DNA from: Candidatus Amoebophilus sp. 36-38
GTDB lineage: Bacteria > Bacteroidota > Bacteroidia > Cytophagales > Amoebophilaceae
NCBI GenBank assembly: GCA_001897825.1
Contig: MKUM01000066.1
Coordinates: forward strand, 8,687 to 72,686
DNA: 64,000 nucleotides
Direction: 5' to 3'
Positions 1 through 64,000 of this stretch are shown here, one piece after another. The notes under the pieces are model-generated. The model did not search any database, was not told where the DNA came from, and worked only from the letters and a program-made list of their open reading frames with translations. Positions within the stretch are counted from its first letter, which is position 1. The number at the start of each line of letters is the position of its first letter. Position numbers and translations under genes: made by a program.

Positions 1-2
1 TC

Positions 3-392
3 AAAGGTGCCTTGTTAAATGATGCCCATGGTATTCTAACCAAGCTTGGGAAGAATACGCAGGCGGGACGTCAGATTCGGTTCACCAATGTTCGAGAAAT
101 AGTGGAGATAGAACCCGTCTTGAAAGCCTATATTGATGAAGCCATTGAAGTGGAAAAAGCCGGTTTAAAAATAAATTATAAAAAAACTGCAGAATTCATC
201 ATTCCTGAAGAATTTCAAAATAAATTAGATGAAATCCCTGCCTTAAAAACTGCTTTCGATGCATTAACGCCCGGACGACAAAGAGCATACATTCTTTATT
301 TTTCTGCACCCAAGCAATCTAAAACTCGGAAGTCAAGGGTTGAAAAATATATGCAGCAAATTCTCAATGGAAAGGGATTAAATGATCAGTAA
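3..392 (+). CDS. YdeI/OmpD-associated family protein, C-terminal part (5' end outside window)
   Basis: Frame is open to the window edge. C-terminal motif LTPGRQRAYILYFSAPKQSKTRKSRVEKYMQQILNGKGLND is typical of YdeI/DUF1801-type proteins. Confidence 0.55.
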   Translation, partial: KGALLNDAHGILTKLGKNTQAGRQIRFTNVREIVEIEPVLKAYIDEAIEVEKAGLKINYKKTAEFIIPEEFQNKLDEIPALKTAFDALTPGRQRAYILYFSAPKQSKTRKSRVEKYMQQILNGKGLNDQ

Positions 393-394
393 TT

Positions 395-575
395 AGAGTT
401 CTTCCGAAACCGAAACCATTGCCTGTAGCCCCTAGGCTCGTCAGTAAGTGTGTGTCAGGGCCGGAGCCCTGACACCTCAATCCTCATATGCTGTCAAGAG
501 TTTCCTCCTGACAGTCTGATTTAAGTGGTGGGAGTAACTCCCACCACCACAACTCCGGTTTCTCACAAATTCTTT
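395..575 (+). mobile_element. MITE-like element copy A: left TIR agagttcttccgaaacc, right TIR missing, extra hairpin inserts
   Basis: Shares aaaccg..ggctcgtcagtaag...actccggtttctcacaaattc with copies at 9996, 33027, 43837, 48761 and 57645. Carries the nested GTGTCAGGGC hairpin at 452-475. Confidence 0.7.
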
Positions 576-1535
576 CTACAAATTGGGGAAAGTAGAAATA
601 GCTTCATAAAATTGTTCCTCTGTAATAGCTACTTCCTCTAACAAAGAATAAGCTCCTGCTATGGCCTCTAAGGTCATCTTGTTAGAATTCGTGATGAGAA
701 TCTCACTTTGTGGAGTAATGAGATAAATTTTTTTGTTATTAATCCTCGTACTATGCGCTCGATAAGCAATATTTTTTACATCTATTCGACTCTTCTCTCC
801 TATTTTCCGAATAACAGGAATATCAGCATTATAAATTACACTTCCTGCCTTAGGAAGGCTATCTGCCAATGCATTGAAGGCATCAACAGATCTATCTAAA
901 GTATCTTCCCCTTCAGGAGATATTTTATCCAAACTACTAATAACTACAATATGTGGGTCATAAGCTAAAAACTGAGGCCGCTGATCCAATGTTGAAGCGG
1001 CATGCCCATCTGCTTGAAGCAGTATAATAGGTGCATCACTTATTTTTATTGATTCATCTAAACAAGAAGAGGTAGTTATATAATCAAAAGACCGATTCCA
1101 ATAGCGCAATACATATATAAAAATAGTGAGTAGTATATCTGTTATCTCTTCAATTCCTGTAACAACAATACGTTGCTTGTCTTGCGCATATTTATGGATG
1201 TAATCAGCATATATATAAACAGGAACACCTAATTGGTGTGCCATTTCCACTTCTACATTCTTAGCATCTATTTTTCTACCTATAATCAATCCATCCAGGC
1301 GAGGATGAATGTTGTTTGCATCCAATCCTATTCTTTGGGGTAAGATATGATTTTGAACTAGCTTATTAGCTATATAGGGTTCCGGATTTGATTCTACGCT
1401 AGTTGTGATCTCATATCCTTGGTGCTTTAGTGCAATAGCTAGGTTTGCCAAAAAGATCTCATTGATACCTAAGCAATGGATCTTTCTAGATACATCTAGA
1501 GAATTTTCTTTTGTAAGCTTTGCAGGATAACCCAT
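576..1535 (-). CDS. Degenerate Mur ligase (Mpl/MurC-like) relic: P-loop lost, C-terminal domain absent
   Basis: Collinear with E. coli Mpl domains 1-2 (KIHCLGINEIFLANLAIALKHQGYEITTS vs RIHILGICGTFMGGLAMLARQLGHEVTGS). The GTHGKTTT position reads GIEEITDI. The ORF ends at the edge of MITE copy A. Confidence 0.5.
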   Translation of the reverse strand: MGYPAKLTKENSLDVSRKIHCLGINEIFLANLAIALKHQGYEITTSVESNPEPYIANKLVQNHILPQRIGLDANNIHPRLDGLIIGRKIDAKNVEVEMAHQLGVPVYIYADYIHKYAQDKQRIVVTGIEEITDILLTIFIYVLRYWNRSFDYITTSSCLDESIKISDAPIILLQADGHAASTLDQRPQFLAYDPHIVVISSLDKISPEGEDTLDRSVDAFNALADSLPKAGSVIYNADIPVIRKIGEKSRIDVKNIAYRAHSTRINNKKIYLITPQSEILITNSNKMTLEAIAGAYSLLEEVAITEEQFYEAISTFPNL

Positions 1536-1551
1536 ACTTTTAGTCCTTAGT

Positions 1552-1580
1552 GTGTGTCAGGGCTGAGGCCCTGACACCAC
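1552..1580. repeat. REP-like hairpin gtgtcagggc-tgag-gccctgacac
   Basis: Perfect 10-bp stem. Same family as 452-475, 1637-1668, 32201-32229 and 43889-43912. Confidence 0.85.
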
Positions 1581-1636
1581 AGTCAAGAATCAAATTGTTA
1601 TCATCGATCTTTGTATATCTTTGGTCAGAGCATTTA

Positions 1637-1668
1637 GTGTGGTGTCAGGGCTGAAGCCCTAACACCAC
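1637..1668. repeat. REP-like hairpin gtggtgtcagggc-tgaa-gccctaacaccac
   Basis: Palindrome read directly. Lies just downstream of the rpoC stop codon. Confidence 0.85.
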
Positions 1669-1681
1669 AAAGGCATTTACA

Positions 1682-4600
1682 TTAAGCCTGGGCAATATTT
1701 TCCATAGGCATCGTTTTTTCCCTAGATGCCATTAGGTTATCATAATCCTCCTTAAGCCCAACAATCAATTTGTTATAACGTGGTAAACCAGTACCTGTAG
1801 GGATTAAATGGCCTACAATAACATTTTCTTTTAGCCCTTGTAACCGATCTCGCTTACCTCTTATTGCAGCTTCACTCAACACCCTCGTAGTATCTTGGAA
1901 TGAGGCGGCTGATATAAAGCTTTTTGTATCTAAGGAAGCTTGTGTAATCCCTTGCAATTTTAGCCGAGCAATAGCTGGTTCAGCATCTCTAGCCTGTATA
2001 AGTGACAAATTATGTCGTTTTAAGTTAGCATTTTCATCATCCAGCATTCTGGCAGTGATAATCTGACCCACTCTGAATAGCTTAGAATCACCTGCATCAG
2101 TTACCACTTTTTTATCTAACAGTTTATCATTGTCTTCTCTAAAGACAAACTTGCTGATAGTCTGTCCAGGCAAGAAAGTGGTATCCCCTGATTCTATTAC
2201 TTCTAACTTACTGAGCATCTGCCTGACAATAACTTCAATGTGTTTATCATTGATTTTAACACCTTGTAGGCGATACACAGCTTGTAATTCTTTTGCAATA
2301 TACTCTTGTACTGCCACAGGCCCTTTGATATTTAAGATGCTACTCGGCGAAATATTACCATCAGAAATAGGATAGCCTGCTTTGATATAGTCATTATCCT
2401 GCACAAGTATATGTTTTGAAAGGGGTACTAAATACTTTCTTTTTATACCATCTTTTGACTCAACAAAAATCTCACGACTACCTCTTTTTATAGGTCCATA
2501 TGTAACAAAGCCATCTATTTCACTTACGATAGAAGGGTTCGATGGGTCTCTGGCTTCAAAGAGTTCTGTCACCCTTGGTAATCCTCCTGTAATGTCTTTA
2601 GATAAGCTAACTACTCTTGGTATTTTTACAAGCGGATGCCCTGCTTTGATTTTACTACCATCTTCTACTATTAAGCGCGCTTTTACAGGTATGTTATAGT
2701 TAATAGATTCTCCAGAAGTACTTTTGACAGTTATACTAGGGTTTTTAGTCTTATCTTTGGATTCGATAATCACTTTTTCTTTATACCCTGTTTGCTCATC
2801 ATATTCTTCTTTGTAGGTAACGCCTTCTTCTATAGAATGAAACTCAATGGTTCCATCTATACTTGTTAAGATCACTGCGTTATATGGATCCCAATAGCAT
2901 ATCTCTTGCCCTTTCTCTACAAGCTCACCTTGTTTGACACGTAAGAACGCACTGTAGGGCACGTGCTTATGCATGAGTATTCTATTATCCTGTGGATCTA
3001 ACAACCTAACTTCACAAGACCTACTGATAATTACATCTATTTTTTCTCCTTGGGAGTTGGTAGTTTTAATTGTATTAAAATCTTCAAAACTTACAATGCC
3101 CTTATCTGTAGCTTGTATATTAGACTCAACGGCTACGCTAGCTGCAGCACCACCCACGTGGAATGTTCTCAATGTAAGCTGCGTACCAGGTTCACCAATA
3201 GACTGTGCAGCTATAACTCCTACCGCTTCTCCTATTTGTACAAGTTTTCCAGTAGCCAAGTTCCTACCATAGCATTTTGTACATATACCTCTTCTAGTCT
3301 CACAGGTTAGCACCGACCTTACTTCAACACTTTCAATGCCTGCTGTTTCAATAGAAGCAGCTATTTCTTCATTAAACTCTTCTCCTGCACTAATCAGTAA
3401 TTTATTCGTATTGGGATAATAAATATCGTTTAGAGCCACCCTGCCTAATATTCGTTCAGAGATAGATTCGGCTACTTCATCTTTATTTATTGAAGTAGTA
3501 ATCGTAACGCCACGTAATGTACCGCAATCTTCTTCTGTCGTGATTACATCTTGTGCCACATCTACTAGTCTTCTTGTCAAATAACCAGCATCTGCTGTTT
3601 TAAGAGCTGTATCGGCAAGACCCTTCCTAGCTCCGTGTGTAGAGATAAAATATTCAAGTACATCCAACCCTTCTTTAAAGTTAGAAAGAATTGGGTTTTC
3701 TATGATTTCTCCTACAGATCCTTGTAGTTGTTTCTGAGGTTTACCCATCAGACCACGCATCCCACCTAGCTGACGAACCTGCTCTCTAGAACCTCTAGCT
3801 CCGGAGTTCATCATCATAAATATAGAATTGAACCCTTGCCTATCTTCTTCTAGCTCTTGCATCAAGAATACCGTAACTTGCGTATTGACGCGCGTCCATA
3901 TATCGATGATCTGGTTATATCGCTCATTGTCAGTGATAAGACCCATCAAATAGTTTTCTTGTACAGCATTTACATCTTTTTGAGCTTGTTCTATCAGTTC
4001 AAACTTAATATGAGGGACTTTAATATCATCTAAAGCAAAACTTACTCCACTTTTATAAGCATACTGGAACCCTAGTGCTTTTACATCATCCAAAAATTGA
4101 GTAGCTCGTGAAGTACCAACTAATCTATAAACCTGACTAGTAATGTGTTGTAATTTTTTGCTATTAAGTAGTTCATTAATAAATCCTAATTCTTCTGGAA
4201 CGTACTGATTGAAAACTACCCTACCGGCTATCGTTTCGATGATGTGATGAACCATTTCACCATTTTTATCTCTTTCTTTGATTCTAACTTTAATCAATGC
4301 ATGGATAGAAACCTCATCATTTTCAATGCCAATTATTACTTCCTCTGGAGAATAGAAAGTCATTCCTTCTCCTTTAACAGGAGCGTCTGGAGTGCCCTTT
4401 TTACCTTTTGTGAGATAGTACAGTCCTAAGATCATGTCTTTGGTAGGCACGGCAAGAGGAGTTCCATTAGCAGAGTTAAGAATATTATGAGAAGCCAACA
4501 TAATGATAGATGCTTCTGCAATAGCTTCGTGACTCAAAGGAACGTGCACTGCCATCTGGTCTCCATCAAAGTCCGCATTAAATGCAGCACAAACTAAAGG

Positions 4601-5992
4601 ATGGAGCTGTATCGCTTTACCTTCGATTAACTTAGGTTGGAAAGCTTGAATACTAAGCCTGTGTAATGTTGGGGCGCGGTTCAGTAGTACAGGGTGTCCT
4701 TTTAAAACATTTTCTAAGATATCCCATACGACAGGCGTCTTTTTCTCAACTAGTTTTTTTGCTGATTTTACAGTTTTAACAATACCCCTTTCAATAAGTC
4801 GCCTAATAATAAATGGTTTGAATAGCTCAGCAGCCATATCTTTGGGCAATCCACATTCATGTAATTTCAGTTCAGGACCTACTACAATTACAGACCTACC
4901 CGAATAGTCGACACGTTTTCCTAGCAAGTTTTGACGGAAACGACCTTGTTTTCCTTTGAGTATGTCACTGAATGATTTCAACACCCTAGAGCCTTCGGCA
5001 ACAACCGTATTTATTTTTCTAGAATTGTCAAATAGAGAGTCCACAGCTTCCTGAAGCATTCTTTTTTCATTTCTTAAGATAACTTCAGGGGCTTTAATAT
5101 CTATCAGCCGTTTTAACCTATTATTTCGGATAATAACTCTTCTATACAGATCATTTAAATCTGAGGTAGCGAACTTACCGCCATCAAGCGGCACAAGCGG
5201 ACGAAGATCTGGAGGGATAACGGGTATGATACGCATGATCATCCACTCAGGCTTGTTAGCGATCCGAGTTTTAGCATCTCTAAAAGCTTCTACTACTTTT
5301 AAACGTTTCAGAGCCTCTACCCTACGCTGTTGAGAAGTGTCGGTATGTGCCTGTTCACGTAATTCGATAGATAAGGTGTCTAGGTCTATGCGTGATAAGA
5401 TAAACTCCAACGCTTCGGCACCCATCTTAGCAATAAATTTATTAGGATCATTATCATCTAACAACTGATTTTCACGAGGAAGAATGTCTATAATATTCAG
5501 ATATTCTTCTTCTGTGAGAAAGTCCATGTAGCTAAGTCCTTCGTCTGCCTTAATCCCTGCTTGTACAACTACATATCTTTCATAATAAATAATTTGATCC
5601 AGTTTTTTGGTAGGAAGTCCAAGCAGATTACCGATCTTACTTGGTAACGACCTAAAATACCAGGTATGAGCTACAGGTATAACTAGTTCAATATGGCCTG
5701 TCCTTTCTCTTCTGACTTTCTTCTCCGTTACTTCTACACCACATCGGTCGCATATGATGCCTTTGTATCTAATTCTTTTGTACTTCCCGCAGTGACACTC
5801 CCAATCTTTTACAGGACCAAATATTCTTTCACAAAATAAACCCTTCATCTCAGGCTTATAAGTCCTGTAGTTAATAGTCTCTGGTTGTGTAACTTCTCCA
5901 CGAGATCTTTCTAGAATTGATTCGGGAGAAGCAAGACTGATAATGATCTCGGAAAAATCTGATTTAATTCTTGTGTCTTTTCTGGCTAACAT
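1682..5992 (-). CDS. rpoC: DNA-directed RNA polymerase subunit beta'
   Basis: 1436 aa. Catalytic motif [12 protein letters not shown] and zinc-binding [14 protein letters not shown] are present. Sits downstream of rpoB. Confidence 0.98.
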
Positions 5993-6044
5993 ATGTGCTT
6001 ATCTAATGGTCTATTGGTTAATAGTTAACAGATATAGATTTAAC

Positions 6045-9000
6045 TTATTTGAGCGTAATCTCCAACCCTAGTCCTCTAAGCTCATGAATCAAAACATTAA
6101 ATGATTCTGGTATGCCTGGCTTAGGGAAACTTGTTCCTTTTACGATAGCCTCATAGGCTTTTGAACGACCAACTACGTCATCTGATTTGGTGGTCAACAT
6201 TTCTTGTAAGATATGTGCAGCACCAAATGCTTCTAATGCCCACACCTCCATTTCTCCGAAACGCTGTCCTCCGAATTGAGACCTACCTCCTAGTGGCTGT
6301 TGTGTAATCAACGAGTAGGGTCCGATAGAACGAGCATGCATCTTATCATCTACTAAGTGGTCTAGTTTCAGCATGTAGATGACTCCCACAGTTATTTGTT
6401 GATCGAACTTTTTTCCAGTAAGACCATCATACAGTTCAGCCTTTCCAAATGAGGGTAATCCTGCCTCTGCCAGCTCTTTGCTTACATCCTCGATCGTAGC
6501 TCCATCAAAAATAGGTGTAGCATATTTTTTATCTAATTTTTCTCCTGCCCAACCTAATAGCGTTTCGTATATCTGCCCCAAGTTCATACGTGAAGGCAAT
6601 CCCAATGGGCTCAATACAATGTCCACTGGTGAACCATCCGCTAAGAAAGGCATATCTTCTTCTCTTACTACTCTGGCAACAATACCTTTGTTACCATGTC
6701 TACCTGCCATTTTATCTCCTGCTTGAAGCTTGCGCTTGTTAGCTACATATACCTTAGCTAATTTAAGGATGCCTGTAGGCAGTTCATCTCCTATTTCTAA
6801 AGCAAACCTTTCTCTTCTAAAATCGCCTATAAGGCCGTTTCTCTTCGTATTGTAATTGCTAACAAGGGTTTTAATAAGCGCATTCTTCTTCTTATTATCT
6901 GTCCAGTTGTCAAGCATTACTTCACCTACCAAGTTAGTCTCTTCTGGAATGTTGTAGTAGCTTTCGTCTCGATATAAATTTTTGCTAGGGAATAAGTTTT
7001 TCTCAATCAACTCAGCCGTGAAAGCTTTTCCTGGAGCTATTAATTCATCTCCAAATTGATGATAGACTCCTTTTGACTTTTCACCTTCTAATAGCTTTTT
7101 GAGCTTCCCTATCATAACTGCACGCAAATCAGTAAGCTGTTTGGCATGCGCCTTTTTCAAGATTTCTAATTCTTTCTTGACCTTAGCTCGAGAGTTTTTA
7201 TCTGTTCTAGGTTTTGAAAACAATCTAGTTTTTACTACCACACCTTGCATAGAAGGTGGTACCTTTAGAGAAGCATCTTTTACATCCCCTGCTTTATCAC
7301 CAAATATCGCTCTTAAAAGCTTTTCTTCAGGGCTAGGATCCGCCTCTCCTTTAGGAGTTATCTTACCAATGAGTACATCCCCTTCTTTTATAGAAGTTCC
7401 GACGGCAACGATACCATTTTTATCTAGATTGCTTAAAGCTTCTTCACTTAAGTTAGGAATCTCAGAGGTTAACTCTTCTTCACCGAGTTTCGTGTCCCGT
7501 GCTTCTAACGAGAATTCTTCTATGTGAATGGAAGTGAATAGATCTTCTCTTACAATACGCTCTGAAATAACAATAGCATCCTCATAGTTATAACCTTGCC
7601 AAGACATAAAGGCTACTTTGAGATTTCTTCCTAAAGCTAGTTCGCCATTTTGAGTAGCATATCCTTCACATAAGATTTGACCTTGTTTGACAACGTCACC
7701 TTTGGCTACAATAGGTTTTAAGTTGACACAGGTACCTTGGTTAGTACCTTTCATTTTAAGTAAAGGATAAGTAATAGAAGATTTATCAAAAGATATGAGC
7801 TGCTCATCTTCTGTAAAGTCGTAATTGATTACAATTTTATTAGCATCTACATATTCCACTACCCCATCTTTTTCAGCTCGAACCAGACCTCTAAAATCTT
7901 GAGCGATCCGCTTTTCTATTCCTGTACCAACAATAGGTGCCTCAGGCTGAATGAGTGGTACTGACTGACGCTGCATGTTTGAACCCATCAGCGCACGGCT
8001 AGCATCATTATGCTCCAAGAATGGGATCAGTGAAGCAGAAATAGATACAATCTGGTTAGGAGCGATATCTATGAAAGAGATATCTTCTGGGCCAACTATC
8101 GGAAAATCTCCTGCATAACGAGTTTTTACTTTTTCTTCTATAAAATGTCCTTTGTCATCTAGCTTGGAGCTGGCTTGTGCAATCTTGATTTTATCTTCCT
8201 CTTCTGCAGTTAGGTATTGGGCATTTTCTTTGAAGTCTACCACACCGTTTTTGATTTTTCTATAGGGGGTTACAATAAAGCCCATATCATTGATCCTAGC
8301 ATGCACAGATAAAGAAGATATCAAACCAATATTAGGTCCTTCTGGCGTTTCAACGGTACAAAGGCGTCCATAGTGGGTATAATGAATATCCCTGATTTCA
8401 AAACCAGCTCGATCTCTTGAAAGTCCACCAGGTCCTAAAGCAGAAATCCTTCTTTTATGCGTAACCTCTGCCAAAGGATTGACTTGGTCCATAAATTGCG
8501 AGAGTGGATTGGTACCAAAAAATGTGTTGATAACTGAAGAGAGGGTTCTCGCATTTACTAAATCACTAGGCTTAAATTCTTCGTTGTCCCTCACATTCAT
8601 CCTTTCTCGGATAGTTCGAGCCATTCTAGACAATCCTAACTCAAACTGACCATATAGTTGCTCACCAACACTGCGAAGCCTTCTATTACTCAAGTGATCA
8701 ATATCATCCACCGTAGCTTTGGAATTAATAAGCCCAATTAAATATTTAACAATTTGTAAAATATCCTCTTTGGTAAGTATGCTAACATCCATGGGGATGT
8801 TTAAACCTAGTTTGGTGTTAATTTTATAACGACCAACTTCTCCAAGGCTATATCGTTTGGTACTAAAAAACAAGCTTTGTATCGCTTCTCGTGCTGTTTG
8901 TTCATCAGGCGGCTCAGAACTACGAAGTTGGCGATATATTTGTTCTACGGCTTCTTTTTCGGAGTTAGCGTTATCTTTATGTAGGGTATTGTATATGATC

Positions 9001-9950
9001 TCGTAGTCAGCAATATTGATATCTTCTCGATATAATACTATAGAAGAAGTTCCCGATTGTAATATTGCTTCTATAGCAGATTCGTCAATAATAGCATTTC
9101 TTTCTAACACTACCTCGTTACGGTCTAGTGTGATCACTTCTCCGGTATCTTCATCGATAAAATCTTCGGTCCAAGATCTTAATACACGTGCTGCGAGCTT
9201 TCTTCCGATTTTCTGTTTTAAATTCGTTTTATTTGCTTTTATTTCTTCAGATAAACCAAATATATCTAAAATCTCTTTGTCGGTACCATATCCGATAGCT
9301 CTCAAAAGTGTCGTGATAGGAAACTTTTTCTTCCGATCTATATACGCATACATGATGTTATTCACATCGGTAGCAAATTCAATCCAGGCACCTTTAAAAG
9401 GAATTATACGAGCAGAATATAGTTTCGCACCGCTGATATGTTTACTTTGGGCAAAAAACACACCGGGAGATTTGTGTATTTGAGAAACCACCACACGTTC
9501 GGCTCCATTAATTATAAAGGAACCTTGTGAAGTCATGTAGGGGATATTGCCTAAAAAAACTTCTTGTTCTATGGTCTCAAACTCTTCGTCATCGTTATCG
9601 TTGCGCAATAATCGCAACTTAGCCTTAAGAGGGACTGAATAGGTAACGCCTCTTTCAACACATTCTTTAGGATCATATTTGGGAGCGTCAAGCGTATAGT
9701 CAATAAATTCTAGTACAAAATTTCCTCTAGAATCTTCTATAGGAAAGTATTCCCTAAAAACTTTATGCAAGCCCTCATCAACTCTCTTTTCAGGTGGCGT
9801 ACCTAACTGAAAAAAATCATTGAAGGACTTAAGCTGTATTTCAAGGAAGTCAGGATAGTCAGAAATGCTTCTAGTAGAAGCGAAACTAACTCTTGAACGG
9901 TGCGTGGTATTCTTTTCTATCAAGGTTATAGAAGTTAAAATTGTATACAA
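6045..9950 (-). CDS. rpoB: DNA-directed RNA polymerase subunit beta
   Basis: 1301 aa with [17 protein letters not shown] and other conserved blocks. The N-terminal start is uncertain: TTG at 9950, alternative TTG at 9923. Confidence 0.97.
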
Positions 9951-9995
9951 CAGAATAACTGTACTCCGTAATAGGTTGATTTTTTGCTACCCATC

Positions 9996-10138
9996 AGAGT
10001 TCTTGCCTAACCGTCGCCTTGAGTCCTCTGGGTTCGTCAGTAATTTGCTCAAAATCCTCATTTACTACAGTAAACTCCGGTTTCTCGCAAATTCCTTCCT
10101 GCCTAGCAAACCCAATTCTCGGTTATATCAAGAATTCT
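9996..10138 (+). mobile_element. MITE-like element copy B in the rplL-rpoB spacer
   Basis: agagttcttgcctaaccgtcgccttgag...actccggtttctcgcaaattccttcctgcc...ggttatatcaagaattct. Same family as the other copies. Confidence 0.8.
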
Positions 10139-10263
10139 ATTATACGTGTACAGTTTATTACCATATTTTAAAAGTATAAGACAGAAATGCCTATCTCACA
10201 CTTCCTACAGAAGCCAATAACAATGCGCTTATTGAGCAAGTAATTTTTATTAACAGAAAAAAA

Positions 10264-10659
10264 TTACTTAAGCTCAACTTCAGCACCTGCTTCTTCTAAT
10301 TTACTTTTTAAAGATTCTGCTTCGGCTTTGGCTACTCCTTCTTTAATAGCTTTAGGAGCTGCATCCACAAGATCTTTGGCTTCTTTTATACCCAATCCTG
10401 TTAAATCCTTAACTAGTTTCACAACAGATAGCTTACTAGCTCCGGCTGATTTAAGGATTACATCAAAGTGAGTCTTTTCTTCTGCAGGTTTTGAATCTGC
10501 TCCTTGTGCACTTCCACCAGCAACTACTACAGGCGCGGCGGCGGCGGCAGGTTCTATACCATGTTCTTCTTTTAATATAGCTGCTAATTCGTTAACTTCT
10601 TTTACTGTCAAATTAACAAGCTGTTCTGCAAATTTTTTTAGATCTGTCATTTTACCCAA
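10264..10659 (-). CDS. rplL: 50S ribosomal protein L7/L12
   Basis: 131 aa. Ala-rich hinge and [15 protein letters not shown] motif. Confidence 0.97.
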
Positions 10660-10693
10660 ATTTTAGTTAATAAATAATAAAATATAGTTCACC

Positions 10694-11236
10694 CTATTCT
10701 TTCCTATCACCCAACGTTTTTATAATTCCTGATATTTGTGTTTTTCCACTTTGTAAAGCAGATAGCACGTTTGCCATTGGAGACTGTAGCAAACCAATAA
10801 TCTCGCCAATAAGCACTTGTTTGGATTTCAGCTTGGTCAATGCCTCCAAGTTTTCATCTCCAACAAATAATTCACCATCTATATAAGCTCCTTTGAGGAT
10901 AGGCCTATCTAGATTTTTTTCCTTTCTAAAATCTTGGACAAGCTTAGCAGGTATATTTGCATTTTCATTAAAAAACAAAATACCACTAAATCCTTTTAGT
11001 ACTTTGTCACGTAAAGATTCATAGATACCATTCATACCTGGCATCTCATCCAAAGCTTTGAGAATCAATGTATTCTTGGCAACTCTATAACTCACGCCTA
11101 CCTGACGACATTCTCTTCTAAACTGGTTAGTAGCTTGTACAGAAAGACTGGTAGAATCTACTATATAAAAGCAGTTGTTATTTCTAAACTTTTCTGCTAA
11201 ATCTTTGATAATTATAGTTTTTTCTTGTCGATTCAT
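10694..11236 (-). CDS. rplJ: 50S ribosomal protein L10
   Basis: 180 aa. Lies between rplA and rplL in the conserved operon. Confidence 0.93.
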   Translation of the reverse strand: MNRQEKTIIIKDLAEKFRNNNCFYIVDSTSLSVQATNQFRRECRQVGVSYRVAKNTLILKALDEMPGMNGIYESLRDKVLKGFSGILFFNENANIPAKLVQDFRKEKNLDRPILKGAYIDGELFVGDENLEALTKLKSKQVLIGEIIGLLQSPMANVLSALQSGKTQISGIIKTLGDRKE

Positions 11237-11241
11237 TTTGT

Positions 11242-11940
11242 CTAAAATCCAAAATTAGTACTTGTATCTACATGAACACCCTGGCTCATGGTGCTAGCTA
11301 AGCTAATACTTTTTAAATAGCTACCCTTAGCAGATGCAGGCTTAGCTTTAAGAAGCGAAGCTAGTAATTCTTTTGCATTATCTCTAATTGCTTCTTTAGT
11401 AAAGGAGACTCTGCCAACACTAGCATGGACGATACCATATTTATCAACTTTATATTCGATTTTTCCTGATTTAACAGCTCGTACAGCTTGAGCAATTTCT
11501 GTAGTTACGGTCCCGGTTTTAGGGTTAGGCATTAAACCTCTAGGCCCTAGTATTTTACCAAGCCTACCTACCTTCACCATTATTTCAGGCATGGTGATAA
11601 TTACGTCTACATCTACCCAGCCTTCTTCGATCTTCTTTATATACTCATCTAAACCTACGTAGTCAGCTCCTGCTTCTTTGGCTTCTTTTTCTTTATCAGG
11701 TGTGCACAACACCAATATTCTTCTTTCTTTTCCAGTACCATGGGGAAGTACTAGCGTGCCTCTAACCATTTGATCAGCTTTTTTGGGATCTACTCCCAAA
11801 TGTACAGCCATATCGACAGAAGCATCAAATTTAGTATAGGTAATCTTTTTTACAACTTCTATAGCTTCTTCCAGCTTATAAGTCTTTTGGAAGTCATATT
11901 GTCCGATAACCGCTTTCTGTTTTTTAGTTAATTTAGCCAT
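11242..11940 (-). CDS. rplA: 50S ribosomal protein L1
   Basis: 232 aa. MAKLTKKQK start and conserved [15 protein letters not shown]. Confidence 0.97.
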
Positions 11941-11976
11941 TAGACTAATGTTAATTATTTGAATAGTTACTTTTAA

Positions 11977-12402
11977 TTATTGTTGTATCGTGACCCCCAT
12001 ACTTCGAGCAGTACCTGCCACCATTTTTATAGCAGATTCTAAGGAAGTAGTATTGAGGTCTTCTAATTTAGAAGCCGCAATTGCTTCTAAATCAGCCTTT
12101 GTTAATACACCTACTTTATTCCTATTAGGCTCTGAGGATCCTTTAGAAAGTCCAACCTTTTTCATAATAGAAGCAGAAGCAGGAGGAGTTTTTATAATAA
12201 AGTCAAAAGTTTTGTCTTGATAGATAGTGATCAAAACAGGAAGTACTTGTCCTTGCTTATCTTGCGTCCGAGCATTGAACTGCTTACAGAACTCCATAAT
12301 ATTTAAGCCCTTGCTACCTAATGCAGGGCCTACTGGAGGAGCTGGTTTAGCCTCCCCGCCTTTTACTTGAAGTTTTAAGTAGCCTACAATTTCTTTAGCC
12401 AT
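11977..12402 (-). CDS. rplK: 50S ribosomal protein L11
   Basis: 141 aa. [20 protein letters not shown] motif. Confidence 0.97.
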
Positions 12403-12439
12403 ATATGTATTTTATATTAAGGAATGGTAAACGGTTAGC

Positions 12440-13000
12440 TTATAATATTTTCTCCACCTGTGAATAAGTAAGCTCGATAGGAGTATCTCTTTCAAAAATT
12501 TTAACTATAACATTTAATTTTTTACGCTCTTCAAATATTTCTTGTATACTACCTGTAAATCCATTAAAGGGGCCATCAACTATTTTAACAGTCTCTCCAA
12601 TTACAAACGGTTTATCGAGACCACTTTCTGAATCAGCTACTTCATCTACTCTACCTAGTATCTTATTAATCTCTTTTTCCCTCAATGGAATTGGCTGACT
12701 AGAACTTCCCCAACCTCTTGCTCCCAGAAAACCCATCGCGTTGGGAACTTCTTTAATTAAATGTCGCACACGGCCATCCGAGAGATCTGCATATAAAATG
12801 ATATACCCTGGAAAAAAATTACGTTCTCGCATTTGCTTCTTACCAGCTCGCATTTCATAAATTTTTTCAGAGGGTATGAGTATTTGACTAACGTAGCTTC
12901 TTAAACTTGCCTCTTCAAGTGCAACCTCTAGGTGCGATTTTACCACCTTTTCTTGCCCACTAACTACCTTTAGCACATACCATTTTTGATCACTCTTCAT
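12440..13000 (-). CDS. nusG: Transcription termination/antitermination factor NusG
   Basis: 186 aa. NGN domain (WYVLKVVSGQE) and KOW motif (GETVKIVDGPFNGFTGSI). Confidence 0.96.
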   Translation of the reverse strand: MKSDQKWYVLKVVSGQEKVVKSHLEVALEEASLRSYVSQILIPSEKIYEMRAGKKQMRERNFFPGYIILYADLSDGRVRHLIKEVPNAMGFLGARGWGSSSQPIPLREKEINKILGRVDEVADSESGLDKPFVIGETVKIVDGPFNGFTGSIQEIFEERKKLNVIVKIFERDTPIELTYSQVEKIL

Positions 13001-13036
13001 AAAAATTTATTAGCTTTCGATCCCTTCGTATCAGGG

Positions 13037-13240
13037 TTAAAACATATTATAAAACCAACCCATAGCATTTCGAATAATCAAGTCTACAACCCCAATCACA
13101 GCGGCAAAAATAACTGAAGCTACCAATACCAATACAGAACTTTCTTGCAAAGACTTATAAGAAGGCCAAGTAACTTTATACCTTACCTCCTGTACTGTAT
13201 CGATAATAAAAGCTTTTATTTTTTTCATCATATTTTGCAC
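13037..13240 (-). CDS. secE: Preprotein translocase subunit SecE
   Basis: Small single-TM protein between tRNA-Trp and nusG. The first ATG overlaps the tRNA by 3 nt, so Met4/Met5 (13231/13228) are more likely starts. Confidence 0.85.
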   Translation of the reverse strand: MQNMMKKIKAFIIDTVQEVRYKVTWPSYKSLQESSVLVLVASVIFAAVIGVVDLIIRNAMGWFYNMF

Positions 13241-13310
13241 GGGTGGAGAGACTCGAACTCCCAGCCAATGGTTTTGGAGACCACTACTCTGCCAATTGAG
13301 CTACACCCGT
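13238..13310 (-). tRNA. tRNA-Trp (anticodon CCA)
   Basis: Hand-folded cloverleaf. Acceptor ACGGGTG/CACCCGT, anticodon loop CTCCAAA, T-loop TTCGAGT. Confidence 0.9.
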
Positions 13311-13414
13311 ATGGTTAATCTCCAATCCGATTTGCTAATTTATGCAAGAGTTCTGTACAACCAAAAATTATATTAAATCGTTTGAACTAATCATTGAATA
13401 AGCTATCCAATTTT

Positions 13415-14602
13415 TTAGTCCAGTATTTCGATAATTTGTCCTGCACCTACCGTTCTACCTCCTTCGCGTATAGCAAACCTCAAGCCTTTTTCCATAGCTA
13501 TTTCATTGATCAATTCTATTTCTATAGCTATATTATCGCCAGGCATTACCATTTCCACGCCTGTTGGAAGTTTAACTTCTCCAGTAACGTCAGTAGTTCT
13601 AAAATAGAATTGAGGTCTATACTTGTTGAAGAACGGCGTATGTCGACCTCCTTCTTCTTTTGACAACACATATACTTCAGCTTTAAACTTGCGATGTGGT
13701 TTTACAGAACCAGGCTTACATATAACCATTCCACGGTGTATTTTCTCTTTGTCAATACCTCGTAGCAAAAGACCTACGTTATCGCCTGCTTCTCCTCTAT
13801 CAAGAAGTTTTCTAAACATTTCTACACCTGTTACAGTAGAAGTCAAATTTTTTGCACCCATCCCTATGATTTCTATAGAATCTCCTACTTTGATAATTCC
13901 TCGCTCTATTCTACCAGTTGCAACTGTACCACGACCAGTGATAGACATGGTATCTTCTACTGGAAGCAAGAAGTCACGATCTACAAGCCTTTGAGGTAAT
14001 GGAATATAATTATCTACAGTATCCATCAGTTGTTGCACTTTTTCTTCCCACTCTGGTTCACCATTTAGTGCTCCTAAGGCCGATCCACGAACAACAGGTA
14101 TATTAGCCCCATCAAACTTGTACTTATTTAGCAAGTCTCTTACCTCATCCTCAACCAAATCGATTAGATCTGGATCATCTACAGCATCTACTTTGTTTAA
14201 AAAAACAACGAGATAACGAATACCTACTTGGGAAGCAAGTAAAATATGCTCTCTTGTTTGTGGCATAGGACCATCTGTAGCAGCTACCACCAAGATAGCG
14301 CCGTCCATTTGAGCAGCACCTGTTATCATGTTTTTTACATAGTCTTGGTGACCTGGGCAATCCACGTGGGCATAGTGCCTAGTTTTTGTCTCATACTCTA
14401 CGTGAGCAGTATTAATCGTAATCCCCCTTTCTCTTTCTTCAGGAGCATTGTCAATAGAGCTAAATTCTCGTATTTGAGCCAAACCTTGCTTTGACAAAAC
14501 TTTGGTAATAGCAGCAGTCAAGGTTGTTTTTCCGTGGTCTACGTGACCAATTGTACCTATATTAAGATGCGGTTTTGAACGATCAAAAGTTTCTTTTGCC
14601 AT
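13415..14602 (-). CDS. tuf: Elongation factor Tu
   Basis: 395 aa. [15 protein letters not shown] and NKVD GTPase motifs. Confidence 0.99.
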
Positions 14603-14725
14603 GATTGAAAAATGGTTTATTTAAAATTCGGAAACAAATATAAAAAAATTAATTCGATTTAACCTAAAGGTTATACTATTTTCTCAACGACTTTGTTAGT
14701 AAGTGTACCAATTAGCCGATTAATG

Positions 14726-14797
14726 AGCCAATGACGGGACTTGAACCCGTGACCCCTTCCTTACCAAGGAAGTACTCTACCACTGAGCTACATCGGC
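14726..14797 (-). tRNA. tRNA-Thr (anticodon GGT)
   Basis: Acceptor GCCGATG/CATTGGC, anticodon loop TTGGTAA, T-loop TTCAAGT. Confidence 0.9.
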
Positions 14798-14807
14798 CTA
14801 TTAGGAG

Positions 14808-14880
14808 AGCGGGAGACGAGTCTCGAACTCGCAACCTACAGCTTGGAAGGCTGTCGCTCTACCAGTTGAGCTACTCCCGC
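14808..14880 (-). tRNA. tRNA-Gly (anticodon TCC)
   Basis: Acceptor GCGGGAG/CTCCCGC, anticodon loop CTTCCAA. Confidence 0.9.
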
Positions 14881-14951
14881 AATTTTCCTTGATGCTCTCC
14901 CCCACTAATCTATAACTAATTCATATACAACTGTGTATGAATCATCTACCG

Positions 14952-15034
14952 TGGGGAGAGAAGGATTCGAACCTTCGAAGTCTGACGACAACGGATTTAC
15001 AGTCCGCCCCATTTGGCCGCTCTGGCATCCCCCC
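14952..15034 (-). tRNA. tRNA-Tyr (anticodon GTA), long variable arm
   Basis: Acceptor GGGGGGA/TCTCCCC, anticodon loop CTGTAAA, 83 nt with extra arm. Confidence 0.88.
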
Positions 15035-15172
15035 TTATCTTTATCGACTAACAGGTGTATCTTTATAGCTTTAAAGCTACCGGCTAGATAAGCTGTAAAG
15101 GTATATATTTTTTATTATTCACAAAAATAATTAATCTAAAAAATTACTTAGGGTTTGCTGAAATTCCTTTAT

Positions 15173-15195
15173 GGCACAAGCGTGGACGCTTGCGC
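15173..15195. repeat. Small hairpin repeat gcacaagc-N6-gcttgcgc
   Basis: Recurs at 28619-28639 (inverted, one substitution) and at 28713-28734 (same arms, different loop). Confidence 0.7.
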
Positions 15196-15240
15196 TAGGT
15201 AGGCATAAAAATGTATAATATTTGACATTAGAAAATTTGC

Positions 15241-15465
15241 TTAGGTCTTCTTAAGAATACTCCCCCCACCAGACTTGCCTTTACCTTTGGAAGAGATAGC
15301 TAAACGGATTTTATAGAAGTTATGTCCGATAGCCGTGCCCTGTTCGGGACTATCGGCAAGGCTTTTCAGCAGTTCCGCCAAATCCTTTTTAAGTGAAGGA
15401 TATTTTCTAGCTAGTCGTTTTGCTTGCTTGTCAAAAAGTGGTATAGAAGAAATATTATAGCTCAT
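15241..15465 (-). pseudogene. RelE/ParE-family type II toxin, C-terminally truncated
   Basis: 74 aa ending ...YKIRLAISSKGKGKSGGGSILKKT. Homologues of this family continue about 25-30 aa past the KGKGKSGG motif. The 4-codon overlap with the upstream antitoxin ORF is typical of TA pairs. Confidence 0.6.
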
Positions 15466-15688
15466 TTAGCAATTCTTTTGCGGGGCAGGATTTCAGCTTT
15501 CCTTGTTCCACCAATTTAAGTTCTTGAACGGCTTCTTTTAGTTCATGCAAAATCTGTTCTTTGGTAGGTTCTTCATATTCCAAAGCATCCAAGTCCCGAT
15601 ATCTCTTTTTGAGCTCTTTCCATTCTTTGATAGGAATATAAACACCAGTGGCTTTACCCTTACTATCTTGTATTATCTGTAATCTCAT
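15455..15688 (-). CDS. Putative type II antitoxin (partner of the truncated RelE/ParE)
   Basis: Small acidic ORF (MRLQIIQDSKGKATGVYIPIKEWKELKK...) overlapping the toxin start. The ORF is open to 15730, but Met at 15688 fits the family length. Confidence 0.5.
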   Translation of the reverse strand: MRLQIIQDSKGKATGVYIPIKEWKELKKRYRDLDALEYEEPTKEQILHELKEAVQELKLVEQGKLKSCPAKELLNEL

Positions 15689-15812
15689 AATGTCTTGTCC
15701 TGAAATAGGTTTACACAAAAGAACTGACAAACATGAACAAAAACAAGAAGCGTAAAGTTATATTAGGACAAGACAAGCATTCAACACTTGTATCCACAAG
15801 TAAATTAAGAAA

Positions 15813-16202
15813 TTAATCTTTCTCTGCTATAAAATAACCTGGTGCTCCTTGTTTATATATCCATTCTTCTTTGTTGTTTAAGATTTTATCTATTTTCTCT
15901 TTATTTAGCAAAATATGTGAATTTTCCCATTCATTACTTTTTTGGCCTTTTATTTCAAATCCTATATATTCATACATACCCAAATTACATTCAGAAAATA
16001 AATTAACAACTTGGTTTTTTAATATCATAAAATCAGAATCATTAATGCGATAATTCTCTGGATGTTTACCAATTCCACCTTCATTTGTTATAAGTTCGAT
16101 TCCTTTTTCTATTTCTAAAAAATATGGTATTAGCAAAATAAAAGTATACTCACCTGTTTCTTCTATCTCTTCTAAAACATATTTTTGAAAATCACTCAGC
16201 AT
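15813..16202 (-). CDS. Hypothetical protein; putative immunity protein of the orphan C-terminal cassette (by position)
   Basis: 129-aa ORF starting 8 nt after the stop of the orphan cassette. No recognisable motif. Confidence 0.45.
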   Translation of the reverse strand: MLSDFQKYVLEEIEETGEYTFILLIPYFLEIEKGIELITNEGGIGKHPENYRINDSDFMILKNQVVNLFSECNLGMYEYIGFEIKGQKSNEWENSHILLNKEKIDKILNNKEEWIYKQGAPGYFIAEKD

Positions 16203-16209
16203 ATTTATT

Positions 16210-17148
16210 TTACTGTAATGTTGGGTTATTTTTTAAAGGAATTCTCTCCCATTTTTCATAGCCTCTTTTGAGATACGTACCCCTTTTTACACCAATAATA
16301 TTAGTACTATCTTTTAATTTTGATGCATTAACCTCTATAACTTTAATTACATCGGATTTATTAGTAGGATTTGTTGCTTTAAAACCAAGTTTGCCCTTCT
16401 TAAGACTTTCGATTTTCCAACCTTTTATCTGAAGGAACTCTTTAATTTCCGAAGGATATGCTCCTTTAAAAGTATTTTTATTATTTAGTTTAAATTTAAC
16501 TATGTTAGCCCCCTTACCCAGTTTACTTCCCCTTACCACCCTCTCTTCCACTTTCACCCCCTGCTGCACTTTCCTGAAAAACTGAGCTCCCTTACTAGCC
16601 CCTTTTGCTGCTCCTTTAAGAATTTCTCCTCCAAACAGAAATAGCACCATCTCTGCCATCATATAACTCAATATCCTATCTTGTCCTAGATAATAATTCT
16701 CTGCATCAAAGACAAATCGGAAAAGTTCTTGCTTCTTTTCTAGCTCCCGAACAGCTTGCATGCGCGCTTCATAGGCTATTGGATCTTCCCATGCTTGTTT
16801 GCCCTCATTAAATAAGATTTTGCAAATTTCTCCTAAGTTGGCACAACCCTCTTTAATACCCAACTTATCCTCCCATTTAACCAACGACTCTACTCCCTTA
16901 ACTCCTAATTTAGCTAATAATACAGGTAAATCTACTACAAGCGCTTTGCCCATATCATAGAAGCTTTCTCCAAAACCTTTTATTCCCGCAACAGCCCTTC
17001 TTATCCCACTGGGTCGGTTAGAGCAACCTAATAACTTACGTAATTCCTCCAGTAAATCCTTTTCGACTGTATCTGCTTCTCGATGAAATTTTTGAGCTTT
17101 CTGATCGGCTTCTTTTTTATATATGCCTTTTTCTGCCCCACCTAGGCC
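16210..17148 (-). CDS. Orphan, 5'-truncated toxin-like cassette: conserved pre-C-terminal block plus a distinct C-terminal domain
   Basis: The frame is open from 17148 and the first ATG is at 16953. Residues encoded by 16543-17148 align with aa 1338-1527 of the 1647-aa protein; the final 29 aa of that block are identical. The last ~110 aa are unrelated to the main protein's tip. Confidence 0.7.
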   Translation of the reverse strand, partial: GLGGAEKGIYKKEADQKAQKFHREADTVEKDLLEELRKLLGCSNRPSGIRRAVAGIKGFGESFYDMGKALVVDLPVLLAKLGVKGVESLVKWEDKLGIKEGCANLGEICKILFNEGKQAWEDPIAYEARMQAVRELEKKQELFRFVFDAENYYLGQDRILSYMMAEMVLFLFGGEILKGAAKGASKGAQFFRKVQQGVKVEERVVRGSKLGKGANIVKFKLNNKNTFKGAYPSEIKEFLQIKGWKIESLKKGKLGFKATNPTNKSDVIKVIEVNASKLKDSTNIIGVKRGTYLKRGYEKWERIPLKNNPTLQ

Positions 17149-17174
17149 TTAGATGTCAGCATAGTTTCCTCTGC

Positions 17175-17633
17175 TTATACCCTAAGTGCATCAGGTAGAG
17201 ACTTAGGCTTTAACCATAACGCCATGAGTTTGCCATCTTCTACAACAGCTACACAACCGCTAATAAATTCTACCGCCTCTTTCAATCGAAGTGGATCTCC
17301 TATGCATACACAACCCAATTCAATATTTATGTAAACAGGCCAATTGTCATCGTTAATTCCATACGCAAAACCATACTTTAAATCATGCTTAACTTTTAAA
17401 ATTCCAGTTTCAGATTTGGGAACTGTATAATCTGCTATCATTGATTTATCTAAACCACAAAAGCCACTTACGTGAATAATTTTATTATCCGAAACAGCCA
17501 AGCTAATTTTATTTAATATTAACTCCATATCCATTTTGCTTGCTATTTTTCCCATATAAAACGAACATTCTTCCGCAATATAAGTTAGCAAATGTTGCCG
17601 GATAATATTTCCGTATTCCACAATAAACTTCAT
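17175..17633 (-). CDS. Hypothetical protein; putative immunity protein of the 1647-aa toxin-like protein (by position)
   Basis: ORF track gives 17175-17663. Met at 17633 lies 8 nt after the upstream stop codon. No signal peptide. Confidence 0.5.
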   Translation of the reverse strand: MKFIVEYGNIIRQHLLTYIAEECSFYMGKIASKMDMELILNKISLAVSDNKIIHVSGFCGLDKSMIADYTVPKSETGILKVKHDLKYGFAYGINDDNWPVYINIELGCVCIGDPLRLKEAVEFISGCVAVVEDGKLMALWLKPKSLPDALRV

Positions 17634-17640
17634 ATATGAC

Positions 17641-20600
17641 TTATTTAAGTGCTTTAAAAACAAAGTGATAGATCATATTCGTTTCTGGATTAATACCTAA
17701 CTCAAATATACCTTTTGAACTTTGAAAAGAACCTAAAACTTTATAATTCATCCCACCTTTAAAATACATGTCAGGCACACCTTCACCTGACTTCATAATA
17801 TCAATAATAGTAGATGGGGAATTAATATATGGTCGTGTACCAATATTTTCGGCTACGGCCTTAGTAACTTTATATTCGCCCATTTTAATTGCTTCCTCAC
17901 CAATTTGTATACCTTTCCCCATTTCTCCCAGCTTTTTACCTTCTTCCATCAATTTAGCCCCTTCTGCAGCTCTCTCTACCAGTTTTACCCCCTCCACTAC
18001 CCCTTCCTCTACCTTCACCCCCTGCTGCACTTTTCTGAAAAACTGAGCACCCTTACTAGCCCCTTTTGCAGCTCCTTTAAGAATTTCTCCACCAAACAGA
18101 AATTGTATCATTTCTGCTCCTGCATATCCTATTATCCTATCTTGTCCTAAGTGATAATTCTCCGCATCAAATGCACGGCGGAAAAGATCTTGCCTCTTCT
18201 CAAGCTCTCGAACAGCTTGCATCCGTGCTTCATAGGCATCTGGGTCCTCCCAATCTTGCTTTACTTGATCAAACAAGGCTTTGCAGGCTTTTCCTAAGTT
18301 GATACACCCTTCCTTAACACCTAACTTATCCCCCCACTTAATTAATGACTCTATTTCTTTAACTTCTACTTTTGCTAATAATATGGGTAAATCTACTAAA
18401 AACGTCTTGCCTGTGTCATAAAAACTTTCTCCAAATCCCTTAATACCCTCGGCTGTTCTCCTTTCTCCTCTAGGTGTATTCGGACATCCTAATGCAGCAC
18501 GCAACGGCTCAAGTATTTCCTTTTTGATAGCATCTGCTTCTTGTTTATATTCATGTGCTTTAGCTACTCCAGCCGAAGTATTATAACGTGTTCCTGCAGT
18601 CCTAATTAACTCATCGTTACTTTTTTCTTCTGCTTCCCTTCTCAAAACAGCTACTTGTATACCTAGCTCTATACTTTGCTGATAAAGTGGATGGCTGTGG
18701 AAGTTGGCCAGTTGTTCTTTGTGTAAAGCTTTTAAAAGTACACTATTCGGATTTTGTTTTATATTTTCCTGGATCATCAGTAAGCCTTCTCTTAGTTTGG
18801 TAAAGTCAGCATCTTTTTCACAGGCCGTAAGATGAGCTTTAATCTCAGTTACTAATTTCTCCTTAACTGCCGCCTCTGTACTTTGCTTATCTTTTTCCTC
18901 CGCTTTCTTTTTAGCTTCTTCTTCGACTTTCTTCTTGGCTTCTTCCTCGTTTTTGCGAGCTTCTCCCTTTTCTTCTTCTTTCTCCTCCTGCTCCTTTTCT
19001 TTGCCCTTATCTTCATTTTCTCTATTAGTGGCTACATCTTCTTCCTTTTCTTTTCCAGCTCCTTCTTTGTCTTCTTTTTCACCCCTACTAGTCGTTCCTT
19101 CTTCTGGCAAAATCTCAACCTCTATATCTACGGTGTCTAATAACTTCTGCAAATCAACTTTGTTGTTCTCATCTGGGAAAAGCTCTTGTAGTTTTGATAG
19201 ATTTAACCCTGGCTTAGGAGCTATTGTTAGACTATATTTTTCTACAGGCTTTCCGGTCTTCCTAGCTATTTCCTCTTTCTCTTCATCTAGTTGCTTTTTA
19301 ATATACTGAGCGGCTTGCTGTAAAGCTGATTTGTACTTGGCTAATAATCCTTTTCTTTGGCTATAATCTCTAATGACCCCTTCTACTTGGCTTTTGGCTT
19401 CTTGCAAGTTGGCTAGGCTTCCACTTTTATCCTGCTTGGTCTGTAATTCTTCTAAACGCCTGATAGCTGCTTCTATCTTAGGTTTTACCTCTTTTGCTTT
19501 GGCAACAATCACAGCTTCATCTACTCTTTCATCTTGCAATCTATTGAGCTCTTCTGCTAAAGGGCCTATTTCTCTATTTCCTTCATCGATCAATGCATCA
19601 TAATTGGCTTTATCTTGGTAACTCTCAAGTATTTCTGCTACTTTTTTATATCCTTTTTCAAATTCTTCCAGGACTTGTTTTAGTGACGATCTGCTAATAA
19701 AGCTATACTTTTCATATGACTTTACTATGGTTTCATAAGCTTTAAACTGCTCTTGAGCCCTCAGACCTTCCTCTAAGCTATTTATTTTGAGGTGTCCAAA
19801 TTTTTCTTGAACCTCATCTAACAGTTTATCCCATTCTTTTCTAATCTTGGTTTCTTCTGCTTTCTTTTCTTTTTCTAGCTTATCTAACTTTTCTTTTTGT
19901 TCATTAATAATTTGTTCAACCTCTTTGATAATCCCTCTTAAATTTCCTATTATTTTATCTCGATTATGTTCATATCTTCTTACTCGTTCTATCATCTCTT
20001 CGAGCTTGTCTTTGAATTTATTTGCTTCTTGTATAGTCGCCAATGGATCATTCCCTGACTTAGCCAGCTCTCCTGTCCTAGCTCCTGCTCGGTCAACTTC
20101 CTCATTGATATTTTTAATGAAGATTTTATGCTCTTCTAATTTAATTTTCTCTTCCATCTCCTTCTCCATACCCAACAAATAATCTAAATTCTCTTTTTTA
20201 TCTTGCTTAGTTTTATAATCTCTTAAACGTTGGATAACTTCTTGTAGTTTTTTTCTAAACTTGTTTCCTTCTTCTACAATTGCCGCTGAATTGGTTCCTT
20301 CTTTTATTAATTGGTTAACTTTCTCTATTGCTTTTTCCAACTCTTTATTGCTTCCCTCAACAAAAGCGTTATAATTCATTAAATCTATAGCGGCTAATTT
20401 TAAAGGCTCGCTACTTTTTAGCTTAAAATTTATTCTAGTTGCCTCACTATCCTGCATCCCTCTTCCTTTACCTACAATTACTGCTTCCATAATTTCCAAA
20501 AATTTTTCTATGGATGCGGTTTCATTATCAGGAAATACAGCCTCAAATTCTTGATAAGAAACTATGTTCTTGCCCTCTTTAGGACGCACTTCTACATCAT

Positions 20601-22584
20601 AACTTTCTACTGGGTAGTCAAACAACCTAGCTAACTCTGCTCCCCTGGTTTGAATATATTGTACCGCTTGCTGAGCTGCAAATTCTGCTACTTTTTTAAA
20701 GCCTGGTTTTACGATTGTCTTTCTCTTCTCAAACCTTGCAATTATTTTGGTGAGCTCCTCGTATGCTTCCTTTAATCCACTTATTTGTAATTTCTTAGCT
20801 TCGTAGCTTGGTTCATATTTCTCATCTTCCTTTTCTAATCGTTTCTCATATAAGGGAACATACATTTCCTCACAATATAAGCTTGCGGTAAATTCAGGGT
20901 TAGTTCCATAGCCTTCTATATCCTTTATGGCAGAGCTTATCTGAGACTTTATCTCTCTTGCTTTTACTATTACCTTATCGATATCTTCATGATTATCAGG
21001 ACTATCGTTATGAAGCTCGCTTAATTTGTAGAGCACATCCGCCTCTTGTTGGATACTTCCCTCTATTTTCTTTAAAAAAATACGCCACCCCTCTAACTTT
21101 TTTGCTGAATTGTATAATTCCCAGAGTTCCTCCACATCTCGGCTCCAACTACTTGAATCACATGTAAGTCTACGATATTCTTTCCGTAATGTGCCGTATT
21201 CATCTTTTAAATTTCCTTCTTGTTCATAAATCTTGTCTATAGCCATTTTTACTTCCTTCAGAAATTCTTCTATTTCTTTTAGGCCATTTAAAGATATTGA
21301 ACCTTTGCTAGTCTTGTCTTTATATTTATCAATTACTGCTTTCTTAATATCGCTAATCTCACTATAAATCCTACTATTCCATGCAGCTATTTCTTCTTTA
21401 AAACGTCTGCGTGCTTCAGCTTCTGCTTGATGTCTATCTTCCCATTCTTTGTCTTTTTGTCGTTTCCATGCTTCCATTTCTTGGTGCACTTGGGCTCCTC
21501 TAATATCAGACGAGTACTCGCTTCTTGGAGTAGAATTAGAAGTCCTAGTTGATTGAGAAGAAGTTGGGAAACTAGTAGATTGAGACGAACTATTGTTAGA
21601 AGTAGATTTGGGAGTTCTAGGATGTTTTCCCTTGCCTGGACATACCCATTTGCCAGGATTATCTGGATCAGGCCTCATTTCATCTTCCCCAAATTGACAA
21701 CCTCCTTTCCCATCTTGCTTCTTTTTGCTACCCCCCTGTTTTTTCATTCCTCCCAATCCTCCCCTCTTCCCTATATACACATACCCTTTCCCATTAGCTC
21801 CTCGCTCAGGAAATATTACTTCTATGTGGGCTTGCTGTCCCACTACACTATAATTTTTAAGCTTTGATATATTAAAGCCTGGCTCTACATAAACTGGTAA
21901 GCTTAGACTGGGTCTAGTAAATCCTATGAATAATTGCTCGTTGACAACAGCTATTAACTGATCTTCTACAAGCATTAGATTTAGTTGGTGGCCTCCTTGG
22001 GCTGTAAACGTTAGACAATCTAGCTCTTCTATTAGCAATTCAGGTGTATCCGCATGAGAAGATATTTGAGGAGAGGCAAACACTTTCGTTTGCCTTGTCC
22101 GTTTATGTTGAGCTTGCTTTCTATGAGCATCTAAGTTGTTACATTTGCCTAATCTTGCAGATGGCTTAGGCTTAATAGTTAATTCTTCCTGCTGTTTGGG
22201 CTGACTACTGGGAAGTATGTTCCGCTGTTCCCCTACTAATGTTGTTGGCTCATTCTTTATAATAATAGACGACTTTGCATTGGTTATTGGTCTTTGGGAT
22301 ACAATGGGCACTGCACTAGGGTTAGCTTCAATCAACGCCAACCTTTTATCTTCAGTAAGCGATATGGATGGAATTTCAGGAAGTTCTCGTGTACGTTTTG
22401 CTATAGTGCTATTGTCTTTAGAATGCTCTAGCTTGTTCCGCTGCTTATTAACTTTTTTTTCTACATCTACTAGTTCTTGCCCGCTAGGCACGTTTGAGTT
22501 AATGCAACTAGTTAGGACTTGGCTAACAAGCAAGATAAAAGCGATAATTCTCTTAGAAACCGTAATCTGATTAGGCTTACACAT
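17641..22584 (-). CDS. Giant coiled-coil lipoprotein with polymorphic-toxin-like architecture
   Basis: Lipobox LLVSQVLTSC, then the shared domain (aa 186-282), Ser-rich linker, about 900 aa of repetitive coiled coil and an E/K-rich tract. The conserved block ends VKVEE (aa 1527) and is followed by a 120-aa variable C-terminal domain. Confidence 0.75.
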   Translation of the reverse strand: MCKPNQITVSKRIIAFILLVSQVLTSCINSNVPSGQELVDVEKKVNKQRNKLEHSKDNSTIAKRTRELPEIPSISLTEDKRLALIEANPSAVPIVSQRPITNAKSSIIIKNEPTTLVGEQRNILPSSQPKQQEELTIKPKPSARLGKCNNLDAHRKQAQHKRTRQTKVFASPQISSHADTPELLIEELDCLTFTAQGGHQLNLMLVEDQLIAVVNEQLFIGFTRPSLSLPVYVEPGFNISKLKNYSVVGQQAHIEVIFPERGANGKGYVYIGKRGGLGGMKKQGGSKKKQDGKGGCQFGEDEMRPDPDNPGKWVCPGKGKHPRTPKSTSNNSSSQSTSFPTSSQSTRTSNSTPRSEYSSDIRGAQVHQEMEAWKRQKDKEWEDRHQAEAEARRRFKEEIAAWNSRIYSEISDIKKAVIDKYKDKTSKGSISLNGLKEIEEFLKEVKMAIDKIYEQEGNLKDEYGTLRKEYRRLTCDSSSWSRDVEELWELYNSAKKLEGWRIFLKKIEGSIQQEADVLYKLSELHNDSPDNHEDIDKVIVKAREIKSQISSAIKDIEGYGTNPEFTASLYCEEMYVPLYEKRLEKEDEKYEPSYEAKKLQISGLKEAYEELTKIIARFEKRKTIVKPGFKKVAEFAAQQAVQYIQTRGAELARLFDYPVESYDVEVRPKEGKNIVSYQEFEAVFPDNETASIEKFLEIMEAVIVGKGRGMQDSEATRINFKLKSSEPLKLAAIDLMNYNAFVEGSNKELEKAIEKVNQLIKEGTNSAAIVEEGNKFRKKLQEVIQRLRDYKTKQDKKENLDYLLGMEKEMEEKIKLEEHKIFIKNINEEVDRAGARTGELAKSGNDPLATIQEANKFKDKLEEMIERVRRYEHNRDKIIGNLRGIIKEVEQIINEQKEKLDKLEKEKKAEETKIRKEWDKLLDEVQEKFGHLKINSLEEGLRAQEQFKAYETIVKSYEKYSFISRSSLKQVLEEFEKGYKKVAEILESYQDKANYDALIDEGNREIGPLAEELNRLQDERVDEAVIVAKAKEVKPKIEAAIRRLEELQTKQDKSGSLANLQEAKSQVEGVIRDYSQRKGLLAKYKSALQQAAQYIKKQLDEEKEEIARKTGKPVEKYSLTIAPKPGLNLSKLQELFPDENNKVDLQKLLDTVDIEVEILPEEGTTSRGEKEDKEGAGKEKEEDVATNRENEDKGKEKEQEEKEEEKGEARKNEEEAKKKVEEEAKKKAEEKDKQSTEAAVKEKLVTEIKAHLTACEKDADFTKLREGLLMIQENIKQNPNSVLLKALHKEQLANFHSHPLYQQSIELGIQVAVLRREAEEKSNDELIRTAGTRYNTSAGVAKAHEYKQEADAIKKEILEPLRAALGCPNTPRGERRTAEGIKGFGESFYDTGKTFLVDLPILLAKVEVKEIESLIKWGDKLGVKEGCINLGKACKALFDQVKQDWEDPDAYEARMQAVRELEKRQDLFRRAFDAENYHLGQDRIIGYAGAEMIQFLFGGEILKGAAKGASKGAQFFRKVQQGVKVEEGVVEGVKLVERAAEGAKLMEEGKKLGEMGKGIQIGEEAIKMGEYKVTKAVAENIGTRPYINSPSTIIDIMKSGEGVPDMYFKGGMNYKVLGSFQSSKGIFELGINPETNMIYHFVFKALK

Positions 22585-22719
22585 CGTCTACTATTTTTAA
22601 AGAGTTATTACCAACCAACCATCCTATTAAAAAATGAACTAAAATGTCCATAGGACTTATAGTTAGACAATTTATTTGCAATATGCAACAGATAAGCAAT
22701 AAAAAGTTATAAAAATGTA

Positions 22720-22749
22720 ATAGAGCTCTTGCAAAACCAAGAACTCTAT
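22720..22749. repeat. TIR-only hairpin (atagagctcttgcaaaaccaagaactctat)
   Basis: Both MITE termini abut with no core. Lies just downstream of the pepN stop. Confidence 0.6.
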
Positions 22750-22774
22750 TATAGATGGTAATTATGCTACTGAT

Positions 22775-25285
22775 TTAATCTTCTTTTATATCAGCCAGTA
22801 ATTTCTTAACAGCTTTTGTCTTGGGCATTCTTTGTAGCGCATGGTAGGCTGCTGAACGGATACGTACCATCTTCTCCTCTTTTAAAATATGTTCCAATAG
22901 TACGAATGTCTCTTCTTGTTGAGCTAGATTTCCAATTACACAGACATAGTCTACTAAATAGGTTAGCAAAGACTCGTATCCAAGATGCGTATAAAAATCG
23001 GTAGTCTTTTTTTTGAGCCACTCGTACTTATCCGTTTTTTTAATATGCGTATAATATTTTGCCAGACTGGTAATCATGTGGATATCCTCATATTCTTCGA
23101 AACTTAGTAAAATAGTGTCTTTGATGCTTCCTTGCTCCTCATTACTATACATACCATAGGCATATAACGCAGCACTTGCTACACGATAAGAAGAGTCCGC
23201 TAAGCTTTTTTCATAAACATCTAAATAGCTATCAGGATTTGGTAGAGAACTCAGTGTGTTGATTGCCGCCTCACGAACCCAACTATGTGCATCTTGAATA
23301 GTAAGATCTGTAAGAATATTCTCTATAATCGTGTGGTATTTTCCCTGTTGGTGGTAGCCTTCAAAAGCTTCGATGGCCATTATTTTGAACATCCAATAAC
23401 TATCGTCTTCTAACACCTCTTTGAAAAAGTCTTCATAATCAAAACGATCTATTTTAGCAGTATTGAAGTAATTGATCACTTCATATTTAGCAAAGAAATC
23501 TTCATAATGACTATATAGATACCGATATGCTTGGGTAGTAGTTTGGGGATGTTTCAGTTCAGCTACTAACAGGCTATTTCTATCTATATACACCAGTTCT
23601 GGTCGTTGAGAAACAGACCAACTAAATTCTTGATAAGGTTTATCGATCGTTATATGATGTCGCTCTTTCACTCCTTTTACCCAAACATCAACGGCTACAG
23701 GTAGTCGATAAATAGGGCTTGGAGCACTTTGTTTTTGCCATACTTTCAAAACTAATTTATCATTTGCATAAGTATGTTCTGTCTGAAGTATCGGGTGTCC
23801 TGGAGCTAGGAACCATTGATTGAAAAACCAGTTAAGATCTTGACCGCTCACTTCTTCAAATACTTTTCGAAGCTGATGAATATCTGTAGAAGAAAAGGCA
23901 TATTTTTTAAGATATTGACTCAATGACTGTAAGAAGGCCTCCTCGCCCAAATATGTTTTGAGCATGTGTAAGATAAGCGCACCTTTGTGATAACTATGGC
24001 TATCAAACATTTCAATGGGAGAAATATAATGATCCCTGATCACGCTAACTTGCCTTAATTGAGCTTCCTTTAAATAGTGTTCGATACTTTTTAATATAAG
24101 TCGATCTCTTTCATAGCTACCATGTTTATGTCCGTACCATAAGTGGGACCCTAACGTAGCAAAAGCTTCATTCAGAGTAAGCTGGCCCCAGGACTCACAA
24201 GTAACTAAATTACCAAACCAGTGATGAAATAATTCATGGGCAATGATCTCTTCCCGGTCAATGTTATCTAACAGGGCCCGATCATCTCCTTGGATGTTTT
24301 CAGTAAGAACAACTGCCGTCGTGTTTTCCATAGCTCCCACCATATAATCACGGACGATCACTTGGCTATATTTAGGCCATGGATAGGGGTAGTCAAGTTT
24401 GTCTGAAAAAAAATCTAACATCTCCGTGGTATGCTTAAATATCGTTAATGCCTGTTTTTCATAGGCGGGTTCTACATAGTAAGTAACAGGAATTTCGTTC
24501 CAGTCATCTTGTATTTCAGCAAACTCTCCTACAGCTAACATAAATAAATAGGGTGCATGCGGGAGATCCATCCGCCAATAGTCTGTACGGGTTTGATCAT
24601 CGTTGAGGGTCGTGTAAACCAGCGTGCCATTAGACAAGGTTTTGAAGTTGTCTTGTACAGTAATGTAGGTCTCTTGGGTACATCGTTGATTAGGTGAATC
24701 GATCGTAGGAAACCAATATGAGTTGGTATTAGGCTCACCTTGCGTCCAAATTTGTTGCAGCTTATTTGGGCCTGTTCCACGAGCATGGATAAAACACAAT
24801 CCTTGGTTGCTGCCCAATTTAAAGCTATCTTTTGCCCCCTGCTGATTAGATTGCGTGGTATAATTGATCTCTACCAGGATAGCATCTTCTTTCGTATATA
24901 AGCGATCTAGGTCAATGTTAATTTGCTGGTTATTATAGGTATAAGCAGCTTCTTTTTTCTCTTCGTTGGTCAATAGGACAACGCTATGAATAATCAAATC
25001 ACGTGCATCGAGTAACAACTGTTTTTGTGGATAAAAGTGCGGCTTAACCTGGATGGTGGCTATACCATGTAGTTGTTGGGTATCCCAATCAAATTTCACT
25101 TCTAGCTTCGTATGTATCAGATCATGTAGCTTGGTGGAAGCCGGTTGATAAGGGGAATTGTTTTGCTGGTAAACAGGCTTGGCAGGTAAGTTTGAAATAC
25201 CGACCACTTCGCTTTTAAATACTACACAAGCAAAGCAGCCGAAAAATAAGATGGTTAAGTATCTCTTGGTTAATTGTTTGAACAT
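22775..25285 (-). CDS. pepN: M1-family aminopeptidase N
   Basis: 836 aa. GAMEN exopeptidase motif and HELFHHWFG(X18)E zinc site. N-terminal signal peptide. Confidence 0.9.
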   Translation of the reverse strand: MFKQLTKRYLTILFFGCFACVVFKSEVVGISNLPAKPVYQQNNSPYQPASTKLHDLIHTKLEVKFDWDTQQLHGIATIQVKPHFYPQKQLLLDARDLIIHSVVLLTNEEKKEAAYTYNNQQINIDLDRLYTKEDAILVEINYTTQSNQQGAKDSFKLGSNQGLCFIHARGTGPNKLQQIWTQGEPNTNSYWFPTIDSPNQRCTQETYITVQDNFKTLSNGTLVYTTLNDDQTRTDYWRMDLPHAPYLFMLAVGEFAEIQDDWNEIPVTYYVEPAYEKQALTIFKHTTEMLDFFSDKLDYPYPWPKYSQVIVRDYMVGAMENTTAVVLTENIQGDDRALLDNIDREEIIAHELFHHWFGNLVTCESWGQLTLNEAFATLGSHLWYGHKHGSYERDRLILKSIEHYLKEAQLRQVSVIRDHYISPIEMFDSHSYHKGALILHMLKTYLGEEAFLQSLSQYLKKYAFSSTDIHQLRKVFEEVSGQDLNWFFNQWFLAPGHPILQTEHTYANDKLVLKVWQKQSAPSPIYRLPVAVDVWVKGVKERHHITIDKPYQEFSWSVSQRPELVYIDRNSLLVAELKHPQTTTQAYRYLYSHYEDFFAKYEVINYFNTAKIDRFDYEDFFKEVLEDDSYWMFKIMAIEAFEGYHQQGKYHTIIENILTDLTIQDAHSWVREAAINTLSSLPNPDSYLDVYEKSLADSSYRVASAALYAYGMYSNEEQGSIKDTILLSFEEYEDIHMITSLAKYYTHIKKTDKYEWLKKKTTDFYTHLGYESLLTYLVDYVCVIGNLAQQEETFVLLEHILKEEKMVRIRSAAYHALQRMPKTKAVKKLLADIKED

Positions 25286-25496
25286 ATGCTTAAAAGTACA
25301 GATTAAATTAACTAGTGATATCGAAACTAAATAAAACTAATAAATTGTCAGGCATACAGCTATAAAAATATGTATGATACTACCGACGTAGGTAATAAGT
25401 AACTCACGTTACGCAACTGACCGCTACAATAGTTATTTTCTACCTTAAGAAGCAATTAGATAAAATCTTTTTATTTAACCTTTACTTCTTTAAAGT

Positions 25497-25577
25497 AAAT
25501 TTCGCCTGCGGCGCACCTTACTTTTTTTCTACCACAAAAAAAGTAAGCAAAAAAGTCACCGCTGTGCAGAAAAAGGC
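25497..25577 (+). repeat. 81-bp repeat with a 12-bp-stem hairpin (cttacttttttt-ctaccac-aaaaaaagtaag)
   Basis: Inverted copy at 46182-46261. Flanks match as reverse complement, but the 7-nt loop has the same strand orientation in both copies. Confidence 0.85.
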
Positions 25578-25777
25578 TAAAATTTATAACTGAACCCAAT
25601 TAGCCTAAACTCTTTCCCCTTCACTACTTGTCCAGTGCATGAAAGAGATTTAACGGCCAGACATTCGGAAACAGCCCAACGCTACACATATCACCCCTGC
25701 CCCCAATCAAGTTGGGGGTAAACTCCAGCAGGGGCCACTGTCCTCATGTCTGGCTGGCCACCTTGCAAATTCTTTAA

Positions 25778-25802
25778 CGCCTTTTTTGCAAGGCGGTTTT
25801 TT
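25778..25802 (+). terminator. Intrinsic-terminator-like hairpin cgcctt-ttttgc-aaggcg followed by T6
   Basis: GC stem plus T-run read directly. Ends the structured segment 25655-25759. The same hairpin motif occurs at 46181-46198. Confidence 0.45.
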
Positions 25803-25994
25803 AACTTTTTCCTAAGCCTTTGGGGTAGAATAATGCTCAAATCCTTTCAAATTATCAGCTCAAATTAGTAATCGAGTGTATTAATTCCGTAAGATGAGTA
25901 AGTAAGGTGATACGAAAAATTTGCAATCACTCAGGGTTATAGATACTTTTGCAAAAGTATTTTATTTATATGTCAAACCAATTTCAAAATAATT

Positions 25995-26720
25995 ATGCGT
26001 TACAAATTATCAATAAACGTTTTGTTATTAGGCATACTATTATTAAGTATTAACACTACCTATGCAAAAGGTAGAAGAACCAGTAGCCGAGATGGTCGAC
26101 CTTCTTTTGGAGTTAAAGTTGGTGGAAGCTTTAATAGGACACATCTAGGATTCAGAAGATATGAAAAAATTTCTGCATGGCAGCAAGCTGGATGGTCATC
26201 TGGAAATATCTTATTTATTACGGGTGGACTAACTGGGGAATATCCATTTTCGCCACAATTTGCTGCGGCTGCAGAAGTATCGTACGAAAAAAAAGGTGAG
26301 TATTCAGTACTAGATGGGATAAAAATACAACATGAAACAATTAACCTACCTATCTCCATTAAATACTACCCTGAAAATATGGGAGAAGGGTTTAGCTTAC
26401 AAGTAGGGATTCAGCCAAGTTTCATTGTTTCTAAAAAATATTACGAATTAGAAGGAGATGCAAAGGAGGAACAAAAGGAGGTAGTTATAAAGGAAGAGGA
26501 TTTAACAGAATCCCTAATTAAGAATTACAAACATAAATCTTTTGATTTAGTTCTTGTCGGTGGGTTGGAATATACGTTTGTGACTGGCCTAAAAATAGGT
26601 ATTACCATGAGTAGGGGGCTTTTAGAACGACGAGAAAATAAAGATATGGGTGATAAATCGACCCTAACTTCTATAGGTAACCAAATTTATTTAGGATATA
26701 ATCTTGCAAAATTACTCTAG
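25995..26720 (+). CDS. Outer-membrane beta-barrel (porin-family/OmpA-like barrel) protein
   Basis: Signal peptide MRYKLSINVLLLGILLLSINTTYA. Alternating hydrophobic beta-strand pattern. C-terminal strand (NQIYLGYNLAKLL) has an aromatic residue near the end but terminates in Leu. Confidence 0.65.
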   Translation: MRYKLSINVLLLGILLLSINTTYAKGRRTSSRDGRPSFGVKVGGSFNRTHLGFRRYEKISAWQQAGWSSGNILFITGGLTGEYPFSPQFAAAAEVSYEKKGEYSVLDGIKIQHETINLPISIKYYPENMGEGFSLQVGIQPSFIVSKKYYELEGDAKEEQKEVVIKEEDLTESLIKNYKHKSFDLVLVGGLEYTFVTGLKIGITMSRGLLERRENKDMGDKSTLTSIGNQIYLGYNLAKLL

Positions 26721-26746
26721 AATAAGCAAGGCATTATAAATGTTTT

Positions 26747-26786
26747 AAGAAGTCATTGGAAAAAGCAATGACTTCTTATTTTTTTC
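26747..26786 (+). terminator. Rho-independent terminator of the porin-like gene
   Basis: 12-bp stem aagaagtcattg/caatgacttctt, 7-nt loop, then atttttttc. Confidence 0.7.
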
Positions 26787-27131
26787 GTTGATAGTAACAA
26801 TCAAATTTTTAGAATGGTCGCATAGATATATTTTAAAATTTTGCACATAGGATAATACGACTTACCCTCATTTTCTTTGACATATACGTAGCAACCCTTC
26901 GTTTATTTTTAAAATTTGGTTCATTGAGAGTCCTATTTAACTTTAATTTATCTTAAAGCTGATACGGAAAAATCAACAAATGCTAAATAATATTTTCATT
27001 AAAATATTGATTGAATACATCTATCAAATTAGAAATATCTATTGGCCACATAGCATCCCCTCTCTTTGTTGTATTGCAACCAACAATTAAACAGTTAATT
27101 GTGTACCCAATATAAGTCAAGTCATAATTCC

Positions 27132-28583
27132 ATGAAAAATCTATACAACCCTTTCAGCAAGTATCAAAGATTAATTGCACAGTTATTATTATTCGTTTTG
27201 GTTTTGGAAAGTTGTGATTATTCCTCCACTCCTCTTCATCTCCAATCAAAGTTAGGAAAGCATGATGAAGAAAAGGAAACAGGGGAGCTATATACGAAAG
27301 AAGTAATAGATGGTTTATCTAAACATTTAGAAGCATTTATAGAAGCAAATAAAAATACAATATCCTACGAAGCGCAAATAGCCTCTGCTGAAAAGCGGAT
27401 AGACTTTTATACAAGTCAAATTGCATCAATAGATCCAAAGCAAAAAATAAAAAATGAAGAACAAATTCTACCTCTCCAAAAACAATTAAATAACTACAAC
27501 CAACAGAGTAGAAAATTGAAAGAACAAAGAGCAGAAATCCAACGTAAACTCGATGCGCTAACAAAAGAAAAGGAAGTGCTAGATACCGATGAAGATATCT
27601 GTTATTGGGAACAAGATTTTACCACCGCCTGGGAGAAGGGGGGAATGGAATGCTTGAAGGTAAATTTGAGTATCAAGGAATTCCTTTTAGTAAAGTAGAA
27701 AGATGTAATGTAGAACCACAGCGTGGAACTAACGTAGGTGAATTTCTTGATAAAAGTGAAAGCATAGACAAGATGAGGGGTAGTTATCGAGTAATTTATA
27801 AGCTTGATACAAAATTTATGAAATTTGCGACATCATCGAAATCACCCTACTCAAAAGATAATGATAGATTTAGAAGAGAAATAATAAAGCAAATAAAAAT
27901 CCGGATTTATATTAAAAAGAAAGACCAATCTAATAACAAGATACGCATTGAACAGATTAATCAAGAGTTATTGCAACAACAAAGGCACATAGAAGCATAT
28001 AATCAAGAAATAGAAGAAGTAGAAAATTCTCGTAAAACCACCGAGGCATTAATTGACCATTATACTACTGATTTAGAAAATCAAAAAACCAGATTTTAAA
28101 TAGAAAAAAATATTTGAAAGACGAGCTTCGCAGAATAGAACGAGAAAAACAAGAAGCAATAGCAAAAAAGGCAGAACAAGAGAAAATAAAAGAAAATGCA
28201 GCAGCATATTTAAGCCAAAGAGAAGGCTTAATGTCTTCGATTTGCAACTCAATTTCACATAACATAGTCCAGGCAGATAAATTTGAGAAATATTTCCAAG
28301 ATTATAAGGCAATCATAGAACAGGGCCCTGATGCTATTCTTCCTTACTTGAAACAGACTGTCCAGCACTTTTAGACGACCCCATAAGCCAAACTATAATG
28401 GAAGACGCTGTTATAATTCCCTGTGGCCATACTTTTAGCCAACGAGAATTATTAGACTGGCTAAAAAGGGAAAAAAGCTGCCCAACCTGTAGAAAGTCTG
28501 TAACTGAAGATGAGGTTATACCTAACTTAATTTTACGAGAAATTATAGAAAATGTTAAAAACGGTAAAAAAAAGGATACTTAG
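27132..28583 (+). pseudogene. Coiled-coil lipoprotein with C-terminal U-box (E3 ubiquitin-ligase-like) domain, split by three frameshifts
   Basis: Fragments are 27132-27698 (frame 0), 27605-28099 (frame 2), 28072-28374 (frame 1) and 28332-28583 (frame 0). The U-box motif LLDDPISQTIMEDAVIIPCGHTFSQRELLDWL..CPTCRK..VIPNLILREII begins upstream of the ATG of the last ORF. Confidence 0.7.
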
Positions 28584-28765
28584 ATTAAGTAACCTGGGTG
28601 CCAACCTCCCATCCTGACGCAAACGTCCACGCTTGTGCCTAAAACAAAGTAAATTTAGAAACCTTGTACTTAATAAGGCTAAATTTTAGAAAGAACAAAT
28701 ACTGTCATGGAAGCACAAGCCAAGAGGCTTGCGCTATTATATGGAAAAGAAAACAACCTAACAAT

Positions 28766-31267
28766 TTACTCAAAATCAAAATACTCTTCTTTAGATAGCT
28801 CTTTGGTACGTTTAGGCAACCCCTTACCTTGCAAAATTTCTCCTAATATATTTCTCTGTTTTTTTAAACTTTCCTTTAAATTTGCTTTAAATAAGGCATT
28901 ATCATAACTCAAGTTGTAATGATGTATATTCCCTTCTAGTTTCAAGTATAAGTTAAGTCCAGCTAATGCCTCTTCATTTATCTCTGGTAATTGTCGTCTA
29001 ATTTCTTTTGAAGTAGCATGTTGTAAAGGGACAATTAGATTATACTGGATATCTCCATCAAACGTGTGCGTGCCAGACAACTGAATGCTAGTAACACTGG
29101 TATGAACTTCCATGGGAGGAATATAAATCGTTTTATTTTTGACATGTATATTATTCTTTAAGCTTGAAAAATGAAGGTATTTTAATTCTTTTTCCGATAC
29201 ATAAGGAGTCAAGCGTTGAAGTGGTTCAAAGTTCTGCAAGATACCTTTGTCTAACTGTATGGATATATTTGCTAATACTGATTCTCTATCGATATAAAAA
29301 TTTTTGTCTGCTTGCATCGTAAGATCTATTTCTGACCATATACGCCCATCTAAGTGTTTATTTTCTAAAAAATCTTGATGAAAATTTTCGAACGTATAAA
29401 ATAAAGTAGGCAACTGCACATTTTGTAAGCTAGCATGGGTATGTATTTGTATACGATCAGACTTTGTATCTATGGTACCTGTTAACCAACTTTTACCACC
29501 TGCAAATCCTAATTCTACAGAATCTGCAACAAGTTGCTGTTCATCAATTCTAAGTTTGCCACGTAGTTTATCTCCACGAAACCGCTTATAAACTATTTCT
29601 CCCACATCACATACCAGCTCTCCTGCTAAATAAGGTAGAATCGCTAGGTATTTGGCAGATGTAGTATCTGGATCATCTGATACGAATAGCTTGGACAATT
29701 CTATATACTCCGCATATAACTTAGCATCAACATACAGGTTGTCTTCCTTCTTCAACAAAAATTTAAGCCAGTTAGTAAGTTTACCTGTCAATACAAAGGG
29801 CTTTCCTTCTATTTGACCTGCTAATTCTTTGAAATGCAATACATCATTTTCTACTAGCAACGAGGAAGCATCTTGTAACTGCAACAAATTTTGATTATAA
29901 ACAACTTGTATACCACGACTATCAAGCTGACCTTTCAGACTAGGTAGTGATCGTTTATCAGCAGCATATAATAAATCATATAAGCTACCCTCCAAGTCAA
30001 CATATCCTACTAGCTGGCCTTGTAAACCGTTATTTATAGATGGATGTGAAGCTGGAGCCAAACTAGGTAAATCAATTACAACGTTAGTATGGTTTTGCAA
30101 CCATAATTTTTTTAAGTCAGTTAGCTTCATATGGCCCGTAAAGTGGCTATCTCCCCATCTAGCTCTGTATTCATCTATTTGTAAGTTTGCGAGATCTAAC
30201 GTAGTAAGATTCGGGATATACAGCTTACCCATAAGGTGCTCTAGCTGAAACGGCTGCTTCAGACCTGTAGGTAATAAACTAATTTTGTCAATTTTAAAAT
30301 CAGTAGTAATAGACACATCCTTTTTAGGTTGTTTTATAAGATGGATTTGGCAGATTAAGTTCCCTTGCACCTGGTAATCGGTTGTACGCTGACGATAAGA
30401 AATTGGTAGCCAGCGTAAAATATGTGGAATAGCTAGTCGGTCTGTACTAATTTGTAAATCAATGAATGGTTCAGCTACCTGGTTAGACCAAACACCTTGA
30501 AAACGGATATTACTTTCATCCTCCCTGATCCTACCATGCTGCAACCTGTATAGTTGTTTAGCAATATCATATTGTACACGGGCATTAATGGATGTAGGTA
30601 CATCGGACTCATACATGATATTTTTATATTTAATCTGTTGGATGACCACATTCCCAACAACGTGCATGGATAGATCTTTTATGTTGAGGTTACATGCAAC
30701 TTGTAACTGTTGCGCATAGACAACATACCGTTGGTCAGGTAAGCTAGTTGCATACACACATTTTACTTGATTCAGAACAACCTTTTTAAGATTAACAGGC
30801 AACACTAAATGAGATGGTTTAAAGTCTGCTTGCTCCCTCTCAGCCACTGTTTTATGTAAAACTTGTTTTTGCTTTTGCTGAGCCTCCAAAGACAAGGTAC
30901 CTTGCTCGACACAAAGTTCATGTAATATGTATTGCCCTTGTAGGAGATCATGTATGTTAAATACGCAATCGACTTTATTGGCAACTAATATATTTTTAGA
31001 ATTTTGTTGTGAATCTTGAATGACTACATCTTGCAGTAAAAGACTCAATCTAGGAAAATCTCTAAACAGACTAAGTTGAATATTCTTAGCTTGAATGGAA
31101 TACGATAACTGAGACGTGGCTGCTTGGAAAGCTCTTGCTATAATTTGTTCTTGGTAGTTGTAGATATATACTCCGGTTGCTAGCAAAAAACATAGAAGAA
31201 CAAAAAATAAGGTGACTAAGCTTTTGTAAATAACTTTTAAAACCTTTTTCATAGAAGACGCAATCAA
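28766..31267 (-). CDS. AsmA-family outer-membrane assembly protein
   Basis: 833 aa. Single N-terminal TM segment (likely start MKKVLKV at 31252), then a long beta-rich body with an AsmA-like N-terminal motif (IQLSLFRDFPRLSLLLQDVVIQD). Confidence 0.7.
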   Translation of the reverse strand: MIASSMKKVLKVIYKSLVTLFFVLLCFLLATGVYIYNYQEQIIARAFQAATSQLSYSIQAKNIQLSLFRDFPRLSLLLQDVVIQDSQQNSKNILVANKVDCVFNIHDLLQGQYILHELCVEQGTLSLEAQQKQKQVLHKTVAEREQADFKPSHLVLPVNLKKVVLNQVKCVYATSLPDQRYVVYAQQLQVACNLNIKDLSMHVVGNVVIQQIKYKNIMYESDVPTSINARVQYDIAKQLYRLQHGRIREDESNIRFQGVWSNQVAEPFIDLQISTDRLAIPHILRWLPISYRQRTTDYQVQGNLICQIHLIKQPKKDVSITTDFKIDKISLLPTGLKQPFQLEHLMGKLYIPNLTTLDLANLQIDEYRARWGDSHFTGHMKLTDLKKLWLQNHTNVVIDLPSLAPASHPSINNGLQGQLVGYVDLEGSLYDLLYAADKRSLPSLKGQLDSRGIQVVYNQNLLQLQDASSLLVENDVLHFKELAGQIEGKPFVLTGKLTNWLKFLLKKEDNLYVDAKLYAEYIELSKLFVSDDPDTTSAKYLAILPYLAGELVCDVGEIVYKRFRGDKLRGKLRIDEQQLVADSVELGFAGGKSWLTGTIDTKSDRIQIHTHASLQNVQLPTLFYTFENFHQDFLENKHLDGRIWSEIDLTMQADKNFYIDRESVLANISIQLDKGILQNFEPLQRLTPYVSEKELKYLHFSSLKNNIHVKNKTIYIPPMEVHTSVTSIQLSGTHTFDGDIQYNLIVPLQHATSKEIRRQLPEINEEALAGLNLYLKLEGNIHHYNLSYDNALFKANLKESLKKQRNILGEILQGKGLPKRTKELSKEEYFDFE

Positions 31268-31319
31268 ATCAAGTAATAATTAGCTAAGTTTTTCTTATTT
31301 TTCGATACCCTGACAACCT

Positions 31320-31347
31320 GGTGTCAAGACCGCAGTCCTGACACTCC
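31320..31347. repeat. Degenerate member of the GTGTCAGGGC hairpin family
   Basis: ggtgtcaagaccgcagtcctgacactcc. Confidence 0.5.
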
Positions 31348-31391
31348 TAATAAGCACAAGTTACTTACATAGCTCAATATAATTTTTATTC

Positions 31392-32186
31392 ATGAAACAA
31401 TATTTAGCATTACTCGAACATGTATTACAGCATGGAGAAGCAAAGAACGACAGAACTGGAACTGGGACTAAAAGCATTTTCGGTTATCAAATGCGCTTTG
31501 ATCTAAGCCAAGGCTTCCCACTCATGACGACTAAAAAGCTGCATATAAAATCGATTATTTATGAACTACTGTGGTTTTTACAGGGCAATATCAATATTGA
31601 TTATCTCAACCAGCATGGCGTGACCATCTGGGATGAATGGGCAGACGCACAAGGAAATCTAGGACCTATTTATGGCTATCAGTGGAGAAGCTGGCCTACT
31701 GCAACAGGAGGTAAAATAGACCAGATTACACAGCTCATTAAACAGATCAAAGAGCAACCAGATTCTAGAAGATTGCTGGTAAGTGCTTGGAACGTAGGTG
31801 AAATAGAGAAGATGGCCTTGCCACCTTGCCATGTCTTATTTCAATTTTACATAGGAAATGGAAAGCTTTCTTGCCAATTGTATCAACGGAGTGCTGATAT
31901 ATTTTTAGGCATCCCTTTTAATATCGCTTCTTATGCATTACTCACCAGCATGGTTGCACAAGTTTGTAATTTAAAAGTAGGTGAATTCGTACATACGCTA
32001 GGTGATGCGCATCTGTACAACAACCATATAGAACAAGCTAAACTTCAACTTACAAGAGCGCTTAGATCACTACCTATGCTGAAAATTAATCCTAACGTGA
32101 AAGATATATTTGCTTTTCAGTATGAAGATTTTTCTATTGAAAACTATAATCCTTACCCAAATATTAAGGCACCCATAGCTGTATAA
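31392..32186 (+). CDS. thyA: Thymidylate synthase
   Basis: 264 aa. Active-site [11 protein letters not shown] and DRTGTGT motifs. Confidence 0.97.
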
Positions 32187-32200
32187 TAGGTAATAGTATA

Positions 32201-32229
32201 GTGGTGTCAGGGCTAAGCCCTGGCACCAC
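32201..32229. repeat. REP-like hairpin between convergent thyA and lptB
   Basis: gtggtgtcagggctaagccctggcaccac. Confidence 0.8.
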
Positions 32230-32253
32230 CTTCAAAGTTTCCTCGTAATTTAT

Positions 32254-32985
32254 TTAGAACTTACGCTTCAATTCAAAATGTTTACCCAAATATACCATAC
32301 GCACCTGCTCATCCTCTGCCAATTCTTCTGCAGTACCCGCCTTCAGTAATCTACCTTCAAACATCAAATAAGCTCGATCTGTAATAGAAAGTGTTTCATT
32401 TACATTATGATCTGTAATAAGTATGCCAATGTTTTTATTCTTGAGCGTGGCCACCAAATGTTGTATTTCCTCTACGGCAATGGGGTCTACTCCAGCAAAA
32501 GGTTCGTCTAAAAGTACAAATTTGGGATCAACTGTTAAAGCTCTAGCGATTTCGGTTCTCCTTCTCTCCCCCCCTGAAAGAACCTTGCCCTGATTCTTTC
32601 TAATATGCGTAATGCTAAATTCTTCTAATAAAGCTTCCATCTTATCTTTTCTTTCTTGAGGCGTAAGGGTAGTATGCTGTAGAATAGCCATGAGATTTTC
32701 TTCCACAGTCAAATTCCTGAATACAGAGGCTTCTTGAGGTAAGTAGCTAATACCTAACTGTGCCCTTTTGTACATAGGCAGCTTGGTGATTTTTTGGTCA
32801 TCCAAATAAACATTGCCTTCATTGGGTTGAATTAGTCCTACCAACATATAAAAAGTAGTAGTTTTGCCAGCACCATTAGGTCCTAATAAGCCCACAATTT
32901 CTCCTTGAGATACTACAGCAGAAGCATGATTTACTACTAGGCGACCTCTATATTGTTTAACTAGATTTTCAGCTCTTAGCTCCAT
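32254..32985 (-). CDS. lptB: LPS export ABC transporter ATP-binding protein
   Basis: 243 aa. Walker [10 protein letters not shown], signature LSGGERRR, Walker [13 protein letters not shown]. LptB-like length and C-terminus. Confidence 0.88.
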
Positions 32986-33026
32986 AATAATTGTAATTTT
33001 CTTGAATGTTCCTAAGCTTTAAAATC

Positions 33027-33168
33027 AGACCTATTCCGAAACCGTCGCCTTGAGCCCCCTGGGTTTGTCAGTAATTGGTTCTTCATATTTATTTACTAAA
33101 GTAAACTCCGGTTTCTCACAAATTCCTTCCTGCCCAGAGAACCCAATTCTTGGTTTCAGAAGAGGTCT
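33027..33168 (+). mobile_element. MITE-like element copy C
   Basis: agacctattccgaaaccgtcgccttgag...actccggtttctcacaaattccttcctgcccag...ggtttcagaagaggtct. Confidence 0.8.
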
Positions 33169-33190
33169 ATTGATATTTGCAAAGGTACGT

Positions 33191-34906
33191 CTATATTGGT
33201 TGTAATTCTTTAATATTAAGTTGTAAATTCACCTCACCTCGGTAATTATTTTTTTCTATTGTGTATGCTATTCGAAATGGTCGATGGTCCCGAATGAATG
33301 GTTCACATTTAGCCAACCCAAACCCGATTGCCTCTACACAAGGTCCTGAATCTTCCTGTTGTATACTTAATTTAATATGATTTCCTTTAAGAACACTAAA
33401 TCTTTTAGCTATTACTGGTTCTGTTGCAAAAACAGGCTTCATATTACCATTTCCAAAAGGCGCCATTTGATTAAGAACATTATAAAATTTAGCATTAACT
33501 TTCTCAAGCAGAAGTGGCAAATCTATTTTTTGAATAGGAGTAAGCAACTCTTGTGGAATGGTGTCTGCCACCACTTGCTCAAAGCGCTCTTGAAAAGGCA
33601 CGATATTCTCTAATGGCATCGTCAACCCGGCTGCATAAGCATGTCCACCATATTGATCTAAAAGATCTGCACAAGCCGTTATGGCCTCGTAGATATTATA
33701 ACCCGCCACTGAGCGGGCAGAACCTGTAGCCTTGTTACCTGAAGCTGTTAAAATAATTGTAGGACGATAATAGTGCTCGATACACCGAGAGGCAACAATA
33801 CCAATCACTCCTTTATGCCAATCTTCTTTAAAAAGCACGGTAGTTCTGGCAGCCAATCCAAAAGCCTTTGTTTCAATCAACTGGATCGCTTCTGCTGTAA
33901 TCGTGCTATCTAAATGCCTTCTAAAGACATTCTTCTGCTCGACTTGTTGAGCTATCTGGGTAGCAGTTGCTAAATCACCAGCTAACAGCAAATCTACCGC
34001 TAAACTACCATGTCCCACTCTTCCAGCCGCATTAAGACGGGGCCCCAAACCAAATACTAATTGTGATATTTCTAGTTTACTTGGTAAGCCAGCAACTTCA
34101 ATAATTGCCTGAATACCAACAGTCGGATTCGTATTAAGCTTCTTCAGGCCATGATAAGACAATATTCTATTTTCGCCAGTTAGCGGTACCAAATCACAAG
34201 CAATACTGATGGCTACTACATCTAAATAGCTATATAAATCTTCTTGTGGAATGCCTTTTTCTAATAAAAAAGCCTGTAGAAGTTTAAATCCAACTCCACA
34301 ACCGGAAAGTTCTTTAAATGGATACGGACAATCCGTCTGTTTGGGATCTAAAATAGCATAGGCAGCAGGCAATACTTGTCCTGGCTCATGGTGATCACAA
34401 ACAATAACATCTATTCCTGCCTCCCTAGCATATTGAATGCTGTCGACAGCTTTTATACCACAGTCTAGCGTTATAATGAGTGAAATTCCAGATTCAATGG
34501 CCCAACTGATACCTTGTGTAGAAACTCCATAGCCCTCTTTATACCGATCTGGAATATAAAATTGAAGGTGATCAGCATATTGTTTAAGAAATCCATACAT
34601 CAAAGTTACAGAGGTAACTCCATCCACATCATAATCACCATAGATAAGTATATGCTCTTGCTTTTCAATGGCTTGTAAAAGTCTTCTTACTGCTTTATCC
34701 ATATCCTTCATGGAAAATGGATCATGCAAATCATCTAAAGAAGGTCTGAAGTAATTTTTAGCCTGCTCAAAATCGTTTACCCCCTTTTGAACAAGCAAAG
34801 AGGCAATACAATGATCCACATGAATCGCATTCGCTAACGAGGTAACTGGTTCATGCGCCGGTTCAGGCTGAAAAATCCATCTTTTATCCATAGTATATTG
34901 GGGCAA
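33191..34906 (-). CDS. recJ: Single-stranded-DNA-specific exonuclease RecJ
   Basis: 571 aa. DHH motifs (GDYDVDGVTS, DCG, VCDHHEP) and DHHA1 GGHAYAAG. Confidence 0.95.
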   Translation of the reverse strand: MPQYTMDKRWIFQPEPAHEPVTSLANAIHVDHCIASLLVQKGVNDFEQAKNYFRPSLDDLHDPFSMKDMDKAVRRLLQAIEKQEHILIYGDYDVDGVTSVTLMYGFLKQYADHLQFYIPDRYKEGYGVSTQGISWAIESGISLIITLDCGIKAVDSIQYAREAGIDVIVCDHHEPGQVLPAAYAILDPKQTDCPYPFKELSGCGVGFKLLQAFLLEKGIPQEDLYSYLDVVAISIACDLVPLTGENRILSYHGLKKLNTNPTVGIQAIIEVAGLPSKLEISQLVFGLGPRLNAAGRVGHGSLAVDLLLAGDLATATQIAQQVEQKNVFRRHLDSTITAEAIQLIETKAFGLAARTTVLFKEDWHKGVIGIVASRCIEHYYRPTIILTASGNKATGSARSVAGYNIYEAITACADLLDQYGGHAYAAGLTMPLENIVPFQERFEQVVADTIPQELLTPIQKIDLPLLLEKVNAKFYNVLNQMAPFGNGNMKPVFATEPVIAKRFSVLKGNHIKLSIQQEDSGPCVEAIGFGLAKCEPFIRDHRPFRIAYTIEKNNYRGEVNLQLNIKELQPI

Positions 34907-35208
34907 CTTCTTGTCTAATCCCTAATCTTGTTAAATTAACACATTTATTTACATTCATTCTCGACCAGCAGTTAGTTGTATACAAAAAATACAATTTTTA
35001 ACAAAGATAACTTCTAAATAATAATGACAAGTTACAAAACAACTGCAACAACACAGGGTAAAATACTGGGGGAAAGCTTAGGGAACTTGCTTATCATACA
35101 TAAACAGTAGCTATATTAACGTACATTGGTTAAACTTGGTAATTATTTACCTGAAGTTAGTGGATTTAAAGCCAAAATTTTACTTCATAGTTTATTTATC
35201 TACTTTCT

Positions 35209-36195
35209 ATGATATGCCATACTTTAGTAAAACAATCCATCCATACAGCCACTTGCTTTCTAATTATCTTATTAGCACCCATCCGTTGCACTTGTAACAA
35301 GCATCCCAAGCCTCCTTCAACATCTAATAGATTAGAAATTACACAACCTCCCCAACGAACTGGTATTTGGCATACATATACAGGCACTCATGAAGAAAAG
35401 AATATTCTACAAGCCACTCCCCCTTCCTATTCGCAAATTCCTCAATTGTACACTACATATGATATGTATCAGGTAAACCATGATGGTAGCTGTGGTTTTC
35501 GTGCTTTTCTGCCTATCTTATTGAATGAAATCTTAGTAGATAAGAAGTGGAAATCTTGGTTGGAGAATTTACGCACTACTATTTATGAGTTAGCTAAGCA
35601 GATCGTAGAAACTGTAGACTTAACAAACACCAAGTATATGGAAATTAGACCTACTGATGATCCAGATAAGCTCATTCAGGACACAAAGGACTTATTACAA
35701 AAATTAGATGTAGAACCAACAGCTAGAAAATTGGAAGAAACAGAAATTCAACTACTGGTTAAATTCATGCGGCAAATAATGCTAATGAATTTTGTTATTC
35801 ATAGTTATAATGAAATAGTGAAAGGAAATAGTAATTCGTTTAATATTTCAAAATTTGAAGAACAATTTTCAAAAAGTTTGACCGGCATCAATAGAACAAA
35901 TAATTTCATTAAAGAATTTTGGGTAGAAGGCATAGATTTCATAATTTTTGGTATACCTTACTTCTTACTAATAGATCCTGACATCGATTCTGATAATGAT
36001 AAAAAAATTTTTTCTTGTCTCTATTTCTTACCTCCCGACAATACATTTCCCGACTTTGATAGATCTGATTTATCCTTTGAAGCTCGCTTATCAACTTCAA
36101 AATTTCCAGACTTTATTACTCCATCTATTATTATGTACCAACATGGACAAAACGGAATCATGTTCGAATATTTAGTACCTAAAGACAAGAAGTAG
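35209..36195 (+). CDS. OTU-like cysteine protease (putative deubiquitinase) with lipoprotein-type leader
   Basis: NHDGSCGFRAF matches the OTU catalytic D-G-x-C-x-F-R-A motif. A candidate His lies near the C-terminus (YQHGQNG). Leader is FLIILLAPIRC. Confidence 0.45.
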   Translation: MICHTLVKQSIHTATCFLIILLAPIRCTCNKHPKPPSTSNRLEITQPPQRTGIWHTYTGTHEEKNILQATPPSYSQIPQLYTTYDMYQVNHDGSCGFRAFLPILLNEILVDKKWKSWLENLRTTIYELAKQIVETVDLTNTKYMEIRPTDDPDKLIQDTKDLLQKLDVEPTARKLEETEIQLLVKFMRQIMLMNFVIHSYNEIVKGNSNSFNISKFEEQFSKSLTGINRTNNFIKEFWVEGIDFIIFGIPYFLLIDPDIDSDNDKKIFSCLYFLPPDNTFPDFDRSDLSFEARLSTSKFPDFITPSIIMYQHGQNGIMFEYLVPKDKK

Positions 36196-36346
36196 AATAC
36201 GTTTATCTTTTAAAATCTCTTTGTTATAGATATTTCCTCCCTTATATATTTTCTGCTACCTTTGTCTTACCTATATTGCTTGGTGCCTTTCGCAACACAC
36301 ATGCAGATATAGCGCTTACACTACTAAGATAATTTCCATAAGATTT

Positions 36347-38815
36347 ATGGCTATCGCACAAAATACCTATAAAGAGAAAAATGAATCCCCTAAAAAGCAA
36401 AAGAAATTACTTGGGCTAAAAGGATTTTCCATAGACCGACGCTTGAGAATAGCATTAGGCATTCTATTACAGGGTATAGCCTGGTTCTTAGGCATTGCCT
36501 TTATTTCTTACCTAGTAACTGGCAAGTTCGATCAAGGCATTCTGGAATCAGTCCATGAATTAGGGATAACAACAGCAGGCAAAGCGATGCATAACTGGCT
36601 AGGGCTAGTAGGCGCCATGGCAGCCTACTTTTTTATGTTTAGATGGATGGGCATCACTGCTTTTCTGATCGTACCTCCCCTCTACCTGTTAGGTGCCAAG
36701 CTTTTAGAAAGCAGATTTTGGAAAAACTGGAGTCTTTATAAAGTTACCGCTTTCTCTCTATTTGGCATATTATGGCTGAATCTAGCCCTGGGATATATAG
36801 CGTTATTATTTCCAGGAGCCAGCATTTTTGATAACCTGTTGGGAGGAATAGCTTTTGAACTAGGTATCCTATCTGATGGTCTATTAGGCTGGGGTACTAT
36901 GATCTTTTTACTCACTACCTTATTAATATTCATCGTTTACTACTTCAATATTACCTCACTGAAGCCCTGGTTTCAAAATTTTACAAACCTCGAATCTAAC
37001 ACTTCTCAACCACAACCTACACCCACCATTCCTACAGCCGAAAAACTAATAGATCAAGCAGATAACTACCTACCTACAAGCTCAGAAAAACAACAAATGT
37101 CTGATATACTAGAACTACAAGAGGAAGAAGAAGAAAATGATGAGGACGATGATATAGATCCAAGAAAGAGTTTATTAAATAAAGAGATCAGCAATCCCAA
37201 AGAAGTACCCCTCTCTATCGTAGATAATAACTCAGCACAAGAAGAACATAATCCTCATTTTCAACATACAGAAAGTTTAGAAGGAACTTTAGATAACTAT
37301 GATCCTAAACTAGATTTGTCAACTTACCGATATCCTACGATTGATTTATTAGACGAACGAGAGCCTGCCAAAAAAGAAGTCACCCAAGAAGAATTAGAGC
37401 AAAATAAGGATAAAATTATCAAAACGCTCACTGATTTTAGAATAGGGATCTCTAGCATTAAAGCAACAATTGGTCCAACTGTTACACTTTATGAAATTGT
37501 ACCAGAAGCTGGTGTCAAGATTTCCAAAATAAAAAATCTAGAAGATGATATAGCACTCAGCTTGTCAGCATTGGGCATCCGCATCATTGCTCCTATACCT
37601 GGCAAAGGCACCATAGGAATAGAAGTCCCTAACAAGAACCGAGAGATGGTACCTTTTAGGGACATGTTGGGTAGTGACAAGTTTATGAAAAGTAACATGG
37701 AGCTACCTATTATATTAGGCAAAAGCATTTCTAACGAGGCTGTCATAGTAGATCTAGTACGGATGCCCCATGTACTGATTGCAGGAGCTACAGGGCAGGG
37801 AAAATCTGTAGGAATCAATGTTTTGCTAGCCTCTCTAATTTATAAAAAACATCCCTCACAGCTCAAGCTCGTATTAGTAGATCCTAAAAAAGTAGAGCTA
37901 TCATTATTCAGTCATCTCGAACGACATTTTTTGGCCAAACTGCCTCAAGCTGAAGAACCAATTATTACAGAAACTAAAAAAGTAGTACATACCCTCAATT
38001 CTTTATGTTTAGAAATGGATCTCCGCTATGAATTACTCAAACAAGCTGGAACTAGAAACATTAAAGAATACAATGAAAAATTTATCAAGCGCAGACTTAA
38101 TCCAGAGAAAGGACATAGATTCTTACCGTACATTGTACTAGTTATCGATGAATTTGCAGATATGATGATGACAGCCGGCAAAGAAGTAGAAATGCCTATT
38201 GCTAGATTAGCCCAGTTGGCTAGGGCTATTGGTATCCATCTTGTTCTAGCTACTCAACGGCCATCTGTAAACGTAATTACAGGTATCATCAAAGCTAACT
38301 TCCCAGTACGCATATCCTTTAGAGTCACGTCTAAAGTAGATTCTAGAACTATTCTAGATACAGGTGGCGCAGAGCAATTAGTCGGGCAAGGTGACATGTT
38401 ACTTTCTATGAACTCCTCCATCATACGACTACAATGTCCCTTTTTAGATACGCACGAAATAGAAAACGTCTGTGATTATATAGGCGCTCAACGCGGATAT
38501 GAATCGGCTTACCTATTACCTGCCTATGAAGAAGATGAAGAAAATGGGAAATTAGAATTAGACCTAGGCGAAAGTGATCCACTCTTTGAAGAAGCAGCCA
38601 GGCTAATCGTAGCGCATCAGCAAGGCAGCACTTCGCTGATACAAAGAAAATTAAAACTGGGTTATAACCGAGCTGGAAGATTAATAGACCAACTAGAAGC
38701 GGCTGGTATAGTAGGTCCCTTTGAAGGAAGTAAAGCACGTGAAGTGTTGTTAACTGATGAACGGAGCTTAGAAATGCTACTTAAAAATCGACAAGAAGCG
38801 ATGCAGCATGCATAA
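36347..38815 (+). CDS. ftsK: DNA translocase FtsK
   Basis: 822 aa. N-terminal TM segments, Walker A AGATGQGKS, Walker B VIDEFADMMM, gamma wHTH SLIQRKLKLGYNRAGRLIDQLE. Confidence 0.96.
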   Translation: MAIAQNTYKEKNESPKKQKKLLGLKGFSIDRRLRIALGILLQGIAWFLGIAFISYLVTGKFDQGILESVHELGITTAGKAMHNWLGLVGAMAAYFFMFRWMGITAFLIVPPLYLLGAKLLESRFWKNWSLYKVTAFSLFGILWLNLALGYIALLFPGASIFDNLLGGIAFELGILSDGLLGWGTMIFLLTTLLIFIVYYFNITSLKPWFQNFTNLESNTSQPQPTPTIPTAEKLIDQADNYLPTSSEKQQMSDILELQEEEEENDEDDDIDPRKSLLNKEISNPKEVPLSIVDNNSAQEEHNPHFQHTESLEGTLDNYDPKLDLSTYRYPTIDLLDEREPAKKEVTQEELEQNKDKIIKTLTDFRIGISSIKATIGPTVTLYEIVPEAGVKISKIKNLEDDIALSLSALGIRIIAPIPGKGTIGIEVPNKNREMVPFRDMLGSDKFMKSNMELPIILGKSISNEAVIVDLVRMPHVLIAGATGQGKSVGINVLLASLIYKKHPSQLKLVLVDPKKVELSLFSHLERHFLAKLPQAEEPIITETKKVVHTLNSLCLEMDLRYELLKQAGTRNIKEYNEKFIKRRLNPEKGHRFLPYIVLVIDEFADMMMTAGKEVEMPIARLAQLARAIGIHLVLATQRPSVNVITGIIKANFPVRISFRVTSKVDSRTILDTGGAEQLVGQGDMLLSMNSSIIRLQCPFLDTHEIENVCDYIGAQRGYESAYLLPAYEEDEENGKLELDLGESDPLFEEAARLIVAHQQGSTSLIQRKLKLGYNRAGRLIDQLEAAGIVGPFEGSKAREVLLTDERSLEMLLKNRQEAMQHA

Positions 38816-39557
38816 TCGTACATCCAATAAATCTATAGTTGAATGTGGTGTTAGGACCCCAGATCTGACGCATTTTAGCGTGTCAGGGGAAGCCCCGGAT
38901 ACCACGAACAGGTACAAGAAATTGAGCTATGTATTGTTTTTTCTGCTTTTATGTAATACCACCCTCCTAGCAAAACCTAAATTTCACGCTAAAGCCCAGG
39001 AAATAGTAAATAAGATTACGATTCCAAGCAGTTTTCAAGCCGATTTTATTTATACAATCCAAGAAAAAGATGCGGAAGAAGTCCAAGAAATCGCGGGTAA
39101 GTTATGGATAAAAGCCAATAAATATCGTCTTATACTAGACCAGCAAATTATAATTAGCAATGGAACAACCCTCTGGAGTTACTTTCCTGAATTCAATGAA
39201 GTTCATATCAATACCTGCCAAGCTGAAGAAGAAGCAGATGTGTTTTCACCCATCCAGCTATTACATAGCTATCAACAAGGATTTATACCTACTTCTTTCA
39301 AGGAAACAATAATCAATAAAGTTGCTTGTGACTTGGTAAAACTCACCCCAACAGATCAAGAAAGTTCCATAACACATCTTAGCTTGCTAATTGAAAAGGA
39401 AAGTCATCAAATAAAAAACATTAAAGCCTTGGATAAGAACGGTACGATACATAGTTTTATGCTAGTAGAGATGGTACCAGATATGGATATAGAAGATAGT
39501 TATTTCGAATTCGATACAGCAAACTACGAGGACTTAGAAATAGTTGATTTGCGCTAG
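38808..39557 (+). CDS. lolA: Outer-membrane lipoprotein carrier protein LolA-like
   Basis: LolA-like core (FQADFIYTIQ...GKLWIKANKYRLIL...TTLWSYFPEFNEVHI) in the usual position after ftsK. The first 38 codons of the ORF run through the hairpin repeats, so in-frame TTG at 38922 is a more plausible start. Confidence 0.75.
   Translation: MHNRTSNKSIVECGVRTPDLTHFSVSGEAPDTTNRYKKLSYVLFFLLLCNTTLLAKPKFHAKAQEIVNKITIPSSFQADFIYTIQEKDAEEVQEIAGKLWIKANKYRLILDQQIIISNGTTLWSYFPEFNEVHINTCQAEEEADVFSPIQLLHSYQQGFIPTSFKETIINKVACDLVKLTPTDQESSITHLSLLIEKESHQIKNIKALDKNGTIHSFMLVEMVPDMDIEDSYFEFDTANYEDLEIVDLR
38844..38906. repeat. Two degenerate GTGTCAGGG-family hairpins at the ftsK/lolA junction
   Basis: tgtggtgttaggaccccagatctgacgca and gcgtgtcaggggaagccccggataccacg. 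Confidence 0.55.
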
Positions 39558-39670
39558 AAAAATGCTCTTAATCAAGTATTGTTTTCTATAGGTGATACCT
39601 ACATTCTTACTAAGAAACACATATGGGTAGTTAATAAGGTACATATGTACTCATAAATAAAATAATTAAA

Positions 39671-40885
39671 ATGCACCATTTTCTTTCGTCGCGCATACGC
39701 GCTATGGCCGAATCAGCTACGCTAGCGATGCATAGTCTAACACAATCATTACAAGCACAAGGCCATCATATATGCGACCTAACTTTGGGAGAACCCAATT
39801 TTATTACTCCCTACTCGATCCAAGAAGCTGCCAAGCAAGCGATTGACACAGGCAAGTATTTTTCTTATCCTCCCGTAGCTGGATATAAAGATCTCCGAGA
39901 GGCCATTGCTAAAAAATTGAAGCATGAAAATAAGATTGTCTGCGAGCCTAATCAGATTATCGTTTCTACAGGAGCTAAACAATCTTTATCGAACCTATTT
40001 TTTTGTTTATTAGACCCCGGAGATGAAATCATTGTATTTACGCCTTATTGGGTAAGCTACGCCTCTAACATAGAGTTAGCCGGAGGAAAGTGTGTATTTA
40101 TCAAGGGAAGCAAAGAAAGACATTATGAACCCACTAGTGAACAACTCGAACAAGCCATCACACCTAAAACTAAGGCGATTATCTACTCTTCGCCCAGTAA
40201 CCCATCTGGCTTGGTTTTATCTAAGGAATCCTTGTTGGGCATCGCGGAGGTATTAGAAAGACATCCACATGTTTTAGTTATCGCTGACGAAATCTATGAG
40301 TATATCCACTTTACAGAAGGGCTTACCAGTATAGGTTCTATAGATAAGATCAAAGATCGTGTGGTAACAGTAAATGGGTTTTCTAAAGGATACGCCATGA
40401 CTGGCTGGCGAGTAGGCTACTTAGCGGCTCCTTTATGGTTAGCCAAAGCGTGTGAAAAAATACAGGGGCAGCTTACCTCTGCCACCTGTTCTATTGCCCA
40501 ACGTGCTGCCCTAGCTGCTTTTGATGTAGAACCTAAGATTATACAAGAAATGCGCGATACTTATCGACGTAGAAGAGACTTGGCCATCAAATACATTCAG
40601 CATATGCCAGGAATTACTTGTAATATCCCTTTGGGGGCTTTTTATCTTTTTCCAGACATCAGCCATTATTTTGGACATACAGATGGTAAAGTTGTCATCA
40701 AAAATGCAGATGATTTTTGTATGTATCTATTGCAAGAAGCCAAGGTTAGCACAGTTTCAGGAACAGGATTTGGTAATCCGCATTGTATAAGAATATCTTA
40801 TGCAACATCCGACGAAGTGATACGAGAAGGTATGGAACGTATACAAAAGGCATTACAAAAATTGTATCCTACGACATCAGCGTAA
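39671..40885 (+). CDS. Pyridoxal-phosphate-dependent aminotransferase (class I, aspartate aminotransferase-like)
   Basis: 404 aa. PLP-lysine motif FSKGYAMTGWRVGY and the conserved SNPSG. Confidence 0.9.
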   Translation: MHHFLSSRIRAMAESATLAMHSLTQSLQAQGHHICDLTLGEPNFITPYSIQEAAKQAIDTGKYFSYPPVAGYKDLREAIAKKLKHENKIVCEPNQIIVSTGAKQSLSNLFFCLLDPGDEIIVFTPYWVSYASNIELAGGKCVFIKGSKERHYEPTSEQLEQAITPKTKAIIYSSPSNPSGLVLSKESLLGIAEVLERHPHVLVIADEIYEYIHFTEGLTSIGSIDKIKDRVVTVNGFSKGYAMTGWRVGYLAAPLWLAKACEKIQGQLTSATCSIAQRAALAAFDVEPKIIQEMRDTYRRRRDLAIKYIQHMPGITCNIPLGAFYLFPDISHYFGHTDGKVVIKNADDFCMYLLQEAKVSTVSGTGFGNPHCIRISYATSDEVIREGMERIQKALQKLYPTTSA

Positions 40886-40994
40886 CTACCCTTAATTTTA
40901 GGAAAGTTGAAGTTAATTACAATTAGATTTTACCTACTTAGAACTAGGAACCACAGCCTCTCTCTTGAGTCTGTGGCTCACAGGTAAAAAAATA

Positions 40995-41471
40995 CTAGGT
41001 TTTCTTTTCAAGCTGATGCTGTTGCTGAAAATTTTGAAGCAGTTTGATCCACTTCTCTAAACCATCCATAGCCTGCTCCACAGTCTCTGCCCTAAATCCC
41101 CCTCTCATCAACTGAACTAATACATCAGCTCCTTTTTCTTGTGCATCCAAATCCCCAGCTTTAAACTGCTGTAAGGATCGATTTAAATCACTACGCATAC
41201 CAATACTAACTTCAAGTTCTTGCGCGGCTTTCGGGGGATATTCTCTAAGTTCCCTAATTACTTTCCTATTTAAAATCTGCCATTGACTGGGTTGCACATT
41301 TTCTTTTAATTGAGCAATCAAAATTGCTTCTTCTTGTCTTAGCTTAATTAACTGTTGTTCTTTAGTTAAGTGTTGTCTATTTGCATGTTGAGTACGAGAG
41401 CAGTTGCTTGATAAAATTATTACCAATAACAACCTGATAGCTAGTTGTAGATATTGGGGAATATTTATCAT
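40995..41471 (-). CDS. Hypothetical lipoprotein
   Basis: Lipobox-like LLLVIILSSNC. Helical and Q/E-rich. No recognisable family. Confidence 0.5.
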   Translation of the reverse strand: MINIPQYLQLAIRLLLVIILSSNCSRTQHANRQHLTKEQQLIKLRQEEAILIAQLKENVQPSQWQILNRKVIRELREYPPKAAQELEVSIGMRSDLNRSLQQFKAGDLDAQEKGADVLVQLMRGGFRAETVEQAMDGLEKWIKLLQNFQQQHQLEKKT

Positions 41472-41662
41472 CGTAGATGGAAGTAGAAAAAGGACAAAAC
41501 TCTTTATAGAAGCTAACTATATTTTAACAAATATACAAGCCCAAACATAGTCCTGAGTTTAGAGAGATAGACTTCCTACTAGCAACTATTTAATAGATTT
41601 CTCTTGCCATATTCAATACTAAATCTTAGATTATAAGAATAAGATTTGCAATTTATTATATC

Positions 41663-43492
41663 GTGAACACTATCCTATACACTATGTACATTACGAAACT
41701 CTCAGAAATATTTAGCAATAAAAATACACGACGCCTAATAGGCCAAATAGCAGCGCTGATACTTGTTCTTAACACAGAAGCCTGCACCTGTAACGGAGGT
41801 AAGAATAATACAGCAAACCTAAGCATGCAGATAGGAAAGATCTTACTAATAGGTGAAAATGAGACCTCTATAGACGTAACTTTTCAAACAGATGATTCCG
41901 GGAAGCCTGCGATTATAGGTGATTTCAAACTAAGAGTTAATATTGTTGAACAAAAAACGTTCACAGGTACAACAACCGGCAGTCACATAAAATATGAAGA
42001 AGCAGCAAATGATCCAGAAACTGGAAATAATGAGGGAGATATCTCTCAACCTTTTGAAAAATTATTAAGTGAATTTACCAACTATGCCAAGCTAGATCCA
42101 GCTAGCGGAATAAAATCCTTTGAGGAAATGTTTACACTCGTTCCAGCTCAGGATGCTATTCATGTCAAGATAAATTTTGAACTTGTCAATGCGGGTGGCG
42201 AAAGTATGAAAATTGTAGAAGTAGAATGGATAAAAAGCAAAATAGTGATTAATCCTCCAGCTAAATTTATAGGGGAAGAAGAAGAATTTACTTTAAAAAA
42301 TTTAAAAGGAGGCGACCTAACTTCGGAAGACCTCGATAAACTCAATGTGAAAATTGTAAGCAGCAAAGAAAATGTTTCGTTCCTACTTGGTAATACCAGT
42401 AAATCTGAAGCTAGCCTAAAGCAGATATTCCCTGACATGAGTGAGCTACACGAAGAACAATCAACAAATCCTATCACAATAACGGCACATAACCCCGAAA
42501 AGGAAGCAGAAGCTATATTTACGATCCGGTTAGAGACTAGTGACGCTACAGGTGGAACTTCTTTGCTAACTGAAGTTCCTGTAAAATGGTCCGAAACTGA
42601 AGAAACGAAAGCGCTGAGGGAGAAAGAAGATAAACTTGCTCAACTCGAAGCAAAACATACAGAACTTGAACAGCAAAAACAAGAGCTACAAAATAAAAAT
42701 GATAAACTTAATGCAGAGATAGCAGAATCTAAAGGCAAAGTTAAAGCTGCCAAAGACGCAGATAAGACTGACCCTACCAAAGAAAGTAACGTAAAGCAGG
42801 CTAAAGAAGCGCTCAAAAACACCAAAAGCAAGAATGGCGAAGAAATCAAACAAAATAACAAACAGGTGAAGGAATTAGAAGAAGAAATTAAAGCGAATGA
42901 AAAAGAACAAAAGAAGCTCAAAAAAGAAATAGGTAAAGAGGGAGAAAATGACGAGGATGATTCAAATTCTCTGCCAGAGATAGTGATGTCACTTCAAGAT
43001 AGAAAGCCAACAGATCCAAACTTTACCATTGAATTAGCTAATAATAAAGGAAAGGAACCAACGGATGAACAAACAGAAAAAATTAATTTTTGGTATGAAG
43101 TAGAAAATTCTACAGGGGATATTTCCGCCGTAACTCTTAATCATGGTGGCCAGCATGTAAAAAAAGGTGATAAAGTTAATTTGAAAAGCCTACTTACCGA
43201 AAAAGTATATGCTACTTTCCTGGAGCGATTAAAAATGGATCATAAACACGATCTACTATTTACTATACATCCAGGCTTAGCTGACAGTATAAACATTATA
43301 ATACATTTAGAAGGCACAGCAGATGCCGATAAAACCGTTACTGTAGAGTGGAAAAAAGAAGATGAGGAGCAAAAGAAGAAAGAGAAAGCGGATAAAAAGC
43401 AAAAGGAGAAAGAGGAGAAAGAGAAAAAGAAGAAAGAGGAAGCGGATAAAAAGCAAAAGGAGAAAGAACAGAAGAAGCAGAATAAAGGATGA
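41663..43492 (+). CDS. Hypothetical repetitive lipoprotein with central coiled coil and K/E-rich tail
   Basis: Lipobox-like ALILVLNTEAC. Recurring beta-modules end V-x-V-(E/K)-W. The coiled coil spans roughly aa 310-420. An 18-aa (54-bp) tandem repeat ADKKQKEKE... occurs at 43388-43467. Confidence 0.6.
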   Translation: MNTILYTMYITKLSEIFSNKNTRRLIGQIAALILVLNTEACTCNGGKNNTANLSMQIGKILLIGENETSIDVTFQTDDSGKPAIIGDFKLRVNIVEQKTFTGTTTGSHIKYEEAANDPETGNNEGDISQPFEKLLSEFTNYAKLDPASGIKSFEEMFTLVPAQDAIHVKINFELVNAGGESMKIVEVEWIKSKIVINPPAKFIGEEEEFTLKNLKGGDLTSEDLDKLNVKIVSSKENVSFLLGNTSKSEASLKQIFPDMSELHEEQSTNPITITAHNPEKEAEAIFTIRLETSDATGGTSLLTEVPVKWSETEETKALREKEDKLAQLEAKHTELEQQKQELQNKNDKLNAEIAESKGKVKAAKDADKTDPTKESNVKQAKEALKNTKSKNGEEIKQNNKQVKELEEEIKANEKEQKKLKKEIGKEGENDEDDSNSLPEIVMSLQDRKPTDPNFTIELANNKGKEPTDEQTEKINFWYEVENSTGDISAVTLNHGGQHVKKGDKVNLKSLLTEKVYATFLERLKMDHKHDLLFTIHPGLADSINIIIHLEGTADADKTVTVEWKKEDEEQKKKEKADKKQKEKEEKEKKKKEEADKKQKEKEQKKQNKG

Positions 43493-43580
43493 TTAGAAGA
43501 AAAAAAGATAAGAAGTAATAATTACAAATAATCCTATCTACTTATATATAAAAGTTACAAGTAGATATAACTTATTCAAA

Positions 43581-43609
43581 AGCCTACATATGCTGTATGT
43601 AGGCTTTTT
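43581..43609 (+). terminator. Rho-independent terminator
   Basis: 10-bp stem agcctacata/tatgtaggct, loop tgctg, then TTTT. Confidence 0.7.
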
Positions 43610-43754
43610 GATTTAAAAAAATCTGCTTAAAAGTCCATGATCTGATACTCACAGACCATATTTATTGTGTCCTGTATGCCATAGGACACGGAAAGGGGCA
43701 GTCGCTCGGCTTCGCCGAGTGACGAATATTATACTTGGCTATGCCAAGTAATTA

Positions 43755-43832
43755 TGGGGTGAGAGACGGGACTCGAACCCGCGACCTCTGGTGCCACAAA
43801 CCAGCGCTCTAACCAACTGAGCTACAATCACC
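43755..43832 (-). tRNA. tRNA-His (anticodon GTG) with G-1 and encoded CCA; acceptor stem imperfect
   Basis: Anticodon loop TTGTGGC, D-arm GCTCAGTTGGTTAGAGC, T-loop TTCGAGT, G-1:C73. Positions 5:68 (T/C) and 6:67 (T/T) are unpaired in my fold. Confidence 0.75.
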
Positions 43833-43836
43833 GTGT

Positions 43837-43980
43837 AGAATTCTTTCTAAACCGTCGTCTTGAGCTTCCTGAGTTCGTCAGTAAGTGCGTGTCAGGGCCC
43901 CAGCCCTGACACTCCAACTCCGATTTCTCACAAATTCCCTCCTACTCAGACAACCCAATTCTTGGTTTGGAAAGAACTCT
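43837..43980 (+). mobile_element. MITE-like element copy D with nested GTGTCAGGGC hairpin (43889-43912)
   Basis: agaattctttctaaaccgtcgtcttgag...gtgtcagggccccagccctgacac...ccgatttctcacaaattccc...ggtttggaaagaactct. Begins 5 nt upstream of the tRNA-His 5' end. Confidence 0.8.
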
Positions 43981-44108
43981 TATATATTTGTTGTCAAAGA
44001 AAATAAATTATTGGCTAGTTCTCAATACTTTTGCAATAGATTACATGCTGTAAAGCTACATAATTTTTAAATACCTAATTTTACCTGTATAAATTTTAAG
44101 TAAAAGAC

Positions 44109-45167
44109 ATGACTTATAGCGATATACAAAAGCTCTTAGGTACATCTGCAGAAGATTTGCTAACCCATCAGAGCAAAACTATAGATAAAAAATCTTTACA
44201 CCTACCCAATCCTCATTTTATTGAACAAATATTTCTACCCTCCAACAGAAGCCCACAAGTACTTAAAAGTTTAGGCTCCCTTTGGAACCATGGTAGGTTA
44301 GCCCATACAGGGTATCTTTCTATTTTACCCGTAGATCAAGGCATAGAATACACTGCTGGCGCTGCTTTTGCTCCCAACCCGCTATATTTCGATCCTGAAA
44401 ATATCATCAAGTTAGCAATTGAAGGGGGTTGTAGTGCAGTTGCCGTAACCCTAGGAACATGGGGTATCATAGCTAGAAAATATGCGCATAAGATTCCTTG
44501 CATCGTTAAACTCAATCATAATGAACTCATGACTTACCCCAATAAGTATGACCAAGTTATGTTTGGATCAGTAAAAGAGGCATGGAACCTGGGTGCTACG
44601 GCGGTGGGTGCTACCATTTATTTTGGATCTGCACAGGCCAATCGGCAACTTATCGAAATTTCGCAAGCATTTGAACACGCGCATGAACTAGGTATGGCAA
44701 CTATTCTATGGTGCTATGCAAGAAATAGTAGTTTTAACACGCAAGAAGCGGACTATCATTTTGCAGCAGACATAACAGGACAAGCCAACCATCTAGGGGT
44801 TACTCTCCAAGCCGATATCATTAAACAAAAGCTACCTACTTGTAATAAAGGTTTTATAGCATTAAATTTCGGTAAGACTCATCCTAAAATGTATACGGAA
44901 CTTTGCTCATCACATCCCATAGATCTATGCCGCTACCAAGTGGCTAATTGCTATATGGGCAGAATAGGACTTGTTAACTCTGGAGGGCCTGCAGAAGGCC
45001 CCAATGATTTAGCAGATGCAGTAAAAACAGCCGTTATTAACAAACGTGCAGGAGGAATGGGACTCATCAGTGGACGGAAAGCTTTCCAGCGGCCCATCCA
45101 AGAAGGAATCGAATTGTTACATGCCATACAAGATGTATATTTAGAACCAAAAATTAGTATAGCTTGA
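44109..45167 (+). CDS. fbaB: Class I fructose-bisphosphate aldolase (FbaB/DhnA type)
   Basis: 352 aa, collinear with E. coli FbaB along its length ([44 protein letters not shown]). Confidence 0.93.
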
Positions 45168-45229
45168 TTTATAATAAAAACATTAGAGTTTTTTCCAAAC
45201 TCTATTAACCCAACCATAAATTTTTACTT

Positions 45230-46075
45230 ATGTCCTGGTTTAGAAGAAAACAAAAAGGAATTTTAACTCCTACGCAACATAAAAAAGAAACTCCTGATGG
45301 GCTATGGTACAAAACCCCTAAAGGAAAAATCGTCCATCTCAAAGAGATCAAAGAAAATGCTTATGTATCTCCAGAAGATGGTTACCATGTTCGTATAGGC
45401 TCTAAAGAATACTTTGAATTATTATTTGATAATAACCAATTTACACAAATTGCTTCTAAGCTTACATCTGGAGATCCCCTTGAATTTGTAGATAATAAGT
45501 CTTATGTACAGCGGCTACAACAAGCTCAGAAAGAAACCCATCTCAAGGACGCTATCCAAGTAGGCTACGGTGCCATGAATGGGATTAATATAGTGATTGC
45601 GTGTATGGATTTTAATTTTATTGGAGGATCTATGGGTTCGGTAGTAGGTGAAAAAATAGCAAGAGCCGTTGACCATGCTTTACAGAATCAAACACCTTTA
45701 CTGATCATTTCCAAATCTGGGGGAGCACGCATGATGGAAGCCAGCTTATCTTTAATGCAGATGGCAAAAACTTCAGCCAAACTATTGCAACTAGCACAAG
45801 CTAAGTTACCTTATATATCGCTCCTCACCGACCCTACTACAGGTGGTGTAACAGCTTCCTTTGCTATGCTGGGCGATTTTAATATTGCTGAGCCAGGTGC
45901 ATTAATTGGATTTGCAGGACCTAGAATCATCAGGGATACGATTGGAAGAGATCTGCCCAAAGGCTTTCAAACTTCTGAATTTCTACTAGAGCACGGCTTC
46001 TTAGATTTTATCGTAGACAGAAGAGTTTTAAAGTCTACTTTAACTAAGTTATTAAGCATGTTATCTAATAAATAA
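45230..46075 (+). CDS. accD: Acetyl-CoA carboxylase carboxyltransferase subunit beta
   Basis: 281 aa. Conserved [13 protein letters not shown] and SGGARMQE-like (SGGARMME) motifs. Confidence 0.93.
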
Positions 46076-46181
46076 CTCGTCTTACGCGACTAAGAGATGG
46101 GATTACTAACTTTACTTTGTAATTTAAAAAGATCCAAGCATTATACTACCCAGAAGGCTGGGGAAAAGTTTAAAAAAAACC

Positions 46182-46261
46182 GCCTTTTCTGCAAGGCGGT
46201 GACTTTTTTGCTTACTTTTTTTCTGCCACAAAAAAAGTAAGGCGCGCCGCAGGCGAAATTT
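46182..46261 (-). repeat. Inverted copy of the 25497-25577 repeat (hairpin cttacttttttt-ctgccac-aaaaaaagtaag)
   Basis: Direct comparison. Preceded by the terminator-like hairpin ccgcctt-ttctgc-aaggcgg at 46180-46199. Confidence 0.85.
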
Positions 46262-46389
46262 GTTTTAAACAAATAAAGCTTAAGCTAAAAAAAATTTATT
46301 TAATTTCTTATCAAATGGGAAAATGAAAGTTTCAGTCCTCAGGTATGCAACATTAAGTTAATAAGTTACATTTTATAAACGAATAAATA

Positions 46390-46872
46390 ATGCTACAACG
46401 TATACAAACCATGTTTTTATGCATGATAGTCTGCTCTATTTTTGCTTTTCTCTTCTTGCCTATATGGAATAAAATAGATCCCAATACCACCCATGGCTAT
46501 ATATTGTATCCATGGAAATTACAAGATATTCATACCACTGAGCATCTATCTAACACCTGGTTGATGCCCTACGCTTTATTGGGTAGCCTATCTATTGTAA
46601 TTATTTTGATTGCTATTTATGCAATCATCCGGTTTGATAATAGAATGTTACAGCTTAAACTAGGCGCATTAAATAGTCTTTTATTAACCGCTTTGTTAGG
46701 AACAATTGTATATTTAGTCACCAAGAACCAGAGCGCCTTACTGCCAGAAATATCAGGCCAATATAGGATAGGGTTTTTGATGCCAATAATAGCCGTAGTA
46801 AGTAATTTTTTGGCCAATTATTTTATTAGAAAAGATGAAAAATTGGTGAATTCAACAAACAGAATTAGATAA
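46390..46872 (+). CDS. DUF4293-like integral membrane protein
   Basis: 160 aa with four hydrophobic segments. The MLQRIQTMFL start is typical of this Bacteroidota family. Confidence 0.55.
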   Translation: MLQRIQTMFLCMIVCSIFAFLFLPIWNKIDPNTTHGYILYPWKLQDIHTTEHLSNTWLMPYALLGSLSIVIILIAIYAIIRFDNRMLQLKLGALNSLLLTALLGTIVYLVTKNQSALLPEISGQYRIGFLMPIIAVVSNFLANYFIRKDEKLVNSTNRIR

Positions 46873-46890
46873 AACAAAATAAATAAACAG

Positions 46891-48726
46891 ATGTGTGGAA
46901 TTATCGGTTACATAGGTCATAGAAACATCCATCCTACCATTTTAAAAGGACTCGAAAGATTAGAATATAGAGGTTATGACAGTGCAGGAATTGCTTGGTT
47001 AGATAGTGGAATCCGAGTATATAAAAAAGCAGGCAAAGTGCATGATCTAGCAGCCTTAATAGCTCAAGAAAAGCTAAATAGCCATATTGGAATTGGACAT
47101 ACCCGCTGGGCTACGCATGGTGTTCCAAACGACACAAATGCACATCCACACCTATCTGCTTCTGGTAAGCTAGCCATTATACACAATGGTATTATCGAAA
47201 ACTATAGTATCCTCAAACAGGAGCTTCTTAGCAAAGGATACATTTTTAAAAGCGATACAGATACAGAAGTACTCATCAACTTCATTGAAGATGTACAGTT
47301 ATGTAATAACTGTTCCTTAGAAGAGGCGGTGCGCCTAGCCCTTAACAAAGTGGTAGGGGCTTATGGTATTGTTATTATATCCCAGGACCACCCTAATACA
47401 CTTATTGGTGCAAGAAAAAGCAGTCCCCTCGTACTTGGTATCGGTAAGGATGAGTTTTTTATCGCCTCTGATGCTACACCGATCTTGGAATATACAGATC
47501 GAGTGATTTATTTAAATGATTATGAAATTGCAGTTATTAAAGATGGCATGCTCTTTTTAAACGACATTAAGAATGTACCTATAACTCCTTATATACAAAA
47601 ATTAGAAATCCAATTAGAAGCTATAGAAAAGGGTGGATTTGAACATTTTATGCTGAAAGAAATATTTGAGCAACCTACTTCTATAACCGATTGTATGCGT
47701 GGAAGGCTAGATATACCCCACAAAACGATCAAACTGGGAGGTATCGAAGCACATATGGATCAGTTGGTCCATGCACCTAAGATTACGATTCTAGCCTGTG
47801 GAACATCTTGGTTGGCCGGCATGGTAGCGGAGTATTTCTTAGAAGAATTATGCAGAATACCTGTGGAAGTACAATACGCTTCTGAATTTCGTTATAGAAA
47901 TCCGATCATTCAACCAGGAGAAATCATGCTAGCTATTTCGCAATCAGGAGAAACTGCCGATACACTAGCAGCCATTGAACTAGCTCAAGCACAAGGAGCT
48001 ACTGTACTAGGCATCTGTAATGTGGTAGGATCTTCTATTGCCCGAGCTACTCAAGCAGGTATCTATACCCACGCGGGGCCAGAGATAGGTGTGGCTAGTA
48101 CGAAAGCTTTTACAGCTCAACTTACCGTGCTTATGCTATTGGCCTTATCTTTAGCTCAACGACGAAAAACGATCACATCCAGTAAATTTGAAGAAATCAT
48201 TACAGAATTAGCAAGTATCCCTGACAAGGTAAAAGCGATGCTGCAACATGCATCTAAGCTTAAGGAGTTAGCTAATTTATTCAAATCCGCAACCAACTTC
48301 TTGTATTTAGGAAGGGGTTATAACTATCCAGTAGCTTTAGAAGGTGCTTTAAAGCTTAAAGAGTTGTCTTATATACATGCTGAAGGCTACCCTGCTGCAG
48401 AAATGAAGCATGGGCCCATTGCATTGATTGATGAAGATATGCCCGTAGTATTTATTGCCACAAAGGATAGAATTTATGAAAAGATCATTTCTAACATTCA
48501 AGAAGTTAAAGCTAGAAAAGGAAAAATTATTGCAATTGTTACCCAAGGCGACGAACACGTCAAACAACTTGTAGACCATATTATAGAAGTACCAGCTACG
48601 CACGAAGCACTGATGCCTATTGTATCTGTGATCCCGTTGCAGTTGCTAGCCTATTATATAGCTGTAGAAAAAGGATGTAATGTAGACCAACCTAGAAATT
48701 TGGCTAAATCTGTGACAGTAGAGTAG
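46891..48726 (+). CDS. glmS: Glutamine--fructose-6-phosphate aminotransferase
   Basis: 611 aa. N-terminal MCGIIGY nucleophile, two SIS domains, C-terminal LAKSVTVE. Confidence 0.98.
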   Translation: MCGIIGYIGHRNIHPTILKGLERLEYRGYDSAGIAWLDSGIRVYKKAGKVHDLAALIAQEKLNSHIGIGHTRWATHGVPNDTNAHPHLSASGKLAIIHNGIIENYSILKQELLSKGYIFKSDTDTEVLINFIEDVQLCNNCSLEEAVRLALNKVVGAYGIVIISQDHPNTLIGARKSSPLVLGIGKDEFFIASDATPILEYTDRVIYLNDYEIAVIKDGMLFLNDIKNVPITPYIQKLEIQLEAIEKGGFEHFMLKEIFEQPTSITDCMRGRLDIPHKTIKLGGIEAHMDQLVHAPKITILACGTSWLAGMVAEYFLEELCRIPVEVQYASEFRYRNPIIQPGEIMLAISQSGETADTLAAIELAQAQGATVLGICNVVGSSIARATQAGIYTHAGPEIGVASTKAFTAQLTVLMLLALSLAQRRKTITSSKFEEIITELASIPDKVKAMLQHASKLKELANLFKSATNFLYLGRGYNYPVALEGALKLKELSYIHAEGYPAAEMKHGPIALIDEDMPVVFIATKDRIYEKIISNIQEVKARKGKIIAIVTQGDEHVKQLVDHIIEVPATHEALMPIVSVIPLQLLAYYIAVEKGCNVDQPRNLAKSVTVE

Positions 48727-48760
48727 AAACAAAACGTTTTTTTAAACTATTCTTATTTAT

Positions 48761-48906
48761 TAGAGTTCTTTCAAAACCGTCGCCTTTAAGTCCCCTGGGT
48801 TCGTCAGTAATTTGCTCGAAATCCTCATTTACTATAAGTAAACTCCGGTTCCTCACAAATTCCTTCCTGCCCAGCGAACAAAATTCTTGGTTTTGAAAGA
48901 ACTCTA
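48761..48906 (+). mobile_element. MITE-like element copy E (perfect 18-bp TIRs tagagttctttcaaaacc / ggttttgaaagaactcta)
   Basis: Read directly. The core is nearly identical to copies B, C and F. Confidence 0.85.
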
Positions 48907-48991
48907 TTTTTTTACCTCTTACCTAACAGCCGCTCGGTTTTACTAAGTGACAAATAATCATCACTCGGCACAGCCGAGCGATTGATTAGGA
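48863..48991 (+). repeat. 129-bp segment (right 44 bp of MITE E plus 85 bp of flank) duplicated in inverted orientation at 56736-56864
   Basis: Manual alignment of the reverse complement gives 5 mismatches in the 127 bp compared. Contains the hairpin cgctcggc-tgt-gccgagtg. Confidence 0.85.
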
Positions 48992-49026
48992 AATACAACA
49001 TGCAGGCTTGTAAATGGGGCTTAAGC

Positions 49027-52000
49027 TTATATTTTCCACGCAATATCTTGAAGCGATTGATAAACAATATCCTGTAGTTTGACACGAATATTCTGTTCAG
49101 CCAACTTATTATTAGACTCTGTAGGATAAGTTCTATTAGATAGGAATATATATATTAGTTCGTGTTGTGGATCTACCCAAACTGCTGTGCCTGTAAAACC
49201 TAAGTGCCCATAGGTAGAAGCAGAAGCATACCTAGAAGTATTAGGTTTATATTTCATTTCTGGTTTATCCCATCCAAGTCCTCGTCGGTTATTTTTAAAG
49301 GCCTTACTAGCAAACCGTTGGATAATATCTTTTTTTAAATATTGTTTACCACCATAATAACCGCCTTGTAAGTTCATTTGTAAGATAACTGCTAAGTCAT
49401 GTGCATTACTAAAAAGACCTGCATTACCTGCTACTCCTCCGCAAATAGCAGCTTGTGGGTCATGTACGATGCCATGGATAGGGGTAGTTCTAAAAAAATC
49501 ATATTCTGCTGTAGGAGCTATCTGTTGTAAACTAAACCTTTCCAGTGGATTATAGCCAATTAGGTGAGCTCCTAAGGATTTGTAAAATTTACCAGATAGG
49601 AAAATTTCCATGGGCTGCTGCAACAACTTTTCTATTAGCTTATGCATCATATGAAAACTCACGTCATTATAGTGAAGGGTATGCGGTCTGAATAATTTCT
49701 TTTTCTTTACAGGAGAGGAAATATAAACATCCCACATGAGTTCCTTTAGCAGATGAGGAGTATATAGGTCCATACCTATCCTATTCGGATAACTAGCAGA
49801 GGGCATATTACTGAACAATTTTCTACTTAATTTGGTATCTTTTTGAAATAAAATATTCCTTATCACACTAGCATCTAGCAATCCAGCCTGGTGAGCTAGA
49901 ATGGCCTTGATAGTCAGATTTTTTTTATTAGTGGAACGCAATTCCGGTAAGTAAAAAGATATTTTCTTACTTATATCTAACTTTTCTTGACCTACCAAAT
50001 ACATAAGTATTTGTAAAGGTCCTATTACTTTGGTTATAGAAGCTATATCATAGAGTGTTGTATTTGTAACCGGATTTTTTTTTGCATAGGTGTGATAGCC
50101 ATAGGGCTTTTCAAAAACTATTTTACCTCTTCTGGCTACTAATACTTGGCAACCTGGTATAACTTCTTCTACAATAGCTTTTTCTACAACCTTATCAATA
50201 CCTGCTAAGACCCCGCTATCCATTTGCACAGCCTCTGGCAACGTATAGCTAAGCTTTTGTAAGCTTTTCGTTCTAATACCCCACTCTGACTTCCAAGCAT
50301 TTGGAATACTAACCGGTAATGTTCCTACAGCTGGTAAGGCTCCAAAAATTATTTGTGGAACTACTTGTTCAGCTACAGAATCCTCTTGGTAAGCTGCTAT
50401 AAGATGATTCATATTTTGGAATAACTCTAAACTATAAACATTGCCAAAAACTATCAACAAAACTTTGGTTTGGGTGTTCTGTAGGTTAGTTAAAAATTGT
50501 AGTAACTCTGGTTGTAACCCAAACTTATTGGCTCTATTACCAGCTATATCATGTATATCTACAATTACCAATGTGTACTTTTCTAATTCATCTGCCAATT
50601 TCCGAAGCAATATAGTATTTAAGGAAGTCCTGTTAAGTCTATAATGCGAGACAGGAGCATATTGAGCTAACATCTGACTAAATATATTTGCTGACTTATC
50701 AGTAGGTAATATTTGTTTTTCAGGGAGTTCTTGAGAACCAGAAGTAACGGGCTGTTTGACAATAGAGAGAGATGCAATTTTATGCTTAGATAGTTTCGTA
50801 ATAGGAATCAAATTATCCTGATTGGCTACTACTGTAATAGCTTGCTCAAATAACTGTTGCTTAAGTAGCTGTGCCTGGGGAGTATTTATCTTTTCATACA
50901 AGCCATCTATTTCTACAGGCTTCCATTCATGCAAATGCAATTCATATTTTACTGCCAGAATCTTTTTAACTTTTTGTTCTATCAACCTTTTATCTAACTG
51001 GCCTTTTTCGATAGCTGCTTTGATTAACGCAACAGCTTTGGGGACATCTTCGGGAAAGAGCAATATATCATTACCTGCTTGCAAAGCTAGTAAATCCACT
51101 TCACCCGGCTGATAGTATTTGGTAACAGCTTTCATATTAAGTGCATCGGTAAACACTAGTCCCTCAAATCCTAATTTTTTTTTCAAAAGTTGTGTAACAA
51201 CATTGGAGGACAGCGATACAGCACGGTTAGCTGTAGTATCATAGGCTGGCAAGTATACGTGAGAAACCATAATTCCACCAATACCAGCAAGGATAGCCTC
51301 TTTAAATGGATAAAGCTCTATATTTTCCAATCTACTAGTATCACAGGAGATAGTAGGTAGATCATCATGCGCATCTTTGCTAGCATCTCCCATGCCAGGA
51401 AAATGTTTAGCTACCGCCAAAATACCATTATCCTGTAGACCTTGGATATAGGCTAATCCTTTACTAGTTACGGCTCCTTTGCTATCCCCAAACGATCTAC
51501 TACCTATGCCTGGATTAACTGGATTAGTATTGATATCCATTACAGGAGCTAGGTTGATATGTACACCTATCAGCTTCATCTGACGCGCTATTTCAGCTCC
51601 CATATTATAAATAAGCTGCTTATCTTGAATAGCACCTAACGTCATTTGTCGAGGGTAACTAATTGTATTGGTTAATCTCATACCCAACCCCCACTCAGCA
51701 TCTATGGCAATAAGTAAAGGTGTTTTTGCTGGCTGTTGATATCTATTAGTAAGTTTTGCCTGGCTAATAGGGTCACCTTGAAAAAAAATAAGTCCGCCAA
51801 TATGATACTGGCGTATCAAGTTTTCTATGGATACGTGATGTTTTTCATCTCGATTAGAATAGGCTGCTACCATAAAAAGTTGCCCAATTTGTTCTTCTAA
51901 AGAAAGTCGCTCAAAATGATAGTCAATCCAATCTTGTTTAGTTAGAGAAGCAACTTGAGCAGGAGAATTATTAAAAGCAAAAGCAACTGCAAACAAAAGT

Positions 52001-52044
52001 ATAAGGGTAGTTACAAATAACAGGTGAAAATTTTTCATACTCAT
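49027..52044 (-). CDS. Glycoside hydrolase family 3 (NagZ-like) / serine hydrolase (beta-lactamase-family) fusion protein
   Basis: 1005 aa. Signal peptide, GH3 motif KHFPGMGD, and a C-terminal half with an SxxK motif (ASITKVIG). Confidence 0.85.
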   Translation of the reverse strand: MSMKNFHLLFVTTLILLFAVAFAFNNSPAQVASLTKQDWIDYHFERLSLEEQIGQLFMVAAYSNRDEKHHVSIENLIRQYHIGGLIFFQGDPISQAKLTNRYQQPAKTPLLIAIDAEWGLGMRLTNTISYPRQMTLGAIQDKQLIYNMGAEIARQMKLIGVHINLAPVMDINTNPVNPGIGSRSFGDSKGAVTSKGLAYIQGLQDNGILAVAKHFPGMGDASKDAHDDLPTISCDTSRLENIELYPFKEAILAGIGGIMVSHVYLPAYDTTANRAVSLSSNVVTQLLKKKLGFEGLVFTDALNMKAVTKYYQPGEVDLLALQAGNDILLFPEDVPKAVALIKAAIEKGQLDKRLIEQKVKKILAVKYELHLHEWKPVEIDGLYEKINTPQAQLLKQQLFEQAITVVANQDNLIPITKLSKHKIASLSIVKQPVTSGSQELPEKQILPTDKSANIFSQMLAQYAPVSHYRLNRTSLNTILLRKLADELEKYTLVIVDIHDIAGNRANKFGLQPELLQFLTNLQNTQTKVLLIVFGNVYSLELFQNMNHLIAAYQEDSVAEQVVPQIIFGALPAVGTLPVSIPNAWKSEWGIRTKSLQKLSYTLPEAVQMDSGVLAGIDKVVEKAIVEEVIPGCQVLVARRGKIVFEKPYGYHTYAKKNPVTNTTLYDIASITKVIGPLQILMYLVGQEKLDISKKISFYLPELRSTNKKNLTIKAILAHQAGLLDASVIRNILFQKDTKLSRKLFSNMPSASYPNRIGMDLYTPHLLKELMWDVYISSPVKKKKLFRPHTLHYNDVSFHMMHKLIEKLLQQPMEIFLSGKFYKSLGAHLIGYNPLERFSLQQIAPTAEYDFFRTTPIHGIVHDPQAAICGGVAGNAGLFSNAHDLAVILQMNLQGGYYGGKQYLKKDIIQRFASKAFKNNRRGLGWDKPEMKYKPNTSRYASASTYGHLGFTGTAVWVDPQHELIYIFLSNRTYPTESNNKLAEQNIRVKLQDIVYQSLQDIAWKI

Positions 52045-52156
52045 AGTTAAGTAATAATTTGTATAAACTATCAGGTCAAGAATATAACAAAGGTTTATTA
52101 ATAAAATCTACAGTTGTAAATACAAATTATAAACCACGCAAATTAAGTAGCATGCT

Positions 52157-52612
52157 TTGAATCACATGAAATTTACTAATTCGTCTACTTTTAACTACAA
52201 ACTTCAAATTATAGAAGGTAAATATTATATATTTGATATTATACGTAAAAAATACGTACGATTAACTCCTGAGGAGTGGACCAGACAACATCTCATACAC
52301 TATTTGATCCAAGAGCTTTCATATCCTAAAGCCTTAATTAGTGTGGAAAGGCAGATACAGGGGCATTATCTGATCAATAGACCTGATATAGTTACCTATG
52401 ATAAGCAGGGAAATCCTTTTCTTATAGCAGAGTGCAAAGCATCCCATGTAGCCATCACAGACAAAGCTTATAGCCAACTAGCTCGCTACAATAGACAGGT
52501 TAGAGCAAAATTACTTGTAATAAGTAATGGGCAAGAATATGGATGCTGGAAAATTAGCTATGGTGGTTTTATTCCTGAAATTTTAGAGTCTATCCCCCAT
52601 TTTGATAGTTAG
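52157..52612 (+). CDS. Type I restriction enzyme HsdR N-terminal domain-containing protein (stand-alone PD-(D/E)xK fold)
   Basis: 151 aa. RPDIVTY...FLIAECKA nuclease-like motif typical of this small Bacteroidota family. Confidence 0.65.
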   Translation: MNHMKFTNSSTFNYKLQIIEGKYYIFDIIRKKYVRLTPEEWTRQHLIHYLIQELSYPKALISVERQIQGHYLINRPDIVTYDKQGNPFLIAECKASHVAITDKAYSQLARYNRQVRAKLLVISNGQEYGCWKISYGGFIPEILESIPHFDS

Positions 52613-52845
52613 ATGTAAACTGTATTACCTACATCACGCCTTAATCATTGATATATTTACTTTCGACTAACTCTATTTGGTTTAAACCTGCTTGCTTTTC
52701 TATATTATCATCTAAAAAAATAGACTTCTTTCAAACCCCTCTTTGATATAGAGCTCGTGTTTCCACAGACGAGTCCATTTCCTGCCGATCAATTCCGCAC
52801 GAGATAGGTTCTCCCGATCTCCGAGTACTACTAAATCGAGTTTAT

Positions 52846-54927
52846 TTAAGCTATACTATCCTTGATAGAACCGAGAATTTTGCTTATTCCTTCAACTTTA
52901 GCTTGTGCCTCTGCATGTCCGTGACCAGCTGCTTTTTGAATCCATTCAAATGCCTTTTGTTCATCCTTTGCTACTCCCATTCCATTTGCATACCTCACAC
53001 CTAGGTTATATTGTGCATCGACATGTCCTTGCTCAGCAGCTTTTTGATAGTATTCAAATGCCTTTTGTTCATCCTTTACTACTCCATTTCCATTTGCATA
53101 CCTCACACCTAGGTTATATTGTGCTTCGACATGTCTTTGATCAGCAGCTTTTTGGTAATATTCAAATGCTTTTTGTTCATCCTTTTCGACTCCTTTTCCA
53201 TTTTCATACATCCAGCCCAGATTATATTGTCCCTGGACATGTCCTTGATTTGCTGCTTTTTGGTAGTATTCAAATGCCTTTTGTTCATCGTTTGCTACTA
53301 CTCCATTTTCATTTTCATACATCCAGCCCAGATTATATTGTGCATAGGCATCTCTTTGATTTGCTGCTTTTTGATAGTATTCAAATGCCTTTTGTTCATC
53401 CTTTGCTACTCCTCTTCCAGCTTGATACATCATACCTAAATTATTTTGTGCCACTGCAAGTCCTTGATCCGCTGCTTTTTGATAATATTCTACTGCCTTT
53501 TGTTCATCCTTTGCTACCCCTCTTCCAGTTGCATATCTCACACCCAGCTTATTTTGTGCCACTGCAAGTCCTTGATCCGCTGCTTTTTGATAACATTCTA
53601 CTGCCTTTTGTTCATCTGCTGCTATCTCACTTCCATTTTCGTATATCCAGCCCAATAAATTTTGCGCCTTTGCATATCCTTTATTTGCTGCTTTTTCAAT
53701 CCAGAAGAATGCCTTTTTTTCATCCTTTTTGATCCCGTTCCCTCCTTTAAACATCCAGCCCAGATTATATTGTGCCTCGACATGTCCTTGATTTGCTGCC
53801 TTAGCATACAGCTTTACAGCTTTCCCATAATCTACGTATACCCCTTGTCCTTTTTCATGCATCAAACCTAACTTAAAAGTAGCCTCAGATAAATCTAATT
53901 TATAAGCTTTTCTGTAATAGGTTAAAGCCTCTTTATAATATAAATAATTTTTTGGATGTGTAAAGTACATCTCTCCTAACTCGAGATAAGCGCAGCTAAG
54001 CGAGTGCTTATTTTGATGACTTGACCGATTAGACTTAATCCTTTTAATCCTTTGCGTACAAGAATCAAATGTGTCGGACATCTCGGAAGGAATAACTTGC
54101 ATATTTCCCAAATAATCTCTGCAAAGAGTATGTTCTGAAAGAATTAACTCATTAAATTCTCTGCAAACTCGCCGAACATTCAAAAGGGTTGATGAATGTA
54201 AAAAGGAAAAAATGCACAGTTTAATTTCGGGAGGAATTCCTATAAGTGTAGAACAGATAATAGAGTTTCCCTCACAAGATTTCTCATTAGAAGATGAAAA
54301 TCCTTTATCAGTTGATTGATCTGCCCCATCCTTAGAAGTTTTCTCATCTATTAACAAATGTGGATGTTTATTTGGCTTGTCTGAATTAGATTGTTCTATT
54401 GTTAATTTATCTTTTTTTTCTCCTTCTTTATCTTTTTCTTTATCTTCATCTTCTCTTTTTCTTTTCATTCCTCCTAGGAGCCCTTTCTTACAAATAGATA
54501 TGCTAGCCGGTTGTCCACTTTGGGATAAATTAAAATGAATAATTCTTTGCTGTTCTTCTTTATTTAAATGTGACAGCTGTGCTACATCTATATCTGGAGC
54601 TATATTAACAGATAAATTAGTATACGTTTTACTAAAGCCTTCTGGTATATTCATTTCTACATCTGCTTGTAACTTTTCATCCTGTTCATGAAAAATAACT
54701 AGATGCCCTCCCTTTGCTGTAAGTTCTCGACCTGCTAACTCTTTAATAGCAGTTGCATTATTTGATTTTAGATCGTCACGTTCATTAGGTGAACTCGCGA
54801 TGAAGTCTATGGATTCTTTTACTTCTGGGGCAGAAAAATTTGAAAAATCACTGCAACTTTGTAAAAACAAACTTACAAGTAATACAGCGGCTAATAGTTT
54901 CTGATTTAATCTGTAATCTCTTTGCAT
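52846..54927 (-). CDS. Lipoprotein-leader protein with shared N-terminal domain, F-box and about 10 Sel1 repeats
   Basis: Lipobox LLVSLFLQSC. aa 62-156 are homologous to aa 186-282 of the 1647-aa protein. F-box IPPEIKLCIFSFLHSSTLLNVRRVCREFNELI at aa 228-268. The 36-aa Sel1 units have the pattern (E/D)AQYNLG.MY..G.GV.KDEQKAFEYYQKAA.QG. Confidence 0.85.
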   Translation of the reverse strand: MQRDYRLNQKLLAAVLLVSLFLQSCSDFSNFSAPEVKESIDFIASSPNERDDLKSNNATAIKELAGRELTAKGGHLVIFHEQDEKLQADVEMNIPEGFSKTYTNLSVNIAPDIDVAQLSHLNKEEQQRIIHFNLSQSGQPASISICKKGLLGGMKRKREDEDKEKDKEGEKKDKLTIEQSNSDKPNKHPHLLIDEKTSKDGADQSTDKGFSSSNEKSCEGNSIICSTLIGIPPEIKLCIFSFLHSSTLLNVRRVCREFNELILSEHTLCRDYLGNMQVIPSEMSDTFDSCTQRIKRIKSNRSSHQNKHSLSCAYLELGEMYFTHPKNYLYYKEALTYYRKAYKLDLSEATFKLGLMHEKGQGVYVDYGKAVKLYAKAANQGHVEAQYNLGWMFKGGNGIKKDEKKAFFWIEKAANKGYAKAQNLLGWIYENGSEIAADEQKAVECYQKAADQGLAVAQNKLGVRYATGRGVAKDEQKAVEYYQKAADQGLAVAQNNLGMMYQAGRGVAKDEQKAFEYYQKAANQRDAYAQYNLGWMYENENGVVANDEQKAFEYYQKAANQGHVQGQYNLGWMYENGKGVEKDEQKAFEYYQKAADQRHVEAQYNLGVRYANGNGVVKDEQKAFEYYQKAAEQGHVDAQYNLGVRYANGMGVAKDEQKAFEWIQKAAGHGHAEAQAKVEGISKILGSIKDSIA
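52900..53800. repeat. Tandem 108-bp (36-codon) Sel1-coding repeats with high unit-to-unit DNA identity
   Basis: ttcaaatgccttttgttcatcc recurs at a 108-bp period (e.g. 52944, 53052, 53160). Confidence 0.85.
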
Positions 54928-55130
54928 ATTTTACGTAATTTACAAGTGTTGACTTTATATTAGTTGCTAGTTAACACATATGCAAGTCCTTTTTATAAAA
55001 AAAATCAACAGGAAAGAACTATTAATATAAGGCTAATATAGCCGATTCGATATAGGAAACAGGTTCTTAAATATCGCCTCATTTGTAAGCTGGCTGCCTT
55101 CAAACAAAAGAGACAATTATGTACAATTGA

Positions 55131-56741
55131 TTACTTGCCTAACAATTTATTTAGCTCATCAACTTTAGCTTGTGCATCTGCAAAACCTTGGTCAGCTGCT
55201 CTTTGATACCATTTTATTGCTTCTTGATAATTCCGCCCTACCCCTAAACCTTCTTCATACATCCACCCTAGGGTATATTGTGCACCTACAAATCCTTGGT
55301 CAGCTGCTTTTTGATGCCATTTTATTGCTTCTTGATAATTCCGAGTTACCCCTTTGGCATTTCCATACATCCATCCCAGATTATATTGTGAATTTACATT
55401 GCCTTGTTCAGCCGCTTTCCAATTCCATTTAAAAGCTTCTTTCAATGCATCTTGATAATCTACTTTTACTATTAGACTACCTAGTTTTACTACTAGCCCT
55501 TTTACTATTGGCTCATTTTGATATATCACTCCTAGCCTACTTTGTGCAGCTACAAATTCTTGGTCAGCTGCTCTTTGATACCATTTTATTGCTTTTTGAT
55601 AATTTCGAGGTACGTCTATACCTTGCTCATACTTCAACCCCAAGTTATATTGAGCTGTAGCATCTCCTTTCTTGGCTTGCTTTAGTAAGCCAGAAATGGG
55701 AGTAACCTCTTGCCCTTTTTCTGCTTTTTCTCCTAAGCAATACTCTTGATGATATACTTCAAAATCAGGATGATTTGACTCTAGCAAATGCTTCACAATC
55801 TTCATTTTAGGACGTTTCAACTCAGCTAACCAACACTATTCTATAATTTTTTTGATTGTTGAATCAATATTATAATCAATGATATTTTCTTTATTGCCTT
55901 CTGAGATATATTTAGCAATTTGATAAGCATTATTATACTGCTCAAATGGCTCTCTACGAGCTTCCAATTGCCATAATACCATCCCATAACTATATACATC
56001 ACCAGCTTTACTATTTTTATCTTGACCAAATAGTTCAGGTGCAATCCATCGCCAAGTTCCACCTAGCTACTCTCCATACGTCTGATTTTCCGTTTTTAAT
56101 GCAGCTGTACCAAAATCTGTAATTTTTGCTCGTCCTCTACTATCCAATAAAATATTATCACTCTTTAAATCACAGTGCACTATATCCCACTGATGCAAAT
56201 AATTTAACCCTTCAGCCACATCCAAGGCAATTTGATAGCGTAGTTTCCATTCAGTATCCCAATCTCTAACTTCCTTGTGACTTTTTAACAAATTCCACAA
56301 TGAACCTTGTGACGCATACTCCATCATGAATGCATCTTGTTCAGGATAAGGTCCTGGTCGATAAATCATCCCCGGAGTTGTAAAAAAGCCCAGAAAACTA
56401 ATAATGTTTGGATGCTTAAGATTTGCTATAATTATAACTTCCTTTTTGAAAGCATCAATTTGTTTTTTGTCAAGGTTATGGAGACTTTTAACCGCTACTT
56501 CTTTTTCTTGGTATTTAGCCTTAAAAACTTGACCCATGCCTCCTCTACCTATCTCTTTAATATACTGTATACTTTCAGCATCAATAGGTAAAAATGATGT
56601 ATTAAAATTTCTTTCCCTCCAAGGAGTATTTGAGACAGGAGATTCAACTTTAGTGGGATCAGTAGAAGAAGCTGTCTCTGAACTAGAACTATTGGAAGAA
56701 TCAGAGACATAGTTTTTTTCTATCTCTACTAACTCTCCTAA
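55131..56741 (-). pseudogene. Protein kinase (TKL-like) fused to Sel1 repeats; two in-frame TAG codons and no start codon
   Basis: One continuous frame with GRGGMGQVF, VAVK, HCDLKSDNILL, DFG, then TAG (56067-56069). It continues GTWRWIAPE, DVYSYGMVLWQL, IKKIIE, then TAG (55836-55838). It ends CWLAELKRPKMKIVKHLLE followed by Sel1 repeats. Upstream the frame closes at TGA 56742-56744, inside the 129-bp repeat. Confidence 0.75.
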
Positions 56742-56864
56742 TCAATCGCTCGGCTGTGCCGAGTGATGATTATTTTCCACTTGGTAAAACCGAGCGGATG
56801 TGAGGTAAGAGGTAAAAAAATAGAGTTCTTTCAAAACCAAGAATTTTGTTCGCTGGGCAGGAAG
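56736..56864 (-). repeat. Inverted copy of 48863-48991, including a 44-bp MITE right-end fragment (56821-56864)
   Basis: See the partner feature. The MITE portion stops abruptly after gggcaggaag. Confidence 0.85.
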
Positions 56865-57013
56865 ATTTCTATGATAAAAGCAACCAAATTGAATAATTTA
56901 TTTCTGACTTTCCATCAAGTTGCTTGATAGCGTATATACATTCTTCGTTCTTTGACACAAGTATATATCCTTTGTAAGATTTTATACGATATTTTATATT
57001 AAAAATAGTGAAC

Positions 57014-57595
57014 TTAACTACTTAAAGAGAGCTTAATAAGCATTTCTACGGTTATTTCACCTTGATAATTCTTTAAAATTGCAGCCATCGATTTCTCCGC
57101 ATTTGTTTTGTTCATGCCCAATTTAATTAACGCTGCCAATGCTTCTTGGTATATATCGCCTTGGCCACCTGGTTGAATAGGTAGCATCGTGTCAAGTTTC
57201 ATTACTTTACCATGTAGCTCTAAGATAATACGCTGAGCTACTTTCTGACCTATGCCCTTAATAGCTTGTAATGCGGCGGTATTATGGGTTATAATAGCCT
57301 GCTGAAGTTCGTTCGGCCTCAATGAAGATAAAATAGTGATAGCTACACGTGGCCCAATACCATTTACACCAAGAAGATGTAAAAACCATTGCTTTTCTTC
57401 TATATTCACAAAACCATATAATGTGTGAGCATCCTGGGTAATATGTAAGTAGGTAAAAATTTTACCATGCACTATTTCCTTTAGCGCCTCATAGGTATGC
57501 AACGAAATATAGAGTTCATGCCCTATTCCACCTGCATCCACAATAATCTGTGTAGGTGATTTATAAACAAGATTTCCCTGAATGTATGCAATCAT
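57014..57595 (-). CDS. ruvA: Holliday junction branch migration protein RuvA
   Basis: 193 aa. MIAYIQG start and HhH motifs (GIGPRVA, GIGQKVAQRI). Confidence 0.95.
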   Translation of the reverse strand: MIAYIQGNLVYKSPTQIIVDAGGIGHELYISLHTYEALKEIVHGKIFTYLHITQDAHTLYGFVNIEEKQWFLHLLGVNGIGPRVAITILSSLRPNELQQAIITHNTAALQAIKGIGQKVAQRIILELHGKVMKLDTMLPIQPGGQGDIYQEALAALIKLGMNKTNAEKSMAAILKNYQGEITVEMLIKLSLSS

Positions 57596-57644
57596 AAAAG
57601 AGTTTGAAAGATGCTGGTTTAATCTCTAAAAGATCGATTATATT

Positions 57645-57788
57645 TAGACTTCTTCTGAAACCTTCGCCTTGAGCCCTCTGGGTTCGTCAGTAATTTGTTC
57701 AAAATCCTCATTTACTAAAGTAAACTCCGGTTTCTCACAAATTTCTTCCTGCCCAGTGAACCCAATTCTTGGTTTCAGAAGAAGTCTA
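57645..57788 (+). mobile_element. MITE-like element copy F (perfect 18-bp TIRs tagacttcttctgaaacc / ggtttcagaagaagtcta) in the divergent ruvA-holA spacer
   Basis: Read directly. Confidence 0.85.
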
Positions 57789-57993
57789 CTTATAAGATCC
57801 TCCATTTCTATTTAATTAAGAAACTTCGAGCAGTCATCCAGCATGAAAGTTATCAGAAAAATAATACTAGGACAACTTTTATCTGAAAAAAGGATGATTT
57901 TATGTATTTTACAATCCAAAATAAGATCGTAGTTTAAAAAATCATTATATAAGTTTTATTCTCAGGTTCATGGTTTATTAATTTTGCATACGT

Positions 57994-59019
57994 ATGCCTA
58001 CTATGACAGCACAACAGGTACTAGATACGTTCAAAAATGGACAATATGCCCCTGTTTATTTCCTTCAAGGAGAAGAAGTTTATTATATAGATTGTATCAT
58101 AGACTATCTAGAACATCAGATATTAGATGAATCGGAAAAGATATTTAATTTAACAATCCTATATGGTAAAGAGCATACTATCAGCCAAGTTATAGCCCAG
58201 GCTAAGCAATATCCAGTAGGAGCAGAAAGGCAGGTAGTTATTGTAAAAGAAGCACAAGACTTACAAGATTTACATCGCGATGCAGGTCAAGCTTTTTTAA
58301 TAAACTATCTGCAGTCACCCAATCCAACAACTATATTAGCTTTTGGATACAAACATAAGACGCTATCTAATAAAACAACTTTAAGTAAAGTATTAGTAGA
58401 ACAGGCTATCTTCACAAACTCCAACCGCCTATACAACAATCAGTTGTCACCTTGGATTACTAACTATGTTACAGAAAAAAAGATGAGCATCTCTGAAAAG
58501 GCTATTTTCATGTTAGAAGAATCTGTAGGGAGCGACCTAAGTCGGTTAGCTAAGGAGTTAGACAAAGTAATTTTGAACTTGCAGCCAGGAGATAAAATTA
58601 CAGATACCATCATCCAAGAATACGTAGGAATTAGTAAACAGTTTAATGCATTTGAACTACAGCATGCAATCGCTTCACGAGATGTATATAAAGCTAATCA
58701 GATTATATTTCAGTTGGTAGATAACGCCAAAAATCAGGTAGCTATACCGCTGATTGCGCTATTATTTACATTTTTCAGTAAAATACTTTTGCTTCATCAG
58801 GCTCGAGATAAGTCTCCACAAGTTTTATCCCAAGCTTTACAAGTAAACAATTATTTTATACCACAATATATGGCAGCTTCCAAAAAATATTCTATCAATA
58901 AAGTCATTGAAAACATCAACTATTTACAAGAAGCAGATATGCAGCTCAAAGGAGTAGCTTATCCGTTTGTAGGAGAAGGAGAAATTTTAAAAGAATTAGT
59001 ATTTAAGCTATTACACTGA
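57994..59019 (+). CDS. holA: DNA polymerase III subunit delta
   Basis: 341 aa. The N-terminal YFLQGEE..YID pattern and the length fit HolA. Confidence 0.8.
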   Translation: MPTMTAQQVLDTFKNGQYAPVYFLQGEEVYYIDCIIDYLEHQILDESEKIFNLTILYGKEHTISQVIAQAKQYPVGAERQVVIVKEAQDLQDLHRDAGQAFLINYLQSPNPTTILAFGYKHKTLSNKTTLSKVLVEQAIFTNSNRLYNNQLSPWITNYVTEKKMSISEKAIFMLEESVGSDLSRLAKELDKVILNLQPGDKITDTIIQEYVGISKQFNAFELQHAIASRDVYKANQIIFQLVDNAKNQVAIPLIALLFTFFSKILLLHQARDKSPQVLSQALQVNNYFIPQYMAASKKYSINKVIENINYLQEADMQLKGVAYPFVGEGEILKELVFKLLH

Positions 59020-59068
59020 TATATTTAGGTGTCATATAAATTTTCACTTTTATTAGCTTAGTATCATA

Positions 59069-62000
59069 ATGAAAACCCTATTGCATTACATTTCCATCTT
59101 GATCATATCGCTTATCTATAACTCAAGTAGTTACGGGCAAGCGCTGCTGACCGCACGTACAGCCCCTTCAGATTTTCAAAAGGCTATCGAGTTGTTTGAA
59201 AAACAAAAATATGAGGCAGCACAGGATTATATGGATAGATACGTCGCTGAGCATCCAGGCAGCGAATATGCCATAGAAGCCTCTTATTATGCAGCGTTTT
59301 GTGCTGTTAAGCTGGATAGGGCTGATGGCGAAGAACGTTTTCATCAATTTGTAAGGAAATATCCACACCATCATCAAGCTACCTTAGCCTACTATGAACT
59401 AGGCAACATATATTGCAACAAACAGAACTACGCCAAATGTATTGAATATTACCTGGCTGTGGATCTCAATCAGGTAGATAATGCCTTAAGAGCCGAATTA
59501 CAGTATAGATTGGCATATGCCTATTTGAGTGAAAAAGACTTTGACCGAGCTTTAGAATACTTTAACTACATCAAAAATCATGATGGACCCTATACAGCTG
59601 CCAGCAACTATTATGCAGGTTACCTGGCCTTAAAAAAGGGAGATTACAAAACAGCACTTACAGACTTATATAAAGCTGGAGAAAATGAAGCATATGAGGC
59701 TGTTGTTCCCTATCTCATCTTGGAAGTCTTGTATCAAGCAAAAAAATTTGATGAAGTAATAGCGTATGCGAAGGAAATACAAGTCAAACAACCATCTTTA
59801 AAAAACCAAGAAGACATAGAACTCCTTACGGCCGAATCTTACTTCTTTTTAAAAAATTATAAAACGGCTATTCTACATTATGAAAACTATAACTATTTAC
59901 AGCCATCGGAAGTAACCGATGAGATACGGTATCGGTTGGCTTATGCGCTATACCAAACAGGGGACAACTACAAATCGCTCAAATATTTGAAAGAATTGGC
60001 TTTAAAAGGGGGAAAATTTTCTCAGCTGGCCAGCTATTATATGGGACTCATATACATCAAAACAAATCAAAAGAACCTGGCTTTAGCTGCATTTGATCAA
60101 GCAAGACAATTAAACTTTCTTAATGACATACAATTAGAAGCTGCCTTCCAATACGCCCAACTTAGTTACGAACTAGGTAACCTTCCTGTAGCTATTGATG
60201 CACTTCAAAAATTTAAAAAGTCTTATCCTAACAACGAACATACAGCGATCGTAGACAAGTTACTGAGTCAAGTTTACTTAGATACAAATAATTATGATTT
60301 AGCCATCGGCTATATTGAGGGGTTGGCAGAAAAGCCAGATGCCATTTTACAAGTTTATCAAAAGGCTACTTTTTATAAAGGCAATTCATATTTTAACCAA
60401 GAAGATTACGACAAAGCAATTACATGGTTCGAAAAATCTTTACTTTATACCTATGATTCAGATATAAATCTACAAGCCCACCTCTGGCTAGGAGAAAGCT
60501 ATGCAGCACAGCAGGCATATCCACAAGCGATCAGCCATTATCAACCAGTCGTGCAAATGAAAGGCAAAAAAGACACCTCTTATTATCAAGATGCTGTTTA
60601 TGGACTTGGATATGCTTACTTTAATATGGAAAATTATAAAGAATCGCTGCCGCTATTTCTTGAATATACAAGCTTATGTACCAGTAAAACATCCAACACC
60701 TGGCGCTCAGATGCAGTAGTTCGCACAGCCGATTGTTATTACGTACTTAAACAATACTCAAAAGCATTAGCACTGTATGAGCAAGCCCAACCTGACTATC
60801 CTGCACATAGCTGTTATCAAAAAGCCCTCATCTATGATTTACTCAATAACTTTACTGCCGCACGGCAAAATTTAGAAACGATCATCCAAAACTACGAAAC
60901 CACTGCCTACTATGAAAAAGCATTATACAAATATGCATATCTAGCCTTGCAGCACCAAGATTATGCATCAGCTATCAAAGGTTTTACCAACTTTATTCAG
61001 AAAAAACTTTATAGTCCCTTGGTTCCAGATGCATTGCTGAATAGGGCTATTGCAAGGGTAAACCTAAAACAATATGCAGAAGCTGGAGAAGACTACGAAG
61101 CATTATTAAGAGACTACCCTACACATCCCAATGCACAAAGTGCACTTTTAGAACTTCCAAAACTGGTAATACAAGAAGGAAAACCCGAAAAACTACAACA
61201 ATATCTAGCTAGCTACAAAGCTGCCAATCCACGTAGCGATAAGTTAGAAACAATCAACTTCGAAGCAGCTAAGAATCTATTTTATAGTCAAAATTATAGC
61301 CAAGCCATCGAATATTTAACAGATTTTATGGTCAGCTATCCGAACAGTCCGCTTCTAGACGAAGCTAGCTTTCTATTAGCTGAGGCTTATTATAGGCTAG
61401 ACAATGATGAAAGGGCTCTTACACAATATCATATCGCGGGCAAAAATAAACAAAGTCCGTTTTATAATAAGGTATTGTCACGTATAGCCGCTATTTCTTA
61501 TAAACATAAAGATTTCAAAGCGGCCCTAGCTCATTATAGCGAGCTTAAAGAACGGGCTAGCAATAAAAAAGAGTTGTATTATGCTTTAGAAGGAATTATG
61601 AAAAGCAGCGATATGCTACAACAATATGATGAAGTAAATCAAGCAGCCTCACAAATTATTAAGCAAGGTAACATCACCGTAAATGCTGTCAACCAAGCAT
61701 CTCTTTATTTAGGTAAAGCAGCTATGAAACAGGGTAAAAAACAAGAGGCATTACAATATTTCAAACAAATTATAGCGAGTGGACAAGATAACTACGCAGC
61801 CGAATCCCAGTATTTAATAGCCCAAGTTCATTATGAATCAGGTGAATATAACCAATCGCTAGAAACCTTATTTATGCTTAATAAACAGTTTACTAATTAC
61901 CCAGCATGGACCAATAAAAGCTTTTTGCTCATAGCAGATAACTACATAGGTTTACATGAAATATTTCAGGCAAAGGCAACGCTACAGTCTATCGTAGACA

Positions 62001-62158
62001 ATGCCAGTGATACCACCATGGTCCATACGGCCCAAGAAAAGCTACAACTAATCAACCAGCAACTAGAAGCAGATAGCCTAGCACAGGCTACTCAAATAGC
62101 TCCAACTCAAAAGGAGAATAATGAATTTAAAACGCTAGAGGAAGACCAAAATAATTAA
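59069..62158 (+). CDS. Tetratricopeptide-repeat protein (secreted/periplasmic)
   Basis: 1029 aa. Signal peptide, then a pervasive 34-aa TPR periodicity (A..Y.lA.ay....y..Al..f). Confidence 0.8.
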   Translation: MKTLLHYISILIISLIYNSSSYGQALLTARTAPSDFQKAIELFEKQKYEAAQDYMDRYVAEHPGSEYAIEASYYAAFCAVKLDRADGEERFHQFVRKYPHHHQATLAYYELGNIYCNKQNYAKCIEYYLAVDLNQVDNALRAELQYRLAYAYLSEKDFDRALEYFNYIKNHDGPYTAASNYYAGYLALKKGDYKTALTDLYKAGENEAYEAVVPYLILEVLYQAKKFDEVIAYAKEIQVKQPSLKNQEDIELLTAESYFFLKNYKTAILHYENYNYLQPSEVTDEIRYRLAYALYQTGDNYKSLKYLKELALKGGKFSQLASYYMGLIYIKTNQKNLALAAFDQARQLNFLNDIQLEAAFQYAQLSYELGNLPVAIDALQKFKKSYPNNEHTAIVDKLLSQVYLDTNNYDLAIGYIEGLAEKPDAILQVYQKATFYKGNSYFNQEDYDKAITWFEKSLLYTYDSDINLQAHLWLGESYAAQQAYPQAISHYQPVVQMKGKKDTSYYQDAVYGLGYAYFNMENYKESLPLFLEYTSLCTSKTSNTWRSDAVVRTADCYYVLKQYSKALALYEQAQPDYPAHSCYQKALIYDLLNNFTAARQNLETIIQNYETTAYYEKALYKYAYLALQHQDYASAIKGFTNFIQKKLYSPLVPDALLNRAIARVNLKQYAEAGEDYEALLRDYPTHPNAQSALLELPKLVIQEGKPEKLQQYLASYKAANPRSDKLETINFEAAKNLFYSQNYSQAIEYLTDFMVSYPNSPLLDEASFLLAEAYYRLDNDERALTQYHIAGKNKQSPFYNKVLSRIAAISYKHKDFKAALAHYSELKERASNKKELYYALEGIMKSSDMLQQYDEVNQAASQIIKQGNITVNAVNQASLYLGKAAMKQGKKQEALQYFKQIIASGQDNYAAESQYLIAQVHYESGEYNQSLETLFMLNKQFTNYPAWTNKSFLLIADNYIGLHEIFQAKATLQSIVDNASDTTMVHTAQEKLQLINQQLEADSLAQATQIAPTQKENNEFKTLEEDQNN

Positions 62159-62161
62159 TTT

Positions 62162-63808
62162 ATGCACACAAGACCCTTTATTTACATAATCCTAAGCTTA
62201 TTTATTGGTAACACCTATACAAAAGCCAACGCTCCCCAAGGTAGTATTGAGGAGGCTGAATTTATCATTCAAAAAGAAAGGAAAAATGAATTACCGGAGT
62301 CGACACGGTTGTTTAAAAAAGCTCCCCTACCCCTACCTATAGAGAAATCTAGTATTAAGCTACAGTATGATCTGTATGACATGCAGCCTAGCTTTCAACC
62401 TTTAGAGCATAAAGTAAAAATACTCAGAGCCAAACAAGATATGATATCAAGGCTCTATGGTAATTATCTGAAACTAGGGCACGGCAACTACTACATGCCC
62501 TATATAGCAGCATTTTTAGATAATACTAGAAATGATAAATATGCATATGGTCTTCATCTAAGTCACTTATCTGAGGGCAAAAAAAATTACTTCGAAGCAT
62601 ATCACAATGATATAGAACTTCATTTAAAGACGCTTACAGAAAAGTTAGTATATACAGGAGCAGTACAATATAAGGGGGACAAATACCCACTCATTCATTC
62701 CATCAACAACATCAATAACACAGAGAATGACCCTCATAGATATCATGCTTATCATCAAATAGGGCTACACACCACACTCTATAATCACTTGCCAGCTCCT
62801 TTCAACTATCAGGTAGATGCCCAGGTTATTCATCTCCGTAACCATCAATCTATTCAAGAAAGTCAAGAAAAAGGTCTCATGCAGGTTGACTACATGATAA
62901 ATGAAATCTTTAAACTAAAAACCGAGTTAGATCTACATCTAATCCAGTATACAAATCCGCATGCTGCTACATTAAAGCGTTATATAAGCCATTTTAAACC
63001 TAGCTTAGAGGTCAGCTTTAAAGATTTTACCATGCAAGCAGGAGCCAACTTAGCTTACCAAAATGATGCCACCGCCCTATCTAAAAATTTTGATCTATAT
63101 CCAGAACTTAAAATAAGTTATGCATTTACCAAACTATTGCGGCCTTATGTAAGGTTAAGTGGGACCATTCAACCTAATACATGGCAAGACTTGATAATAG
63201 AAAATCCATGGTTAACACCTTCGGTAGCCATACGACATACGAATCAGAATTGGGTTGTCTATGCAGGTGTTCACAGCGATCTGTTAGAGATGCTTAGCGG
63301 CCATGTGGGGCTATCTGTAGCCAACTATCACAATTGGCCATGTTTTGTCAACCACCCTACTAAACCTAGAGAATTTGATATTAAATACGCGCATTCAGCT
63401 AACGTATTAAATATATTTGCTGAGCTTACAAAAGTTAGCTTTGCAGAAGCTTTAATAACTCGCCTTCAAGGAGCCTATTTTTATTATGAGCTTGGTGAAT
63501 TACCAAAAGCATGGCACAGACCTCAATACACTTTAGAATTATTAAATACGTATAATTTTTATGATAAGATCTTATTAAAAAATAAATGCTATTGGCTAGG
63601 CGGCATACATGCCTTAGATCCTCATACGCAAACTGCTATTTCTTTACCCGATGTAGTAGACATTGGTGTAAGTGTTGAATACTTATGGAATCAACGTTTC
63701 TCTATTTTTATAGATTGCCAGAATATCTTAGCTAAAGCGAATAACCATTACTTACACACACCTACTAGTGGAACGCATATTTTAGCAGGTATTACTTATG
63801 GGTGGTAA
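62162..63808 (+). CDS. Hypothetical outer-membrane beta-barrel protein
   Basis: Signal peptide MHTRPFIYIILSLFIGNTYTKANA. Amphipathic beta-strand pattern. C-terminal aromatic signature GITYGW. Starts 4 nt after the TPR gene. Confidence 0.55.
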   Translation: MHTRPFIYIILSLFIGNTYTKANAPQGSIEEAEFIIQKERKNELPESTRLFKKAPLPLPIEKSSIKLQYDLYDMQPSFQPLEHKVKILRAKQDMISRLYGNYLKLGHGNYYMPYIAAFLDNTRNDKYAYGLHLSHLSEGKKNYFEAYHNDIELHLKTLTEKLVYTGAVQYKGDKYPLIHSINNINNTENDPHRYHAYHQIGLHTTLYNHLPAPFNYQVDAQVIHLRNHQSIQESQEKGLMQVDYMINEIFKLKTELDLHLIQYTNPHAATLKRYISHFKPSLEVSFKDFTMQAGANLAYQNDATALSKNFDLYPELKISYAFTKLLRPYVRLSGTIQPNTWQDLIIENPWLTPSVAIRHTNQNWVVYAGVHSDLLEMLSGHVGLSVANYHNWPCFVNHPTKPREFDIKYAHSANVLNIFAELTKVSFAEALITRLQGAYFYYELGELPKAWHRPQYTLELLNTYNFYDKILLKNKCYWLGGIHALDPHTQTAISLPDVVDIGVSVEYLWNQRFSIFIDCQNILAKANNHYLHTPTSGTHILAGITYGW

Positions 63809-64000
63809 ACAGTTCTCTCCCCCCAGAGTCCCCTCTGAGGGCAGTAGCATAGCTAAAAGCAAGATTTTTTAACGATAGGTGAACATGTACCATTAGCTAA
63901 CCCTACATATTGCTACAAGGCTGCCCTTCCCCACCTACAGACATAAAATCTTCTGTGTTTTGCTCTTCAGTATAGATAGGACACTCTGCTACAACTTTAT

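Follow-up and report, generated by a model that had tools for sequence, protein, structure and literature searches.

The locus considered here poses a question on two proteins that differ in their predicted functions. One is a giant toxin-like protein and the other an F-box/Sel1 protein; both are encoded in the same 64,000-nucleotide stretch of DNA (the window) from Candidatus Amoebophilus sp. 36-38, a member of an obligate intracellular genus, and both carry a similar segment behind a lipoprotein-type leader. Is the resemblance real, and what could such a common N-terminus do on proteins so different? Amoebophilus and its relatives possess some of the densest eukaryote-like effector repertoires known (F-box, U-box, deubiquitinases, ANK, Sel1, kinases), and the clearest clue to how these proteins get to the host is a front end that hundreds of them have in common. 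As detailed below, the segment is a genuine globular domain, which serves as the common N-terminal module of a large Amoebophilus family of lipoprotein-type effectors and toxins; the window proteins are new members of this lineage-specific family, which was almost certainly described already in 2012. The relevant features of the window are as follows.

16210..16953, minus strand: putative orphan toxin cassette, 247 aa; pre-toxin region in common with the giant protein, C-terminal tip different
17641..22584, minus strand: gene of the giant lipoprotein-type protein, putative polymorphic toxin/effector, 1647 aa (OJW69340.1, BGO68_02755; open reading frame list and translation)
17980..18411, minus strand: pre-toxin region of the giant protein, aa 1392-1535, with a second copy in the orphan cassette downstream (76% identity over 144 aa, E=5e-77)
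21634..21699, minus strand: subtype-b-specific extension CQFGEDEMRPDPDNPGKWVCPG, giant protein aa 296-317, after a short basic linker; also in P0010 and other type-b members
21733..22032, minus strand: shared domain, giant copy, aa 185-284, subtype b (HMM 93 bits, BLASTP E=2e-8, AlphaFold pLDDT 82.4)
21745..21762, minus strand: tail motif G-G-L-G-G-M, giant protein aa 275-280, predicted flexible (family motif census, AlphaFold)
22033..22503, minus strand: low-complexity spacer of the giant protein, about 157 aa from lipobox to domain, K/Q/P/S-rich (translation, alignment of type-b N-termini)
22504..22584, minus strand: predicted signal peptide and lipobox of the giant protein, MCKPNQITVSKRIIAFILLVSQVLTSC, Cys27 (translation)
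52846..54927, minus strand: gene of the F-box/Sel1 lipoprotein-type putative effector, 693 aa (Pfam: F-box-like at aa 231-267, nine Sel1 repeats)
54127..54237, minus strand: F-box domain, aa 231-267, first payload after the linker (PF12937 E=2.8e-9, PF00646 E=2.5e-5)
54451..54753, minus strand: shared domain, F-box copy, aa 59-159, subtype a, the majority type (HMM 139 bits, AlphaFold pLDDT 82.3)
54466..54483, minus strand: tail motif G-L-L-G-G-M, F-box protein aa 149-154 (translation, motif census; pLDDT <50)
54754..54852, minus strand: tether of 33 aa from the predicted lipidated Cys to the domain, F-box protein (translation)
54853..54927, minus strand: predicted signal peptide and lipobox of the F-box protein, MQRDYRLNQKLLAAVLLVSLFLQSC, Cys25, canonical family leader (leader logo)

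The shared domain comprises about 100 residues, aa 185-284 of the giant protein being homologous to aa 59-159 of the F-box/Sel1 protein. Pairwise BLASTP of the two N-terminal regions returned E=2e-8 with 29% identity over 96 aa and 2 gaps, and the giant segment recovered the other copy when searched with tblastn against the six frames of the window (E=8e-7). No third copy was found in the window either by this search or by a six-frame scan with the family HMM, in which the F-box copy scored 139 bits, the giant copy 93 bits and everything else had an E-value no better than 0.1. The other open reading frames of the window with a lipobox (27099, 35209, 40995 and 41663) are also without the domain. 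Alignments of 100 type a (F-box-like) and 13 type b (giant-like) domains, both leaving out the two window sequences, were compared with HHalign and matched with a probability of 99.7% (E=1.6e-26, 93 columns). Judged by these sequence comparisons, the F-box-like and giant-like subtypes are clearly homologous, which is newly added here.

The claim of the initial annotation that the two proteins have one domain of about 95 aa in common is therefore borne out by the BLASTP and HHalign results, and the similarity stands even where the window sequences themselves are excluded. Its segment of the giant protein, aa 186-282 (nt 21739-22029), was exact in peptide and coordinates and falls inside the domain as delimited above; for the F-box protein the peptide aa 62-156 was likewise exact, and only the end at nt 54742 was 2 nt short, the correct range being 54460-54744. 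The anchors it had listed (TA.GGH, L.A.V, GF, L.V, QQ and G.LGGM) coincide with the most conserved columns of the family. The idea that two low-complexity N-termini resemble each other by chance or composition, in favour of which one could cite the pairwise identity of only 29%, retains practically no probability: it was already refuted by the E-value of the pair, the 270 database relatives, the HHalign probability and the matching AlphaFold folds, which are confident and reproducible.

These relatives were obtained with the two-sequence profile among 1.84 billion representatives, which returned 270 clusters at E<=1e-3, of which 141 reached E<=1e-10 (clusters at 50% identity, from Amoebophilus MAGs and metagenomes). 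The proteins range from 135 to 2445 aa in length, and the domain nearly always lies at about aa 50-150. Among the 150 best matches, 133 (ca. 90%) possess a lipobox leader, with a median gap of 27 aa between the Cys and the domain. The leader is near-identical across the family, ending in …LLISLxLQSC (logo MKRxYxLxQQxIAxxLLxSLxLQSC; Cys at position 25 in 89 out of 133 members), and its conservation takes in the n-region as well as residues past the Cys (GGGFDNNPLIP / SNFSN..IP). From the N-terminus, the modules are a leader with L-Q-S-C at its end, the Cys, then a short tether rich in Pro and Gln, and the α+β domain, after which come a G-L-x-G-G tail, a charged linker and the payload. The charged linker pointed out earlier in both window proteins is real and family-wide: K/R/D/E account for 38% of the 40 residues after the GG vs 27% in the rest of the proteins. 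Family genes often adjoin one another on metagenome contigs (L003, L004, L006).

The domain is absent from Pfam (E up to 10) and NCBIfam, and a sequence search of the PDB was also without match. A word-indexed protein search returned nothing with the two-sequence profile and a single protein with a 44-sequence profile, and its index seems blind to the family. Scans of reference genomes gave no confirmed locus, although Aasi_0393 fits the search pattern. Annotations of the family, the two window proteins included, still read "hypothetical protein", because the module is missing from domain databases and its function is predicted only.

Both window proteins have a positively charged n-region, a hydrophobic h-region and, in the first ~30 residues, a lipobox of the form [LVI]-x-[GAS]-C, and on these features of the primary structure KRIIAFILLVSQVLTS-C27 in the giant protein and KLLAAVLLVSLFLQS-C25 in the F-box protein are predicted lipoprotein signals. 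The F-box/Sel1 gene, of which an identical copy exists on JGI metagenome contigs, follows the family layout; its K/E/D-rich linker runs from aa 155, after the tail motif, to about aa 200. The domain had been described as lying just downstream of the lipobox in both proteins, which is correct for the F-box protein, with Cys25 and a domain start near aa 59, but not for the giant one, with Cys27 and a domain start near aa 185. In some type-b relatives the position of the giant's spacer is taken by a degenerate extra copy of the domain, as seen in the alignment of N-termini; in the giant protein itself the family HMM detected no domain signal there. Type-b relatives have a leader of the giant's type (…KRIIAFILL…TSC), and aa 8-322 of the giant protein align colinearly with aa 3-317 of the type-b relative P0054 at 35% identity. 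Hence the statement that everything after the linker is unrelated is correct between the two window proteins and incorrect within the giant's subtype, where conservation runs past the domain into the extension motif C.FG.D..R.DPDNP.KWVCPG (giant aa 296-317).

Two independent AlphaFold runs predicted a confident α+β fold for both copies (pLDDT 82.4 for the giant and 82.3 for the F-box copy), with a like order of elements, β-β-β-β-α-α-β-β. The fold has no known relatives: Foldseek of both models against the PDB and of one against BFVD returned nothing at E<=1e-3, with TM of about 0.3 at best and, against the PDB, a best E of about 1. The most conserved element of the family is the tail, with the consensus G-L-(M/L)-G-G-(M/G). 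Of 146 domains, 132 had it; among these 132, position -5 was G in 127 and position -4 was L in 117, and three of the six nearly invariant family columns fall within it. In the giant model the motif lies in a 10-residue block averaging pLDDT 66, and pLDDT drops below 50 at residues 100-103 (MKKQ, directly after the motif); in the F-box model values below 50 extend over residues 94-103, covering the motif and beyond. According to sequence conservation and these models, the G-L-x-G-G tail before the charged linker could be a candidate processing or recognition site.

A GG tail brings ubiquitin to mind. Ubiquitin-like proteins and ubiquitin-fusion precursors end in …L-R-G-G and are cut by deubiquitinases; similarly, the domain is of ca. 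80-100 aa and ends in hydrophobic-x-G-G right before the fused protein, in an organism rich in mimics of the ubiquitin system. However, its predicted element order differs from that of ubiquitin, and the β-grasp idea was rejected because Foldseek of both models had no ubiquitin-like match in the top 50 against the PDB. The reading as a double-glycine bacteriocin leader, a C39 peptidase substrate, was dismissed on logic, since such leaders are 15-30 aa long, are without a Sec signal and undergo cytoplasmic processing.

The payloads are overwhelmingly eukaryote-like or toxin-like. A Pfam census of 110 members counted ANK in 23, Sel1 in 21, U-box in 19, LRR in 7 and F-box in 6 of them; AIG1/GIMAP-like GTPase (5-6), NB-ARC (3), Lipase_3 (3), Pkinase (3) and patatin (2) domains were also recorded, TPR occurs among the C-termini alongside Sel1, and the OTU protein Aasi_1679 belongs to the family. 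Tox-ODYAM1 (PF15642) is present on two large members (best E=3.8e-221) and on none of the scanned type-b proteins. Every member with an organism name derives from Candidatus Amoebophilus (Aasi_0393, Aasi_0451, Aasi_1679 and MAG proteins). Ordinary periplasmic enzymes, which in free-living bacteria would have spoken against a delivery role, were not seen as payload among the family members. The domain is thus enriched on effector-like proteins, and because of this enrichment the earlier proposal of an N-terminal sorting, surface-display or translocation module on functionally different proteins gains support as to its probable role.

The initial annotation could not assign the segment to a named family. 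Such a family exists, in the supplement of a paper and not in Pfam or NCBIfam: APD1/APD2 (Amoebophilus prodomains), defined by computer analysis by Zhang, de Souza, Anantharaman, Iyer & Aravind (2012, Biol Direct 7:18; PMC3482391), according to whose proposal these domains hold effectors at the symbiont surface, as anchors or by clustering them. In their table, Tox-ODYAM1, Tox-PLOTU, Tox-REase-8 and Ntox7 are linked to "T2SS (APD1)" (PMC3482391; PMC3417536), and APD1 is fused to Tox-ODYAM1 or Tox-PLOTU with Sel1 repeats (PMC3482391); the main texts of both papers give no gene names for the members. Judging by the organism, where the domain sits, which payloads it carries and the link to Tox-ODYAM1, the module described here is almost certainly the APD1/APD2 family. 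The window proteins and their named relatives share its restriction to Amoebophilus and, as the census and Aasi_1679 demonstrate, its conserved N-terminus with polymorphic effector C-termini (F-box, U-box, OTU, GIMAP-type GTPase, STAND/NB-ARC, lipase, Sel1/ANK/TPR). The position after a signal peptide and lipobox is found in the F-box protein and the family at large, and only loosely in the giant protein (domain at aa 185). Fusion to Tox-ODYAM1, a trait of APD1, was observed on the two large members; since it is on no scanned type-b protein, subtype a is probably APD1.

The earlier account called APD1 and APD2 "two distinct types" and covered only A. asiaticus 5a2 (PMC3482391), whereas the subtypes here, set beside APD1/APD2 by description, are homologous, and the 270 clusters extend over Amoebophilus MAGs and metagenomes. 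If subtype b is APD2, then APD1 and APD2 are homologous; if not, APD2 is something else. New here are the predicted fold and the G-L-x-G-G tail, and the front-end idea itself dates from 2012. As an analogous principle its authors named MAFB-N and Microscilla-N (PMC3482391). Like the family, MAFB-N (DUF1020, Neisseria MafB) and Microscilla-N (Microscilla marina) are lineage-specific constant N-termini of Sec-exported toxins with variable C-termini; the domain has no sequence similarity to either, with nothing from Pfam on it at E<=10. Furthermore, MafB and Microscilla toxins are interbacterial polymorphic toxins with immunity genes, whereas most APD-bearing proteins appear host-directed and deployed in parallel.

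Taken as a whole, the explanation that we consider likely is that of a constant front end of the APD family acting by a surface route. The leader would carry the protein across the inner membrane, where the Cys would be lipidated; the lipoprotein may then reach the outer membrane and be displayed at the cell surface. No host membrane surrounds A. asiaticus in the host cytosol (PMC8831229), and a payload tethered to the surface (F-box/Sel1, U-box, toxin tip and others) would directly face host targets because the symbiont lies naked there. The constant domain would serve as the common handle, via surface sorting, anchoring or homotypic clustering, and its tail as a candidate recognition or processing site. 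Lipidation and display at the surface, the anchoring or clustering there and any cleavage are what we infer from the leader and layout. A point against this explanation is the giant protein, in which about 157 aa separate lipobox and domain.

The known surface-lipoprotein export signal of Bacteroidota (LES), reportedly described by Lauber et al. in 2016 and Valguarnera et al. in 2018, consists of a short acidic stretch at positions +2 to +6 relative to the lipidated Cys. The family resembles LES lipoproteins in its phylum, in presumed surface exposure and in a determinant right after the lipidated Cys; it differs in what is conserved, namely a tether together with a folded domain of 100 aa. 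Acidic residues at +2 to +6 numbered none in 70, one in 35 and two in 4 of 109 leaders. The canonical LES was rejected as the export signal of the family, and surface exposure gets no support from it, because at least two acidic residues occur in only 4 of these 109 leaders.

Other roles of the front end were weighed against surface anchoring. The domain could be a cleavable prodomain, with a bacterial or host protease cutting at or after G-L-x-G-G upon export, so that the payload would be freed from a lipid-anchored stub and secreted instead of tethered. We regard this as possible but doubtful, and it could also form a later stage within the anchoring model. The exceptional conservation of the motif (132/146 domains), the chain predicted as flexible at or just past it in both models and the hydrophilic disordered linker directly behind it agree with cutting, as does the name "prodomain" chosen by the original authors (PMC3482391); moreover, once released, F-box, U-box and kinase payloads would get more easily to targets in the nucleus or cytosol. 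Nevertheless, a protease partner was not identified, recognition of the domain by host deubiquitinases is unlikely because its fold is not ubiquitin-like, the payload of some U-box members begins only ca. 8-15 residues past the GG, and glycine-rich hinges are common at domain ends without cleavage. It is rather unlikely that leader, tether and domain are together read by a specific outer-membrane translocon (Slam-like or LES-pathway-like) that flips the proteins to the surface, the domain being then no anchor or clustering device. No candidate translocon was found, the two window genes have no common neighbour, the conservation of the leader could reflect a recent paralogous expansion and the variable spacer of the giant's subtype (~157 aa) argues against a strict positional signal. 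On the other side stand that unusual conservation of the whole leader, n-region and post-Cys residues included, the more than 100 different payloads behind one front end, and the need for another export determinant, if the proteins are surface-exposed, because the canonical LES is absent. Also in favour of such a translocon, Amoebophilus has no T3SS or T4SS, and the substrates of its T6SSiv are unknown (PMC8831229).

That the 5' module was kept only as a promoter, leader and start, with payloads fused by recombination between paralogues and the domain having no specific role, appears quite improbable. The layout of a constant N-terminus and polymorphic C-terminus does resemble polymorphic toxins, and the adjacency of family genes on the metagenome contigs named above fits with it. 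However, the predicted fold and invariant residues are kept at ~28-30% identity between subtypes, which implies purifying selection on the protein and not mere DNA homology, and the two window copies have no DNA-level similarity able to drive recombination. Cargo of extracellular contractile injection systems often bears N-terminal signals, and the domain might accordingly be a loading signal for the contractile system of Amoebophilus (T6SSiv / Afp-like), whose substrates are unknown as mentioned. This is very improbable and was ruled out by the lipoprotein leader in 133 of 150 members, because a Sec/SPase-II leader sends the protein out of the cytoplasm, where contractile cargo is loaded. An extension that combines several of the above seems unlikely to us: leader, tether, domain and G-L-x-G-G as the signal of an unrecognised route of Bacteroidota endosymbionts, with lipoprotein export, surface flipping by a dedicated factor recognising the new fold, a cut at GG and cytosolic release. 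If true, such a delivery route would explain how over 100 eukaryote-like proteins reach the host without T3SS or T4SS.

A single HMM defines a list of candidate effectors, and the small, confidently modelled domain with its conserved G-L-x-G-G offers targets for mutagenesis, localisation and processing work.

The far end of the giant protein, which as a whole has no Pfam or NCBIfam match, has a layout of its own. Its C-terminal tip and the orphan cassette have no relatives in Pfam or the PDB. The pre-toxin region (aa 1392-1535) matches aa 2-145 of the open reading frame at 16210..16953, and small open reading frames at 17175..17663 and 15813..16202, unrelated to each other, follow as putative immunity-type genes. 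With a variable tip, a pre-toxin region, an orphan cassette and small adjacent open reading frames, the gene order is that of a polymorphic toxin system, in which the toxin and immunity assignments are putative.

The two proteins of the window that share the domain were translated from the following open reading frames (ORFs):

17641..22584, minus strand: giant, toxin-like protein, 1647 aa
52846..54927, minus strand: F-box/Sel1 protein, 693 aa

Exact-sequence look-up identified the giant protein as OJW69340.1 (BGO68_02755) and assigned RpoC and EF-Tu of the window to the MAG 'Candidatus Amoebophilus sp. 36-38'; RpoC of the window fell into one cluster, at ≥90% identity, with RpoC of Amoebophilus asiaticus 5a2. 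For the F-box/Sel1 protein Pfam revealed an F-box (aa 231-267) together with nine Sel1 repeats, whereas it had no match for the giant. Both segments quoted in the initial annotation were present: aa 186-282 of the giant correspond exactly to nt 21739-22029, and aa 62-156 of the F-box/Sel1 protein to nt 54460-54744, the end point having been placed at 54742 before. BLASTP of the N-terminal regions aligned residues 185-280 of the giant with 61-154 of the F-box/Sel1 protein at 29% identity with two gaps (E=2e-8). Searching the six frames of the window with tblastn recovered the partner copy (E=8e-7) and no third copy. The family HMM scored 139 bits on the F-box/Sel1 copy and 93 bits on the giant copy, and nothing else in the window matched better than E=0.1. 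Judged from these alignments, the similarity is real. The homology claimed at the outset also withstood profile comparison with both window sequences left out: HHalign of type a (F-box-like majority subtype, n=100) against type b (giant-like divergent subtype, n=13) returned a probability of 99.7%, clearly not a low one (E=1.6e-26, 93 columns).

A profile built from the two window segments only was used for an exhaustive search of 1.84 billion representative proteins, which yielded 270 clusters at E≤1e-3 and 141 at E≤1e-10. Proteins in the 270 clusters were 135 to 2445 aa long, and the domain lay nearly always at about residues 50-150. Among the best 150 clusters, 133 had a lipoprotein-type leader, with a median of 27 residues between lipobox Cys and domain start. 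The leader was strikingly uniform, with the consensus M-K-R-x-Y-x-L-x-Q-Q-(L/Y)-I-A-x-(I/V)-L-L-(I/V)-S-L-(F/C)-L-Q-S-C and Cys at residue 25 in 89 of the 133; that of the F-box/Sel1 protein (…LLVSLFLQSC25) is a textbook match. The giant, with the leader …KRIIAFILL…TSC, belongs to type b, in which 130-160 aa separate leader and domain; this spacer is of low complexity or, in some relatives, occupied by a degenerate additional domain copy. The type b domain has the motifs GFSR, FPE and GKGYVYIG, and a Cys-containing extension, C.FG.D..R.DPDNP.KWVCPG, follows it. It should be added that five type b relatives (P0011, P0044, P0060, P0096 and P0104) have two domain copies each: directly past the lipobox lies a degenerate copy, matching at E about 1e-6 or weaker, and some 200 aa beyond it one that is well conserved; at the first-copy position the giant has low-complexity sequence only.

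All organism-named members came from Amoebophilus: Aasi_0393 and Aasi_0451 (both U-box), Aasi_1679 (OTU) and several proteins of Amoebophilus MAGs. The remaining members were metagenome proteins and one entry from a eukaryote proteome set. The latter, P0146 (1340 aa, 'eukprot' source), has the domain at aa 558-655 and could reflect symbiont contamination of a protist assembly or gene transfer. Scanning of metagenomes added ten loci, every one starting with the same leader and domain. Three of these loci contain a pair of neighbouring family genes: on opposite strands in L003, as a tandem pair with a leaderless second gene in L004, and as a type-b-like gene followed by a type a gene in L006. 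This frequent adjacency suggests that the family expanded via local duplication and recombination.

The payloads of 110 members were surveyed with Pfam. Ankyrin (23), Sel1 (21), U-box (19), LRR (7), F-box (6) and AIG1/RsgA-type GTPase (5-6) matches were found along with protein kinase (3), Lipase_3 (3), NB-ARC (3), patatin (2) and Tox-ODYAM1 (2), many TPR proteins and one kinase/AAA/histidine-kinase giant. No ordinary periplasmic enzyme occurred. This is the kind of enrichment on effector-like proteins that, according to the initial annotation, would support a delivery role. Type b proteins mostly lacked a Pfam match; they have central and pre-toxin regions in common with the giant.

Two lineage-specific N-terminal domains of A. 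asiaticus, APD1 and APD2 (Amoebophilus prodomain 1 and 2), were described by Zhang, de Souza, Anantharaman, Iyer and Aravind (2012, Biol Direct 7:18; PMC3482391), with C-termini including OTU, lipase, nuclease, F-box, U-box, Ulp1, UBCH, GIMAP, STAND and others. In their proposal, effectors stay attached to the symbiont surface by the lipobox, and the role of the prodomains is anchoring or homotypic clustering (PMC3482391); Tox-ODYAM1, Tox-PLOTU, Tox-REase-8 and Ntox7 are linked with 'T2SS (APD1)' in their tables (PMC3482391; also PMC3417536). Four features agree with our family, namely the organism, the position, the spectrum of payloads and the Tox-ODYAM1 link, and from these we conclude that APD1/APD2 have very probably been rediscovered here, type a most probably being APD1 and type b possibly APD2. 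Neither Pfam nor NCBIfam ever took up the APD domains, and we found no papers after 2012 naming them; eukaryote-like proteins of A. asiaticus are discussed without mention of APD1/APD2 in a transcriptome study from 2022 (PMC8831229). The module thereby adds a member to a lineage-specific family that is known, though obscure. Specialists who know the 2012 analysis would not be surprised by it; it is nevertheless the best available handle on effector deployment in Amoebophilus.

AlphaFold2 models were obtained in independent runs with the giant copy first (44-sequence alignment; mean pLDDT 82.4, pTM 0.72) and with the F-box copy first (18-sequence alignment; pLDDT 82.3, pTM 0.70). In both, a short helix at the N-terminus is followed by four β-strands in consecutive hairpins, two short helices and two further strands, in this order. 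Foldseek searches of PDB (both models) and BFVD (one model) gave no match at E≤1e-3; the highest TM scores were about 0.3, and the modelled fold has no recognisable solved relative. A ubiquitin-like β-grasp was ruled out by the same searches. The most conserved element is the C-terminal tail of the domain, G-L-(M/L)-G-G-(M/G), present in 132 of 146 domains; of the six alignment columns that are nearly invariant, it holds three. According to the models the chain would be flexible at this point: pLDDT fell below 50 at the GG motif itself in the F-box model, and directly after it in the giant model, where the motif lay in a block averaging about 66. In the 40 residues past the tail, charged residues were enriched (38%, against 27% in the rest of the proteins) and hydrophobic ones depleted (22% vs 33%). 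Being conserved yet disordered at the domain-linker boundary, the motif has the look of a recognition or cleavage site and is a candidate for processing, which fits the name 'prodomain'. Three small points are new and render the question testable: the unification of both subtypes, an orphan fold, and a GG tail that is invariant and predicted to be flexible.

As read from the sequences, a Sec/SPase-II-type leader with lipobox is connected by a short tether to a folded constant domain, which a flexible linker joins to interchangeable payloads. By what is generally known of such leaders, the family proteins would be lipidated and transferred to the outer membrane. The canonical export signal of Bacteroidota lipoproteins consists of acidic residues directly after the Cys and is missing from almost all family leaders, which tells against a simple reading; surface exposure, if real, needs another determinant, possibly the conserved tether or domain. 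A. asiaticus resides directly in the host cytosol with no host membrane around it (PMC8831229), and a surface-tethered F-box or U-box protein would therefore already face its host targets, which makes anchoring an economical model.

A constant anchoring, presentation or sorting module is accordingly ranked best among the models considered, and the initial reading of a common sorting, surface-display or translocation module is supported as far as computation goes. Next comes a cleavable prodomain from which the payload is freed at the GG tail; we give it about one chance in four, and it is compatible with an anchoring module. A dedicated export signal for an as yet unknown translocon follows as slightly less probable, and a mere recombination handle is improbable. 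That the domain is a cargo signal for T6SSiv, whose substrates are unknown according to the 2022 study (PMC8831229), is contradicted by the Sec leader and very improbable. Chance similarity between the segments comes last and is refuted.

At the 3' end of the giant gene, aa 1392-1535 of the protein share 76% identity with aa 2-145 encoded by ORF 16210..16953, which lies downstream, and the C-terminal tips of the two differ. Each tip is followed by a small ORF, the two being unrelated:

17175..17663, minus strand: overlaps the stop of the giant; immunity candidate
15813..16202, minus strand: follows ORF 16210..16953; immunity candidate

Positions 15813-18411 (minus strand) thus have a classical polymorphic-toxin layout with an orphan cassette and immunity candidates, which supports the label 'toxin-like'. 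Neither tip matched Pfam or PDB. Amoebophilus has been said to possess 'hardly any immunity proteins' (PMC3482391), to which this locus may be an exception.

Four more ORFs have lipobox-like leaders and lack the shared domain:

27099-28099, plus strand: leader …LLLFVLVLESC
35209-36195, plus strand: leader …LLAPIRCTC; weak otubain (Peptidase_C65) match, E=1.6e-4
40995-41471, minus strand: leader …LLLVIILSSNC
41663-43492, plus strand: leader …LILVLNTEAC

ORF 27099 has the 'LLESC' leader of some family members; it may be a remnant left by a frameshift, being no longer than 199 aa and overlapped by ORF 27605..28099. Immediately upstream of the F-box/Sel1 gene, 55131-56537 (minus strand) encodes a protein-kinase fragment of 156 aa (Pkinase profile positions 13-152 of 263) and a protein of 229 aa with Sel1 repeats only. 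The two resemble parts of a eukaryote-like kinase/Sel1 effector that has been split or is decaying. The window, with an overall G+C content of 37%, also contains:

1682-14602, minus strand: standard housekeeping block (rpoC, rpoB, rplL, rplJ, rplA, rplK, nusG, tuf)
22775..25285: M1 aminopeptidase with HEAT repeats
49027..52044: GH3/β-lactamase fusion
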